Of a stretch of 64,000 nucleotides of DNA, positions 1 through 64,000 are shown in pieces. Every line of letters begins with the position of its first letter. The first letter of the stretch is position 1. The notes beneath the pieces were generated by a model. The model did no database searches and was not told the origin of the DNA. It worked only from the letters and a program-made list of their open reading frames with translations. This DNA is from Botryllus schlosseri. Its lineage: Eukaryota. Location: positions 25,978,001 through 26,042,000 of the forward strand of contig CM119371.1 in assembly GCA_051294905.1 (NCBI GenBank), given 5' to 3'. The position numbers were made by a program, and so were the translations under genes.

Positions 1-1439
1 TTATCAAGAATTACCGGCACCATAAAAAGGATAAAGAGTTTGTATACTATCTTTAAATATTCCATCAATATATTTCGATGATTGTCTGTGTAACGTCTTC
101 TGAGTATTGTATAATTTGATTATCTATTATCCCTTTATTATGACTACCGGAGTACCGGTACAGCTGACTTTGAACAGCTACCGTTCCTTTTTATTATTGC
201 ATTGTTACGTCAAATCTTGCCTATTTGGATTTCGTTTGAATCTCTCTCTCTATGCGTCTTATTGTGCCGTTAGCTACCACTTGTTGATAAGGGGCATACG
301 AAATTCCTGCAAGTTAATAAATTATACTGCAGTGAATGTAGTTTTGAAAGCAATATTAGAGATACCTCAATAAGCGATGTTTGGCCACGTATATTTCAAA
401 CGCAAGAACAACAAAACAGCACCACTACAAATTGAGCAGCATTCCAAGCATTATTGGTTCTCCTGAGATATTCTGTGTCTTGGCCAAACCAGTTGTTTGC
501 AAGTATCACAGGCAAAACGGGTATGCTTTGCCCATCTGTCGCATCATCTTGGTTTGATACCAATCACGCCAGGTATAAAATCCCTATTATCGCCAATTGG
601 AATTTTTCAAAATGCCCTACATTTATGTTCGAGGTAGCCTATTGCTAAAATTGTCATAAGCAATTCTATCACGGTCATAAACTCTACAATTTTTGTCGGA
701 TTGACTTGAATTTAGTACGAATGGACTCGGAATTTAATGCTGCGTATTCACTATTCACAATTCACATACCGAATATGCCAGGTATAAGCCCCTGGGACAG
801 CTCTTTATACACACGTATGCCGGACCGTAACTGCCGTACCCCAAACCCCCATAATTGGGGGGGGGGGGTGAGCTCGAAGGGGGCCAAAACGATTCGCGAA
901 TTACCATAAATTATAGAGTATTGTTTGGAAATTTATGCCACTTTTTAGAAAAATTATATCATTTTCCGAAACGCCTCACTCAACTCGACCGAAAAATCTG
1001 AATGCATGAGCAGAGATAGCATAAAAGATTTACAGCTAAATATATGCAATTCCCGATCATGTTGACCGATTCAATCATGGATTACGGAATATTTTCGCGC
1101 TTAGCGCGGTTTATTCGAAACAAGACGGCTAACTGAACGGTAAAATAAATTCGCTGAGAAGTAGCGGTAAAAAGGTATCGGACGGGGGGGGGGGGGGGGG
1201 GGGTCTGGGGGTAAAGCCCTCCAGAAGTTAGGTTTATCGCCCTGTGGGGCCCAAGACCAACGTTTTGTTACTGAAGGGGGGGGTGACGAAGTGCTGTTAC
1301 GGTCCTGCACGTAGGCACATTGCACAGGTTTCCGGCGCGATATACGCTTAGTGTTGGTAATTGATTTTGATTTGGAAAATGACAATCGTAGGCACATGTG
1401 CTAATCACAGAAACAATCTATAGTTGTCTATTATAAGTA

Positions 1440-1952
1440 GAACTCAAGATTTGGACTGCATTACTGAACAGTTGCTTAAATTGCAAAGCCGACAGATGTG
1501 GAAAGACAGGTTTAAGAAAGCTTCCTTGACTCAATTTTAGCCAAATGTGCAGTCGATGGAGCATAGTCATTCAGATCTTTGTAAGCAAGCTGCAACAGCT
1601 CTTTTGCTATTTCCGACCACATCACCTACCTGTGTGAATCTGGCTTTTCAACTCTGACGATGAGCAAAAGAAGTATAGAAATAGACTTAATCGGAAGATG
1701 ACATCAGATGTAGGCCTACATTGACAACCATAATTCCGGAATTAAATAAACTTGCCAAGCAACATCAAGGACAAGGCTCCCATTGAGTGTGGGTTAAGTG
1801 AAAAACAGTGCTTGCTTTTTTTGTTGATACCGTATTACACTCTCTCGGATAGAAATCAAAAAAAATATTTTTCGGTAATATATGGCTTGAGTCCGCGGAG
1901 ATACTGGCGAGCTTGAGATGAGTCCGCGGGTCAAAAAGGTTGAGAACCACTG
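1440..1952 (+). mobile_element. 3' remnant of a Charlie/Buster-type hAT transposon: decayed transposase C-terminus plus right TIR
   Basis: Frameshifted translation reads ...HSDLCKQAATALLLFPTT/YLCESGFSTLTM...YRNRLN/EDDIRC...LNKLAKQHQGQGSH*, matching the hAT dimerisation motif (T-Y-L-C-E-S-G-F-S). It ends in GGTTGAGAACCACTG at 1952. Confidence 0.8.
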
Positions 1953-2080
1953 CGGCCTAATGCATTGAGATCTTGGTAAATTTGGGGTACCGGGCTTATT
2001 GAACGCCTTGAAATCTCAATGGAGGATTGCACCGTGTGTTGATTGATCAGAGAGAAGCAGACATGGTGGTACCTGTATGA

Positions 2081-2758
2081 CAGGGGTGGCCAACCTGCGG
2101 CTGTAGAAGCAAATTTGTGCGGCCGTGGACACGTAATTCAATTAGTAGGTGTTGGCGGCCGTCGACGTATAATTTGAATTTACGAATTGACTCCCGATTT
2201 CTCGAAAGATTTTAATTATTCTTGAAAGTTTCTCGTGCAGTGCGCGATTCAATGCGACTTTATTTTTCGATTTTGATATAGTTGCGCACTTTGCAATCAG
2301 CGCCCCACAGTACAGTTGCGAACAGATGCACCACATATAGAAATACCAACTTGGAATCGTGTTCTCCTCACTATATCGACAATCCTGACGGGAGGTCAAG
2401 ACATGCAAAGAACAGCATGCAACAAAGTGACTAATAATAATTGGCCTGCCCTGACCGACTCTCCACCAACTCTACCGGTGAATCTGATCACATGGGATGA
2501 GAAATAATATGTAGAACTACTAATTTTAATGACGAAATTCATGAATGTATCTGAAAAAATTTTCGCGCTTGGCGCAACTATGAACAGCCTACATTATTTA
2601 ATAGATTAGTACGGAGTTCGCCGGAAATGGACATAGACACTTTAACATGAGTATTTGGCGTCCTGCTAGTTCATTACGACTATTCCCTGGAATGCGGCCG
2701 TAGGCTACATGAGTAGTCGAAATGCGGCCGTGACTGGCAAAAAGATTGGCCACCCCTG
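2081..2758 (+). mobile_element. hAT MITE (CAGGGGTGGCCAA termini)
   Basis: TIRs CAGGGGTGGCCAA / TTGGCCACCCCTG; 8-bp TSD CTGTATGA/CTGTGTGA. A second copy lies inverted at 41361-42004. Confidence 0.9.
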
Positions 2759-2984
2759 CTGTGTGACAGTGCTGTTCTCAAATCCACATTGTCTTCGTCA
2801 TTATTGACGAGAAATGGCTTTGAAGTTGCATTGCTGTCGTTAAAATACATTCATTTAATACGATTTATTTTTTGTATACGTGGATAAATGGGCGAATAAT
2901 GTATCGATTCAGCAATCCGGCCCGCCAAGTACTTAATTTTCCTATATCCGGCCCGCCTACTTGGAGAAGTTGCCCGCCCCTGGT

Positions 2985-4642
2985 TTAAAGGGTCAAGTCC
3001 GAGTCATAGTGTTATGACTCGAGTCGAGTCCAAGTCACAGTTTTGAAGTCATGTTCAGCTCATGTTTTCAATCCTGCTTGGGTAATATCGAATTCCTAGC
3101 TTGCCAAACATGCTCATTTTGTCCCTATCAGAGTTTTGGCTACTTCTTAAAATTGTTAGATTGCCTAAAAAAATCAAATTTGGCTCAATTCCAACCAGTA
3201 AAAAGCAATGCTATGAAAGAAAATTTTAGATTAATTACAAATAGAGATTTTCGAATCTTACCGGCTATCTCATGATATTGTTACATGGTGTAAAAATATG
3301 ATTCATAGCAAATTCCAACTAGAAGAAATGAAGTTATTAGAGTATAATATTTTGGATATGAAAAAATAGTCGGCTTACTACTAGTATGTAATTATATTAT
3401 ATGAAAGAATTTCTCACAAAATACTTCATTTATTTTCAAATCCAAAATTTTCTCCTATCATATCATTGACTCTACTTTTTAAAATTGAGCCAGATTAAAT
3501 GTTCTTTTTATGCAACGTAACAATTTCATCAAGTAGCCACCGAGTAAAATAAAAAAGAAGTAACTTTTGAACAATGCTATTCTACAAACATCACACAGCA
3601 TTAGCCATTCATTATTACTCACGTGCACAATGCACATACCTAACAAAACCTCAAATTGACAGAGGGTACTGTGTGTTTTTACAGACAGCAGGTCACATCA
3701 ATGATGATGAGTTACACTTTAAAAATACCAAAGTGGAAAGGAGATCCTCAGAAATATTAAAGCGGCATGGCATAAGAATAAATCCACCTCTACTGAATAC
3801 ACGTTCCACTGGTGCACTAGATGCAGGAATTGATAAGCATTTTTGAACCACACTGAAGAGCATAGGATACTCATTCTTTCGAGTCGCCAAAAAATGCAAA
3901 GAATCATCGCTTTCAAATCTACACATGAGCTTCTCAGTCTCTTATCAGATCCATATGCTAATGGAAAGCAAATTTCGGATCGAACACGCATGATGTGAAG
4001 AAGATGGTTTCACCAAACGGTTTGGGATTACCGATAGGCCAATCCAAAGACTCATCAGTTGTGGTCATGTTCACATTTATAAACACTCCTGCAAAACGCT
4101 TTAAAATAGAATTCTTCAATGCTTCAACTAATGCGCGCAAGTAATTGACAGTGAGGATGTGCCTAATCGCATGGTTGTTGAGTGAGAGCAGGGTTGGTAC
4201 GACCCTGATTGGCATTGGGACGCAACAATGCTGTCTGGCGAAACGAGAGAGTAGCTCAGGAGCAAAAGTGCCTGGCAGCATTGTTGCGTCCCAATGCCAA
4301 TCTCCATAACAATGAAAAATTCGAGGCCGATTGTGGGGGTTCTAGGGCCACGAGCGGAATAACATTTATATTTTCGAAAGCAGTGGTGACAAATAGCGAT
4401 GTCGGCAGAATTCGTCAGATGTGTTGAACTAGCCATTACGATTCGCAAATTTATTCATCTTCAAGTCATATAAAATAAGCCGAGTCATTGACTTGGGTCG
4501 AGTCATGCGTAATGACTCGAGTACAAGTCAAGTCAATCCAAATATTGACTCGAGTCAAGTCGAGTCATCTTCCCATTTCAAGAAAATGACTCGAGTCAAG
4601 TCGAGTCACAAAAAAAACGTGACTCGAGTCATTACAACCCTG
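2985..4642 (-). mobile_element. Defective Ac-like hAT element with frameshifted transposase remnant (about 3693-4440)
   Basis: Minus-strand frames give ...LKNSILKRFAG...CVFDPKF... and YPMLFSVVQKCLSIPASSAPVERVFSRGG (hAT C-terminal dimerisation motif). Both ends carry GACTCGAGTC(AAGTC) subterminal repeats. The right end is ATTACAACCCTG; the left end is degenerate. Confidence 0.8.
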
Positions 4643-6270
4643 CACCAAATATATTATGCTGAACGTACATGTACCGGGATTCAGTGATTGGTATAATGAC
4701 TTGGTGCAAGTAAATTGGTGTAATCTGATGCATCAATCCTGGCATTGAGTCCTTAGCCTGGAAGTTTCATAAGTTCGCACAATAGTAGGCTGCCTATTTC
4801 AAAACACTTTGCTCAGTCAAATAAAGATGCAATAGTGTAGTATAGCTAGCAGGTATGAATGAATCTTGACTGACACAAGAGACACACAATATGTCCATAC
4901 ACCGTGGGTCTGATACAAGCGAAGTTTACTAATACACTGCAGTTGACTGTGTCACCTTAAAATGGACTTGGGATCATTATCCCAATATATACCTCAACAT
5001 GTGCCATATTATTGCCAGCTATCGTTACGCAATGTATGTCATGACGTCATTCTATCGTCTTTGTCGAGTACTTAACGCGAGAACTGAGAAATAGTCGCAG
5101 ACTCATTTATAACCGCTACATCTTATTCTCTCTAAATATACTTCGTGTTCGAGTGAACATCTGTGGATTGAAGAACTCGCGAACCTCCGTACAGGACTTC
5201 CAGTATATGTAGCCAGCAAAGCTAACCTAATATATAGGCTATCGGTCAGCTACTTTGTTACTACAGGAATGCCGCCAAGTCCCTCTACTCTTGCAACAAG
5301 AACACGTTAAAGGTGAGTTGCGATGCGAATAAACTTGAATATTGTTCTCCGAATTATGTTAATAATCTAAAATCATTGCAGTGTCATTTTTTCAACTCTA
5401 ATTTTAATTTACCGGTGATAAATTTATTCAACTAAAAAGATACTGCAACGCAAGTAGTCATGAAAGCAAAGGACTACATTATAGTCTAGTAATGTTGTGT
5501 ATTTTCACCCGGGTCACAGACCAAGATTCATAAGAGATTACCAAAGGTGTCAGACACAGACAGCAGCTACGTCTTACCTGGCCAAGTTTAAAACCCAACC
5601 AGATGTTTGTTCTCCGTTGTCTGGTCAATGGTGTTTGTGGTCACTCACATCACATAAGAAAAATTCGTTTATCTTGTTATCGCATGTGATACCTTTGTTT
5701 ATATATATATAATATTGGTGTCGTCAAGTATTACATCATTTTAGTCCAGTGCAATCTAAAATCCCAAGTCCGAAATGGGTGAATGATTCATGTATTATAC
5801 TTTCTACTCCTTAGTCCTTACCATCTTCTCAAAGTATCCTCAGTAGATAAAACAGATGATAAATACGGGTTTTAATATGATTATGGTATTTATTGGTATA
5901 TAAATGATACATGCAATTTCCATATCATTATTCAATGTCCAGATCTTGGTTGGAATTACAATTTCCGATTATAACTATTCGGATTCATTCTGACAGAGTC
6001 TCGGCGTAGAGAAGAATATGATTGTTCGCTCGCCGCTTAGCAAGCTTGGAAATAACCCGGCGGCCGTGGAGCAAAATTCAAATTTTTTCAGCCTCACACA
6101 TCAAAATTCAGTGCATTTATTATGATAGTACACTACGATTTTATGGATTACTATGGAATAGAGAAGGTACGCTATGTAGTTCTATGAAACATGATTCATT
6201 ACAAATTAAGAAATCATGAACTCAGTGAGGGGTGAGGTTGAAGTTTTTCATGAATTTCTCATCTATACAG

Positions 6271-7236
6271 CAGTGTTGGGATCAAGTCACTACCTTCGAG
6301 TCACGAGTTATTTCGAGTCATCGCACATTTTGACTCGAGTCAAGTCAAGTCAATCGATTTTCGAAGGTGACTCGAGTCAAGTCAAGTTAGTCGATTTTTG
6401 GAGGTGACTCGAGTCAAGTCGAGTCAAGTCAAGTCAAGTCACGAGTCAAGTCACAATTCAAGTCAAATTGCCTTTTCGAGGTATGAGGAGTAATTACGTC
6501 ATTGTATTTTGATCGCTGTCTGAAATACAGATTGAGTGGTCATTGATTTTGAACTGATGAACGAATATAGAGTTCAATATACACGCAAGTAAGGCGCTGT
6601 ATCGCTCACATTTAAGTAGAACTAATAAACCCAGTAAGTAATTGCACAGCCTCAGTTTTTAGTTACCAGCCTAAATAGAGAATAGAGAAACGAATTGATA
6701 AGATGCAATACATTACCCTTTTTCAAAATTTATATGATACAACTCGAGTCATCGCCAATGATTGAGGACTATATAAACTATTTTCGGATTCAATTTCAAA
6801 ACAAGAGGTTTGGTTAAGTTAAGAACACAGAACAGAAATAGACATTTCGCTATTAAATTACTTTACTATACTATAGTTTACGACAAAGTAGGCTGTAAGC
6901 TTCGATCACTTCGTTTGCGATTTGTGAGAGAACAATCGAGGCTCATTAAAACGCACGATCATTTAATGATTGGTCGCTCTCACGGGTTACACCAGCGTTG
7001 CGCGAACAATCCGAACTTATGCAAGATACAGTGACTTTTATCGACACTAATTACTTAATGACTTGAATTGACTCGTGAATTTTGCTCCGAGTCACGAGTC
7101 AATCCACATTTCTGATACGCCGAGTCAAGTCAAGACAAGTCATTTTAGCAGAGTGACTCGAGTCAAGTCAAGTCATACGAAAAAGTGACTCGAGTCTGAC
7201 TCGAGTCAAGTCATGACTCGAGTCATCCCAACACTG
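6271..7236. mobile_element. hAT MITE with GACTCGAGTC/AAGTC subterminal arrays
   Basis: 12-bp TIR CAGTGTTGGGAT / ATCCCAACACTG; perfect TSD CTATACAG (6263-6270, 7237-7244). Confidence 0.95.
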
Positions 7237-8701
7237 CTATACAGTAGTCTATTTTCAATTCAGGACTCCCTTCTTCTACCCTGCTGTCACTCGCACACTG
7301 TAATCTATCAGAATCATTCGTTATTCTGCCGTGTCTTACACTTTACTGCTGCATACTGCTTAGTTTATAATCAAGCTACACAACCTCAGCTTTCACTTTT
7401 GTAGTTTACTACGAAACAAGGATAATAATAATAATAACTATCATTCATGCATGCAGCATGTGCCATCGCTGTAGCGAGTCTCTTACTACTTACCCTGTCT
7501 CGTATACTACATTTTTAATGAACAGGATCCATATGCATTATGCGCTCCGTCGTATCTCATTCAAACACAGTTGATTCGCTCTTTCAATATATCTTTTATC
7601 AACTATGGCGGAGCGATTATTCCATTATTCGAGGAAGCACGTTTTTGATACATAACATATGAAACAGTCTGTGATAATTAAATATCCATGGTAACAGTCT
7701 GAAGCACGAATGCAAAATTTGCTGTACCGTGAGGCCTTTTTCTTAATTTTTCGTTTTTTGTAATCCTGCATACAACTTGCATCATTAGCTTGATTAAAAT
7801 GAGACAGACGACGTGCAATGTGAGTGAGACACAACCACAATTTGATGTGGAACAGTATCCCGCCGGCCATCCGACAGTCGACGAGCCTGTCCACATTCAA
7901 GTCAAAATACAAGCAATTACTACTAAATAAATACTAGTCCGCCCTCAAGATTACCCGACCACGACCTGACCTATCGATCTCACGTTTCATGACCTGCCAC
8001 TCCATTTTTTTCGCTTGCTTTTTCTATTCTATCTTCTTTTACTTTTCATTCAGTGTGTATGCCTCCTCTTTAGATCGCCTAGGCCAAGGCAGGTGTCTGA
8101 TTCGAAAGACTACTCCAAGTCCGAACTGAACTGAATAAAGAAGTAGGACTAGCCTTTACGTCGTGGGCATAATATCTTTCCATCTGCTTTACACGACCAC
8201 GCGTCTCGGATGTGGTCATATAGAATATGTCATTGTCTGTTTCAGTATTTGTGCCAACTGGTATCGGACAGATATATAATATGTCTATCTGTTCAAGGCA
8301 CACACTGCAAAATACGATAGCAAGTCGCGAGCGATGTAGTCAACAGTAGTCAACAATAGGGGTATGTCGAATCGACCAATTACGGTCTCTCTATCTGACA
8401 TCCACATCGGCTTAGTAGGTTTGCCCAATGTAACTTGATTTTGACCTTGTCGTTCTTTAGAGAGAGAGAGAGAGAGAGAGATATGATATTCTTTCTCGCC
8501 TGCACCATCGAGATGCTTTGGCGACGGAGTTGCGATACGGCCCCATGAGGTCATCTAGTCTGCGCCCCCGTTTTAGGCCGATTTCTTTGCTGTTTTCGTT
8601 CGATTCACTGTATTTGCCCTTCATCGGCCATTCTATGCGCTATGGTGACACAGTAGGCTAGCAAACGAGCGATACAGGTGAGGACTGAGGAGCACTTAGA
8701 A

Positions 8702-9236
8702 CAGTGGTTCCCAATCGATGGGGAATTCAATGGTTTCTTGTGGGGAATAGACGCATTTGCTGAACATTATATACAGGACAGTCTATATATTTACGGAGAC
8801 ACATGCGCAATTACCGTTACCAGTTAACTGCTCAGTGCTCAGGAATGTATGTATCGAAAATTATAAAACGCATTTTTAATTCTCGGTAACCGATGATGGC
8901 GTCACAGACGCATCCAGCACGACCAGAATGACGTAAAATAACCCGTTCGTTAAATTTAGACGGTTACCGGTATCGGTTCATAATACGTTTTATGTTGCAT
9001 CAGTTACAGGCGATTGTCTTGCGTACTGGGGTGGTTGTGTGTCTTGTGTACTCAAACAAGCAAATAGCTGCTCCGTAATGACAAAAGTTTTGGGTATAGA
9101 GAGAGAGAGTCTTTATTTTCATCCAACCAAAATACATAACAAAGGGCAGTGATGGTGGTACAGTGGTATAGTGGGGAATGAAGGCTCGGAATAAATGTGG
9201 AGTGGGGAAGGGAGACAAAAAGGTTGGGAACCACTG
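8702..9236. mobile_element. hAT MITE
   Basis: 13-bp TIR CAGTGGTTCCCAA / TTGGGAACCACTG; TSD ACTTAGAA/TCTTAGAA. Confidence 0.85.
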
Positions 9237-9337
9237 TCTTAGAAACTCGCCAGCCAGAAGTTGCAGTGGAGTAACCAACTACGCAAATATCCCGTACTCT
9301 CCGTAGAGGGAGAAATGTGTCAATGTTGATAAAATAG

Positions 9338-10267
9338 TAGGGATGGTGTGAACCTCTGAAAGGTTCAGGTTCGTGTGAACGCGAACCTTTTTGAAAGGTT
9401 CTGTGTGAACACGAACGTGAACCTCATGACGTCACGTGACATCATATTGCTAATTCTAACCCTATCTTTCAAGGAAGTGATAGCCTAATGTACATGTACG
9501 TACGTACACGATACCTAGCGACGACTCGGGCCACATAATCCCACAATGCGGAAGTACATATGGGCGTTTTTAACGTCGCTGAATGTATCAACTGAGGCAA
9601 TCAAATGATATAATACTTCCATTAAATCAATATGATCCGTCGCTTTGCCAACAACTTCGACGAGGACTCACCAGGGAATATAAGAAACACCGTAACGGTC
9701 TTGGCCAGACTGGACAATGTATTCGGCATCTGAGTATTGCTACATTGATTTTGAGCAGAGTGTAAAACAGGGTTTATATGCTTGCTACCGAAATTATCCC
9801 ATTAATAGGTTATACAGCAGTAGCCAAAACCCCCAATAAACATATGAAGTCAAGATTGATTGGTTGAATAAGCATCATTCGCTGACTACTATAAGTGTAT
9901 TTCGCTTGTTACGTTGTGTGATTGCGAGTTGAGCTCACAGCAGAGAGTCGCTAAATATTCACAATCGGAAAGCTGGATATTTGGAGCAAACTTTTGTAGC
10001 TAACCAAGTAAAATCTTTGAGACTGTCAAGGTGCATATTCGTTTTGTGTTGATTTTTTCTGCTGCCAGCGCCATGCATAGAGGGACCGGCCGCAGTTGAA
10101 ATGCAATAAATTCGTACCAAAGATGTCATAATAAAGTAAAAATTGTAATACATTAAAAAGGTTCACAGTGCAGAACCTATCAAGGTTCTGTTGTGAACGC
10201 GAACCTCTGAATTTCCGAGGTTCACACACAGAACGCGAACGTGAACCTCACGTTCACACCATCCTTA
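9338..10267. mobile_element. hAT MITE with GTGAAC/GTTCAC subterminal repeats
   Basis: TIR TAGGGATGGTGTGAAC / GTTCACACCATCCTTA; perfect TSD TAAAATAG. Confidence 0.95.
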
Positions 10268-11965
10268 TAAAATAGCACTTTCGGCACTGAATAAAGTAGA
10301 ATTCGGCTACTATACTCAATTCTAACCACTGCAACTAATACTGGCCTTGGATTCGAGGATTCAAATCGTTGTGCCAAGCCTAGAAACGATTGCATACCTA
10401 GACTTAGGAATAAACATGCACACTGCATAGTGCACATGCACTGATGCACATACAGTCTTTTCTCGCTCATGAGATCTTTATGCGCAAATATACCTGCCCT
10501 GAACCATAAAGACATGTCATCCTGGTCAAAAGATCAGACATATAGGGAGTGTGCTCTGAAATCGAGAAATTGTTATTCTGGAACGATGTTGGTCTTGCAT
10601 TAGCGGGTAGCAGTTGCATTTACTCGTACATACGCAATTACGCATACATTCACTGCAACACACGCGTCGAATCTACAATGTTTCTCGCGGCACAGTATAG
10701 TTGTTGTTTGTGGTATTCATGGTGTTTTTCGACTAACCTACTATAGTCATTTACACCAGATCAATTGTCTTCATTTTTTATTCAGTAGCTGCCGGCTTGT
10801 AGCACGGCCCACTTCTAGGCTTTTATAAAACACCGCTTACATGGACGAAATGGCGAGCAGGAGCCTAGATAAACCTCCAACACTTAGGTAGGAATTCTGG
10901 AGTCGACCTCGGTCGGACTTGTACCCGCAGCCCATTGGTGTTGCAGCTGTGGGTTATACCCAGGGTTGCCATACCGTCCTTATTTCTAAGATTTGTCCTT
11001 ATTTTGGAGGGCCATGTCTTAGAAAACTCGACTGTCCTTATTTCTAAGAAATGTCCTTATTTTCGACTTGTGTCCTTATTTTGTCTTATTTTAAACTTCT
11101 ACAGAACTTCGACCGTTTTCCGCTGGTATCTGTGTTGCATAATATTCTCAAATTATGCTTTTGCGTCGAGATTTTATGACATCATAAATGAAAGGAACTC
11201 TCCTGACGTACACACCGCAAGATTTGTTTTCTAAGTGGTGAGATGGTTAGGGCAGTGAGTGATAGCAGTTTCGTCTGTACCAAGCTACCGCAGCGGACGT
11301 CAATTTAGCAGTAAACAGCAGTACCAGGTTCCTGCTGCTTGGTCTACAGCAGAATAAGCTCAAGCTGTGGGGAAGGCAGCATTATTGCGCAGTGAAAAAT
11401 GCGCAGTGCAGTCGACACATCGTTTAAAAAGTAGTAATGCTATAATTCATTGATAAATTTATCTAAATTATATTGCACCTGCACATATAGTTTTAGCTAC
11501 TAATAAAGCTAAATCTGATTAGTTAAAATGAGCAGGCGTAAAAACATTTTTCGTGACGATTATGAGAGAGAATTCAAAGGTATATAACGAATATTGAAGG
11601 GCGAGTGTTTCGCACATTGCAATATCTGCAAAACTGTAATTGTGACATTAACGTGGAGGCCATAGGAAAGACCGCTATTTCAACTCACATTGATACCCCA
11701 AAACATAAAAAGTGTGTCATAATGATTATTTTAAGCCAGTCGATGAATAATTACTACAAGGCAGCTGCTGCTGAGGGTACCTGGGCATTCCATACTGCCA
11801 AACACCAGCAATCCTTCCTCACCAACGATTGCACATCGCAATTGTTCAAAGCAATATTCCCTGATTCCAACACCGCAAATAAGTTTTCTTCGGCCAGGAC
11901 CAAGACTACCAGCATTGTTACGGGAGTTCTCGGTCCATACGCTCAAGAAATGATTTTGTCTAAAC

Positions 11966-13488
11966 TAGGGTTGCCATACGTCCGGAATTTCCCGGACATG
12001 TCCGGAATTTCACTGTTAAAACTGCGTCCGGGAGGAATTTCTAAAATATGCCTAAATGTCCGGAATTTTGAAGGCTTGAACTAAGCTCATATTTTGTTTT
12101 GTAAATCAATCTAAACAAGACTATTTTTGGGCAGATTTTTGCTACAAGAAATTTTTGTTCGCGCTGCGCACGATTTAGTATAATATATTTTGGTTTTAAC
12201 ATGTGGACTACCGCCCTTGCTAAAACCGCGATCAAAAAATAAATAAAAAATAACATTCATTTACAAAAAGAAGTCTAATTGTAATCGCAATTACAAGATA
12301 ACGGTATTCACAGAGTCGTCGTTTTAGGTCGTTTGGATGCTTTATTCAAATATGGTGGTACTAAACCAGGGGGTAGTTTGGCTCTATTCTGGGGTTCGCG
12401 AAGATGTTGAACGTAATTAGCTTCCAAAATAGGCTGTGAGTAAGTCTGGGCAAATGTGCCGACCTTTAATTAGTAATCAGCTCATCAAATTTTGAGCTGG
12501 ACCACGGCACATTTTCAAATTGGAAATGGATTCGCCATCATAAAAGGTCGGAAACCACCGGATGTGCGGTGTTTATATCGCTCAGTGGTGAAGTACATAC
12601 CGCATTAGGCTGATAAATAATCTCATCACTGCGACATGAACATGACTTAACGATGTACAATTACGGCCCTTGCATTTTCGAAGTCATCATCCTACACCAG
12701 CTTTATACTACCGCTGACTCTGATTATGTGGGCGGAGAGAGGATTAAAATTATACAGTAATATATGGAAGAACCTAAATTTTTGACACAATTCATTCAAA
12801 TCATTTAACGACCAGATGCATATAGTAAACCCCCAGAAGTCGCTTCGAATACCCTACGATGGGCCCAAGATCAATGTTTATTTGGGCGGTACGGGGCTGA
12901 AAATATGTGGGTTCGGCCCAGGTTACAACATACAATACACGGTTCCATACTATTACCGAGAATGCTATTATCGAGATGGACATTACCGACAATGCTATTA
13001 CCGTGAATGGACATTACCGAGAACGGACATTACCGAGAACGGACATTACCGAGAATGGACATTACCGAGAATGGCCAATGCCAAGAATCTTGCTTACTGT
13101 AACTGACGTTGTCGGGAAATTTATACCTGAGAATCGATACCGAATGTGACAACGCCGTGATGCACACACACGACCTGCTCATATGCATAACATGCCTGTA
13201 TTGAATATATTGCATTCTCGGTAATGTCCATTCTCGGTATTGTCCATTCTCGGTAATGTCCATTGTCGGTATTGTCCTTCTCGGTAATAGCATTTTCGGT
13301 ATTGATCGGCCACCACAATACACAACCACATACTCCTGAACCGGATCGCGACCCCCTCTAGTCGATAGACAAAGCATTGCTGGTGTGACGTCATATTGAT
13401 CGACAATGAGCTCACACCTCATTTTGAAATCCGCTAGTCGGCGCTGAAGAGCGTCCGGAATTAGTGAAACAAAAATATGGTAACCCTA
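11966..13488 (+). mobile_element. hAT MITE (TCCGGA subterminal repeats) nested in the transposase remnant
   Basis: TIR TAGGGTTGCCATA / TATGGTAACCCTA; perfect TSD GTCTAAAC. The empty site is visible in the 57382-59252 copy, and a sister copy lies at 20885-21998. Confidence 0.93.
12941..13314. mobile_element. GG-terminated MITE with long inverted arms built of ~15-bp GACATTACCGAGAAT units (Merlin- or MULE-like)
   Basis: 9-bp TSD ACAATACAC on both sides; arms are inverted tandem arrays. It is absent from the sister MITE at 20885-21998 (empty site near 21035-21055). The superfamily is inferred only from termini and TSD length. Confidence 0.8.
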
Positions 13489-15351
13489 GTCTAAACTTGG
13501 TGCACGGCCTTTTCCCATCTTGGTTGACACCTCTAATCACAACGGGTTGAAGAAGTTTGGTTATCACCCTATGGGGAGGCCCAAAACCAACGTTTTTTGG
13601 GGGGGTGGGGAGCTGACGAAGTGCTGTTACGGCCCAGAGTAAAGGTAAACTTAGACCTGAGCTGTTGTGAGATCCATGAAGCACTTTCTTATAACAAGGA
13701 GTTGCTGGAGCATATTGTTTCTGGCGAAAAGTATGGAATATGATATGCTACGACTCGTATAAATACAAATAATGTACAAAAACGCTCTTTCATGCCAATC
13801 TAATTTCTCGACTGTCCTTATTTTTGGGCCATGTCGATGGCAACCCTGGTTATACCACTACGCTATCTCGCCACGTACAGTATAGGCTAGTTAATGAAGG
13901 ATATTAGCCAACCTCTTCTGATAGTTCGGTGGATCAACGACCGCGTGGCTTCACGTGGCGAGCCCGTCCCGCCATATATTTTTTAATATAATATAAACAA
14001 CACAACTATATACGTAATTTTCAACAATATCCAGCATACATAGGAGAGAGAATTCCAAACATTGCTATTAAAGTTGGTCTTCTCCGGCCTTATCACATCC
14101 AGTATAATTCAGTCATTTCAAAATGTTTTGTAATTTTGAGGTGTCACAACTCATGAGATGGCGATTGTAGCAATACACCTGGTATAAGAAACCATCACAA
14201 CACGCCATGTTGTTGTAGACCAATGGCACACTGAAAATACATCTAATTGTTCAAATTCGATTTAATTTGGCCGTAACAAATCTATTGTTGTCAATAAAAT
14301 AGAACTGTAGCGATGCTTCAAAACACAAATATAGGAATAAATAAATATTCACCAATTTCAAGTGGAACGAATGCGCCTTGATGCCTTGAGTTTTACGACA
14401 CTTCACAAAATCGACATGATTTAATTGCACTAGCCACAGAGCTAACTTTTACAAAGGGAAATGGCCGATAATTCAAAGTTCCTGCCCAAATTCAGTTCTA
14501 GAAAAGTATAACCCCAAAACGTGATATCGTCGTACACTGGTACGGAAACCGTATATTTCGCCTATTTTCACCATGGCCTACGATGTAAATCAGGCGAACG
14601 AAACTTTCTGGTACAATATTCGGCTTCCATACAATTTTCAAGGGGTGAAGACGAGTCAGTTCGGCTACACCAATTCTTATCGGGGGGTTGGTTCTGTTTC
14701 CATATCACCCTTACAAGGTGCTAAAAGCGGTACACCTGAACAGAACCCGCCGCTACACACCGGGATAAATCGCTATACGGATCGGTGTAGATTAGTGCAG
14801 GGCATGGATAGTCCATGGACTGGATATCCACAAGATTAATCTTTAATTTTAGCCGCATCCGCTTTGTTTATACGACCGGAGTTCCGCAGCGTATAGCATT
14901 CAGGATATTGCCAGTTCCTATAGTGGATATTTCTTGGATTTTCTAAATTTTTTGCCAGAGTCATACTTTTTTCTGATACGACCGGAGTGTGAACCAGATT
15001 TCATTTTGAAGAAACATGATCGGATTCGGACTAGAGACTTCGTCGATCCTCCCCTCACTTGTGTATTGTATAATGTATATGCATCGTTTTCACCCGTTCT
15101 AATGACTTTAAATGCAAAATTGTTACTGCAAGGTACCGATGACCTGATTTGCGTCCTACGCTATGATGAAAGTCTGATATATTACAACAATTCTCAACCA
15201 ATTTATTTACAGTGTACCGACAACCTGATATATATGCCACGCTATGATGGAAATCTGGAATACCCGCGATTTTGTTTAAAGTGCTCGGAAGGCGTTCTCT
15301 CGTAGCTCCAGAGGCGAATATCAACTCTTTCAAATCTTAATTTTCAGATGA

Positions 15352-15909
15352 TCAAGTTTTGTACGTTTTGTATGGCTCAATGGTGTTTATTTCGGTGACA
15401 GCTGTCCGGTGTGTGGAGTCGATGCGTGCCGCATCTGTTCGAGGTACTAATAATAGAGTTTCCCGCTTCGCGAGGGGATTGAGTGGCATATCCGTTTCTT
15501 CGGTATACCCTGACAGACGAGGATCACGTGACTTCTTTGATGACGAATGCATATTGGCCTGATAGAAGATGGAGGCGAGGATCGTCCCTAATATCACGAG
15601 GCTGATGATGAATCCGATTACCAGAAAAGGCGGCACGCCTTGATTAGTGTGATCGCCATTAGGTGACGCTAAAGTTGCAATTTTTGTTGATCGGGTTGAC
15701 GGATATTTGGTGGCGGAATGTAGAACTTGTTCAGCGGCGCAATAGTTCAAGGCGCTAGTCCGGCATCGCATGAATGCTCTGTCAGAACAGCTTGCAATCG
15801 ACATGCCACTAAACTGCGTTTCTTCGCTTTTCGTTGTATGATTAGCACTGCGACTGATATTGCATTCGAATCTTTTATCCTGTGCAATGTTGATTCTGCT
15901 TCTCTGCTT
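15352..15909 (-). CDS. Probable terminal coding exon of a single-pass type I membrane protein
   Basis: Open 186-codon frame (including stop) follows the acceptor TTCCTTTCAG. It has a Cys-containing ectodomain part with NIS/NHT sequons, an S/T-rich stalk, the hydrophobic segment PFLVIGFIISLVILGTILASIFY, then a ~70-aa tail. AATAAA lies ~145 nt downstream (about 15202-15207). No family recognised. Confidence 0.55.
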   Translation of the reverse strand, partial: KQRSRINIAQDKRFECNISRSANHTTKSEETQFSGMSIASCSDRAFMRCRTSALNYCAAEQVLHSATKYPSTRSTKIATLASPNGDHTNQGVPPFLVIGFIISLVILGTILASIFYQANMHSSSKKSRDPRLSGYTEETDMPLNPLAKRETLLLVPRTDAARIDSTHRTAVTEINTIEPYKTYKT

Positions 15910-16399
15910 CTGAAAGGAAAGCACTTCTAAATCCCAACGAATCACTTACGAAACCTGGTCGATTGCACAATAGCAGGAGACTGCATACCCACGTTTATGT
16001 GAATACGAAATATGGATTTGGGCTCGGATATTTTCTACCATACTACGGCTGGAGATTTTCGGAATCGCAGAGTGCATCTTGGCGACTAATTCACTCATGA
16101 ACCACCTTACAAATACGTAGGCTACAATATTCGAAGTTATATTCAGTTATCGTGATACAGGGAAGTGTAGCCTCATTTTATGGCTATTTCAGGATTAAAG
16201 TACTGCAAACATATCCCAAAGCTACTTTCTCATTTACAAAATACACAGTTGGAAGAGTGCGTAGTACGCATTGTCAGACATCACGAAATTGAAAGAATAA
16301 CATAAACATAATGTTCGCTTGTATGTTGAAGTTAGTGCAATACTTGAAACTGTAGGTTTTCAATGGTGTATCTGATGTTCGATAGCTGTGTGCCCTTAC

Positions 16400-17893
16400 C
16401 TTGTCAGAAGTAAACGACGCAGCGATAATGCAATATTGGCAGTCCCCGCATATAACAGTCGCGTGTATCTCCGTGTTATCCTTCGCGCCTGGAATCATCA
16501 CGGATCATTGTGCTACCACAACGTATCAAGGGAAATGATCAGTTTACAATACAAAATATGACTTAACTGCATGGTCAGTGGTCACTAGAATTTCGTGATC
16601 AGCAAGGGAGGGAGGCGTACCATACACAAATTTGGAATCACCAGAGTACAAAATTCATGTTTATTGTAACTACCTCAAAGTTGCGGTTCTGATTAGTGCA
16701 CCCAGCGTTGAGGGTGGTGTGGAGTGTGAACACCAATAAGTTCGGCTACCAAGTTCAAGTATATGGGAAGATTTTGGCTTTTGTATAATGTTACGAGCAT
16801 AATATTTCAGATGCAATGTTGCTTGCATTGATTACACCAATTGTCAAAACCAGGTTAATCGTGGTCGCGTTCACTGTCTTTTTTAAAGGCTTGTACGATG
16901 TACTGTACAGTGTACATATTGTACATAGACACCGTTTCATTTGGGATTCCTTCATGACAATTGAAATGATAAATACAGGCCAACATCTCGTTGCTGTGCC
17001 TGATAACTGCATGTGTAAAGCGGGCGTTCGTCATACGATACCTGTTTCAAAGTATTCTTTGCAAGACAGTCGACAGGCAAACGTTTGAGAATTTATCAGC
17101 TGATCGCAAACTCCATCCGATTCCCCATCGGATGATATTCTGATAAAATTAATATACTTTTACAAACTGGATGATCTTGCAAGTAGTTATGCTGGTGGGA
17201 AATAGGTGTATTTACAAAATATCTCAAACATGCAAATCAGGCACCGGCAGTTATGGTGTGTATGTGTAATTTTGGAATCACTTCACACCCATTCCGTTGA
17301 GTGCTATCGACCCAGATGCACCAATACTTTTGGAAACAGATCTCAGGGATATAGTGGTATCTGTTCACGTGTACATGCAATCTTTACCGCCTTTTTGTCG
17401 TGGTACATGAAACCATAATCCACTTAACAACTACGATGTATCTCGATAAATCGGTGGGACTTAACTAGTTTGTACCATTGTAATGGATGTGAAAGCGATA
17501 TTTCATCCCTACAAAAGCGCTATACCTGATTTGCAGTCTGCAAAATGGTCGACATCTGGGATGTTCGGTTTCAGTTAAGACGATTATGAGCTACTCGTCA
17601 CAGCAACGAATAGTAATACCTAAGTGTTGATGCAATATTTTAAAATAGTAATCTGATATTACAATCTGCATTCGCTTGCGTTTATATACCTTCAAGTCAT
17701 TCTGCAGGCTATTTGCATCAGATTATAGGATTGTTTGCGGCTATGTAGAAATACTGTACCTCTAGCGCTGCGTCCAAACATCACAATAATATAACTAAAA
17801 TGGCGACTCATCATTCCTAATTAAGTACATCATAAAGTGCAGCTTAATATACTTACGCAAGGCGACACCCGCATGTGTCCGCTTTCGAGTTGA
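16400..17893 (-). CDS. Candidate upstream exons of the same gene: 17893-17857, 17139-17042, 16488-16400
   Basis: Each is bounded by AG/GT (donors GTAAGT, GTATCG, GTAAGG). Phases chain 1-2, 2-1, 1-0 into 15909, giving a Cys-rich ...NSKADTCGCRLAISSDGESDGVCDQLINSQTFACRLSCKEYFETGAKDNTEIHATVICGDCQYCIIAASFTSDK|KQRS.... The acceptor at 16489 is weak and no signal-peptide exon was found. Confidence 0.35.
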
Positions 17894-20348
17894 CTATCAA
17901 AACGGAGAAAATATTAAGAATCGCACGATAACTCTCCATGAGGTCCGCTGACTAACATAATCTGTTTAGCTACAAGTCGTTAATCTGCAAGACACCATTG
18001 AAGACGGGACGTTATTACAAGTGTTGTTTCGTGTTGCCGGTTCGTGCAATCCACTCAAACTTATATTCAATGCACACAATGCATTCAGGCCAGTGCTATA
18101 CGGTCCCACTGCACGCAAGACCGCCTTACAAATGAAGCGATCGCATATTACAAGTTACTGGTGCATGTGGCATTGCGATACTAGGCTTATTAATATATAT
18201 TTAACATCCCTACTGTAGCAGGTCTCTTCTGCCTTTTCAAAGCTGACCTGATGTGGGATAGGAAGCTCATACCTTTGCTGCTCAGTGCTCATGTTTGCTG
18301 CACTCTCAAATCCTCACTCGATTAAATACACGACATTCCTTCTCGCGATAGCCCCATAAGGCCTATAGTATACCCAATACCCATGCCATATATCGGAGTC
18401 GTGAACGTCCTTCTCGAGCTACGCCCTGTATTGGAAAAGACAATGACACTACAATCAATAGCAGTTAGGTTCTCCGATAAACGAATTCGTGTCGAAACAA
18501 AACTACATCGTAAACCAAAGCACAACATGGCGACATTGCTTTGTTTGAGAAGTTCTACTTTTGAGACGGCTACACGAATTTCTAAGATCGGGATAGGCTG
18601 GTGCTGCCTACTGAATCACATTCACATTCGTCAACTCTGACCTATTACATTGTTATCGTTACGTTTGGAAGATGCTGAACTGTCGCTCATAAAACGGCAA
18701 TCATAAGAAACGGGCTACCCACTCTGCTTACAACAATTTCTCGCGGTGATCCAGTTTAGTTTAAGATCTCAGTTATTTAAACGCAAAATTCCCCTAGGAA
18801 TCTAGCGAATCGATACACGCAAATGTATAATGGAGTATTTATGAAAGCTGAGTGTGTGATTGGATTCGTTCCGTTGGATTTCGCGGGCCGTACTATTTAT
18901 TGACCCGGCGGGACCTTTATCGTTGCGATATCTTCGGTTTTATATTCCCAGAGATCCATTTGAAGTGGACTGTTGGTAGGCCTACGTATTATTGATCGTC
19001 AAACCAAGTGCAGCATTTATACAGCTCAAGTCTCAATAACGTACACGTACATTACGATCGTACATACACGCAATGCGTCGATACAAATGTGATATGTCAA
19101 CAATGATATCGAGTGTTGATGAAATCATGTCTATGCGAAGCGAATACCAAAGCGTCTCACGCCCTCAAATTCGTTCCGTAAATTCTAGAGTGGGTTTGAA
19201 ACACGAGTGGTTCTCAACGTTTTTTTAGAGACACGAACCCATCGTGCTACATATATATGCATTTATCGAACCATATACATCGTAAATACATGGTAGGAAA
19301 ATAGATTTATTCACCGAATTTTAACCAAGAACGTAAGGGTGCACAACAGGCTGTCCACACATTCTGGTACCGAACTTTACTTTCGTACTCATTCCTGTGC
19401 GTGAAAACGATTCATATTAAGATATAGCGAAGTAAAAATATCGAGAGCTATATAGGGTTTATAATGGGACTCTTCGATTTTCAATATCTGCAACTACCCA
19501 ACTTTCTCTTTACTACATCTTGAGACATGACATCGGTCACATGTGTTTGAAATGCAGGGTGTAATTGTGACCTGAGGGACTTCGAAAATGTCATAATTTC
19601 AAAATCGGGTATAAAAAGTTCAGCAATACCTAAATACATCGGCCGTTGTGCAAAAAACGCTACCAACCTCAAATGTTTGATACTATAATCTCTACTTCAT
19701 CCAAATTCACCAGAGAGAAGCAACTCGTTCTCGGCTTTTTAGCGGATGTATTATTTCTGCCTCCATCCTGTGCTTCGCTACTTGACCTACTTTAAAACTT
19801 ACTGTTTTCTCCTTAATCTCGTTATCATAACTCGATGAAACCTAATGACATGCAATATTACGTTTTTTTCTTCATTTCCTTTTAAAGCCTAGGGCTGAAA
19901 TATATGCATTGCCAGGAGTAATTTTTCCATGTAACCCAAGTCAGAAGCCTGTGACATCTTATCCTCTGATCCCGTGTTTATCGACCTTGTCAAAGCCTTT
20001 TCGCAAACTTCGAAACTTCTGTCAAACTCTGCGGAGCTCCGCCGTTTAAATTTCTGCATTATTCATATATCGACTTTGATTCATCCCGCAAGGGATAGCC
20101 TTGCGTACAAGTACTGAACTGGCCTCGGAAAGTACACGACCACCGTGGATCGATAATGCTTGTTTGCCCTCTTTTAATAAGTCCTATCTGACATGTGAAT
20201 GATAGGACCTTGCATGAGTCTATTCGGTGTCTATACTTCGGCACATGAAATCAATTATGCGATGGAATTTCTATGATTAGGCGCAGCCGATGCCTAAGTT
20301 GGATTCCGTGCCCTGAGATCTGTACCCCTGACACTGAGCGCTATACAG

Positions 20349-22726
20349 CAGGGGCCATCAACCCGGTGCCCGCGGGCCCCAGGTAGCCCGCGAGGACCAG
20401 ATGAGTAGCCCGCGAGCCCGTTCTAAAAATAAATGGAATAGCAGCATTTACCAATATTCGTCAGATTATTACCAGTGAGCTTTTTAATATATAGATTGAT
20501 TGATTCAGCTATTCTTGTTTCAAACACACTAACATGTAACTTACCAATGACAATACATATATATATATAAACACTCGAAAAATATCCTTAATTACAATTA
20601 GTAATATATAGATATATGTGATAGAATCACCAGAAATTGAAGATACGCCGCACTGCCTATAGGCCTACAGGCGACATGACGGAATGCCATTCACGGTCTT
20701 CTTGAAATGGCGGGGGGTTCCGTTATGATCGCTCGACGTCCAGGACAATGCCAAGTAGTAAACAATATTACTATTCGGAGTCAGATAGCCGTGAAGTACT
20801 AGCAGATTTTCAATATCTGTATGCCCATTACGCATTGCATCTTTTGACACAGCTTGTTTATCTTACACTCAACGCAGTTTGGTATAGGGTTACCATATTT
20901 CTGTGACCCAAATTCCGGACACTCTTTAGCACCCCCTAGTGGATTTCAGGATGAGTTATGTCTGTTAATATGACGTCACACTAGCAAAGTTTTGCTTATA
21001 GACCAGAGGTGGTGACGATCCGGTTCAGGAATACGTGGCTGTGTGTTGTGTAACCGGGACCGAAACCACATTTTTTCAGCCCCTTCCCGTCCAAATAAAC
21101 AATGTTTTGGGGTCCACCATAGGGTAATCGATGCAACTTCTGGGGGTAGGGTGCTTGCTATATGCATCTGGTCGTTTATTTTCGAATGAATACTGTTAAT
21201 AATATTGGCTCTTCCATATTAATATATAGTTTTATCTTCTCTCCGCCCACATAATCAGAGTTAGCGGTAGAGCTGGTGGAGGATAATGACTTCGAAAAAA
21301 CAGAAAGGGTAATTGTACAATGTACATCGTTAAGTCATGTTCATTTCACACCGATAAGATTGTTTATCAGCCTTATGCCGGTGTGCACCACGGAGCTTTA
21401 TAATCACCCCACATCCAGTGGTTTCAAACCTTTTATGGTCGCGACTCCATCTCCAATTTGAAAATGCTCCGTGACCCAGATCAAAATTTGATGAGCTGAT
21501 TATTAAAAGAAGTCAGCACCTTTGCTCAGAGTTGCTCACAGGCTATTTTGGAAGCTGATTACGTTTAACATCTTCGCGAACCCCAGAATAAAGGCAACGA
21601 TTCCCACGTTTGGAACCATTATCTTTGAATAAAGCATTTAAACGGCCTTAACCATCTCTAAGAATATACCGAGTATGCGAGTTCAATTAGGCTTATTTCA
21701 GTAAATGAAGGTTATTTTTTATACATATTTTACAGCAGTATTTGCGAGGTTGGTAGTCCCCATAATAACATCAATAAATGTGATAGTAAACTGTGCGCAG
21801 CGCGAAGAAAATATCATGTAGCATGAATATTCCGAAAAATAATGTTATTATGTTGATTTACGAAAAAATTATGAGCCTATACGTGAAGCCTTCAAAATTC
21901 CGGACATTTAGGCATATTTTAGAAATTCCTCCCGGACGCAAGTTTGAACAGTGAAATTCCGGACATGTCCGGGAAATTCCGGACGTATGGCAACCCTAGT
22001 TTAGTACCATGTTTCTAACTTTCTGTAATCGTTGCTGCAGTCCGGTATAATGAAATCTTGTCATTTCTGGATGCTGAACAGTTGGAGATTGAAATTGTAA
22101 CACTGCAAAATGACCTCCACCTCAAAGCCTACCAGACTGCAGCAAACGTTTGGTGCCTTGTTGATACGGAAAAGTACAATATTGTATGCGCAGCAGCTAT
22201 GAAGGTTGCAAGCGTGTATGGTTCAACTTATCGTTGTGTGTCAGCCTTTTCGGACATGGACTTCATCAAAAACAAACACAGAACAGGCTTAATTAATGCA
22301 CATCTGGAACACTCACTCAGAGTTGCACTGTCAAGTTACATACCAGAGTACAGCGCACTATAGTTGATAGCATACAATGCCAGGCTTCCCACTGACTGCT
22401 ATAGAAACAGATAACATGATGTCCAGTCTAAAGTGTGACATGATATATTTTGAAATTTGAGTTGACTGTTGTATATTTTTTACAAACATTGTGCGAACTA
22501 TAATTTGTGATTAAAAAAAATATTAGTGTATAGCTAGTTGAAATGAGATGTTTTGATTTAAAAGAGTCTATTAGAAGTCTTACCACAATGTGATTCCTGC
22601 CCAGTGCTATGAATATCAAAGCGGAAATTCAGTGTGGTACGGGTAAACGGCGGAGTAAATGGTGACCCGTCGCTTTAATCAGTACGCAAAAGTAGCCCTC
22701 GGTTGTAGAATGGTTGGTGACCCCTG
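20349..22726 (+). mobile_element. Internally deleted Buster/Charlie-type hAT element with transposase C-terminal remnant (22058-22363)
   Basis: TIR CAGGGG(C/T)CA(T/C)CAACC; perfect TSD CTATACAG. Remnant ...VASVYGSTYRCVSAFSDMDFIKNKHRTGLINAHLEHSLRVALSSY matches the Buster-type hAT dimerisation region. Confidence 0.9.
20885..21998 (-). mobile_element. hAT MITE, same family as 11966-13488, nested in the 20349-22726 element
   Basis: TIR TAGGGTTACCATA / TATGGCAACCCTA; TSD GTTTGGTA/GTTTAGTA; colinear (inverted) with 11966-13488. Confidence 0.9.
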
Positions 22727-23680
22727 CTATACAGTGTTCCATGCAAGCAACCTAAGGAACAACTAACCAATGTCTGTTTCGGCAAAATTAGATAACTGAA
22801 GGTATGATGGAAAACAACATCACATGGCCTGGAAATGATTTTAAGCATTGGTTGTGAATGACGTACCGTATGCTGATCCTCAATAGTACAATACCTTCTA
22901 ATAGCCATGCAGGTGGCGATTAAGAATGCACTTCTAATCGAGAACTGACTGGTGAGTGATGAATTTGATCATGTTTCCATTCTAATCTGTAGCATTGTCC
23001 TGTTCTTCTCTATCACTTTCTTGCGATATTTGGCACGAAGGCGACTGTTGTCTAACTAAATGAGCTGTATAATGACATGTCGGAAGCTATGCGCATTGTG
23101 CAAGCAATATCAGCTATACGTGTGCAAAATTAGCGATTTGTATATGTGACAAAACGTTATAACTCATATTGTTAATTCCACATGATTGAGCGCCACGACA
23201 CAAAATATGGCATAAGTACGTCACAATCCTGCAATAATCCAGAAGTTAGAATTCCCTTTTAAGTGGTAAAGGCATATGTAGTCTCCCCATCGCTCTTCGA
23301 TCCGCATAAGCGCTGTTTCACAAATGCCTAGAACAGTGGTTCTCGTTAGAGTTACTGAGCCCCACCAGTTTCATATGTGCATTCACCAAACCTTTTTTCG
23401 GAAATACAAGATTTACACCAATTTTGTAGGTATATATATTTACTGTTGCACAAATTACCAGGAAAATGATGTGTGCCAATCCGCATAAGAGGGCTGGTCA
23501 TATCAGAAGAGAACGGCTTGAATCTGGAAAAGATGAGGTGAATTATGCAAATACACGCGATTGCGAGATTCCCGGTAACGGCAATCGTAACATATTTAAC
23601 TATTTATGCATTGAGTAAAAACTTTGCGATTAGCTCTTCTACCTATACCTATGCCTACCTTTACCTGTACCTAAACATAT

Positions 23681-23858
23681 ACCCAAGTGTTGGAGGTTTA
23701 TCTAGGCTCCTCCTCGCCACCTCATCCGCGTAAGCGGTGTCTGATAATAAGCTTAGAAGTGGGCCGTGCTATAAGTCGGCAGTTACGGAATAAAAAAAAA
23801 ATGAAGAATATCGGTCTGGTGTAAAAGACTATAGTAGTCGACAAACACCATGAATACC
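23681..23858 (+). repeat. Headless second copy of the SINE body at 10712-10890
   Basis: Near-identical stretch AAGTGTTGGAGGTTTATCTAGGCTCCT...TAAGCGGTGT...AGAAGTGGGCCGTGCTA in inverted orientation. Confidence 0.75.
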
Positions 23859-24912
23859 TAAAAAAACAAGCTCTTTTACTTTGCATATATAGCCTTCAAA
23901 GCCTTGGAATTATAACAATTAGGTACCGTGCAAAGAGTTCGTTCAACTAGCTTTGGTAACAGCTATCTAGGCGACATAGCGTACATCACAAACATAAATA
24001 ACCGATTAGCTATTCTCTGCGAAAAGATATAGTATAGACAACGATGTTACACGTTACTCATCGCTGTTCGCCGATGTGCCATTTACAAATATACAATACG
24101 TTCCTCGCAATTACAATACGCAGGGATGAAATGCTATTGAAATACTCGCAATACTGACAAGGTTCCGAACACGGAAACAAGGCCTCCTAAAATCGAACAT
24201 AGTAATGCGACCAATTCATGAGTTGACAAATGCGTCCGCCGTTCTAATCAAGGATCCTATCTAAACAAATATTCTAAAATCAAAACAATGCTAGCGATAA
24301 AGAATTTTTCACTGTCCAAGGCGACGCCAACTTATATATCTGGTATGAATTTCGTATCCATGACCAATGATCGTGCGGTAAGCGAATTCCAATTTCCATT
24401 ATTACAAAGGTAGAGAACTGCAGTATGCGATCTTGTGACAACAGCCAGCAAAACGAAGGATATTTTGCTTATCAAAGCTAGTGCTACATGTCACTAGCAA
24501 AAAGATGCATATCGGCTTAGAGGATTTTCCGAAGCGGAATCCGATTAGCGGGGATGATGTTGAGTGAGCTACATGTACTGTGCCATATATCTCTTTGATT
24601 TGAAGCAGCATGAATTTTCATTATAAATAATATCAGATTTACAGGTCTTTCAGCCCCCGAAATCTTTTCAATAACCCATAGGACGACAGAGGGCTGTCAT
24701 TTTTCTGCAATATTGAATTTTGCTACTTTAAATACCTATATTCTGTACTCCTCACCTCAAATGTTCTATCACGTGACCTGTTTGATGATTTCTGGTCTCT
24801 TCCAACCGCTTCTCGTTTTATATGTTTTCTGATCCAATCACCAAAATATTTGGCAGTCGCAGAGCACTGTAAGCGTGGCCACTGAGAATAATATACTTTT
24901 TATCACGATCAA

Positions 24913-25497
24913 GGCGAGGCGAGCAAAGGCCTGGGGCGCGGCAAGACGGCTGCATTGCCTCTTCCACTCAAGTGCCTCACCCCAGCTCAAGACCCGCATT
25001 TTCCGTGCCACTGTCGAGCAGGTTCTTCTCTACGGAATAGAAGCACTCACGTTGACAGAAAAGCTGGCTAAGACACTTAACGCCAACTACGATGCACTCC
25101 GTCGCTACGCACTCGGCATCCACCACCCGGAGCACATATCCACCAATGCTCTGCGCAAACTTACAAAAACGGTCCCATGCCGTTTGCTGGCTGCTGAACG
25201 ACGCTTCCGCCTAATCGGTCATCTAGTGCGGCATCAAGACGATCAACCAGCCGCCGCCATCATCAACCACATTCCGACGGAGCCATATGGCGCAGAGGTG
25301 GCTGGAATAGAACCACATGGCGCTCGACAATAGAGACCGAGCTAGCGCAACGCGGGCTTTCGCTCGAAGACGCCCACGACCGCCCACGCTGGAGGCGCGT
25401 AACAAGGGCCCAAAACGGATTATCTTGATGTTCTTTTGTTTCCTGTTTTCTTTTGCCCTTTTATTTAATTATTTAATTGAAAGTCGATATATATATA
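24913..25497 (+). mobile_element. 5'-truncated non-LTR retrotransposon (RTE-like ORF2 C-terminus)
   Basis: Translation FRATVEQVLLYGIEALTL...RRFRLIGHLVRH...(frameshift)GGWNRTTWRSTIETEL...HDRPRWR. T-rich 3' UTR, (TA)n tail and 12-bp TSD TATCACGATCAA (24901-24912, 25498-25509). Confidence 0.88.
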
Positions 25498-28400
25498 TAT
25501 CACGATCAAACTGAATCGTATGTAACTTCAATTATGGTGGGTCGGGTTTTACCATATTTCCGTGATTTAGTCGTGATGAACCATATTTGGATTAGGTTGA
25601 CGATACAGTGAATATTTTGTTTATATGTTATGAGAGCATAATATTACTTGATCGTTACCCCGCCGCGGTGAGTTGGACGAGGCTGGATACATTTTGTCGA
25701 TATTCGGTATGGTATTTGGAACAAATACTCGCTTCCAGAGTCTACCTGATTCATTTTAATTTGATTAACCTAAAAATGATCCGTATTAAACTTTGATATC
25801 ATATTATACGAAACGAATTACGGGATTATGGAATCGTAGCCACAAAATAGCACTGTGGTAGAGTGTCCAACTTCGCGATCGCTATCGCGTGATCTGAGCG
25901 AGTCAGACCAAAGAAGTGCTTGTATTTATCATTTCTGGATAATGTGTAAAGGGAGATCGTAGTTTACAGTGGATACCTGGGAGAAAAAATAGGCGTATTT
26001 TCCAGATTTACACCATAGCCCAGGGCGAACAGCCAACAACCGGCACTTTTAGGTATAATATTTTATTTTAACACCCAATCGAATGGATGGAAACGGGTCA
26101 AATGTACTAATAACATGGAGATATATCCAAGTGGTGTCGTGTATAGGATACTGTTTTCATGTACTGCCTGTTCGCTCGTACTTGGGCGTGAAATGCTATA
26201 CTACATCGCTTGGATATTATATCTTCAGAAGAACTTGGGTATCTCACCCGTTGTCGCCCACTGGAATGTGCGTGAAGGAACAATTTTGTATCAAAAAGTA
26301 CTGTTCATCGGATTTACCCCCTGAGCAGTCTGATGAACATCGGCAAAATACACGATTAACTTTTACACTTTGCTGACTCGACAACCTTGCTATTCCATGG
26401 TCCAAGCACCCTGATGATGCAGATGCAAATGAATTGCCTTCAGTCCTTCCTCCCTTACCGCTTACCCCGTATCTTGATGTGAGAGCAAACGCGCGCTCGC
26501 ATGAGTGTCTCATGAATATTGATTTCGATATCAAGACCTCACCGCGAGTCTTGGAACTTATAACACCCGCTTTTATTTAACTCCAAAGTCTTATCGCCTG
26601 CTATAAAGTAGGCGTCTCGGTAATACCGAATGCAATTGCATTAAAATGCAGTGAAAAAGTTCAATACTTTGCTATTTATACATTCGCTTAATATGCAAGA
26701 TTGTGTGTTCTATATTCATCGAAACTTATATGAATTCGGATAAATTGTTATTACGTTACTGAATAGTTGTCAGGCGGCTGCACAAGGTATCCTTGCCAGC
26801 CTCGCAGATGTGATAAGCGAATTCGGGACCTGTGATACGCAATGGCAGAGTTAATATTTTCAAATCTAAATTATTGAGATTTAAATCTAAATCCAAATCC
26901 AAATCCAAATAAAGATTTGACTGAATCATAATTAAGATATAGAATTGCTGACATATATTTGAAATCTACCCGAAAGTCGTTCGAAAATCTTAAATGATAT
27001 TGAAGATTACTTGTCCCTGTCCACGTCCGTGTCCAAATCGAAATTCATGCATATACCTGGCCAGTACGGTACTATGACTGAGTCAAGTCAACATTGGTAA
27101 ACATCAGCACATTTTTAGCCCTGTGTCACGATTCACAGAGCTCGAATTAGTTCACAAATCAGATGTTTTCCCGCACGCAATAGCTCAGTCGGTATGAGTC
27201 ACGCCAATAAAGTTACATCATCGATTGCTTCTATTCATCACAACATGCAACCCTTGGACAAAGAGTGTATGTCTTGAGCTGGCGAGTGATTCCCATGCGC
27301 ATTATGAATTGATGGAGGTCACAAAAGTAGCCGGTCATTTTACATTGATAGTGATGTTTCTATACCGTTTAAGCAACCCGATGTGACACTACCTATTCTG
27401 TTTATGAAATTGCACTTTTTAGGCAAGTTCTCTGGTTTCATTAGATTGCGGTGCATGGTAGCTACGCTACATCTGTTTGTTCATTTCACTGATCAGTCAT
27501 GTAGAACTGACTGTAAGGTGTAGTTTCATATACATTTCATGTACATTCCAGCGTTAGAAGTAATCACCCAGAAACGGTAGCGCTGATGGCAATCAACAGA
27601 ATCCAACTTGTTGACATCGTGTTCAGTAATATTAGACAGCGGTTCAAGTTGAGTCCATAATCAGGAGTCGGTTTATTATCTTATCTACCTACAGGCTATG
27701 GTTCCTTGAAAATGGCTGTCTGACTTCGGCTCAGCTGATCGAGTTGAATGACGTAAAGCGCACGTCATCCATGAGTTATTTCAACAATGTGATGACTCGG
27801 CTTCGCCGTAGTATAGCTGCGGTAGGCATGTGTCATGAAGCGCAAGTGACTTAGCATTCCCGTACAGCCGAATATATATATCAATTAACCTCGTGCATTA
27901 TTGATGAAGTTGTGTCTGACAATGGTTCTACATAACTAACGCATGTCCAGTCCATGTCCTACGACGGCTATGATTTATGTATTTGGAAGCAGCATGGTAT
28001 CAGTCGCAACACACTGGCATGAAATTCATATCGTTATCAGAGGCCGCAAAGTCATTTTCAAAGTTTTATGACAGTGGCCTAATCTACAATTTCTCTGCCT
28101 ATATCGCCCCGTAAACGTTCAGTAGTGCGTACGTCGTACGTGTGTGGTAGGGTAGTCCATAAAACAGCATAAGTTACTTGTTTTTTTAGTCGCTTTATTG
28201 ATTATGATTGCGCGTCAAAGAGTGAGCAAGGTATCTCCATACTTCTTGCTAATATTAGACTTATTATTCAGACAACCTACTATCGCAATTGACAATGTCA
28301 AAGTCAATGTTAATTCGTTCTAGTAAAGTTAGTGCAGGATCGGAGCCGTGTCTTGGTAATTGGTATCCAGTGCACGACTTATCAAGATATATATACTGTT

Positions 28401-31400
28401 ATGTTAATGTGACCCGAATTACCACTTGGAGACTTGTTTTCATACAGTATTAGGTAATGTTTGTCGTGTAAATTAGCATTACGCAACCTCGTGGGCAATA
28501 TTTGATCACCTTACATAATTTTAGCTGACCCGACATTATTTCCGTGGATACAACGCAGGCGGCTATGTTTGAGTAGTCGCCGTCGGGAGGTTGGTCAGGA
28601 AGTACATGACGAGACCTATTTGCTAGCTACGTGTCGATCAAGCCTTGAAGCTAAGATTGGAAAGTGCAACCAGCTGATTTTGCAGTAATAACCACTCCTT
28701 GCCACCGAATGTGTGAATGCAATTGCACAATATCTACTGCAAAGAAAGTACAGTTGCATTAGGCACCATGTCAGCCACAGTGAGGCAGATAAATACTAAC
28801 GCACGGCATTGCAGCAGGTTAAATGCAAAGGTGGAGACTTTGATACATGAAAGGAATAACTCGTAGTCATTTTCAGAGTTGCGAAGTCACTTGTAATAGG
28901 CCTACAGCGCAGTCAAAATTAGGTCGATGGTAATACCACGGTGTAAGTATACTAATAACTAGATCAGTGTTCTGAGCGTAACACCGTACTAAATATATTG
29001 CGTATATTAGGGAAATTTCAGTAGTTCAAGACATCACGTAAATGAACTTTATCATCGTACCATGTCCTAGTCAGTTTCTAAATTAGGGATGCCCTGGGTG
29101 CGATGCATTTGCGCATTAAAATATAGATACTCAGTGTCTAATTACGCGACACATTCAATGATTGTTCGAATATTAATAGGGCACACTCTGGAATTGCGAT
29201 GTCAATCAAATCGACAGGACGAAAGAAGATTGTTAAGTAAACATAGCGCAGCTAGACAGCGTTTCCAATAAAAACAATTCGTGTATCGGTGTCAGTGCGA
29301 TACCTAATCCCAAAGGTATCCGTTACGAACAAGATTTTGAAACAAACATAGAAACTATGTTAGTATCTCAACCCAGATATGTAATCCAGATAAACTGGCG
29401 TATTACTGTGCCTTGAGGCCGTGGCTTTGCTTTTAACCAGTCACTATGTTTACTACACAGCTATTTAGCGTTCTACTTAATCTCCCATCGAACGCCGAGA
29501 AAACCAACGAAAATACTGAGCATTAAATAAGTGGCGTCATTTTTAGCAAACTTATCCAATCTGTTTTGTTCCTATATTACGATGCTCATCATTTACGTAA
29601 TAAAGGAAACCTGTTACGATATTGAATGGGTTACAATCAGTTGGATTTGTTTGGATATTGACTCTTCATAATCTTCCTAAGTTTCAATTCATGCATTACG
29701 TCTGTTCGCGTAACTTCCGTCAAGCAGAATGAATAGGGTATTGCAATGCCGTCATCGTATTCCATCTCGTTCCAAAGCGCCGGATACAATAACTGTTAGA
29801 GTGATTGGTCAAAATATTGATGTCAGTAACTCGTGACTGTATCGCACAATGTACGGTACATAACACCATTCGCCTTTCTAAGCAGTGATATTACTTGCCA
29901 CGCTACTTACGGTACAAGCACGCAACTAGACAAATGTATCCTCCAGCTGATTCGCTGAGTATTGGTTCAACAGTTGAGGAATATTTGCAGTATGTTACAT
30001 GATAGTTTATTGCGGTGGATATAAATAGAAATACTCAGCTGGTATCAGTATACTAAATTTGTAAACAGTGCTGACCTTTTGCAAGCAACATAATATTAAT
30101 ATGTATTCAGTAAATGTTTCGGTATAACTGTGAAGGCATGTATGTATGCACCTAAATGTTATACTCATTGGCGTGTATACTGTATATCGACTCGGTACAC
30201 GCATCTGCGACAGTAGATTGGGTAGAAAAGGTCAGACAGGTTTCACAATAACCGCAGTCGAGAGGTGCGCTACCAAGGAGTGAACTTAATATCCTCTAAC
30301 AAAAATGTTTCGGATATTACGTATGTAATTCTGGAGCCGTCCTCATCGAGTTTCGGGTTAGGAAAGTTCATCGGGACCTAGTCTGCGGCGCAGGAAAAGT
30401 GAACCTGAGTTCGTCTCAATCTGTGTGTTAGTGGTTTGCTTGTAGATTGTGTTGAACTCGGAAATCTCAGTATACTGGAAGTCATTTTTAGTAGACTATG
30501 GTATTCCCTTCCCACACAGCGAAAGTTCTAGGAAGAATGAAACATGCATTATTAGGACGATACATTGTCAGCGAAAGGGTTACAGGTGCACTAGCAGTCT
30601 TCTCTTAGTCTCTCAGTCTTCTTTGTATTTGAATTGAGGTCAAGAAATTTCATGTGTGACTACTGACTATTCACGGGTCAAAGGCGAGAATCGAGATATA
30701 ATACCTGACATGCCCGATTCTGCATTGCGTTGCTTGCAACCACCGGCGCAGTAACCTTTACATTTTATGGGCCTGTAACTTATATTTCAATACCCCTCCG
30801 ATAGACCTCAAGTTACCAGAAACGAATTACGAATTACGTCATAATCCCGTGCGCGACGACAGTATTGATTGATACAATCAATTTATTTCTGTACTCATCA
30901 CAGCACAGCTGGTATCATGTCGCGTATATTTGACAGTGTCTTTGAAGTCCAGTTGCGCATCACCAAATTGTTGCAATAGAACTTCATTCCGGTACCAGTT
31001 TCAGTTGATAATTTTTCTAGCATATGGCAAACTACGGAATGATTGTCCGTCGCAGTTACTCCCGGTATAATAGTTATTAATGACTAAAGCTACCTAAAAT
31101 TATTATATTATATAGGCGTGATTATTGTAGTGATTTATTTGGAGAGATTAAGAATGGCTCTAGGTTTGTAAAATGACGGAACGTTGCTAAGATTGTGTAC
31201 TGTCTCCTGGGACCGCCGATCCCTGTCAACTTTCCGGCCGGTTCGCTTAATATATTACTATTCGATTCGCAATTGCAAAATGTTTCAGGTTGTTGGCCTG
31301 TCCATTAAATAGAGGAATACGACTGATTAAATAATCTGGGGCGTAATTAATAACGCTTTCTGACGTTACATGGAGTTAATGGTCTACTTCTACTTACAGG

Positions 31401-34400
31401 TAGCCTATACAAATCGTTTAGTCGACGAGTCATGTGTGAAAGCTAACAAGAAATGTTCGTAGAAAATTCGCCGTATTTTTATAGTACAATTCAGCCACAT
31501 TTGGCAGACTAGCAAACAGCAAAGTCACAGTTTTTTCAAAATAATCTGAACACTGAACAGTCAAAACAAGACTACGCCTCCAGTTCAGTTCAATGTTGTT
31601 CAATGTTAATAAAATTTTTATCTGATCAATGCAACACAAGATTGCGATACCATGAGTTGATTGGAAGGTGACGAATCGACTTGGAGTAGTCTTTGAAATC
31701 AGACACCCACCTGGGCCTAGGCTATGTGAAGAAAAGGCATGCATTGCACAGTGCACACTGAATGTAGAATATAACATAAGACGACAAGCAACAAAATGAG
31801 TTGACATGTGACGGAAGGCGCGTTCGATACATCAGATCGGGGTTCGGTAATCTCGAGCGCTGACCAGCCCTGCAGAAACTTCAATAGAATCACGTATAAC
31901 AGCGTTGAATGTCTCATTAAATTCAAGTGTCCAATATTAACTTTTGGATTTCATACATATGTTGTATTTATATTTTGGATTAAATTTGATTTTTGAAGTT
32001 TCTCTGGCCCGCAAAACCTGTTTTGGAATCTTGTCGGCCCGCAAGCTGTTATGGTTGAGAACCACTGCTGCAAATGATATTGACTTATTGGTGTTTGTTG
32101 CAATGCGTAAATCCGAGACGTGAGTTTCAGAAAGATTAATTACCAAGTCGCCCCTGGCAACTGTGAACTGAATTATATTTATTCCACTTCCGCAAAAACA
32201 CAAAAGTGCAATTACCGTCAGCGAATTGAACGATGCGGTATTACGCGCCCTTGTATACTGCAGTGTGGTACTGGGAACAGGCAGATATGAATATCGCAGT
32301 TTGTCAGGTTGATGGGCTGATGTTCTCGGAAAATCTTATCCAAAATCTTTCTCAGATGGGCGAATGTTATTTTAACCCGGATCATGATATATCATGTGTG
32401 GGTACGACAGTCGACAGAAATTTCAGACTGGTCTAGATATTCAGTGCTGGCTCAGTGCGACTGTTGTTGGAAATAGTTTCCTGCGTAAGCACTACGGAAT
32501 TTGTCTTGTTTGGAAAACAAAATGGTGTTACTTAGAAGTGCTTATGTTTGCATCAGGATTTCGATGACATGTTACATTTTAAATTTATCCTAAATAACTC
32601 GGCAACTATCCGTTGCCTGACTGATGTGTAAGCCTAATTATACCGCGCGTAGTCGCGTAATCCATTCGACTCCCTACCAACTTAATAGTATCAAACGCTG
32701 CGTTGCCCAGCAGTAGAGTGAGTCCTGACTCGGTTGTGAGCGATTAGTCACATTTGCAGACGTGAATCACGCCATTCGTGATCTGTCCATGAGTAACCTT
32801 AATGACGCAAGGGTAATGCTCATAGAATCGCAACAATATAATATTCGCAGCATAGCAGCGAACCCTTTTTAGTGACTTACGAGGCCGGGAAGGGCTTTGT
32901 TTCACTAACGTTTCCAGTTTGCGAGTTTTAGTCCGTTCGTACGCTGTACACTGTACAAGTGTACTGTACATGTACAATGTACATTGTGTACACGTTGATA
33001 GACTGATATTCTGACTACATAGTGTAGACATCGTTTTCTGCAACGCTAAATCTGGTAAAGATACCTCCTCTAGTGAGATCTGTGTGGCAAAGCATCAGAA
33101 GTCTCATAGGTTTGCTAAAGGTCGCGATAGAGTAGTTCCAAAACGAATTCTACGCTGTGAACAGTTTCAATTGGATTCTATCAGTGATTGACCATCCTAA
33201 AACTTGCCATAAAATATCAAATTATCAAAACGGTCTCGGCTAGGCAATGGTAGGTTCTTACAATTAATAGCATACATCCCGTATGCTGATACCGACCGTT
33301 ACTGGAAGCCATTACTGTGCCAAGTCGGTATTGTCATTCCAGAATAACATTATTCCGTAATAAAGCCCAATGTTTCTAATTCTTTGTAACACACATTCAT
33401 TTTATTTTTCTGCAGATATTACAGCATATTATTGTAGCATCATGAAGTTCATGTACCATTGGTTTTGGTCTTTCGTATGTGATATGAAGAGCTCCTTCGA
33501 TGACGTATGCAATCCAGTTAACGACAGGAAGAGGACATCTGTCCTAGATATCCAGGGAATGACAATCGACATTCAAGACGCGGCTCGCTTCCTGACCGAC
33601 TAAACCTCTGAGATTTACGGCTTTTCTTTTCAAGACTATGCAGTATGCATCCTGTTTCGTTTCATTTGATTGTCAGTCCTCGAAAGACAACTACAATCCA
33701 TGTATGCTGCTAGCATGGCGCAGATTACGTACTGATATTTCTTGACTTCGGAACTCATTTCATTTAATGAACATCACAGTCAATTGCCCGATATCCGCAT
33801 AACATTTTGTGAAGTATACACCATCGCTGCGGATATGGACTTTACGTCGCCTTGAAAACTGGTGTGGCCTACGAATTGCGGAACTCATGAGTCATGATTC
33901 GAGAATTCTAGCGCTACTGGTAATGTGCAGTGGAACTAGGAAAGTCTCTTCCAGCCACAAATTTTAATGACATTATTGATATACCTGGTTTTGTAGTCGC
34001 CTTACATATGCAGTATTTCGTCAACATATCCTTTCTTTCAATTTGTGTTGCCAGACTTCAAGGCAATATTTATATAATGTTTTATCTGTCGATGAATTAT
34101 GACACGCACTCAGTTGCAGATACTGCCTTTACCAATGTGGTTTATATCAAGGATTGCTAGATATTCTGTTACGCGACTGATCCTATTTTCCTGTTCCGGA
34201 AACGGCATCCAGTATTTCAAGCTCAATTTCGCATGCCCAAGTATCGCATGGTCATTGGTCATATGTCCCTATTTCTAGATGCCCGAATGATCCTGTTTCT
34301 TCGATGCACAATGTGCATATGTTGTTATGCTAAAGACTAGTATGCTCAACTGCTGTTTTTATTTCTGTCGTACGCTCAAATGTCGGGCAACCAAACACTT

Positions 34401-34609
34401 ACCGATACTTTACCATACTCGGTGCTGGCGCAGGAGTCGAAATAATATCAATCGTGAGAGCTACTAATAGTGCTGCACCGGCGACATATTCTGATATTGA
34501 AAGTTGTTGTTATTGTTTATTAAACAAAAAGATGTGGCATGATATTGGAAGTGATAAGCTGTGGAACAGTACCACTATGGTTACTTGATCAAGGGCTCAT
34601 ATTCCGTAC

Positions 34610-34793
34610 GGTTACCCGGCATTTGAGCAAGCGTCACTGCAGCATTTGACTCTGGAGCAGCTGACTTTACAACCCCGAAACTACCCTTACCCCAAAATTA
34701 AACCTCACCCTATCTCTGAGCCCAACCCTAACTTTAGCAAACATGCTAGAGTACAGCATACTGAAGTGTCGCACGCTGATATGTCCACGGACC
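34610..34793. mobile_element. Degenerate copy of the GG-terminated MITE family at 41016-41318
   Basis: Same termini (GGTTACCCGGCATTTGAGCA... / ...GATATGTCCACGGACC) and a CCCTAA-like core; TSD only partly conserved. Confidence 0.6.
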
Positions 34794-35757
34794 ATTCCCA
34801 TTATTCAAAATTTGGCTTGCCGGGCAGCGCCACGACAAGTTAATCACCAATGCATAGGCCTTGTGATACTATTTCGTGCGTCCTTGCGTTCCCCATCGAC
34901 TGAAATCCGTTACATTGTTCGAAACGGTATAGTGATGAATGACAGTGATATCGAATCGGCTTGATCTTCGCTAATGGACACTGTTTTTTTGCAAAATGTT
35001 GTTATCCTCTTCGCCACGCTTACGTAACATGTTTCTTTTCTGATACAATTGATGTAATCAGCTGTGAGCGTCCTTGATAAGCCGCTAGCCAATCGAGGTT
35101 GGGATGGAGTGTAATCGATGGTGCTGTGGAGGACCTTGTTTATCGGTTCATATTGCTGCAAAACACCGTGTTATTTGTTTAGGATATCGTAATGGATATC
35201 AGCTGTTTGCGGAATCGCATATTCCAAATTCATTTTTAACCAAGCTTTACAGAATGCTCAAGGTTCAGTTATAAGTTAACATCGAGTACTTTTTGGATTG
35301 GAGTTAACTATTCGAGTGCAAATCATTGTCAAGTGACAGACGTCGCATGCATAGCATGACAGTTGAAACATGTGCCGGATGTGCCCTTTATGTAAGACCA
35401 ACGAAATATCAAGAAATTAATTTGCCCGCCAAAGAAATCTCCTTCACCCAGTTCCGGATCATCGAATGTAATTTCTTTGTACATGCTCATAATCACGATA
35501 CAACCCTCTGTGGCAATGGTGTGATTCGCAGAAACAATGTTCCAGCGAACTTGTGCATTTCACAGCCATGAGTTGCATACATAAAGACTGCCATGCCAAC
35601 ATGGAAGTATCGAAAGGATCATTCTCGTTGATAAGATAATTCTTAGTTACACCGTTACGTATATGTTCGATACTAGAGACAATCGACTAGCAGTACTCGA
35701 CTCAAGTCATCAATATGAATTTATGAATTCTCTATTCGTATTAGAACAGGGGTTACC

Positions 35758-36984
35758 CAGAGGTGGTCAAAGTAGTCAATGAAGCTACTCAAGTAGAAGT
35801 AGAAGTAGCGACGAAAAACTCTACTCAAGTACGAGTAGAAGTACTTCTTTCATAAGCAACCTAAAACTACTCGAAGTAGAAGTCGAAATTATTGACTTTA
35901 AATCCACCCAAGTAAGTAAGTAGTCGTGAAAACGATCGTAATTCGTTCGCATGGACTGTCAAAAGCTGCAAATGGCGCTATGTGGAAGGTTTAGAGAGCT
36001 TGATTCATATTGATGCATCAGAGGAGGAGTCAATTTTTGACAGAATAAGCAGTCGACCGCATCATGGGATGTAAATGATATAATGCATTACTACACTTGC
36101 TTTTATACTTCAACATGTATGTTCTCCAGACAAAAGAACTGAAACTATAATTAGAACTCAACGTATAATACTCGTAATTGAAAGAAAAATACAAATACTA
36201 CTTCTAAAAAGCGGAAATATATGTAATGTCTTTTGTCCAGAAATTATGAACGGTGTTCTGCTAAGATAGGGTTGCCAATCTTACCATACGTCATCTTTTA
36301 GGAGGATTTGTCATATTTTTTGACTTTTTTGAAACTGTCCTCGGAGAATGCCCTTTGGTCCTCTTTTTTTTGCGAATTGTCGTCAAATTGACGGCCAAAT
36401 TCGATTGAGATGCCGTGAATCAGCACCGCAGTAGCGCTCCAGCGGGTATTTTGGGAGCTGAGCGAGAAAGTTGATTTTTTTTAGTCAAGCACCTGATAAT
36501 GTGAAAGAAAAAACTGTATTGATGCTGAGCGACCACGAAGTGGGAAAAATTTACTATAGTTACAGGTTTTCAGATTAGGACACGTCATGGGCTGCTAGGT
36601 GTAATAGGTAATTGCTGGATTGCAAAACAGTAGTTTCAAACGTTACTTTCAAAGCGATACTTTCGTTTAAACATATTGGTCACTCCATATATCTACTGTG
36701 CGCGAAGCGCAACGAAAATTCCGGGTATTACATGGCTTTTATGAAAATTTAATATTCATACTACGTGAAAACAGCCCTGAAATTCCTTAGGCTATCTTTC
36801 TAATTGGGGGATTAAACTACTTCCACTTGACAAACTGAAAATAGAGAAAAGTAAGTAAGTAGTTCACAAAATATTGCGAAGTAGAAGTAGCGAAAAAATA
36901 TCTACTTGAGTAAGTACCAGAAGTAGAGGAAAACTACTTGAGTACTTCGAAAAAGTAGAAGTACTGCGTTACTGACCACCTCTG
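35758..36984. mobile_element. hAT MITE with AAGTAG/TACT subterminal repeats, inserted in the TIR of another hAT MITE
   Basis: 12-bp TIR CAGAGGTGGTCA / TGACCACCTCTG; TSD GGGTTACC/GGGTTAAC. It contains a partial TAGGGTTGCCA element near 36268. Confidence 0.88.
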
Positions 36985-39900
36985 GGGTTAACAACATGCT
37001 GCTCGCGATCTGATTGGAGATTTCGGAAGAACGCTAAGTAAAGCATTTTGAAATGATGAAATTGATTTCATTTTCAAAATATTGTTTTTGTTGTTTGAAA
37101 ATAAGCTATTCGTCAATGCCTTACATCACTATCCCCCACTAGCTGAAACGGCTTCGGACTGCATTCCATCCAGGGAGACTCAACTGATATGAATGGGTAC
37201 ATTGTCTTACGTGCAATGGCAAAGACACTGCCAAGACCGAGACACTTACGAAGCGGCTTATATAGGGCTTGCCCGCATGGTCAAGTCTTAGGAGAAGATA
37301 CTCTTTCAGTCAGAAGAGTAGAATATTCGAATAGTTTTTCTCGCAATAATTAATCATTAGCAATGCGAATTTAAAGGGCAATTTACGGGACGATTTCATG
37401 AGCACATACTAGGGGATTCTGTCAAGTACGCTATTGCAGCAATCGGTCTGCAGAATAATTCAAAATGATTTAGTCACGCAGGTTAGAGGTCATCGATTCG
37501 ATGAGTTTATGAGCACCATTAAGCCGGCAGTCACTGGCCGTGAGCTAACTCCACCACGCACTCGTGGTAGATCGATTGCTTGTACTTTATTATTCACCAC
37601 GAAAGGCTTAAACGCGGACTTGAGTCCCGTTTCTACGCGATGCGGTGTATACTGGAGACAGTCAATCAGTTGGTACCGTTGCTCGTTATATATTTACGGC
37701 TGTAAAGAATTGGTGAAGGTAGTAATTTTTGGTTCATAATAAACTATTACCATGGATATTTGAAGAATTACACGTACCCACTCTCAAGACACTCCAAAAC
37801 TGCCTCAAGTGGAAGTAGAAAACGGGAGGTATAGGGTAGTACTCCAGAAAGAAGTTTGCAGCATATATTGGGACGGAATCGTAGCAGACTTTCGTTGGTA
37901 AGCGTTAGTCACGGAATAACTCCTGGCGATTTAAATAGGTGTGACGCACGGAGTTATCGCCCGTCACCGTCCTACAGGACCTCCTTCGCCTAGTTGTCAT
38001 GACACGTTCGTACATGAAAGCGAGGCAAATATACTTGAATAAAACTATAAGAGTTCGTTGCATAAAACTGTTGAAGTAGACGTGTATAAGTAGTCTACGT
38101 GAGTAGACAACACCCACATGAGTAGGCCTACTTCTAATATGCACGTGGTTGTCGACTGCCAACAAGCTATGTTTTTGTTGGTGACTTGATTCACCTGTCG
38201 ACTGATGGCGCAACTAAAAGCCGACGGCTAGAACAACATTTGAAACAGCTCTTTCAAAGACACCACGACACTCTGGGAAGCTTGCAAGCTGTCCCATACC
38301 GAAAACTTGGCTATCATTTGAAAAAAAAAACATATTCATTATACGTTCGCTACCATTATATTGTAAAATACGTCCATTCAGGCACTTGATGATTTTGTCA
38401 CTGCAAAACACCAAACTATTTCTAGTCTGGTCCATTACAAAAGCCACAAAAGATCGGTTCATGAATTCATTATTCTGGAGTAGATTCATAAAGCTTTTCA
38501 AATCATACACCAACTATTCTCAGACATATCATAACGCCTGTCCTGACAAGGATACCTTCCTCTGACGCTTGGATACATTTGTCTACACGCCGATTCAAAT
38601 TAATAATTCAGATTGTTGACAGCCACATCGGATTAGGGAACAATACGTCACTTAATCAGATTGACAGGCCCCGTTGTTGATTTGAGATTGACACGTTGTC
38701 ATAAACGCTGTTGCCGTCAATCGAATCAATCTTTTGTTATGCTCCGGGTTGCGAAATGCCACATGATATCCTTGAAAGCCACTTACATATAAGGGCCTTG
38801 CGTCATAGCAGTATTGATATATACAATGAGGATTGGCATAGCTGATACCAGTTCTCTGGGAAACAACAACAGCAAGTATACAGATATATTCCTGTGAAAT
38901 ATTAGAGAATCAATCACTTACAAGTGAGCTGCTGTATTGTAAGCATCTGGGAAGGAATATCAATTATCATAGTATCTCATCAACGTGTACTCCATCACTA
39001 AAGTTTAAAGCAAGCCTGCTATGGATCACATGAGAAAGAAACATTCATATTCGCGATTGAGGAGAGCCTCGTCCGCTATTGCGGCGGTGTCCAAATTCGG
39101 CTTTTTCCGCCACAAAAGCAACGCCAGAAACATGAAACGACGGGGCAGCGGCTCGGAGCGAGTCCGTCGCACCTCGAAGGGGGACGTGATGGTGAAGACG
39201 CAAGGCGTCAAGATGGGGATCCAGCAAGTGTCGAAATACTTGGCCGACTGATTATGGTGAAATTCGGGCGGTTTGAACTATAGAACTATCACGGTCGACA
39301 TTTATGGGTTACAAACCCAATACTTCACCTCTACCAATACCGATTTGTTCTTGTAACTGACTTGCATCGAGTTCCTGTGTTTCTCATGCGAAGTGTGTCT
39401 GTGTAGTATATAGTTAAAGTAGGCCCTACATGTACAATGTACAACGTACATTGCACATTGTGCAGTACAATATTCGGAGTTGAGTTGTATAATGTATACT
39501 AACGAAATCTCATCAGCTATGCGAGGTTATATGTATGCGTGAAACGCGTAATGTTATTTTGTAAATTCTTCCTGGAAAGTCGGACAAACGAACTGCATGT
39601 TTGATCTTTCTCCGTGCAGCCGTGCGAGCAACATGTAAATACATTCTTTTCACTGATTTGCTACAATGCAGTGCAGTCGACCAATTGCTTCATCGAGTTC
39701 ATGAAACAGCGGTTTCAAAATAAACAATTGTGAATTGTTGCTAGTGAGTTCGGCAATCGATATTCATCTCGGTCATAGTCATAGGGTTATTCACGTGCAC
39801 GGGCCGAACATGGCCGCAGTCCAAGGAAACTACAAGCAGATTCTACTGAAAAGTTGTAGACAAGTCAGCGCGTGAGAGTACCGAACCACGACCTGGTATA

Positions 39901-40514
39901 TCGCCCTCTTTCCATCGACACATGCCACCTTGTTTTTATCGCTTGTCTTGTCGTGTTTTGTTAAGTTATCTTTAACTTTGCATTCGGTGTGCATGCCTCT
40001 TCTTTACATCACCTATAGGACCTCATGAGTGTCTGATTTCAAAGACTACTCCCAGTCGCTTTGACAGCCACCTATTTTTTCATTGTATTGTGTGGTGTAT
40101 TGATGTGATGAAACTGTTGATAATAAACTGGAATGGTTTAACCAAAGCGGAACAGTGAACCTCATGACAGTTTTCGCTGAAGTTTATACGCCGGATGTAT
40201 CTCGGCATCAGACTTGATGGTAATCGTCAGTTTTGGGTGACAGCAGCCGTCGATACTATTTAATCTCGAGCTTGCAGATTGCGAGATCAATACGAGTATA
40301 TAACCACTGAGCTATGGCGGCTATCGTGTTCGTTAAGGGTTAAATAACTCGAAATCCAGGCAGGGCATGAACGAGACAGCCTAGGTGCAAATATCCACCG
40401 CTCTGCTGTCAAATAGACAAATATCAGCGAAAGCTGTGCTCGGGGATGCAGATCTACAGTATGCGCGGCGAGTACAGCGTACACAACACACTTCCGATAC
40501 CAAGTTGCAATGAT

Positions 40515-40520
40515 TTTAAT
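40515..40520 (-). terminator. Putative polyadenylation signal (ATTAAA) of peptide gene A
   Basis: About 90 nt downstream of the TAA; the same hexamer occurs at the equivalent position in gene C (52013-52018). Confidence 0.5.
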
Positions 40521-40606
40521 ATATATACATGGTAGAGATCTACGTGCTATAACAGTCTGCTATAGATAGTCCTTGATGCCGTGATTTTGTCCGAAGCTTT
40601 GTAATG

Positions 40607-42241
40607 TTAGCCATGTCTGTAAGAAAAAGAAAAGACGCTGGTTCTCGTAAATCACTCAACTAAAACGCTGAGACGGACTACATTTCTAAACATTCTCTGT
40701 TTCGTATATTCAGATAAGTCAAGCCATTCGTTCCAATTCATATCAAGGATGCTTGATGATAATACCATAAAAACACGAAACCTCGTCCAATTATGATGTA
40801 GTCAGCAGTGGCCGACCATAAAAATATATGTTAAAACGCTCTACTTTGTTACTGGTTCATTTTCATGTTAATTCGTATCGTCACGAATCACCCTTTTCTC
40901 CGATGCCTATCGGAATATTTCCAAATCTTCAATTGATCTTCATTTGAGATTCGGTTATACGTTCGTTACCAACACAATGCATCACAACACGGTATATATA
41001 TATATATATATATACGGGTTGCCCGACATATGAGCATGCGACACAATGGAAAACGACAGTTCAGCATGGAACACATCAGCATGCGTCACTTCAGCATGTG
41101 ACTGTATAACCCAAAAACTTACCCTAACCCGAAACATAGCCTAACCTAACCTAACCTAGCCTAACCTAACCTAAATCCTAACCCTAACCCAACCATAAAC
41201 CTAACCTAACCTACCCCTAACCCGTAATTTAACCCACATGCACATGTGTCGCATGCCAAATTGTCGCATGCCGAAGTGTCGCATGCTGTAATGTCGCATG
41301 CTCATATGTCCACGGACCATATATACGGCGATAGTAGCAATGGTGGATTACAGTCACGAGAGGGGGGAGGGCAACCTTTGTGCCATTCACAGCCGCATTT
41401 CGGTAACTCATGTAGGGCTACGGTCGCATTTCAGGGCATATCCGTAATGAACTGACTGGACGCCAAATACCTATGTTATACTGTCAATGTCCATTTCCGG
41501 TGAAAGTCAGGATTAACCTATTCATTGATATCGGCTGACTATACTCACCGAAATGGCGAGTGGTCAATGTACATGTTATGAATTGGTACGTGGGAATAGC
41601 TATTATCGCTCCATGCGCGAGAAACTTTCAGATTGACGGATGAATTTCGTCACTAATGTTAGTAGTTTCATATATTACTATCAAACATTTATCCTTTCTC
41701 ACCCCATGTGATCAGATTCACCGGTAAAGTTGATGGATATGGTGTTTGCGTAACTTTCGGGCAAGTTATAAATGATGAAGGATCCTCGGGTGGGCTAATT
41801 GTTATTAGTCACTTTGTTGCATGCTGCTATTTGTTGACATCCCATGAGGATAGTCGGAATTTCAAGATAAATCAAAATCTTTCACCAAATCGAGAGTCAA
41901 TTCGAAAATTCGATTTGCATGTCGACTGCCGCCAACACATACTAATTGAATTACTTGTCGACGGCAGCACAAATTCCCTTCTACGGCCGGGTTGGCCTCC
42001 CCTGGTCATGAGAGTATTGAACTCACGTTATACTTTCACTAATAATGCACTTTCCATTGATGCAATCCGCCATTTCAAACCAGCCATATTCACAATCGCT
42101 AGCAACGGAACACTGTTCTGCAAAAATATACGGCTTGACCAGACAAACATGGTATCTGGCAACGGATAATTCCTTACCCGCCGTTGTAGCCTGAAACATA
42201 AAGAATGCAACGGATGCTACGAATACAGCGATCAGCTCCAT
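40607..42241 (-). CDS. Peptide gene A: 54-aa secreted four-Cys peptide precursor (coding exons 42241-42178, 42117-42027, 40616-40607)
   Basis: Spliced product MELIAVFVASVAFFMFQATTA|EQCSVASDCEYGWFEMADCINGKCIISESITHG*. Introns are GTAAGG...TTTTTGCAG (60 nt, phase 1) and GTGAGT...CTTTTTCTTACAG (phase 2). All splice sites and exon lengths (64/91/10 nt) are identical to paralog C. Confidence 0.88.
41016..41318. mobile_element. Merlin-like MITE with a (CCTAA/CCCTAA)n core, in intron 2 of gene A
   Basis: GG termini, imperfect TIR (GACATATGAGCATGCGACA), perfect 8-bp TSD ATATATAC; absent from the gene C intron. Confidence 0.8.
41361..42004 (-). mobile_element. hAT MITE (family of 2081-2758) inserted about 20 nt into intron 2 of gene A
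   Basis: Colinear with 2081-2758; TSD GTCACGAG/GTCATGAG; empty site in gene C (TTTTCGTGACTGGTATCC). Confidence 0.88.
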
Positions 42242-42428
42242 ATTGTTCAGCTTCTACGTTTTCACACCTCAATATATCTAAAAACAGTAACATATGCCAT
42301 ATCAGTAAATACTACAGTGGGCGCAGAGGCTCTAGAGGCTTTGGATTCTTAGCTATAAAAATTATTTCGTATCATTCTTCAAATATTATCACGTTGGTAT
42401 CAGCAGACCTGTTAACGTCTTTAAATTA

Positions 42429-42476
42429 CGAAGACATTAGACGCATGAAATCAAAAGTGACTAATTGATATATAAT
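42429..42476 (-). promoter_or_regulatory. Putative core promoter and short non-coding first exon of gene A
   Basis: TATATA-like element, TCA initiator-like site and TTC|GTAATT donor (42429). The acceptor TTTTTAG at 42278 lies 36 nt before the ATG. The layout is conserved in copies B and C. Confidence 0.5.
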
Positions 42477-42835
42477 CAGTAGTCTACATTGCGATGCAGT
42501 ATAATTCGACATGAATTAGTCACAGCTTACGATCAGGGGCCATTAGTTATGTGGTGGAAGTGTTGAATAAGTTTAATGTAACCCTCATAGCTGAGTAGCC
42601 TGAATACATGATGTACTACACATGGATGGTGATACCGTTCCGTATTATAATCCGACATCTTCCTCATGCTTACGAATCACAGAACTGTGCCAACCGTATG
42701 TCCTGGTAAAAGGCAGATCTGCTATGTGCTAATATTTTTTATAATTTTCATGTAGAAATACCATTCCATATCTGGTACTGTAAATTACTAGTAATCAAAT
42801 TCACATGGAGTATTATTCCTTCATGTCATTCCAAC

Positions 42836-43181
42836 GAGAGTAGAGCAACGAGAAAATTTTCAACTTTTCCGAATTAGATTATAATTAGAATTATAACTAT
42901 AAAGTTTTTTCCAAATTAGATTAGAGTTAGAATTACTGAATTCGCGAAAACTCGGATCAAGCACAGTTCACATCAAGTCATATTAGTTCATTCTCATAAG
43001 AGAATGGTGAGTGTCTGTATAGCAAGCTTGGCTTTTTTCGCGCTATGCAGTTCTCCTATAGCATTTCCAGGATAACAGCATAGAAACATTTCAAACATTA
43101 GATTAGAATTAGACTATATTACCGGCTTTTGCTCTAATTGGTGTAATTAGTCAACTAGAATTATCTAATAGTCAAACAGTG
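42836..43181. mobile_element. ATTAGA-repeat-rich insertion shared by cassettes A and B (about 45963-46540) and absent from C
   Basis: Flanked by ATTCCAAC direct repeats in A. The flanks join directly in C near 53415-53425. No clear TIR. Confidence 0.6.
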
Positions 43182-43355
43182 ATTCCAACCGAGTTAAGAT
43201 TCAAGTACACGACCAGATTCATAGAAATCGTATATTCGTATCTGATTCAAATCGAGCTAAAATTTTAAAACCCAGATTGGCAACTCTGAAGGAGAATCGG
43301 CGTTGAAGTTGTTATATCCGCAACAATGAGTGATTTGAACACAGCGCCTGTGTAT

Positions 43356-43745
43356 TAGTGCGGAGTGGATCGACAAATTCTCTGGTCCGGCTCCGGCCGT
43401 ATCAGGAAAAGTACTGATCCGGCTCCAATCCGGTCCGGCCAAAAATGTAGAAGTCCGGCCAGAAATCCGGCCCTACTCGGTACGGAGGTTCCGTGAATTG
43501 ATAAATATGCCTCGTCTATGTTCACACTGCCTTGGAGGTTATTTACGTGTGGTTGGTTGGTAGTTATATAGTCATAAAAGTCATGCTTATCCATAAAGAT
43601 TCTGGCCGGATCAAAAAAGTAGTGATCCGGCTCCAATCCGGCTGTGGCCGTAACTGAAAAATACTGATCCGGCTCCGATCCGGTCCGGCCAAAATTGTAA
43701 AAATCCGGCCGGATATCCAATCCGGCTCCGGTCCATGCTCCGCAT
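43356..43745. mobile_element. MITE-like insertion with TCCGGCTCC/ATCCGG subterminal repeats, specific to cassette A
   Basis: Interrupts CACCTGTG(A/T)ATGCGCGCC, which is continuous in B and C. Imperfect terminal inversion (TGCGGAG / CTCCGCA); TSD not resolved. Confidence 0.6.
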
Positions 43746-43820
43746 GCGCTCCCGATCGGCAGATAAAGAAAGAGAACGGCTAGATAACCATGCAATTCTT
43801 TCTATACGGAGACTAATTAG

Positions 43821-44425
43821 TAGGGAAAGTTTCTGCTGCACTAAAATCACGAGAAAGTTGTACTCAATTTTAACAAAAGTTGCAGTAAAAAGTCGCATTT
43901 ACAATTCTTTAGAATTATTAGGGTATGATATACTAGAAAGGTGATTTTGTATAGCCTAATAGTTCAAGATTTGCAGTATATCTGATTATTTGTTTTCTTT
44001 CTTCACTATTCAATCGATCATGTATACACTTTTATGTTATTTAGCTTTCAAGCCTACATGGCAGCATTTCGCTATCAGCTCCTGTAGAGCTGTCAAATTC
44101 GGCACTTCCCCATTTCTTGCTTGCAAGCCATTGCGTCGTAGATAGCATTGAGATGCAGATAGTCCATCACATAGCTCTTTTTTTAGGCAAATCAAAGAGG
44201 GAATCATACTAGAAATAATTTTATAGCATGTTTTTTATATCATTCGTTTACATTTTGCGCAATACTTGATAAAATCTGCAATAAGACGTTGAATGAAAAT
44301 ATAGAAAATGTTGCACTATAAAATTCCTCCAAGCAGCTTAAAACATCATGGTACATGTATTTTGAGCATTTAGGAAGTTCGCGGCAGCTGTAAAAAAGTT
44401 GCAAAAGCTGCAAAAACTTGCCCTA
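43821..44425. mobile_element. hAT MITE (TAGGG(A/C)AAGTTT termini), specific to cassette A
   Basis: TIR TAGGGAAAGTTT / AAACTTGCCCTA; partial TSD CTAATTAG/CTAATCAT; empty site in B (GACGAATCATCC). A further 3' fragment lies at about 47460-47635. Confidence 0.75.
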
Positions 44426-44429
44426 CTAA

Positions 44430-44975
44430 TCATCCTTTTCCCCATCCTTACTTAAGACTGGGAATTACTGGAGGAGAGGATAACAATTTTCAGTTTCGTT
44501 CCAATACGGTTCTCTCTGTGCATTGTTCTGTGATATTTACTTCCGTCGTGTCAGGCTTTCGAAAAGTATATCATCCTTTAATATGTTTAATAAACTGTGG
44601 TAAATATAGATGTTTGTTTAATGACATTATATTGACATCACAATCCCGACGCCAGCCACTCCTCACCAGATTGACCAATTCAGGACGAAAATATACCCGA
44701 ACTACCGACACATATCCAGTATCCATAAACGAGAATTGTGCCAGCGGGAGAAAATAAACAGAGCGAGAGAAGCCAACATGTTCTCGTTGAGCAGCAGCGA
44801 TCGCAACATCGCTTCCCATTGGTCCTGGCCGCCAGATATTGTTGCACGCTCCGATGCTGACAGACTCTCGTTTTGCAGTAAATAGTCGCAAACCGTTCGC
44901 GCGTATCAAAACGACCGCAGACGCAAACTTCAAAGGTAAGGTCTTCGGAGCGGTTTTGGTTGCGCCCAGAATCTA
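44430..44975. repeat. Far-upstream block of the triplicated cassette, copy A
   Basis: Colinear with 46790-47335 and 61259-61880. It contains ATTGG (CCAAT box) in all three copies and TTTTGCAG...AAAG|GTAAGG in A and B. Confidence 0.85.
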
Positions 44976-45314
44976 GATAAGGGGCGGCCAACCCGTGGCC
45001 CGCGAGAAGGTTTTGAGTGGCCCGCGAGGAAATTATCAAAACATAATTACTCTGGTAATTTATTGTGAACTCGCAAGGTCTATCAAAAATTTGATTGGCC
45101 TGACCGGGAAATCTGGGATGTTGATAGCTAAAATATCAGCTACGACGCATGAACGTAGCCAAGGGCCAGCCACATTTTCTTAGATATTCGTATATCGCCT
45201 TGAAGTAGAATATTTCGCAGATTTATTTGATTTTAAATTTTTCTTCGACCTTCACACCATTTATTGTCACTCGAATTCTGGCTTTTAGTATTGGTACCCT
45301 CTTCAGAATTGAGT

Positions 45315-45573
45315 CTAACTATATACTACAGCGATCAGCTTCATATTCAACGTGTTCACACCTCAACACACCTAAAAATATAAACATAGGCCATGCCAGT
45401 AAATGCTACAGTGGGCGCAGAGGCAATAGGCAATAGGCTTTAGATTGTTAGCAATAAGAATTATTTCACCGCATTTTTCAAGGATTATAACGTTGATACC
45501 GGCTGAACAGTTAACGTCTTTAAATTACGAATACATTTTAACATATGAACTCTAAAATTGATCAGTTTATATG
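45315..45573 (-). pseudogene. Peptide gene copy B: promoter and first codons only (MKLIAV then divergence, stop at 45317-45315)
   Basis: Upstream region colinear with A and C (CATATAAA, GTAATT donor at 45528, TTTTTAG acceptor at 45372). ATG at 45344; homology ends near codon 7, and exons 2-3 are missing. Confidence 0.82.
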
Positions 45574-46789
45574 TATAATATCTAGTGTACATTGCGATGT
45601 AGTATAATTCGACATGAATTAGTCACAGCTTACGATCAGTATGTAATGTATGTATGTAATGTATGTATGTAATGGAAAGTGATGAATAAGTTTAATGTGA
45701 CCCACATAGATGAGTAGCCAGAATACGTGATGTACTATAAATGGATGGTGATTCGTTCGTGATACCGTGCCGTATTATAATCCGATATCTTGCGCGTGCT
45801 TACGAATCGTTAAACTGTGCGAACCTTATGTCCTGCTAGAATTCAGGCCTGCTCTGGGATAATATTTTAGTAATTTTCATCTGGAAATCCAATTACGTAT
45901 CCGGTACTGTAAATTACTAGTAATCAAATTTACATATAAGATTATACCTCGATGATATTCTAAATAGAGTTTAGGGATTACAAAATCTTCGCTTTTTCGA
46001 AATTAGATTAGAATTAGAATTACAGTTGCACTTTTTTTATTCGAATTAGACCGGAATTACTATTATAGCTACAAAGTTTTTTTTTCAAATAAGATTAGAA
46101 TTAGAATTACTGAATTCGCGAAAACTTGGATCAAGCTCAGTTCATATCAAATTATAGTTTATTTTCCTTGGTTGGTTGGTTGGCAGTAAAATTTGAAATT
46201 TATTTTTATTAAATTTAAAAATTTCAATTGGCTCCAAGGCAGCCCAGGCTGGTTGGAATTGGGTCAGATTTGGTCTGCAGCCTATTGTAGGCAGCCTAAC
46301 AATTTAATCATTGAATCGCCAGAATCCGGGGGAAAAATCTTACTTTTGAGCAACCACCCTACTGTACGACAAGTATGGTTTTTTTCGCACCATGCAGTTC
46401 CATAGCTTTTTCAGGATTACCAGAAGTTACATTAGAATTACATGAATAGAAACATTTTCCACATTGGATTAGAATTAGATTACCGACATTTCATTCTAAT
46501 TACTCAAATTATGCAACTGAAATTATTTAGTTGTCCATGTCCTGTTCCAATCAAGTCAAGATTTAAGCACACTACCAGAGTCGTAGAAATCGTAAGTTTG
46601 TATCTGATTCAAATCGAGCTAAAATTCCAAAACTCGGATAGGCAATTCTGAACGAGAATCGGCGTGGAAATCGTTATATCCGCAACAAGAAGTGATTTGA
46701 CTACAGCACCTGTGAATGCGCGCCTGGTTCGGCAAACAAAGAAATAGGATGACTAGATAACCATGCAATTCTCTCTCTACAGAGACGAA

Positions 46790-47335
46790 TCATCCTTTTC
46801 CCCATCCTTACTTGAGACTGTGAATCACTAGAGGAGACGATCACAATTTCCAGTTTTGTTGCATTGCGATTCTTATTGTGTATTGTGCTGTGATATTTAT
46901 TTTTGTCGTGTCAGGCTTTCGGAAAGGTATATCATCCTTTATTATGTTTAATAAACTGAGGTAAACATAGATTTTGTTTAATGACATTTTATTGACATGA
47001 CAATCCCGACGCCAACCAATCCCCACCAGATTGACATATTCAGGACGAAAATATATCCGAACTACCGAAACATATCCAGTATCTACAAAGGAGAATGGTG
47101 TCAGCGGAAAAAAATAAACAGAGCGAGAGAAGTCAACACTTTCCGGTTGAGCCGAATCGATCGCAACATCGCTACTCATTGGTCGCGCCCACTAGATATT
47201 GTTGCACGCTCCGATGCCGACAGACTCTCGTTTTGCAGCAAATTGTCGCAAACCGTTCGCGCGTATCAAAACAACCGCAGACGCAGACCACAAAGGTAAG
47301 GTATACAGAACGGGTTCGGTTCCGTCCAGAATCTT
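46790..47335. repeat. Far-upstream block, copy B
   Basis: Colinear with 44430-44975 and directly contiguous with the B upstream region. Confidence 0.85.
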
Positions 47336-49021
47336 TAACGCTCGGTTTATTAGCATTTTTTATCAGTTCAATGCACCACAAAAATGCGATAAAATGACAA
47401 TGACAGTGAAAGAATCCAGCGATCTATTCACATATAGTGCCAAATATTTCCAGTAAAAAGTTAGTTGCATGTAAAATCGAAAAGAATTTGCAAAAATGTG
47501 CATCGGAAATCAAAGAACGTTGCAATATAAGAATCCTCCAAACAGCCTGAAATACCATACTACATAACTTCTGAGTATTTAGGAAGCTGCCGGAAGCTGT
47601 AAAAAAAGTTGCAAAAGTTGCAAAAACTTGCCCTAATAATGACACTTGAAATAGGCGCAGTCTTCGAACGCATACTTAGTTTCCGTACTATAGGGTGCAA
47701 ACTTTCCCAGCATTACTCTCTACTTCTACTTTACTACAAAACCAAAAGATTAAAAAGTAAGTAGTGATGCTCAAATACTGTTTTGGGAACTAGATGTGAA
47801 AATAGTCTGTCAATGGAGTGAGTACTGTAAATAGTCAAAACAAGTCCCAGATTTTTATTCGTTCAATGACACGATTCGAAAGTGGTGCGGTGATATTCTA
47901 TGTCGAACTCGATAATAATATCATACCAAAAATCACAAACGTCCCCCTAATTTTAGTTCGGACACATGATGATTTCGGGAGGTACTTCCCATGAGCTCCT
48001 CCGATGTTGTTAGATCTGTGGTAAGTTAATGAAAGTATGCTATAAAAATGTAACGTCTCTGTCTGTTAGATTATGTTTTCGTGGAGAGCGTGTGAACAAT
48101 GTACTGAATCAATTTTGACTATGAGCGTTGGAGGACTGGCACTTGCTTAGGCACGTGTTATGCATGGTAACTCCATACTGCAATCTGAAAACAGTCTGGC
48201 ATAAAGTCGTGGTACTGTGAGATCGCATTGCATTTGTTAAATGCTACATTTGTTTCACATCATCACGAATTCTCACTTGTACTACTGTGGACATGTATTT
48301 CTTATCACGGTGAGATATGCGTATGTGCTGTGTAGTTATTTGAGCTAGGCCTAATTGAGGAACAGTGTAATTCGATTCCGATTCGAATGTCCACCGGTCG
48401 TGTCCTCCGAAATATCAGAGAGCTGCTGTGGTAAATCTTCTGGTGAGGAATATCATATTAACTTATCAACGTGATTTGCACCACTCAATTAAAAGAAATA
48501 TTAATATTGATATGGATCACGTCAGAAAAGAATATTCATAGTTGCAATTGATGGGAGCCACGTCAGCCATGGCGGCGGTATCCGCATTCGGCTTCTTCCG
48601 TCTCTAAAGCAGCGTCAGGAGCATGAAACGACGGGCAGCGGCTCGGAACGAGTCCGTGTATATGGGGTTGCCACAGCGGAACAGTGAACCTCGTAACAGT
48701 TTCGGCTGAAGTGTATACGACGGCTTTTTCCCGGCACTGAACTGAGTGGTGCTCGTCAGCAGATGGGTTTTGGGTGACAGCGGTCGACGTGGTTTAATGT
48801 CAGGCTTACAGATTGCAACACCAATGCTAGTATATGACACTGAGCTGTGGGGGCTGTTGCCTTCGACAATTGCTGGATAACAAAAATATTGAGCAGGGTA
48901 TGAACTCAACAGCGTTGGCGAAAATATTCTCGGGTCAACCATCAAAGAGAAGAGGATCAGTGAAAGCTATGCTCCGAGATTCAGATCAATAGCATGACCT
49001 GCGACTATACAGTGTACACAC

Positions 49022-51969
49022 CAGACATGGGGTAATCGCGATTAGTAATCGTAATCGATTACGACGATTACAGCATTTTGAAGTAATCGTAATCGCAATC
49101 GATTACATTCGAAAAAAATCCGAAGTAATCGTAATCGTAATCGACTACTTCCCATATCTAATCGATTTGTTTGTGAAAGAACGATTACTTTTTGTTTGTA
49201 CAAGGACTATGACATAAACTGAATATTCGTGAACAAGAATGAGATAATATACCACGTTAGTGTTAGCACAAACGTCTGTTTTCAAACGCCACTGACTCAT
49301 TATTACGTCAGAAGTATTAGCTCCGCTCGTCATTGCGTAACAAGTATCCACACATAGTAAACAGACGTGCGATGGACATTGTAGTGTGATTGTAAGAACA
49401 CCTCCCGTGGTGTATATCAGGGTATCAATACACTACAGAAGCCGCTACCTTGCAGCAGGATATTGATCACCACTCTGCCTATAGTTTCAAATAGTAACTT
49501 ATGTATTAATGTTTGGTTGTGCTTAGTTAAAAGCAGTTTACCATTGCTGCTTGGCGAGCAGGAGGCCTACGTACGCACGTGCACTTGACGAAGATTCGGA
49601 ATTTTGTACTCGTCGAATAAGACATTGCAGTTTCCACAACGAAGCATTACAAATAAACAGCTGCTGATATATATCATAACCGAGCCGTGCTTAGCCGTTT
49701 CTCGTAACAGCAGCTCGCTTTATATGTATTAAGTTGAAGGCAGAATTTTTATGTTAACCATATCTTATTCTCATATAACTACTTGAAACGGGCGTCAATC
49801 GTTGTTTCACAGTCCGTTACTAAGCATTTGGACCTGCCGCCATAACCATCCGCTTATATAGCCTGGCATGTTAGCGTGGGTTGTAGCTAGAATCAGCAAT
49901 TCAGCCAAAACAGCAATTCCCCTGTCCAACAGTTGGTCAATTTTCAAAAGTGAATTTCGTCAATAATATTGGTCATTGCATTATATTACTATTCATTTAT
50001 AACCTCTATGAGCCCCGAGTGTCAGATTTACCTGTAAAGCTGGGGGACGTAATTCATATTCATAGCATCTGGTATGTTGTTATAATTACTGTATGTTGTT
50101 AATTCGCGACCTCCAGTCCGTTGTATAATCACAAGATATTGTACTCGCCCAAACGTAGCAGACTAAAATAATATCTTTTGTGAGACGCACACACAAATTG
50201 TCATGGCTTTATTCTTTTGTGGATGCGCCGGGTGACATTTGCATTGTGGGCCCAGATCGGAAGGACAGGAGTTATTAGTCCCGCCCACTTAGCGCGGCTA
50301 TTGACAATGGACGAATACCATAAGTTTCGGCCAAGGTATTTCTTTGGTATCACATCCCGTGGAGTTGCGTGTTGGCCGAAACTGCATATGTGTTTTGGTG
50401 TGTTGTGGGATCGTGGCACGGTAATGACCGGCTACGAAATGCCTGTTCCCATAAAATATAGCCTATGTATGTTTTTTCTTGAGGGGAAGAGGTAGGCATT
50501 TCAAACCCAGCTATCTACTGGAGCAGGGGTCACCAACTGTTTTGAAACAAAAAGCTACTTCTTTTGTAGTGTGTTCTGATTATTGCGACGACCGACGGGT
50601 TACCTCGTACTCCCGTCGTTTATCCATGTTAAGTTGGATTTCTTCACTTAGAGTAAGACAATCAGAGCACTGGGCCGGGTTTCCGCCCCTTACCAAGAAA
50701 AAAACGCTCACTCGCAGGGACTCACACCAGCTCCTCCAAGCTCAGTTGCGTTGCTGCAGTGCGCGCAGAAGCGCCGATCTCCGCGTCTAGACTCGGGAAT
50801 ATTAACTATATAGATTCCCGTTGAGCCGCCGCGTGGGCGAAGACAAGCAATGCCCCGAGCGACTGCGTTCGTATGTTCCTTGGCGTCGGCCGACCCATGT
50901 TCGACTGCTGCTCATATGAAACGAGCTTCAACTATCAAATCTCTCATTTGGATATTTGCTACAGCGCAGTGGTGGCCATACGAACGTGGGGGGGGGGGGC
51001 TTGGCGAGACTTACCGGGGGCCCCCTATAAGTATCTATCCGTAACTTATGGGGGGCTTCGCCCCCCAGACCCCTCTTTCGCATCTGTTATTATTATCTAT
51101 CTATCAAGGTTTGGCCAGATGCTGGATTCGGCCATGTTTATTTTTTCATGTGTGCAAAGATACACGACATTAAAACTAAGTAATTCTACCGCATGCAGAG
51201 ACGTGATGATTATCGGGATATGGTACTTTTCTAACAAATGCAGAGATTTGATGATGATTGACACATCTGTACGGAATCCTATTCTTGCTTTACACGGATT
51301 TCCATGTTTATTCGTTATTATCCTTGAAAAAAGCGCATAATCCAAATAGGGGAGCCCTTCGGTCAGCCCCCCCTGGTGACCGCCCACCTCGCCCACCCCA
51401 AAAGCCACCACTACTACAGCGACCGCGGGCGACTCATTTGGTCCGCGTTGGTGACCCGTGTACTAGAGATATTTGAATCGCAAAGCTCGAAAAACATTTA
51501 CAAGAATTAATTAAATTCTCGAAAATGCTCTATAATATGTGTTGGTTTACGAAATACTTTTGAGTCCCCTTCGAGCACGCTCCCCACTCTATTAAGGAAT
51601 TTGGGGCGCGGCAGGTAAAGACCTGGCAATAATGCAAATCGTTGGATGCGATAAATCATCTACTATAAAGTTGGGCAATTGATATATTATGACGTAATAA
51701 GCAAATGACGCATGATGAAGAAAGTTGATATCTCATTAAGCCTTTTCATCGCAATCCTTGTATTGTCTTCCCATATATAATTTAAGATTATAGTCCTAAG
51801 CAAAACAAATGTAATCGTGAGTAATCGTGATTACTTTTGAAATGTAATCGTAATCGTAATCGACTACTTCCTGATTTTGCTGTAATCGTAATCGTAATCG
51901 TAATCGCGTGATTCCGAAGTAATCGTAATCGCAATCGATTACATTCATAAAGTAATCACCCCATGTCTG
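49022..51969. mobile_element. hAT-type element with GTAATC subterminal arrays, inserted just past the 3' end of gene C
   Basis: TIR CAGACATGGGG / CCCCATGTCTG; perfect TSD GTACACAC. The empty site in cassette A lies near 40478-40490. Confidence 0.92.
50524..51460. mobile_element. hAT MITE nested in 49022-51969
   Basis: TIR CAGGGGTCACCAAC / GTTGGTGACCCGTG; TSD TACTGGAG/TACTAGAG. Confidence 0.85.
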
Positions 51970-52104
51970 GTACACACATTGAATACCACTTTGCCATCAT
52001 TGATAATATACTTTTAATTTATGCACGGTAGAGGTATATGCGCTATCACACGTCAATTACGAATAGGTAAATCGCCTTGTGATTTTGTCCTTGGCTTTGC
52101 GATG

Positions 52105-52862
52105 TTATCCAGGCCTGCAATAAAAAGAAAAGTAACTTAGTTTTCGTATATTACTCGATAAATATTGGGTCAGACCAATACTTGATGCAATCTAGCTTTT
52201 CGTTCCAATTAATATCTAGGAGAATTGATGATAATACTATAAAAAAAACACCAAGCTTCGTCTAAAGATGATTTCGTTAACATTAAATTTTGATCCTGCA
52301 TGACAGATAAAATTTGACAATTCCCATTCTCCATACGTATTGCGGGAAAGCTGAGTACTCCTTCGAGTACACATAGGCAGACTTAAATAAACATTGAAGA
52401 TATAACTGAGTCGAACAACAGAATTTTTGAACTAGCTCTTAGATGGTTCCTTTTCATGCTAATTTGTGTTGTCACGAACCCTCTTTTTATTGGATGTCTA
52501 TCGAACAATTTCCGGATCCTCAATTGAACTTCATTTAGGTTACAGACGTACGGTCGACGGTCGTACAAAGACATTTCATCACGGATAGATAGAATTCGAG
52601 CGTTCGTAAGAATGGTGGATACCAGTCACGAAAATAATCAACTCACAAACCCAGGGAGGTATACTTGCACTCTCCGTTGACGCAATGCCGAAATTGATAC
52701 CATTGCCATTCACAATCGCTATAAATGAAACATTGTTCTGAAGAAATGTATAGTCTTGTCAATTCAAACATAGTGGCTGGCAGTGGATAATTCCTTACCC
52801 GCCCGAGCAACGTGAAACATAAAGAATGCAACGGTTACTAGGAACACAGCAATCAGCTTCAT
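52105..52862 (-). CDS. Peptide gene C: 54-aa secreted four-Cys peptide precursor (coding exons 52862-52799, 52737-52647, 52114-52105)
   Basis: Spliced product MKLIAVFLVTVAFFMFHVARA|EQCFIYSDCEWQWYQFRHCVNGECKYTSLGLPG*. Intron 1 is 61 nt with an in-frame stop, so it must be spliced. Intron 2 is GTGAGT...TTTTTATTGCAG. Same phases and exon lengths as gene A. Confidence 0.88.
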
Positions 52863-53043
52863 ATTATTCAGCTTCAACGTTTTCACACCTTAATAAATCT
52901 AAAGACCATGCGACATATGAAACAGCAATAAATATACTACAGTGTGCGCAGAGGCTTGAGAATGTTAGCTTCAAAAAAATATTTATTGAAATCCCACAAG
53001 AATTATCACGTTGATATTATAACCCGGTAACGCATTCAAATTA

Positions 53044-53090
53044 CGAATACGCTATAACGCATGACATATAAAATTGACGAGTTTATATAT
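53044..53090 (-). promoter_or_regulatory. Putative TATA box, initiator and 19-nt non-coding exon of gene C
   Basis: TATATAAA at 53090-53083, TCA with A at 53063 (27 nt downstream), donor GTAATT at 53044, acceptor CTTTAG at 52899, 36 nt before the ATG. Confidence 0.55.
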
Positions 53091-53649
53091 TATCGCTAAT
53101 CTACATTGCGATGTAATACTATTCGACACGGATTAGCCACGGCATGCGGTCAATGTTCATCGCTTATGTATAGCCTATATACACGATGTAGTATGCAAGG
53201 GTGGTGATTCCTTTGTGACAATGTTCCATAATCTAATTCGATATCTAGTGCGCACTTATGAATCATTGAACTATCCCAACCGTATGTCCTTCTAAATGGC
53301 AGATCTGCTCTGTAATGATATCTTCATAATCATCATATGGACATCCAATTCCATATCAGGTATTGTGTATTACTATAGTATTCAGATTCACATGTAAGAT
53401 TATACCTTGATGTCATTGCAATCAAATCAAGATTCTAGTACAAACCCAAAGTCACTGAAATCGTAAATCCGTAACTGATACAGATTGAGTTCTATAACTT
53501 TGAAATTATGATAGACAACTCTGAACGAGAATACGTGTGGAAATCGTCATGTCCCAGACAAATAGCGATTTGAATAGATTATAAAATCTGAAGCAGCACC
53601 TGTAAATGCGCGCCAGATAGGTAGACAAAGAACGAGGATGACTATAGTT

Positions 53650-54310
53650 CAGTGCTTCCCATCTGGCATCTACGCTATTTCCAGTGGGTCGCGAATAATT
53701 TCTAAGTGATACAGTTTCCTTTTTAATTTGCCAAATACGCCAAATACTCAATATTCTCGCGATTAGACTAGTAATTGCACCATTACCTCCTCTAAATTAA
53801 ATTGTTTTTGCGCCCATAATCGCCGCGAGCCACGTTCCCGTGCTCACAATAATTAGTGAACCATATTTCTGTGACAGTCATTTTGTATGCAGCGCGAAAT
53901 TTCACGGTGTGTTATTGTGGTGTGCCTGAGAATTGGATTTAATTCTTTCAGGCAAAGGTTTTCTGAACGTTGATCGGGAAGTGCAGCAATCCCGCTTCAT
54001 TTCTCGTTATAATCAGCAAACAATAGCCATGACAAAAATGTGGAAAAAACCCTTTGTGTTCGACGTAAGAGACTTGGGCTACGCGTTTTTTCGGTTGTAA
54101 TCATCTGTCACGCGTACTAATTATTGTATGTTGATACACTGGTATTTCCGAATTATCGCGCGAAGTCTCGTGTTGGCATTTAGTTTAACTCACAGCTCAC
54201 ACGACGCATTGTGCTTTGAATTACGTTCTCATTAGTTTGATGACCGCTTAATGTGCGTCGCACCATGAAACGTTGATGAAAAGTGGTTCGAAAAAAGTTG
54301 GGAAGCACGG
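53650..54310. mobile_element. hAT MITE specific to cassette C
   Basis: TIR CAGTGCTTCCCA / TGGGAAGCACGG. It interrupts the GACTAGATAACC context that is continuous in A and B; TSD unclear. Confidence 0.65.
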
Positions 54311-55057
54311 GACTAGATAACCACATTCTCTCTCTACAGCAGTTGTCCTCAATCTTTTTGTTGTCACTGACCCTTTAGACCAGGGATTCTTAACCTTTTT
54401 TCCTCCGGCCCCCTTTCAAAAATTATCGTGCTCCAGCGCCCCCACCCCCATATCGTAAGGACTGTAACAAAGACAATGCGTAAGAGGGAGAGCCGTAACA
54501 GCACTTCGTCAGCTCCCCTAAACACGATTCTCTTGCGCACCCATAGCGTGATAAACAAAACTTTTTGGGGCGTCACCCCAAAGAACCCCGTCACGTGATT
54601 TCGATGGTCAGCAAAGTTTGTGTGGCCTGGTCGCCCTAGGCGTCAAATTTTCTATAATGCATGAATGAGTAGGTGGCAATTGCATATATATGCCGCTATA
54701 AACTTTGATCCTCTCCGCCCACGTAATCAGATGTACAGTAGCGCTGAGTAAGCTGTTGTCTTGGAAAATGAAGGCCATGTAATTAACAATTAAACATATC
54801 GGGCGCGCCCGTCGGTACCATTACTTCGTTGCATGATGTTATTTTGTAACCTACTCTTGTCCGCTTTATAGTCTAAACCAGGGGTGGGCAAACTACGGCC
54901 CGCGGGCCGCATGCGGCCCGCAACGCCGTTCTGTGCGGCCCGCGAAAGTCTAAAGAAACTTTAAAAAAATATTATTAAAAGGCGTACTAAAAATTGAATT
55001 AATTCATTGACTTGATTGAACCTTTTCTTAATATATTTCATCACGACAATTCTAAGG

Positions 55058-56521
55058 CAGTGGTTCTAAAACCGGGGAGCTTGAAAGCATCTGAAGTAGG
55101 GTTAGATTATCCGGATAACGGTTAACCGCAGGTTTTCTCATTATCTGATATCCGGATATAATTCTGCCGGTTAACCGGATAAAATAGTATCGTTGATAAT
55201 GCGTTTTACACTTTGCAGTAAGCTTGAATAAGTCGTATTATCAGTGTTGCGCGCGGTCAATTAGAGAAAAGCGTGTTACCAATTAGGGAGATACGTCTGT
55301 GCACACTGCACAATTTAACGCGACGCAATCTCCTTCTGAGAAGATCGCCAAATTAGGTCATTGATTGCCGCGAGAGCAGCTGTCGTTGCTGGCCTGATTT
55401 ATCGAGTCTTCAACAAGCCTATAGTTCCACTGACAGAATCGCATCTGCAATAGACCCTGTGGATACTATACCATCACATGGCCTGCACAATTGCATCTGC
55501 CATGGCTTTGTGCTCACGATATTATCGCTGGCCTACACAATCGCATCTGCAATGCAATAGGCATGGCACGATCATCGCTGGCGTAACAACCGCGTCTCGG
55601 GCCTGACATGCGTTGGCTCCTATCTATTGGTGGCTTGGAGCGATTGTGATCAATGAGTGACATCGCGAAACTGAATGACATCGAATTTACTCATCTCGCA
55701 AACATGTTCGTGCGTGCAAGCGTACTTGATTTCCGCTGAGAATTAATTCGAAAAAAATCGTAACCCGCTCATATTATTCAAAACACCCCCCTTATTTTTC
55801 GGCTGGCTACGCGCCTGATCGGCTACTCGTCCTTCCAGTACTGGACACCTAAACAGATGAATGGGCAAAAAGGAAGCGCTGCTTACTATATTCAGCCCAT
55901 TTTGTGGTAGCAGAAAGAGCATTCAATACATGTGGACTCTTTGTTACAAAACTCCGGTCCGGCTACAGGAGGCCACAATTGATGCAGTGTGCTTTATAAG
56001 GCGGGCGTTGCAGAAGCAGTGAACCTTAAATTTGCGTGCTTTTTCCCGTATACGCTCGTACGGTGCGTGTACGGATAAATCTACAATAACACTGTGTAAT
56101 GATTTTGCGATCCATTTTTCATGCAGACCTCGTGAAATCGATTTTCTCACTTAGCAGTTATTATCCGGTTAACCGGTTAGCTAAATTCCAAATATACGGA
56201 TATATCCGTTATCCGGATAGTGAAAATTATTGGTATCCGAACTAACTCTAATCTGAAGGGAGGCGGGAAGCTGACCTCAACTGATTTTTTTTCGCGCTAG
56301 CGCGATTTACATCCAATTCATAATTATGACTCTGTATTTAGTCTGAATTTCATATTAGAAAATCTGTCATGCACAGTAATGACCTTCCATGCCATCAAAC
56401 TACCCGTTAGGTTTGCATGCTGGTTGCGTTTTGCGGTATGACGATGAGCGGGGCGCTAAATCTTTCACCGTCATAAGGGGGGGGGGGGGGGGGCGTGTCT
56501 TGAAAAGTTTGAGTACGACTG
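55058..56521. mobile_element. Fourth-level hAT MITE
   Basis: Termini CAGTGGTTCTAAAAC / GTTTGAGTACGACTG; perfect TSD TTCTAAGG. Confidence 0.88.
55097..56250. mobile_element. Fifth-level hAT MITE (ATCCGG/CCGGAT subterminal repeats)
   Basis: Termini TAGGGTTAG / CTAACTCTA; perfect TSD ATCTGAAG. Confidence 0.88.
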
Positions 56522-57381
56522 TTCTAAGGTAAATATACTTTCTATATTTGTTTATGTTTAATTTTTGGCGTGACAGTCCGATCTCAATGCCCACGCAGTT
56601 TGAAAGGTTTCAACTGCTAAATATCACAGAAATCCTAAACGAGATTGACGTAATTCGGATCACGGGTATGATTTTAGATTGAACACTCCATCTGTTATAA
56701 AAAACGATTTGCGCGTGTCTTAGGTAGATTGGCTCTCTCTATGCGTAGAATTGGGGTATTTATATGTTATCTACACATAGTAGAAGCGTGTTTGAAGCTA
56801 ACACGGTTATGATGCTGTCAGCATTGTGTGTCCTGCTGGAACTGAACCAAAAGTGGAATTAGTAAATCTATGAACAGATCGCTGCTCACAGATTTAAATT
56901 TCAATCCTGTTCTAAGAATCGGAACAACCGACTTTTATCTCTATGGTTTTGACACATTGGTTATTAAGGTCGACCAGCCTAAGAAATCTCGCCACGTTTC
57001 TGATGCGCGTACGATATCACCAAAGCAATGTTTGGTTTGTTTTAAATAAGCACATATATTGTCTCCATATCCTCACTATATAATCAAATACTAATATTGC
57101 GTTGTAGTTTATAATCCCAATTTTATATAGTGCGGCCCGCGAGTGGATTCAGATGTTGAATGCGGCCCGCGAGCTCAAAAGTTTGCCCACCCCTGGTCTA
57201 AACTTATTGAAACGCATAAACGAATTAAACTAAAGTAAGCACACGATTCAAAATTGGTATTTCTTCACTGGCAAATAATTTTTCTCTGATGGATGTTATT
57301 TGTCCTATGGGGTGCTGATTGCGACGACATGATAATTCGGCACAAGCGATTTAAGCACCTATATGCACAACTAGACTTATA

Positions 57382-59252
57382 CAGGGTTGCCATCGACATG
57401 GACCCAAAAATAAGGACAGTCGAAAAATTAAATTAGCATGAAAAATCGTTTTGTGCATACTTTGTCTTTATACGAGCCGTGGCATATCACATTCCATACT
57501 TTCACCAGAAAAAATCTACTCCAGCAACTATTAGTTATTAGAAAGTGCTTCATGGATCTCGCGACAGCTCAGTTCTAGGTTTACCTTTACTTGGGGCCGA
57601 AACAGCACTTCGTCAGCCATCCTAAAAACGTTGGTCTTGACACCTGGGGGATAAACCAAACTTCTTCACCTCGTTAGAGGCGTCAACCACGATGGAAAAA
57701 GGCCGCACACCAAGTTCAGACAAAATCCTTTTTGAGCGTATGGGGCAAAAACTCCAGTATCAATGCTTGTAGTCTTGGTCCTGGCCGAAGAAAACTTATT
57801 TGTAATGTTGGAATCGGGGAATATTGCTTTGAACAATTGCGATGTGCAATCGTTGGTGAGGAATGATTGCTGGTGTTTGACAGTATGGAATGCCCCTGGT
57901 CTGAGGTCGTTGGTGCTGATCGACTTGTGGAAAAATTATTCATCGATTGGCTCAAATTAGTCATCATGACACACTTCTTGTGTTTTGGGGTATCAATATA
58001 AGTTAAGTAGCGGTCTTTCCTGTGGCCTACAGGTTAATGTCACAATTGCAGATATTGCAATGTGCGAAACACTCGCCCTTCAATCTTCGCTAGATACCTT
58101 TGAATCCTCTCTCATAATCGTCACGAAAAACATTTTTACGCCTGTTTATTTAAATTAATCAGATTTAGCCTTATTTGTGGCTAAAACTATACGCGCAAGT
58201 GCAATATAATTTAGAGAAATTTATCAATGATTTATAGCTTTACTACTTTTTAACCAGTGTGTCGACTGCACTGCGCCTTTTTTCACTACACGCAATAAAT
58301 GCTGCCTTCCCAACAGCTTGAGGTTATTGTGCTGTAGACCAAACAGCAGTAACCTGGTATTGCTGTTTACCGCTAAAATGACGTCCGTTACGGTAGCTTG
58401 GTACAGCCGAAACTGCTGTACCACCACCCACTGACCTAACTATCTCACCACTGAGAAGTAGGGCTGGGCACAATGATTCGAGTACTCGAATCTGAATCGA
58501 GTATTAATTTTAATGATTCGAGTCGAGTAGTAAAAGACGATTTTTTCGAGTACTGAAATTATATACGCTTCTCGCCACTGAAAGTTAAAGTACCAACGAG
58601 AATTATAGTTTTTATACTATTTTTCACCGAGGAAGCCTTGAAACCTTGATTAGCCGTGTCGCAGCATACGAGACATAGTACAAAGCTACGAACGTTACTG
58701 GAATAGCATATTTCCGAAGTCGTGATCCTCCGACAACATTGTCAAGAAGTGCAATGAAATCGGTATGGTCGAAAAAATACCAAAGTATCTTTAATGTGAC
58801 GGATACGGGGCATTTTATCCTTTGTGTTGGCATAAAAGGTACATATTTTAACTTGGACGGATTACATTCTGTTGTGACGTCATAATGAGTGATACTCGAA
58901 TACTCGACTCGACTCGACTCGAAGCGTAATACGTGATTCAGAATCGAATCACTCAGGTACTCGATTTTGCCCAGCCCTACTGAGAAGTCAAATCTTGTGG
59001 TGTGTACGTCACGAGAGTTCCTTTCATTTATGATGTCATACAATCTCGATAAAAGCATAATTTTAGAATATTATGCAACATAGATACCAGAGGAAAACGA
59101 TGGAAGTTCTGTAGCGGTTGAAAATAAGACAAAATATAGACGCAAGTCGAAAATAAGGACATTTCTTAGAAATAAGGACAGTTGAGTTTTCCAAGACGTG
59201 GCCATTCAAAATATGGACAAATCTTAGAAATAAGGACGGTATGGCAACCCTG
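57382..59252 (-). mobile_element. Inverted sister copy of the 10961-13848 hAT element with decayed transposase 5' part
   Basis: TIR CAGGGTTGCCAT at both ends; colinear with 10961-13848 once inserts are removed. TSD only partly matches (CTTATA vs CTTATATA). Confidence 0.88.
58459..58979. mobile_element. hAT MITE (ACTCGA/GATTC repeats) nested in 57382-59252
   Basis: TIR TAGGGCTGGGCA / TGCCCAGCCCTA; perfect TSD CTGAGAAG; empty site in the 10961 copy (about 11228-11240). Confidence 0.93.
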
Positions 59253-60673
59253 CTTATATACATCGAAGTTTACGGTCAACATAAGGGAAATCCTCTTAGG
59301 CTAAGGTTTTCACGCTGACGATCTTTTGGCACACTTCTCGGAGTCCCATATTGGCCGGAACTGCATATGTCTTCTTGCTTCGTGGCGTGGTAATGGCCGA
59401 CGCCGAAATGCCTATTTCTATATTTTCTATAATTATGCGTATTTTTTCGTGGGGGATTCGTTAAAACATGATGTGTAATTTATGTTCATTCACCGAAATA
59501 ATTTGGGGCACCCGTCGAGCTCAAAATTAGGGGTGTGGGTTGTGGCAGTTTCGGTCCTGATAAGAGGTCAAAGTTCAGTCGATCTTTTCGGGACTTAAGT
59601 ATTGGAAATATTTCGCGCTTAAATCGCGCTCGAGAACCACTCGACTATAATAGACCATATGATAATTTTATGTGGCATATTCAGGGTCAAATCAAGGTTT
59701 TTATAAACAACAATCGGGTACGGTCTCATACCCTGTCGTTCGAACCATCCCGAATTCACATCTGCGATTAGCTATACGGGGAAGTTAATGGTATTGGATT
59801 TTGTTTCAGTGCTTTGTGTGACTAAAAGTAAGTCAATTGAGAAAGAGAATGATGGGATACATATATCTGCACACATTGAATTTAGTGCTGTATCCAGTTA
59901 ATAATTTAAACAGGAGTGTATTCCAAACAAAGCAATTCCTATTATATAGCGTTCATGTGAGGTTGTGGACCGAAACACTAGATAGTATCATCTTTTATGA
60001 TACGATGAAGAAATATTCTGACGATTTAATTTTTTAGCTCTCAAATACAAGTATACTAGGTTATTCATTTCGTGCACAAAGCTTCAAAACATATTTTATG
60101 TACAAGGGGCTCTCCCTCTCAAAAGTGATATACAGTGCCTCCTTCTTTGATTTCCACACGCTGTGCGCTGCAGGATAAAACACCTAGCTCGAAACATTTT
60201 GTTGAAAATAACCCTTGCAAGCGTGGCGGCAGTGTTTTAACGGAAATAAACCATCTAAAAGTAGGTGCAATTCATTTTACATGAATTAGAATAACCCACT
60301 ACATTTATGAAAACATATGTATCAAACATCGACGCGTAGCGCGACCAAAAATTTTGGGATTTGACATATTTTGTGGAATGTTAATTTGCTCTGAATACTC
60401 ATTAGGGATATGTCCTACTACTATATCATCTACTGCAAAGCCATTCTTCTTCGGCGCCCCCCGTATCGCCCCCCTGATCCCAGCGCCCCTCATATAGCCC
60501 CTTGAGCGTTCCACCACCTTCAAAATCCCCCAAGGGGCGCTGGAGGCAAGGTGAAGAACCACTGCTTTGGACAAATTAATAAATCTGCAGACCCCTGCCT
60601 AAATTTTGCATGAATTTCAATTAACATAATATTGACTGTTGTGCTACGCAATTACTACACTGTGTCAAATTGA

Positions 60674-60960
60674 TGTTGTTGTTGTTGTTATTGTTGTTAT
60701 TGTTATTGTTGTTGTTGTTATTGTTGTTGTTGTTGTTGTGAAGAGAGAAAAACTAACGAACGAAAGAACAGAAGTTGAGAATTGACATAATACTAAAATA
60801 AAGAAAGTAGAAAAATGAGGAAAATATATGTAAATAAAGACAGAATAGGCTGATGATCAACCAGCTACGTCTGCGCAGCAGGGGGAGAAGGCCAAAGGTT
60901 TTTAGCTGGAGTTGCCCGTCGCACTGTTAGGACTTGGTCACCAGTTCGCCAGACGGTTTT
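60674..60960 (-). repeat. (GTT/ATT)n microsatellite (60674-60739), probably the (CAA)n tail of a short LINE 3' fragment
   Basis: On the minus strand a GC-richer stretch is followed by a T-rich UTR-like tract and then (CAA)n, resembling the 3' layout of the 24913-25497 element. No recognisable protein motif. Confidence 0.4.
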
Positions 60961-61258
60961 CCATAGAGGTATGAAATTGAGAAAAAAAAGTTGAACCACA
61001 TTACCATGCTGAAACCCTCTCAATGTAAGCAAATTTATTGAGAGGGCTGTTGTTGTTTTTCATGAACTAAACGACTAAACTGATGTTGCAGCAATCAGTA
61101 TAATCTTAATTTAATGCATACCGGTAGAGTTTATTCTCGCGTATGCTTGAGCTTGACACATGTGCAATGTGCATTGTGCTTTTCGGAGTTAAATTAAATT
61201 AGCTTTCCCCCAATACCCATCAAGCTAATCTCTAAGGTTGGGAGCCACTGCTCTACAG

Positions 61259-61880
61259 ATACTAATCAGTCTTTTCCTCATCCTTACTCGAGACTGTGAA
61301 ATATACTATAGGCGGATAACTATTTTCAGTTTCGTTGTAATACGGCAGTCCGTGCATTGTGCTGTGCTGACATTTATTTCCGTCTTGGAAGGTTTTCCGA
61401 TGAGTATTTCATTGTTTAATATGTTTCACAAACTGGGGAAAACATATTAGATGTTTGATCAATTAAATTATATTGAAATCGCAATCCCGACGTCAACCAG
61501 TCCTCATGAGTTTGACCTAGTCACGACAAGACGAAAATATACCTGTATTACCGAAATATAACCAGTATCCACATAGATAGGAGAATAATGGCAGATGAAA
61601 ACGTATACAAAGCGAAAAAAAACGCACTTTCCGGTGACCGAAAAATACCCGAACTATATATGTATTCAGAGCAATAAAAATCAAAATACTTTCCCGTTGA
61701 CACCCGCTGATTGCGACATCGATTTTAATTGGTCGCGCCCTCTCGATATTGTTGCATGCTTAGATGCCGACAGTATCTCGTTTTCCAGTTTGGTCGCAAA
61801 CCGTCCAGGTGCATTAAAACTACCGAAACGGCGTTCCAAGATTAGGTCTTCAGGGAGGTTTTGGTTTTGTTCAGAATTCA
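61259..61880. repeat. Far-upstream block, copy C
   Basis: Colinear with 44430-44975 and 46790-47335 but more diverged; resumes immediately after the CTCTACAG TSD. Confidence 0.82.
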
Positions 61881-62479
61881 CATACTTTCACATCTGACTT
61901 TACAGTGTTAATAGCAGAGGTGGTAAAAATATACAACGTTGCTACTCGAGTGAAATTCAAAGTAACACCGTAAGTGTGTACCCAAGTAGCAGTAGAAATC
62001 AAAGTATACGTAGAAGAATTTTTATTACCTGTCAGAACTACTTGAAGGGGAAGTAGAAAATAAATGGTCCGGAAAGTGTCTTATTTCGATATAGCAAGAT
62101 ATGTCTTTGTGACCGAGAGGAAATGAATATCGACACTTAGACAGGTGCAGTTTTCGAACACATATTTAGTTACCGTGTTATAGGAATTATTTCATGCAGT
62201 TTGTATTACAACTTTGGTCATAAAAGTGATGCAAACTTGATCTAACACTACTACAAAATCTAAAACGTAAAACGAAAGTGGCTCTGTAGTAGTTTATGGA
62301 AGTAGAATTGGAAGTGGCCTCTCACTGGACTGAGCATTGCAAAGAGTCCAAACCTGTTTGAGATTTTTATTCGTTCACAGTCACGATTCAACAGTGGTGC
62401 GCTGATATGCCGGAGCCGCCTCGAGATCGAATTGACTACAGAGAACAATCACGCCAGCCATAAACAGCGATTATATGAA

Positions 62480-63560
62480 CACTAAAAGGAAGCAGCTGCA
62501 TTGAAAACTAGACTGGAGTTTACGAAGCGAGAGGCTGAAATGAAAAAATGGCTTTCGAAATGGAAACTAAATGCAATGCAGAAATGAAACGATTGAAAAT
62601 GGAAAACGAAGCAAAGTTAAAGCAATGGTCTCCGGAGAATTAAATTGCTGAAAAACAAGCCGTTATGGAAGTTTGCGAGCAAATTGAAAGGATGGAAAAC
62701 CCCCTTGGTCTGGATGACGACAAGAAGATGTCGTACGTGATGAACCAAGTTCTACAGAAATTCGGAGTAGGTTCCCGTATTGAATTCAGAAGACAAGGTA
62801 TAAAACTTTGTTTGTATTAACTCACATGTTCATCCTGAAGTTAGGCAATGTAATATCAAATCTAGTGAACCCGTATCCTATCCTGATAAAACTCCTGTGC
62901 CAATAAACTATGTCTGTCATGTTGAACCGGAAGCAACCAGACGAAAAACGTTTGTAAAGATTCCCGCTTATCATTCTGTTGATATACCAATTGACCGTCA
63001 ATATAGCAAGAGACCGTGGACGCGAATACCTGTTATAAAAGTTTGGATTTTTGATGGCGACGAAACTAGTTATATGGAATGGGAAAATTCGTTTAAGGCG
63101 TTAGTTGATAGGGTGTACTGTATTCATGAAAAGATGAATTTGTTGAAACAACATCTTGGTCCAGGCCCGTTAAAAGTTGTGAAATGTTATCATTTGCGTG
63201 GTCAATCAAACAAAAACTGTATGTACCGATGCCATAATTGCCCACTGATCATAGCGTACTCGTGCCGGTCTGGGTTAATTCTAATTCAGATCCCACGAAG
63301 ATTACCATTTGTTACCCTGCATTGGACATTATGAGTAATCGTTCCTCTGTTACGGAAGAGATAAGGAATGAGCGTTGTCTGGATAGTCTATCCACACATG
63401 TCGAACTGCCTACAATGAGCGCAAATAATGCATGTCCTATGGAGATGAACCTTGAAGTTTCATCGTATGATAAGCAGAAGAGATTCGATGTAACACAAGC
63501 GTGAGATACCCGCCTTGAGTACACAGATTCCTGAAGCGTTCGCATGCAAAGAGTGGACAC
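62480..63560 (+). mobile_element. Decayed BEL/Pao LTR-retrotransposon internal fragment (gag and aspartic protease remnants)
   Basis: Coiled-coil-like gag start, then IPVIKVWIFDGDETSYMEWENSFKALVD...EKMNLLKQHL (Pao gag, DUF1759-like) and VPVWVNSNSDP...CYPALDIMSNRSSV (decayed LD(S/T)xS protease site). Frameshifts and stops; no LTR identified. Confidence 0.75.
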
Positions 63561-64000
63561 CAGAAGCTGCTTTATTCACCAATCGTTTCAACACTATGGA
63601 ACAGTTGCCTTCTAAAGCTATACCACCCCATTTGATCTCAGCCCCCTGCTGCCCAATGTAATAGCCGACGTCCCCCGATCGGCCATTTCATGGCCAGCGC
63701 CTCATTCACGATCGCGAACGCCCCCATGTTGGCGCTGCCGCCCACTTTGAGAACTACTGAGGTAATGGAAGTACGTGAACACTTCCTGGAGAATTTTTGA
63801 ATATAAGTGGCGATGGTCGGGTATTTCTCTTGTACGTGTTATGGCCAGTATCTCCATAATGCAGAATGAAAACAGGCTGGCATAATGACGTTGTATTGTG
63901 TGATCGCATTGCGTTTGTTTAATGTGACAATTGTTTCACAGCATTCCGAATATTCACGTTTATCGTACTTATGTATTGCGTAGATGGTGAGAGATATTAT

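Follow-up and report, generated by a model that had tools for sequence, protein, structure and literature searches.

Organization of the locus

The window (the whole 64,000-nucleotide stretch of DNA analysed here) carries two small genes, designated A and B, which lie in the same orientation on the minus strand, together with a truncated third copy, designated C. Reading the sequence directly, joining the exons and translating them places gene A at positions 42241-40607 and gene B at positions 52862-52105. The features of the locus, in order along each gene, are as follows.

42242..42834, minus strand: gene A upstream (promoter) block, common to genes B and C
42178..42241, minus strand: gene A exon 1, 64 nt, with the start codon, the 21-residue signal peptide and the first base of codon 22
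42118..42177, minus strand: gene A intron 1, 60 nt, phase 1, GTAAGG...TTTTTGCAG
42027..42117, minus strand: gene A exon 2, 91 nt, four-cysteine domain
40617..42026, minus strand: gene A intron 2, 1410 nt, phase 2, its length enlarged by repeat insertions
40495..40616, minus strand: gene A exon 3, 10 coding nt (T-H-G-stop) and the 3' UTR, 3' end approximate
45327..45603, minus strand: copy C, a 5' remnant comprising the promoter block and the extreme 5' end of exon 1
52863..53421, minus strand: gene B upstream (promoter) block, with motifs at 52937-52955 and 53002-53016
52799..52862, minus strand: gene B exon 1, 64 nt, signal peptide
52738..52798, minus strand: gene B intron 1, 61 nt, phase 1, with a stop in frame if retained
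52647..52737, minus strand: gene B exon 2, 91 nt, four-cysteine domain
52115..52646, minus strand: gene B intron 2, 532 nt, phase 2
51993..52114, minus strand: gene B exon 3, 10 coding nt (L-P-G-stop) and the 3' UTR, 3' end approximate

The coding exons of both genes measure 64, 91 and 10 nucleotides and are separated by GT-AG introns of phase 1 and then phase 2, with intron lengths of 60 and 1410 nucleotides in gene A and 61 and 532 nucleotides in gene B. Intron 1 begins with the donor GTAAGG and intron 2 with the donor GTGAGT in each gene, and every acceptor closes with CAG preceded by a pyrimidine tract. For intron 2, this tract contains 17 pyrimidines out of 20 positions in gene A and 16 out of 20 in gene B. 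Moving 3' from exon 2, the first strong acceptor reached in either gene is that of exon 3, and no other acceptor is conserved. Upstream of the gene A start codon, an in-frame stop is found five codons 5' of the ATG, and at the other end of the gene an ATTAAA motif lies 86 nucleotides 3' of the stop codon (40520-40515), a spacing that is identical in gene B (52018-52013). Taken at the level of sequence signals, the donors, the first strong acceptor, the stop codon and the ATTAAA motif at 86 nucleotides support the three-exon model for both genes. Splicing of intron 1 is needed, since the unspliced frame of gene B stops within the intron and homologous precursors are obtained only from the spliced models. 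If exon 3 were left unused, both frames would end immediately at the TGA within the GTGAGT donor, so that the length of the peptide differs by just two residues with or without this exon. Our examination of the sequence 3' of exon 2 revealed no conserved alternative exon and no open frame common to the two genes. Intron 2 of gene A also contains a foldback element at 41024-41310 and a repeat that also occurs at 2077-2756.

The sequence-only reading had described two spliced genes with identical exon lengths and intron phases that the ORF track had missed, and that description is borne out here. The mechanical ORF list holds only a 72-residue intron-retaining ORF for gene A and two separate pieces for gene B. 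The two genes show how a coding unit made of three tiny exons, one of which has only 10 coding bases, escapes ORF-based annotation.

The tandem arrangement proposed in that reading likewise stands, with two paralogous copies in the same orientation encoding four-cysteine peptides that bear signal peptides, and copy C is newly added to it. The upstream block of gene A is approximately 76% identical across its first 280 nucleotides, and the homology extends to 42834 with gene B and to 42982 with copy C. Within this block we observed a 19-nucleotide motif at 42312-42330 and a 15-nucleotide palindromic GATA-like motif at 42385-42399, both of which are restricted within the window to the promoters of A, B and C. 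Copy C, which was delineated by blastn, tblastn and alignment, has a single truncation and retains both promoter motifs. A search for its exons 2 and 3 found neither, and its homology to the upstream region of gene A runs on to about 46156. Searches of the window for further family members by tblastn, blastn, regular expressions and the promoter motifs returned only A, B and the remnant C. On inspection of its sequence, a weak tblastn match at 7640-7714 was set aside.

The encoded peptides and their divergence

Each gene encodes a precursor of 54 residues, consisting of a 21-residue signal peptide and a 33-residue mature peptide. As had been claimed, the signal peptides end in A-x-A or T-x-A (A-R-A in gene B, T-T-A in gene A), and the mean Kyte-Doolittle hydropathy over residues 3-16 is 2.8-2.9 in both precursors. 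The mature peptides also agree with the earlier description, in that 13 of their 33 residues are identical and both have the pattern C-x5-C-x9-C-x4-C. Across the six frames of the window, the exact cysteine pattern occurs twice, once in each gene, against an expectation of 0.01 in shuffled sequence. Both peptides are anionic, with pI values of 4.1 and 4.8. The last precursor residue is Gly in each case (H-G-stop and P-G-stop), and it is encoded by the mini-exon. A terminal Gly that serves as amide donor is a feature of animal type, amidation being carried out by peptidylglycine alpha-amidating monooxygenase.

The scaffold kept in both products consists of the signal peptide, the four cysteines, S-D-C-E, Trp, N-G and the terminal Gly. 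The remainder has changed at roughly the neutral rate, and the nine residues after Cys4 differ between A and B at the level of random sequences. The ratio dN/dS is about 0.9-1.3 in the mature part and about 1 outside the cysteines, values that fit relaxed constraint as well as diversifying selection because only two sequences are compared. At the nucleotide level, genes A and B are 81% identical in exon 1 and 77% identical in intron 1, with an identity of 60-77% in the flanking non-coding sequence.

Given this similarity between coding and non-coding divergence, the reading frames might not be expressed genes at all and might represent decaying or never-functional duplicates left by a recent duplication. 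Exon identity between A and B (74-81%) is close to that of non-coding sequence (76-77%), dN/dS is near 1, one of the three copies is already a remnant in a locus full of repeats, and no relative or transcript is known. However, in a neutral substitution model run at the observed 24% divergence, only about 4 of 10,000 trials (approximately 0.04%) kept the start codon, the open frame, the stop codon, the four cysteines and eight splice-site bases, before indels are considered. Indels are frequent in the flanks of A and B, yet none is found in the 165 coding nucleotides, and the invariant residues are precisely structural ones (the four cysteines, N-G, Trp and the terminal Gly). We consider it unlikely that the genes are non-functional duplicates. 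Judged from their sequences, A and B look real and are an ordinary kind of lineage-specific gene.

Searches for relatives and predicted structure

The sequence-only reading had proposed that the family is unnamed and had suggested profile and tblastn searches; the tblastn search within the window is described above, and none of the tools that we used places the peptides in a named family. A HMMER profile search against 1.84 billion protein representatives returned 0 hits at E <= 0.001. This profile drew on the 72-residue gene A ORF together with both exon pieces from gene B; it is short and includes 20 intron-encoded residues of gene A, which lowers its sensitivity, so that relatives scoring below about 40 bits would escape the search. 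A word-indexed protein search with the spliced precursor of gene B gave no candidates, and sequence searches of the PDB gave nothing significant, whether the query was a single peptide, the two-row profile or just the core. Scanning the precursors with Pfam produced only sub-threshold matches to Nodulin_late (17.0 and 20.8 bits) and to the Dumpy DPY module (11-12.4 bits). Looking for exact copies of the 72-residue gene A ORF in public assemblies yielded no record, and a full-text literature search on the peptides found no paper. The 20-nucleotide stretch of exon 1 that is identical in A and B has one metagenome match, which falls within a bacterial gene for a membrane protein and is due to chance. 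Rfam and ARAGORN, applied across the window, reported nothing, and Pfam gave nothing usable for the transposon ORFs of the window.

AlphaFold models built from two-row alignments are of moderate confidence, with pLDDT values of 72.7 for peptide A and 68.7 for peptide B. Both models separately place strands at residues 16-19 and 22-25 around N-G. The model of peptide A also contains a four-residue helix at residues 5-8, which is absent from the model of peptide B. The models show, as a prediction, a short turn or helix together with an NG beta-hairpin. The best Foldseek matches are BmBKTx1 (E 2.8) and TsTX-K-alpha (E 9.6) for model A, and 1OIG, a DPY module, for model B (E 3.5, TM 0.48/0.54, 35% identity over 23 columns), none of which is significant.

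The resemblance to the DPY module bears on a second alternative, namely that exons 1 and 2, although real, form part of another transcript, which either ends by read-through or splices to some other exon, making the cysteine domain a module of a longer protein. In both genes, reading on past exon 2 runs straight into the TGA of the donor and would give a peptide two residues shorter that lacks the terminal Gly, and gene B has an AATAAA 155 nucleotides into intron 2. The spacing of the four cysteines resembles that of the DPY module (Pfam E 0.16-0.43), and 1OIG is the top Foldseek match for peptide B. Against these points, the GTGAGT donor is a perfect consensus conserved in both genes, no strong acceptor lies nearer than the proposed one, no other acceptor is conserved, and A and B have no alternative downstream frame in common. 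The first 400 nucleotides of gene A intron 2 contain no poly(A) signal, and the phases of exon 2 (1 at its start and 2 at its end) are unlike those of a shuffled repeat module. We regard this alternative transcript as quite improbable.

Proposed origin and comparison with known systems

Based on sequence, genes A and B, which are accompanied by the truncated copy, most likely specify small secreted peptides stapled by disulfides. The reading that we favor, and that we hold to be somewhat better than an even chance, is that A and B are real, lineage-restricted paralogues encoding fast-evolving, secreted, probably amidated peptides with two disulfides. Under this favored reading, local tandem duplication would have given rise to A and B, and a third copy would have decayed to a 5' remnant. 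A conserved promoter would drive each gene, and the three exons would be spliced to encode the 54-residue precursor. The 21-residue signal peptide would direct entry into the ER and be cleaved after T-T-A or A-R-A, releasing a 33-residue product that two disulfides would hold as a compact mini-protein. In this product, an N-terminal loop or short turn would pack on a C-terminal beta-hairpin, with the invariant N-G between Cys3 and Cys4 forming a tight turn. From the terminal Gly and by analogy, we suggest that the invariant Gly encoded by the mini-exon could act as an amide donor to yield a 32-residue amidated peptide, and that the released peptide could bind an extracellular partner through the acidic, aromatic-rich Cys2-Cys3 loop and the variable tail.

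The combination of a constant scaffold with a near-neutral remainder, the lack of relatives and the tandem arrangement of the genes suggests a peptide of the effector type, such as those of venom or saliva or those with immune-modulating, reproductive or host-microbe roles. On sequence grounds, a conserved hormone poorly fits a pattern in which the scaffold is held while the rest changes, in genes that are tandem and free of relatives. The negative charge of both peptides argues against a membrane-lytic cationic antimicrobial peptide. Thus, the defence role raised in the sequence-only reading fits poorly in its cationic antimicrobial sense. Lineage-restricted genes for small secreted cysteine-rich peptides are common, and because orphan genes of this kind are found in most animal genomes, the locus alone opens no long-standing question. 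If expressed, the peptides would constitute a new sequence family within the small secreted disulfide-rich peptides, and their scaffold (a 21-residue signal peptide, C-x5-C-x9-C-x4-C, an N-G hairpin and a terminal Gly) provides a search pattern for the rest of the family, both in the genome of origin and in those of its relatives.

Among known systems, the DPY module of Drosophila Dumpy (PF21164; PDB 1OIG) is a unit of similar size, with approximately 21-24 residues and four cysteines. Its cysteine spacing is C-x5-C-x5-C-x4-C, and its fold, in which disulfides join Cys1-3 and Cys2-4, has an N-terminal loop covering a small beta-hairpin (10.1101/2025.09.16.676614). CREMP and truncated EGF are similar two-disulfide modules with a loop over a hairpin. 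The first and last cysteine spacings of DPY are those of peptides A and B, whereas the middle loop has 5 residues in DPY and 9 in A and B. A hairpin is predicted in both of our models, and the Pfam scores fall short of the DPY cut-off of 27 bits. DPY is an internal repeat between the EGF modules of a giant matrix protein; in contrast, A and B are stand-alone units with a signal peptide and a stop codon. Downstream of the genes we found no EGF-like exon common to A and B, and the cysteine pattern occurs just twice in the window.

The CS-alpha-beta toxins and defensins share with A and B a small secreted product, a tight hairpin with cysteines on both strands and a tandem family organization, and many toxins are C-terminally amidated. 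The peptides could conceivably be reduced members of the defensin or scorpion K+ channel toxin lineage that have lost one disulfide. Local matches link the C-x-N-G-K-C hairpin to alpha-KTx 3 toxins and margatoxin, and peptide B to nasonin-1M, and model A, with its four-residue helix before the hairpin, has two K+ channel toxin folds as its best matches. As in A and B, the signal peptide of nasonin genes is followed by an intron of phase 1 (PMC2853521). However, every sequence and fold match is non-significant (E 0.3-10), the alpha-KTx matches in the PDB span just the 12-residue C-x-N-G-x-C hairpin (E 0.3-2), and the best match of model B, which lacks the helix, is a different fold. CS-alpha-beta peptides have six cysteines with CxxxC and CxC motifs, form three (or four) disulfides and are mostly cationic, whereas A and B are anionic, have four cysteines per mature peptide and contain only C-x5-C ... 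C-x4-C; when they are aligned with the toxins, two of the four cysteines are left without canonical partners. We conclude that A and B very probably lie outside the CS-alpha-beta group and that descent from that lineage is very improbable. Of the link drawn in the sequence-only reading, only a local likeness is supported.

The four-cysteine NCR (nodule-specific cysteine-rich) peptides of legumes have, according to that reading, the spacing C-x5-C...C-x4-C. The likeness that it drew in cysteine spacing holds and extends to gene layout, and Nodulin_late (PF07127) is the top Pfam match of both precursors over nearly the full profile (E 5e-4 and 8e-3), although both scores lie under the curated cut-off of 30.4 bits. 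NCR genes carry the signal peptide on their first exon and the mature peptide on the second; in pea, a third exon supplies the final few residues in 7% of NCRs, and anionic members account for 43% (PMC9515463). The mature peptides of NCR genes have 20-50 residues and four or six conserved cysteines, a description that agrees with the 21 + 33 residues, the four cysteines and the three-exon layout of A and B (PMC9515463). A fixed set of four cysteines, many anionic members, extreme divergence outside the cysteines and clustered duplicated genes are further points of agreement (PMC9515463; 10.1101/2025.09.09.675119). Taken literally, these similarities would make A and B legume-type NCR genes of a known family and the window plant DNA. 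However, the Nodulin_late match requires the signal peptide and the cysteine domain jointly and vanishes if the two are scanned separately, and no protein was recovered when 1.84 billion representatives were searched with the profile. The features of the genome also point away from a plant, as the window is rich in transposable elements yet has a CpG observed/expected ratio of 1.05 at 41% G+C, its repeats are of the TTAGG type rather than TTTAGGG, and the first introns are only 60-61 nucleotides long. Relatives of an hAT element in the window have neighbouring ORFs that bear PF27046 (FAM200-GTF2IRD2-like) and PF26215 (HTH_animal), and the conserved terminal Gly of A and B differs from NCR peptides in being an amidation signal of animal type. 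A plant NCR origin is, in our estimation, highly improbable, and the earlier description of the family as animal is likely correct, supported indirectly by the CpG ratio, the TTAGG repeats and the animal-type hAT relatives. The likeness to NCR peptides is architectural only, and the best interpretation is that both converged on a minimal secreted peptide with two disulfides; the closely matching layout of legume NCR genes would make an elegant example of such convergence. We rate as doubtful a broader proposal, in which A and B are the visible members of a hitherto undescribed animal family whose amidated, anionic peptides with two disulfides converged on the NCR design in cysteine spacing, exon layout, tandem expansion and free divergence outside the scaffold. 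If it were true, the array might run on past the right end of the window, and the family might act where its bearers meet other organisms, in venom or saliva or in controlling microbes or symbionts.

Gene models and predicted precursors

Two tandem minus-strand genes, here called gene A and gene B, had been proposed by a sequence-only reading, and when the proposed exons were read from the sequence, joined and translated, its models were reproduced exactly.

Gene A coding exons: 42241-42178, 42117-42027 and 40616-40607, minus strand
Gene B coding exons: 52862-52799, 52737-52647 and 52114-52105, minus strand

The coding exons of both genes are 64, 91 and 10 nt long. Intron 1 (60 nt in A, 61 nt in B) begins with GTAAGG and ends in CAG behind a T-rich tract, and intron 2 (1410 nt in A, 532 nt in B) begins with the perfect consensus donor GTGAGT and ends in an acceptor with 17 of 20 pyrimidines in A and 16 of 20 in B. 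Each precursor has 54 residues. In residues 1-21, a charged position 2 is followed by a hydrophobic core of 14 residues (Kyte-Doolittle mean 2.8-2.9) and by small residues at -3 and -1 (T-T-A in A, A-R-A in B). The remaining 33 residues carry the pattern C-x5-C-x9-C-x4-C and are acidic in both peptides, with pI values of 4.1 and 4.8 and net charges of -5 and -2. A and B agree at 13 of these 33 positions, namely E-Q-C, S-D-C-E, one Trp, Cys3, N-G, Cys4 and the last Gly.

The third exon is only 10 nt long, and its acceptor is both the first with at least 16 of 20 pyrimidines 3' of exon 2 in each gene and the sole such acceptor inside the block conserved between A and B, in agreement with the original choice. 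This block comprises the acceptor, a Gly-stop and an ATTAAA that lies exactly 86 nt past the stop in both genes. Splicing of exon 2 to some other downstream exon had been named as a rival; no alternative open frame common to A and B was found 3' of exon 2. If the exon 2 donor is ignored, both frames end immediately at the TGA inside GTGAGT, so the alternative product would be two residues shorter and would lack the terminal Gly. The three-exon structure is the best in silico model for both genes.

Several observations argue against chance. In six frames of the whole window, the exact cysteine pattern occurs at two sites only, those in A and B, with 0.01 expected in shuffles. The unspliced frame of gene B meets a stop within intron 1, so only splicing links its signal peptide to its cysteine domain; once spliced, A and B yield collinear products. 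Outside its coding sequence, the duplicated unit shows 60-77% identity with indels; the 165 coding bases show zero net length change between A and B. Under a neutral model of substitutions only, at 24% divergence, approximately 0.04% of trials kept the start codon, an uninterrupted frame, the position of the stop, all four cysteines and the eight splice-site bases together. Pattern uniqueness, the need for splicing, constant coding length and the rarity of neutral survival are together good evidence that A and B have both been preserved as coding genes over most of the period since they were duplicated. The two spliced four-cysteine genes were correctly observed and are probably real.

Between A and B, dN and dS are 0.20 and 0.27 for the signal peptide, 0.57 and 0.62 for the mature part, and 0.36 and 0.28 for the Cys1-Cys4 region, and the nine residues past Cys4 differ as much as random sequence. 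These values and the random-like tail indicate that scaffold residues are retained and others change at about the neutral rate, a pattern that, with two sequences, fits diversifying selection and relaxed constraint alike.

Organization of the locus and its surroundings

A third, 5' remnant copy of the family (copy C) was found by blastn, tblastn and two promoter motifs.

45603-45327, minus strand: copy C
42312-42330, 45406-45424 and 52937-52955: 19-nt promoter motif, starting codon of each copy 62-75 nt downstream
42385-42399, 45484-45498 and 53002-53016: 15-nt palindromic GATA-like motif, ~140-155 nt upstream
44.3-45.0 kb, 46.8-47.6 kb and 61.25-61.9 kb: repeated segment between units
40142-40491 and 48671-49026 (also 38923-39167 and 48417-48657): shared block, ~72% identity, downstream of A and far downstream of B
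41024-41310: foldback, MITE-like insertion in intron 2 of gene A, bordered by (TA)n
41364-42009 (gene A intron 2) and 2077-2756 (inverted, near the window's left end): repeat, 79-84% identity

Copy C consists of the promoter block and no more than the very beginning of exon 1; a single truncation removed the remainder of the gene, and neither exon 2 nor exon 3 was found anywhere nearby. All three copies have the same orientation, and their upstream homology extends 600-830 nt past the ATG. Neither the 19-nt nor the 15-nt motif occurs in the window outside the three promoters (chance expectation 0), and both are candidate regulatory sites. The segment at 46.8-48.3 kb (46775-48276) is collinear with 61.25-63.96 kb (61251-63957), which suggests that the stretch separating the genes in the tandem unit is repeated at the window's right end; the array may therefore continue, with another gene copy just beyond 64000.

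The ~72% block may be a SINE or a piece of the duplicated unit. It carries tRNA-like box A and box B motifs, and neither ARAGORN nor Rfam called a tRNA there. A 31-nt stretch right after the 3' end of gene B is repeated exactly ~2.8 kb on (49080-49148 and 51916-51946), and the G+C-richer DNA (~45%) between the repeats may be an insertion. Intron 2 of gene A is enlarged by the foldback element and by the repeat shared with 2077-2756. The foldback has inverted 76-nt arms made of ~15-nt repeats and a core array of TTAGG/CCTAA-type pentamers (41140-41222). The longest ORF at the locus (41708-42169, plus strand, 153 aa) crosses the intron 2 repeat, lies antisense over exon 2 and looks spurious.

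Elsewhere in the window, the following features were identified.

24833-25330, plus strand: retrotransposon-polymerase-like frame (C-terminal part), by resemblance
15355-15945, minus strand: 197-residue open frame that has a single clear transmembrane segment and a region rich in Ser/Thr
10701-13848, 57382-59258 (inverted) and 20876-22004: hAT-type element, several fragmentary copies, DUF4371/FAM200-GTF2IRD2-like by relatives

The polymerase-like frame has a 90% identical protein in the Logan assembly of run SRR25569773, probably from the same or a close species. The 197-residue frame, whose sole Pfam match is faint (ECSCR, E 0.011), may be the terminal exon of a membrane protein.

Comparison with known families

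[quoted passage not shown] Scanned singly, neither the signal peptide nor the cysteine domain matched Nodulin_late, and Dumpy_DPY was the sole remaining match (11.7-12.4 bits, cut-off 27). Were the window legume DNA, A and B would be known NCR genes, but this is very improbable, as several features speak against a plant. The CpG observed/expected ratio is 1.05 at 41% G+C, although the window is rich in transposon debris; CpG is not depleted across it as a whole, and G+C is 38-45% throughout. Its telomere-like repeats are of the TTAGG type only, strong pyrimidine tracts mark the 60-61-nt introns, and the terminal Gly conserved in A and B is an animal-type amidation signal. Moreover, relatives of the hAT element (10.7-13.8 kb; 56-75% identical as protein and 83-96% identical as DNA over short terminal stretches) have adjoining ORFs with PF27046 FAM200-GTF2IRD2-like and PF26215 HTH_animal. 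These relatives are located in the ENA long-read assemblies ERZ22157276, ERZ25067582 and ERZ21736675. No Rfam families or tRNAs were found in the whole window.

A word search of protein collections gave zero candidates, and a profile search of 1.84 billion protein representatives gave none at E <= 0.001; the profile rows were exact window translations, comprising the gene B exon pieces and a 72-residue gene A ORF that includes intron-encoded residues. A tblastn comparison of the spliced sequences with retrieved loci yielded nothing noteworthy. A PDB sequence search gave nothing significant, the best matches being nasonin-1M (E 0.4) and, through their C-x-N-G-K-C hairpin, alpha-KTx 3 toxins and margatoxin (E 0.3-2). 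AlphaFold2, run on the exon 2 pieces with two-row alignments, gave pLDDT values of 68.7 (B) and 72.7 (A). In both models, strands 16-19 and 22-25 flank N-G, and just ahead of Cys2 lies a three-residue turn in B and a four-residue helix in A. Foldseek against the PDB returned the DPY module 1OIG first for model B (E 3.5, TM 0.48/0.54), then engineered cystine-knot peptides; for model A, two scorpion toxins headed the list, BmBKTx1 (E 2.8) and TsTX-K-alpha (E 9.6). Neither model had a significant match, and the paralogues point to different folds. The sequence-only view of an unnamed secreted four-cysteine family of NCR-like design stands, with no significant match to a characterised family in protein collections or the PDB and Pfam matches below cut-off, while its reliance on the CS-alpha-beta fold does not.

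Proposed role and relation to known systems

We regard the gene structure, conservation and predicted precursor features of A and B as established, and consider it somewhat probable that they are expressed secreted-peptide genes; any particular role is much less certain. The precursor would enter the ER and lose its signal peptide, and the mature peptide would form two disulfides and a hairpin around N-G, its terminal Gly serving for amidation. Once secreted, it could bind an extracellular partner through the acidic aromatic Cys2-Cys3 loop and the variable tail. A and B keep their signal and scaffold but diverge freely elsewhere, occur in tandem and lack relatives, which is more in keeping with a fast-evolving effector peptide than with a conserved hormone. 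Their negative charge makes them a poor match for a cationic membrane-lytic peptide.

A and B form a lineage-restricted family of small cysteine-rich peptides, which is nothing unusual in kind. Nasonins are six-cysteine CS-alpha-beta peptides with a phase-1 intron behind the signal peptide (PMC2853521). DPY modules have the pattern C-x5-C-x5-C-x4-C, a loop-over-hairpin fold and bridges 1-3 and 2-4 (10.1101/2025.09.16.676614); they share the outer spacings x5 and x4 with the A and B peptides, but their middle spacing is x5 rather than x9. IRLC-type NCRs resemble no known proteins and may have originated de novo (10.1101/2025.09.09.675119), and 43% of pea NCRs are anionic (PMC9515463). Pea NCR genes have a signal exon and a mature exon, and 7% of them encode their final few residues in a third (PMC9515463); genes A and B likewise have a signal exon and a mature exon, followed in both by the 10-nt third.

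Follow-up and report, generated by a model that had tools for sequence, protein, structure and literature searches.

Small disulfide-rich effectors are a source of antimicrobials, toxins and signalling peptides, and are routinely missed by automated annotation. Among such molecules position-specific conservation of the cysteine codons has been described in the conopeptides, and conotoxin families combine a hypervariable mature region with conserved Cys codons, a pro-region and a signal sequence that is more conserved than both the mature region and neutral DNA. The four-Cys members of the nodule-specific cysteine-rich (NCR) peptides of legumes show a C-x5-C...C-x4-C spacing, and carry the signal on one exon and the mature peptide on the next. 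The Dumpy DPY module (PF21164) is a short two-disulfide module that occurs as repeats in a giant extracellular matrix protein. The CS-alpha/beta peptides, including those of the nasonin and alpha-KTx type, are defined by six Cys, a CXXXC helix motif and a CXC in the last strand. The precursor plan of the nasonins comprises a signal peptide, a phase-1 intron and a mature peptide without a propeptide, with the genes occurring as tandem duplicates (PMC2853521).

The locus considered here carries two genes, copies A and C, that resemble each of these systems in certain respects, along with a truncated third copy, B. All three lie on the minus strand of the window, by which we mean the whole 64-kb stretch of DNA that was analysed.

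Gene structure of the duplicated copies

The features of the three copies, by their positions in the window, are:

40515..40616, minus strand: predicted exon 3 of copy A, with two codons past the split codon, stop codon TAA at 40607-40609, 3' UTR and ATTAAA at 40515-40520
40617..42026, minus strand: intron 2 of copy A, GTGAGT donor with an in-frame TGA
41140-41222: (CCTAA)n run in intron 2 of copy A
41364-42009: repeat insertion in intron 2 of copy A, matching window 2077-2756 in inverted orientation
42027..42046, minus strand: exon 2 tail of copy A after Cys4, 3/20 identical to C, contains AAGTATAAC
42047..42117, minus strand: exon 2 core of copy A up to Cys4, 51/71 identical to C
42118..42177, minus strand: intron 1 of copy A, 60 nt, GTAAGG...TTGCAG
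42178..42241, minus strand: exon 1 of copy A, ATG and predicted signal peptide
42242..43420, minus strand: upstream flank/promoter of copy A, used as non-coding yardstick, aligned to 52863-53660 of copy C
45326..45344, minus strand: copy B, limited to the 19 nt at the start of exon 1, with the ATG at 45344
45345..46790, minus strand: upstream flank of copy B, ~78-81% identical to the A flank and ~73-75% to the C flank
52013..52114, minus strand: predicted exon 3 of copy C, Pro-Gly-TAA with the stop at 52105-52107, ATTAAA at 52013-52018
52115..52646, minus strand: intron 2 of copy C, GTGAGT...polypyrimidine tract, TTGCAG
52647..52737, minus strand: exon 2 of copy C, 91 nt, tail at 52647-52666
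52738..52798, minus strand: intron 1 of copy C, 61 nt, GTAAGG...TTCAG
52799..52862, minus strand: exon 1 of copy C, predicted signal peptide

Copies A and C, which start with ATGs at 42241 and 52862 respectively, have the same architecture. In both, a 64-nt exon 1 encodes a 21-codon signal peptide and contributes one base of a split codon, so that intron 1 occupies a phase-1 position, and the mature peptide begins at the exon-2 boundary. Intron 1 is bounded by GTAAGG and CAG in both copies; its length is 60 nt in A, against 61 nt for C. The intron of A is not U-rich and is open in frame, so that, left unspliced, this copy offers a continuous ORF of 72 codons; that of C carries an in-frame stop if unspliced. 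Exon 2 is 91 nt long in each copy, and its product contains four Cys with the spacing C-x5-C-x9-C-x4-C.

Directly after exon 2 a GTGAGT donor is present in both copies, and a polypyrimidine tract with a CAG acceptor is kept in both at a distance of ~1.4 kb (A) and ~0.5 kb (C) past exon 2. Beyond this acceptor the frame is completed within 10 bases as x-Gly-TAA at an equal aligned position in the two copies, yielding predicted C-termini of ...T-H-G-stop in A and ...L-P-G-stop in C, and an ATTAAA is found at exactly +96 nt within exon 3 in A and C alike. A terminal Gly is the usual signal for C-terminal amidation, and, given the predicted splice, a Gly immediately precedes the stop in the precursors of both copies. 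If intron 2 is instead retained, the in-frame TGA inside its donor ends both proteins one codon past exon 2, and hence the product would be nearly unchanged whether this intron is removed or kept. That the stop codon and the poly(A) signal have kept their places in exon 3 also argues against simple decay of the genes.

Copy B is truncated: its homology to A and C is lost after the first 19 nt of exon 1. The three units form a tandem array in the order C-B-A, and the flank identities suggest a closer relationship of A to B than of either to C. The GATA sites found upstream are not conserved in copy B, and a search for kappa-B motifs upstream of the genes found none. A six-frame scan of the 64-kb window for the Cys pattern, together with a search using the signal-exon and donor motifs, recovered only A and C; a single extra motif match on the plus strand at 35520 is probably due to chance.

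The window has a G+C content of 41%, a CpG observed/expected ratio of 1.05 and no N runs, features that fit an invertebrate animal genome without germline CpG depletion. A human origin was rejected, since the CpG ratio, the introns of 60 nt and the types of repeat all speak against it. The window is almost free of conserved coding sequence. The tRNA and Rfam scans were empty, and the sole Pfam hit among 66 ORFs was a hAT dimerisation domain at around 3.7 kb. Relics of mobile elements include a DUF4371 transposase, whose two copies lie in inverted orientation at around 11-12 kb and 57.7-59 kb and which matches ENA metagenome contigs with 50-75% identity, and a non-LTR retroelement, represented by its 3' end (about 24.9-25.5 kb), for which a Logan contig of run SRR25569773 shows 90% identity at the protein level across 84% of the query.

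Database searches and comparison with known peptide families

Sequence searches and structure predictions were run exon by exon, and additionally with the read-through ORF of A (42026-42241, minus strand), which is usable because intron 1 of this copy is 60 nt long and open in frame. The word-index protein search with the read-through ORF gave no candidate. A full HMMER search against 1.84 billion representatives, in which a three-row alignment of the A read-through ORF, C exon 1 and C exon 2 served as the query, likewise gave 0 matches at E<=1e-3. Metagenome contigs contained no exact match to the conserved 22-mer, the search of these contigs with the A ORF was also empty, and a literature string search for peptide motifs of A and C found no match. 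In Pfam the two exon-2 peptides recovered only a sub-threshold Dumpy_DPY at E<=1, with no match to the NCR (Nodulin_late) profile. The best phmmer matches in the PDB were nasonin-1M (E=0.41), and margatoxin, noxiustoxin and alpha-KTx 3.6 (E=0.7 to 2.8); Foldseek against the PDB gave best E values of 2.2 and 3.0 for the two peptides and nothing below E=2. Both the sequence and the fold matches in the PDB are at chance level. AF2 models obtained from single-sequence input are small beta-hairpins of moderate confidence (pLDDT 75 and 76), and those of A and C have in common a C-terminal hairpin at the N-G turn but differ in their N-terminal halves.

A and C share the precursor plan of the short, defensin-like CS-alpha/beta peptides of the nasonin and alpha-KTx type: signal peptide and phase-1 intron lead straight into a mature peptide, ~30 residues long, a propeptide being absent, and the genes are tandem duplicates. 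The second-half spacing D-C-x9-C-x-x-G-x-C is likewise common to A and C, to nasonin-1M and to the scorpion toxins margatoxin, noxiustoxin and alpha-KTx 3.6. However, they have four Cys rather than six and a C-x5-C in place of the helix motif, and no Cys follows Cys4 to form a C-terminal CXC. With both CXXXC and CXC absent, and with matches at E 0.41 to 2.8 in the PDB sequence search and E>2 in Foldseek, we rejected membership in the CS-alpha/beta group. As in the conotoxins, the Cys codons are identical between A and C. In contrast to the conotoxins, A and C have no pro-region and possess a tiny intron 1; no sequence similarity to conotoxins was found, and the CpG observed/expected ratio of the window is not molluscan-looking. 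The NCR peptides share with A and C the spacing of the first and last Cys pairs and the distribution of signal and mature peptide over two exons, and chickpea NCR13 is among the weak Foldseek matches (TM score 0.33). Membership in this plant family was rejected in view of the empty Pfam result, the animal-type retroelement relics of the window and the non-U-rich 60-nt intron, and we treat the likeness as a convergent resemblance only. Dumpy_DPY, to which both peptides gave a hit and which stands alone among the Pfam models in this, was rejected with scores of 12.3 and 11.7 bits against a gathering cutoff of 27 (E 0.17 and 0.27); moreover, in contrast to the repeated modules of a matrix protein, A and C are predicted to be free secreted peptides.

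A and C are an orphan member of a well-known kind of gene. They probably encode secreted, amidated two-disulfide peptides, and they would act outside the cell as effectors, for instance with an antimicrobial, toxin-like or signalling role. The gene anatomy, the identity counts, the place of the excess divergence and the lack of relatives are observed, whereas we infer secretion, disulfide formation, amidation, the use of intron 2 and the role of the peptide.

Divergence of A and C relative to local non-coding DNA

An initial annotation of this DNA had compared A with C by hand, and its counts were reproduced in our alignments: 52/64 identical nucleotides in the signal exon, 46/61 columns in intron 1 (with one indel) and 54/91 in exon 2 aligned without gaps. 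Equally, the four Cys codons are unchanged (TGT, TGT, TGC and TGC in both copies), and just two changes in exon 2, CAG/CAA and AAT/AAC, are cleanly synonymous. From these counts it had been argued that the exon encoding the mature peptide is less conserved than the adjacent intron, a pattern taken as a signature of accelerated evolution of the conotoxin and defensin type.

As a yardstick for this claim we used 802 aligned non-coding positions (distal flank, proximal flank and intron 1) drawn from an alignment of the whole duplicated unit, which takes in promoter sequence and is gap-optimised, both of which raise identity somewhat. Within this pool A and C are identical at 596/802 positions (74.3%), corresponding to a JC distance of ~0.3. 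By region, the identity is 76% in the proximal and 69% in the distal upstream flank, 81% in exon 1, 77% in intron 1, 73% at the end of intron 2 and 65% at the start of exon 3. Exon 2 as an ungapped block is indeed more diverged than the non-coding pool (p=0.002). This excess disappears if the Cys core, i.e. the 71 nt from the acceptor to Cys4, is taken without the tail (51/71 or 72%, p=0.37 against the pool), and 32% of the 71-column windows in the upstream flank are diverged at least as much as this core. It disappears as well if indels are allowed in exon 2 as a whole (59/80 or 74%, p=0.89). Set beside the co-duplicated flanks and the end of intron 2, the core thus lies at background and there is no exon-wide excess of divergence.

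The contrast between exon and intron accordingly holds in the ungapped comparison and is lost in both of the others, because the ungapped alignment is forced through a restructured tail of 20 nt. In the same way, the statement that exon 2 lacks indels is correct for its total length, which is 91 nt in both copies, but not for the tail, where only 3/20 positions match and a 9-mer is displaced by 11 nt. Indels are common in the flanks of the duplicated units, with ~16 gap events per 990 aligned columns. The signal exon, at 81% against 74% for the non-coding pool, is not above background (p=0.29), and A and C differ in this respect from the conotoxins with their strongly conserved signal. These results suggest a methodological lesson: an ungapped observation of an exon that is less conserved than its intron may stem wholly from a short segment restructured by indels, and claims of accelerated evolution call for an indel-aware alignment and a local non-coding yardstick first.

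Constraint on the cysteine scaffold and tests for selection

The explanation that we favor overall, with a probability of roughly two-thirds, is that A and C are functional or recently functional paralogs and B a truncated one, with the scaffold of the peptide being constrained and its tail having been rebuilt by indels. Under this explanation A, B and C would belong to a lineage-restricted three-exon gene, the precursor of which would have ~54 residues, namely a 21-residue signal peptide followed, without a propeptide, by a mature part of ~33 residues for which two disulfides are predicted. The duplicated unit as a whole, including the flanks, signal exon, intron 1, Cys core and exon-3 region, would have drifted by ~25% since the duplication, with selection holding the reading frame, the splice sites, the four Cys and certain scaffold residues (E-Q-C, S-D-C-E, one Trp and the N-G of the last loop). 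The extra divergence of exon 2 is confined to the 20 nt between Cys4 and the donor, and this stretch would have been rebuilt by two compensating 11-nt indels in a manner that kept the exon length, the splice phase and the terminal Gly.

The constraint on the scaffold emerges from simulations of neutral drift at the observed divergence, in which the ATG, the open frame and the four Cys all survive in just 0.7% of the trials; such low survival indicates that the scaffold is constrained. The same simulations give a probability of 0.17 that the six splice bases are kept and of 0.11 that no indel falls within the 135 coding nt, and the neutral expectation for all four Cys codons staying identical is 0.028.

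For the remaining residues, dN/dS was computed per exon from the single full sequence pair, A versus C, which offers 10 to 15 synonymous sites. The NG86 method yields the following estimates:

Exon 2, 29 in-frame codons: dN 0.587, dS 0.529, omega 1.11
Cys core: dN 0.382, dS 0.286, omega 1.33
Signal exon: dN 0.204, dS 0.272, omega 0.75

Estimators other than NG86 scatter, with omega from 3 to 4 (4.3 by ML), because of the small number of synonymous sites. In the Cys core 18/20 differences are non-synonymous, and the core dN of 0.38 is at least equal to the non-coding K (0.29-0.40), although the invariant Cys codons are counted in it; the non-Cys residues of the peptides are without sign of purifying selection, as would fit evolution of the conotoxin or defensin kind. 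The non-scaffold residues therefore change at about the neutral rate, a behavior that is equally compatible with relaxed constraint and with diversifying selection, which a single sequence pair does not separate.

Diversifying selection had been the initial interpretation, with an interacting partner driving replacements in the mature peptide while the Cys scaffold stays frozen, as in conotoxins and defensins. The part of this proposal that stands is the presence of genes with a Cys scaffold and a predominance of non-synonymous changes in the core, and it draws further on the omega values above 1 in the core and the exon, the high ML estimate, the level of the core dN and the replacement of all six tail residues. 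Nevertheless, the pairwise dN/dS of 1.1 to 1.3 is not significantly above 1: in this one pair, the non-synonymous versus synonymous comparison for the core gives a Fisher p=0.40, and the comparison with the non-coding pool p=0.25. Moreover, the exon-below-intron contrast that had motivated the proposal arises from the way the tail was aligned, conservation of the signal exon is nothing out of the ordinary, and the absence of upstream kappa-B-like motifs weighs, if weakly, in the same direction. Hence, while genes of this kind may plausibly evolve under diversifying selection, it is unproven here, and as the driver of the replacements seen here we consider it possible but rather doubtful.

Probable restructuring of the exon-2 tail by indels

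Aligned without gaps, the tails of A and C between Cys4 and the donor agree at fewer positions (3/20) than the 25% expected for random sequence, and all six tail residues differ. The probability of three or fewer matches is 5e-8 at the neutral K, and 0.005 at K=1, about three times that rate. Alignment with MAFFT brings out a 9-mer common to both tails with 8/9 identical positions, AAGTATAAC in A and AAGTATACC in C. In C it is situated directly after Cys4, and in A directly before the donor, resulting in two 11-nt gaps; shuffled tails yield such an 8/9 match in 0.5% of trials (permutation p=0.005). The tail bases shared in this way are read in different frames in A and C. The displacement of the 9-mer points to paired, compensating 11-nt indels in the tail. 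That two independent events should both measure 11 nt would be fortuitous in the absence of selection for frame or length, which tells against this reading.

If expressed, the genes would represent an orphan family of small disulfide-rich secreted effectors. In a more far-reaching version A and C define a lineage-restricted family, not annotated before, of amidated two-disulfide peptides, with loops that truly diversify under selection and with new tails arising from compensated frame-sliding indels between Cys4 and the donor; such indels would diversify the terminus of a peptide with the exon phase and the amidation signal being preserved. This version appears unlikely to us. Alternatively, the tail could owe its divergence to nothing but point substitutions, at an extreme rate, in which case the ungapped alignment would be the correct one; this would agree with exon 2 being exactly 91 nt in both copies and with each tail encoding 9 residues that end in Gly. 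However, 3/20 matches would require a K>2, which exceeds the local neutral K by a factor of more than six, and the displaced 8/9 match would be left to chance despite its permutation p=0.005, such that we regard substitution alone as quite improbable.

Neutral decay and gene conversion as unlikely alternatives

The preference for A and C as paralogs under scaffold constraint also has to be weighed against the notion that there is no gene at all, or that both copies are dead, the reading frames being chance ORFs in a duplicated non-coding or repeat unit that drifts neutrally. Coding and non-coding divergence are equal, with an omega near 1, as this notion would have it; no homolog or transcript was found in the databases searched; and the window is gene-poor and rich in transposon relics. 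Yet the joint survival of the ORF, the ATG, the four Cys, the splice dinucleotides and the exon length is very unlikely under drift, given the simulated probabilities of 0.007, 0.17 and 0.11, and this is even before the stop position and poly(A) offset of exon 3 are taken into account. We hence see little prospect for it.

Finally, recent gene conversion, which the initial annotation had named as a process that could have homogenised exon 1 and intron 1 and so made exon 2 merely look fast, might be read into the identical runs of 22 and 19 bases in exon 1 and at the exon 1/intron 1 junction, but it is highly improbable, as exon 1 and intron 1 together (98/124, 79%) do not differ from the upstream flank (550/742, 74%; p=0.27), which itself has identical runs of 14-15 bases, the exon-3 region is at a similar level, and no tract approaches the near 100% identity over >=100 nt expected of a recent event. 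The two long runs map to the hydrophobic core of the signal peptide and to the splice donor.

Intron 1 and reading frame of the paralogous peptide genes

Intron 1 of copy A, one of two complete minus-strand paralogs encoding a predicted secreted four-cysteine peptide, spans window positions 42118-42177 (-), and is exactly 60 nt long without an in-frame stop. Retention of this intron would therefore yield a 72-residue protein with a fifth cysteine. In contrast to this open intron, its equivalent in the paralogous copy C is 61 nt long and closed.

Repeats and insertions around the array

The truncated third copy of the gene, copy B (45326-46790, minus strand), retains about 1.4 kb of promoter-like flank together with 19 nt at the start of the signal exon, past which its homology breaks off abruptly. 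Copy B is bounded on either side by a repeat of about 550 nt, the two bounding copies of which (44425-44974 and 46785-47334) are 87% identical, and a further copy lies elsewhere in the window:

61251-61877, third copy of the ~550-nt repeat bounding copy B

Intron 2 of copy A carries a repeat of about 650 nt (41364-42009), which is inserted at the start of the intron, 17 nt past the donor, is absent from copy C, and recurs in inverted orientation at 2077-2756 with 72-84% identity. The same intron contains a 15-unit (CCTAA)n microsatellite (41140-41222); the complement of its unit is TTAGG, the arthropod-type telomere unit. Upstream of copy A, at a distance of about 1.4 kb, there is a CCGG-rich 42-nt tandem repeat (GATCCGGCTCC..., 43603-43731), with no counterpart upstream of copy C. 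Short repeats of the GTAATCGTAATCG type are clustered at 49045-49157 and 51807-51951, bounding a 2.7-kb segment between exon 3 of copy C and the downstream flank that it shares with copy A; the two clusters may represent terminal repeats belonging to an insertion.

A further cysteine-pattern match and transposon relics

A six-frame ORF piece at 35520-35615 (+) shows the spacing C-x5-C-x11-C-x4-C; neither an acceptor nor a signal exon was seen near it, and it is probably a chance match. A non-LTR retrotransposon is represented at 24875-25500 (+) by its 3' end, comprising a reverse-transcriptase C-terminus and an AT-rich tail. The ORF of this fragment shares 90% protein identity over 84% of its length with a protein predicted from a 1-kb contig in the Logan assembly of run SRR25569773, the source of which is probably the same species as that of the window or a sister species. 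Most of the window is enclosed by two inverted copies of a degraded DUF4371 (hAT-like) transposon, located at 10935-12084 (+) and 57716-59058 (-), whose best database relatives, at 50-75% identity, are found on eukaryote-like contigs of ENA long-read metagenome assemblies.
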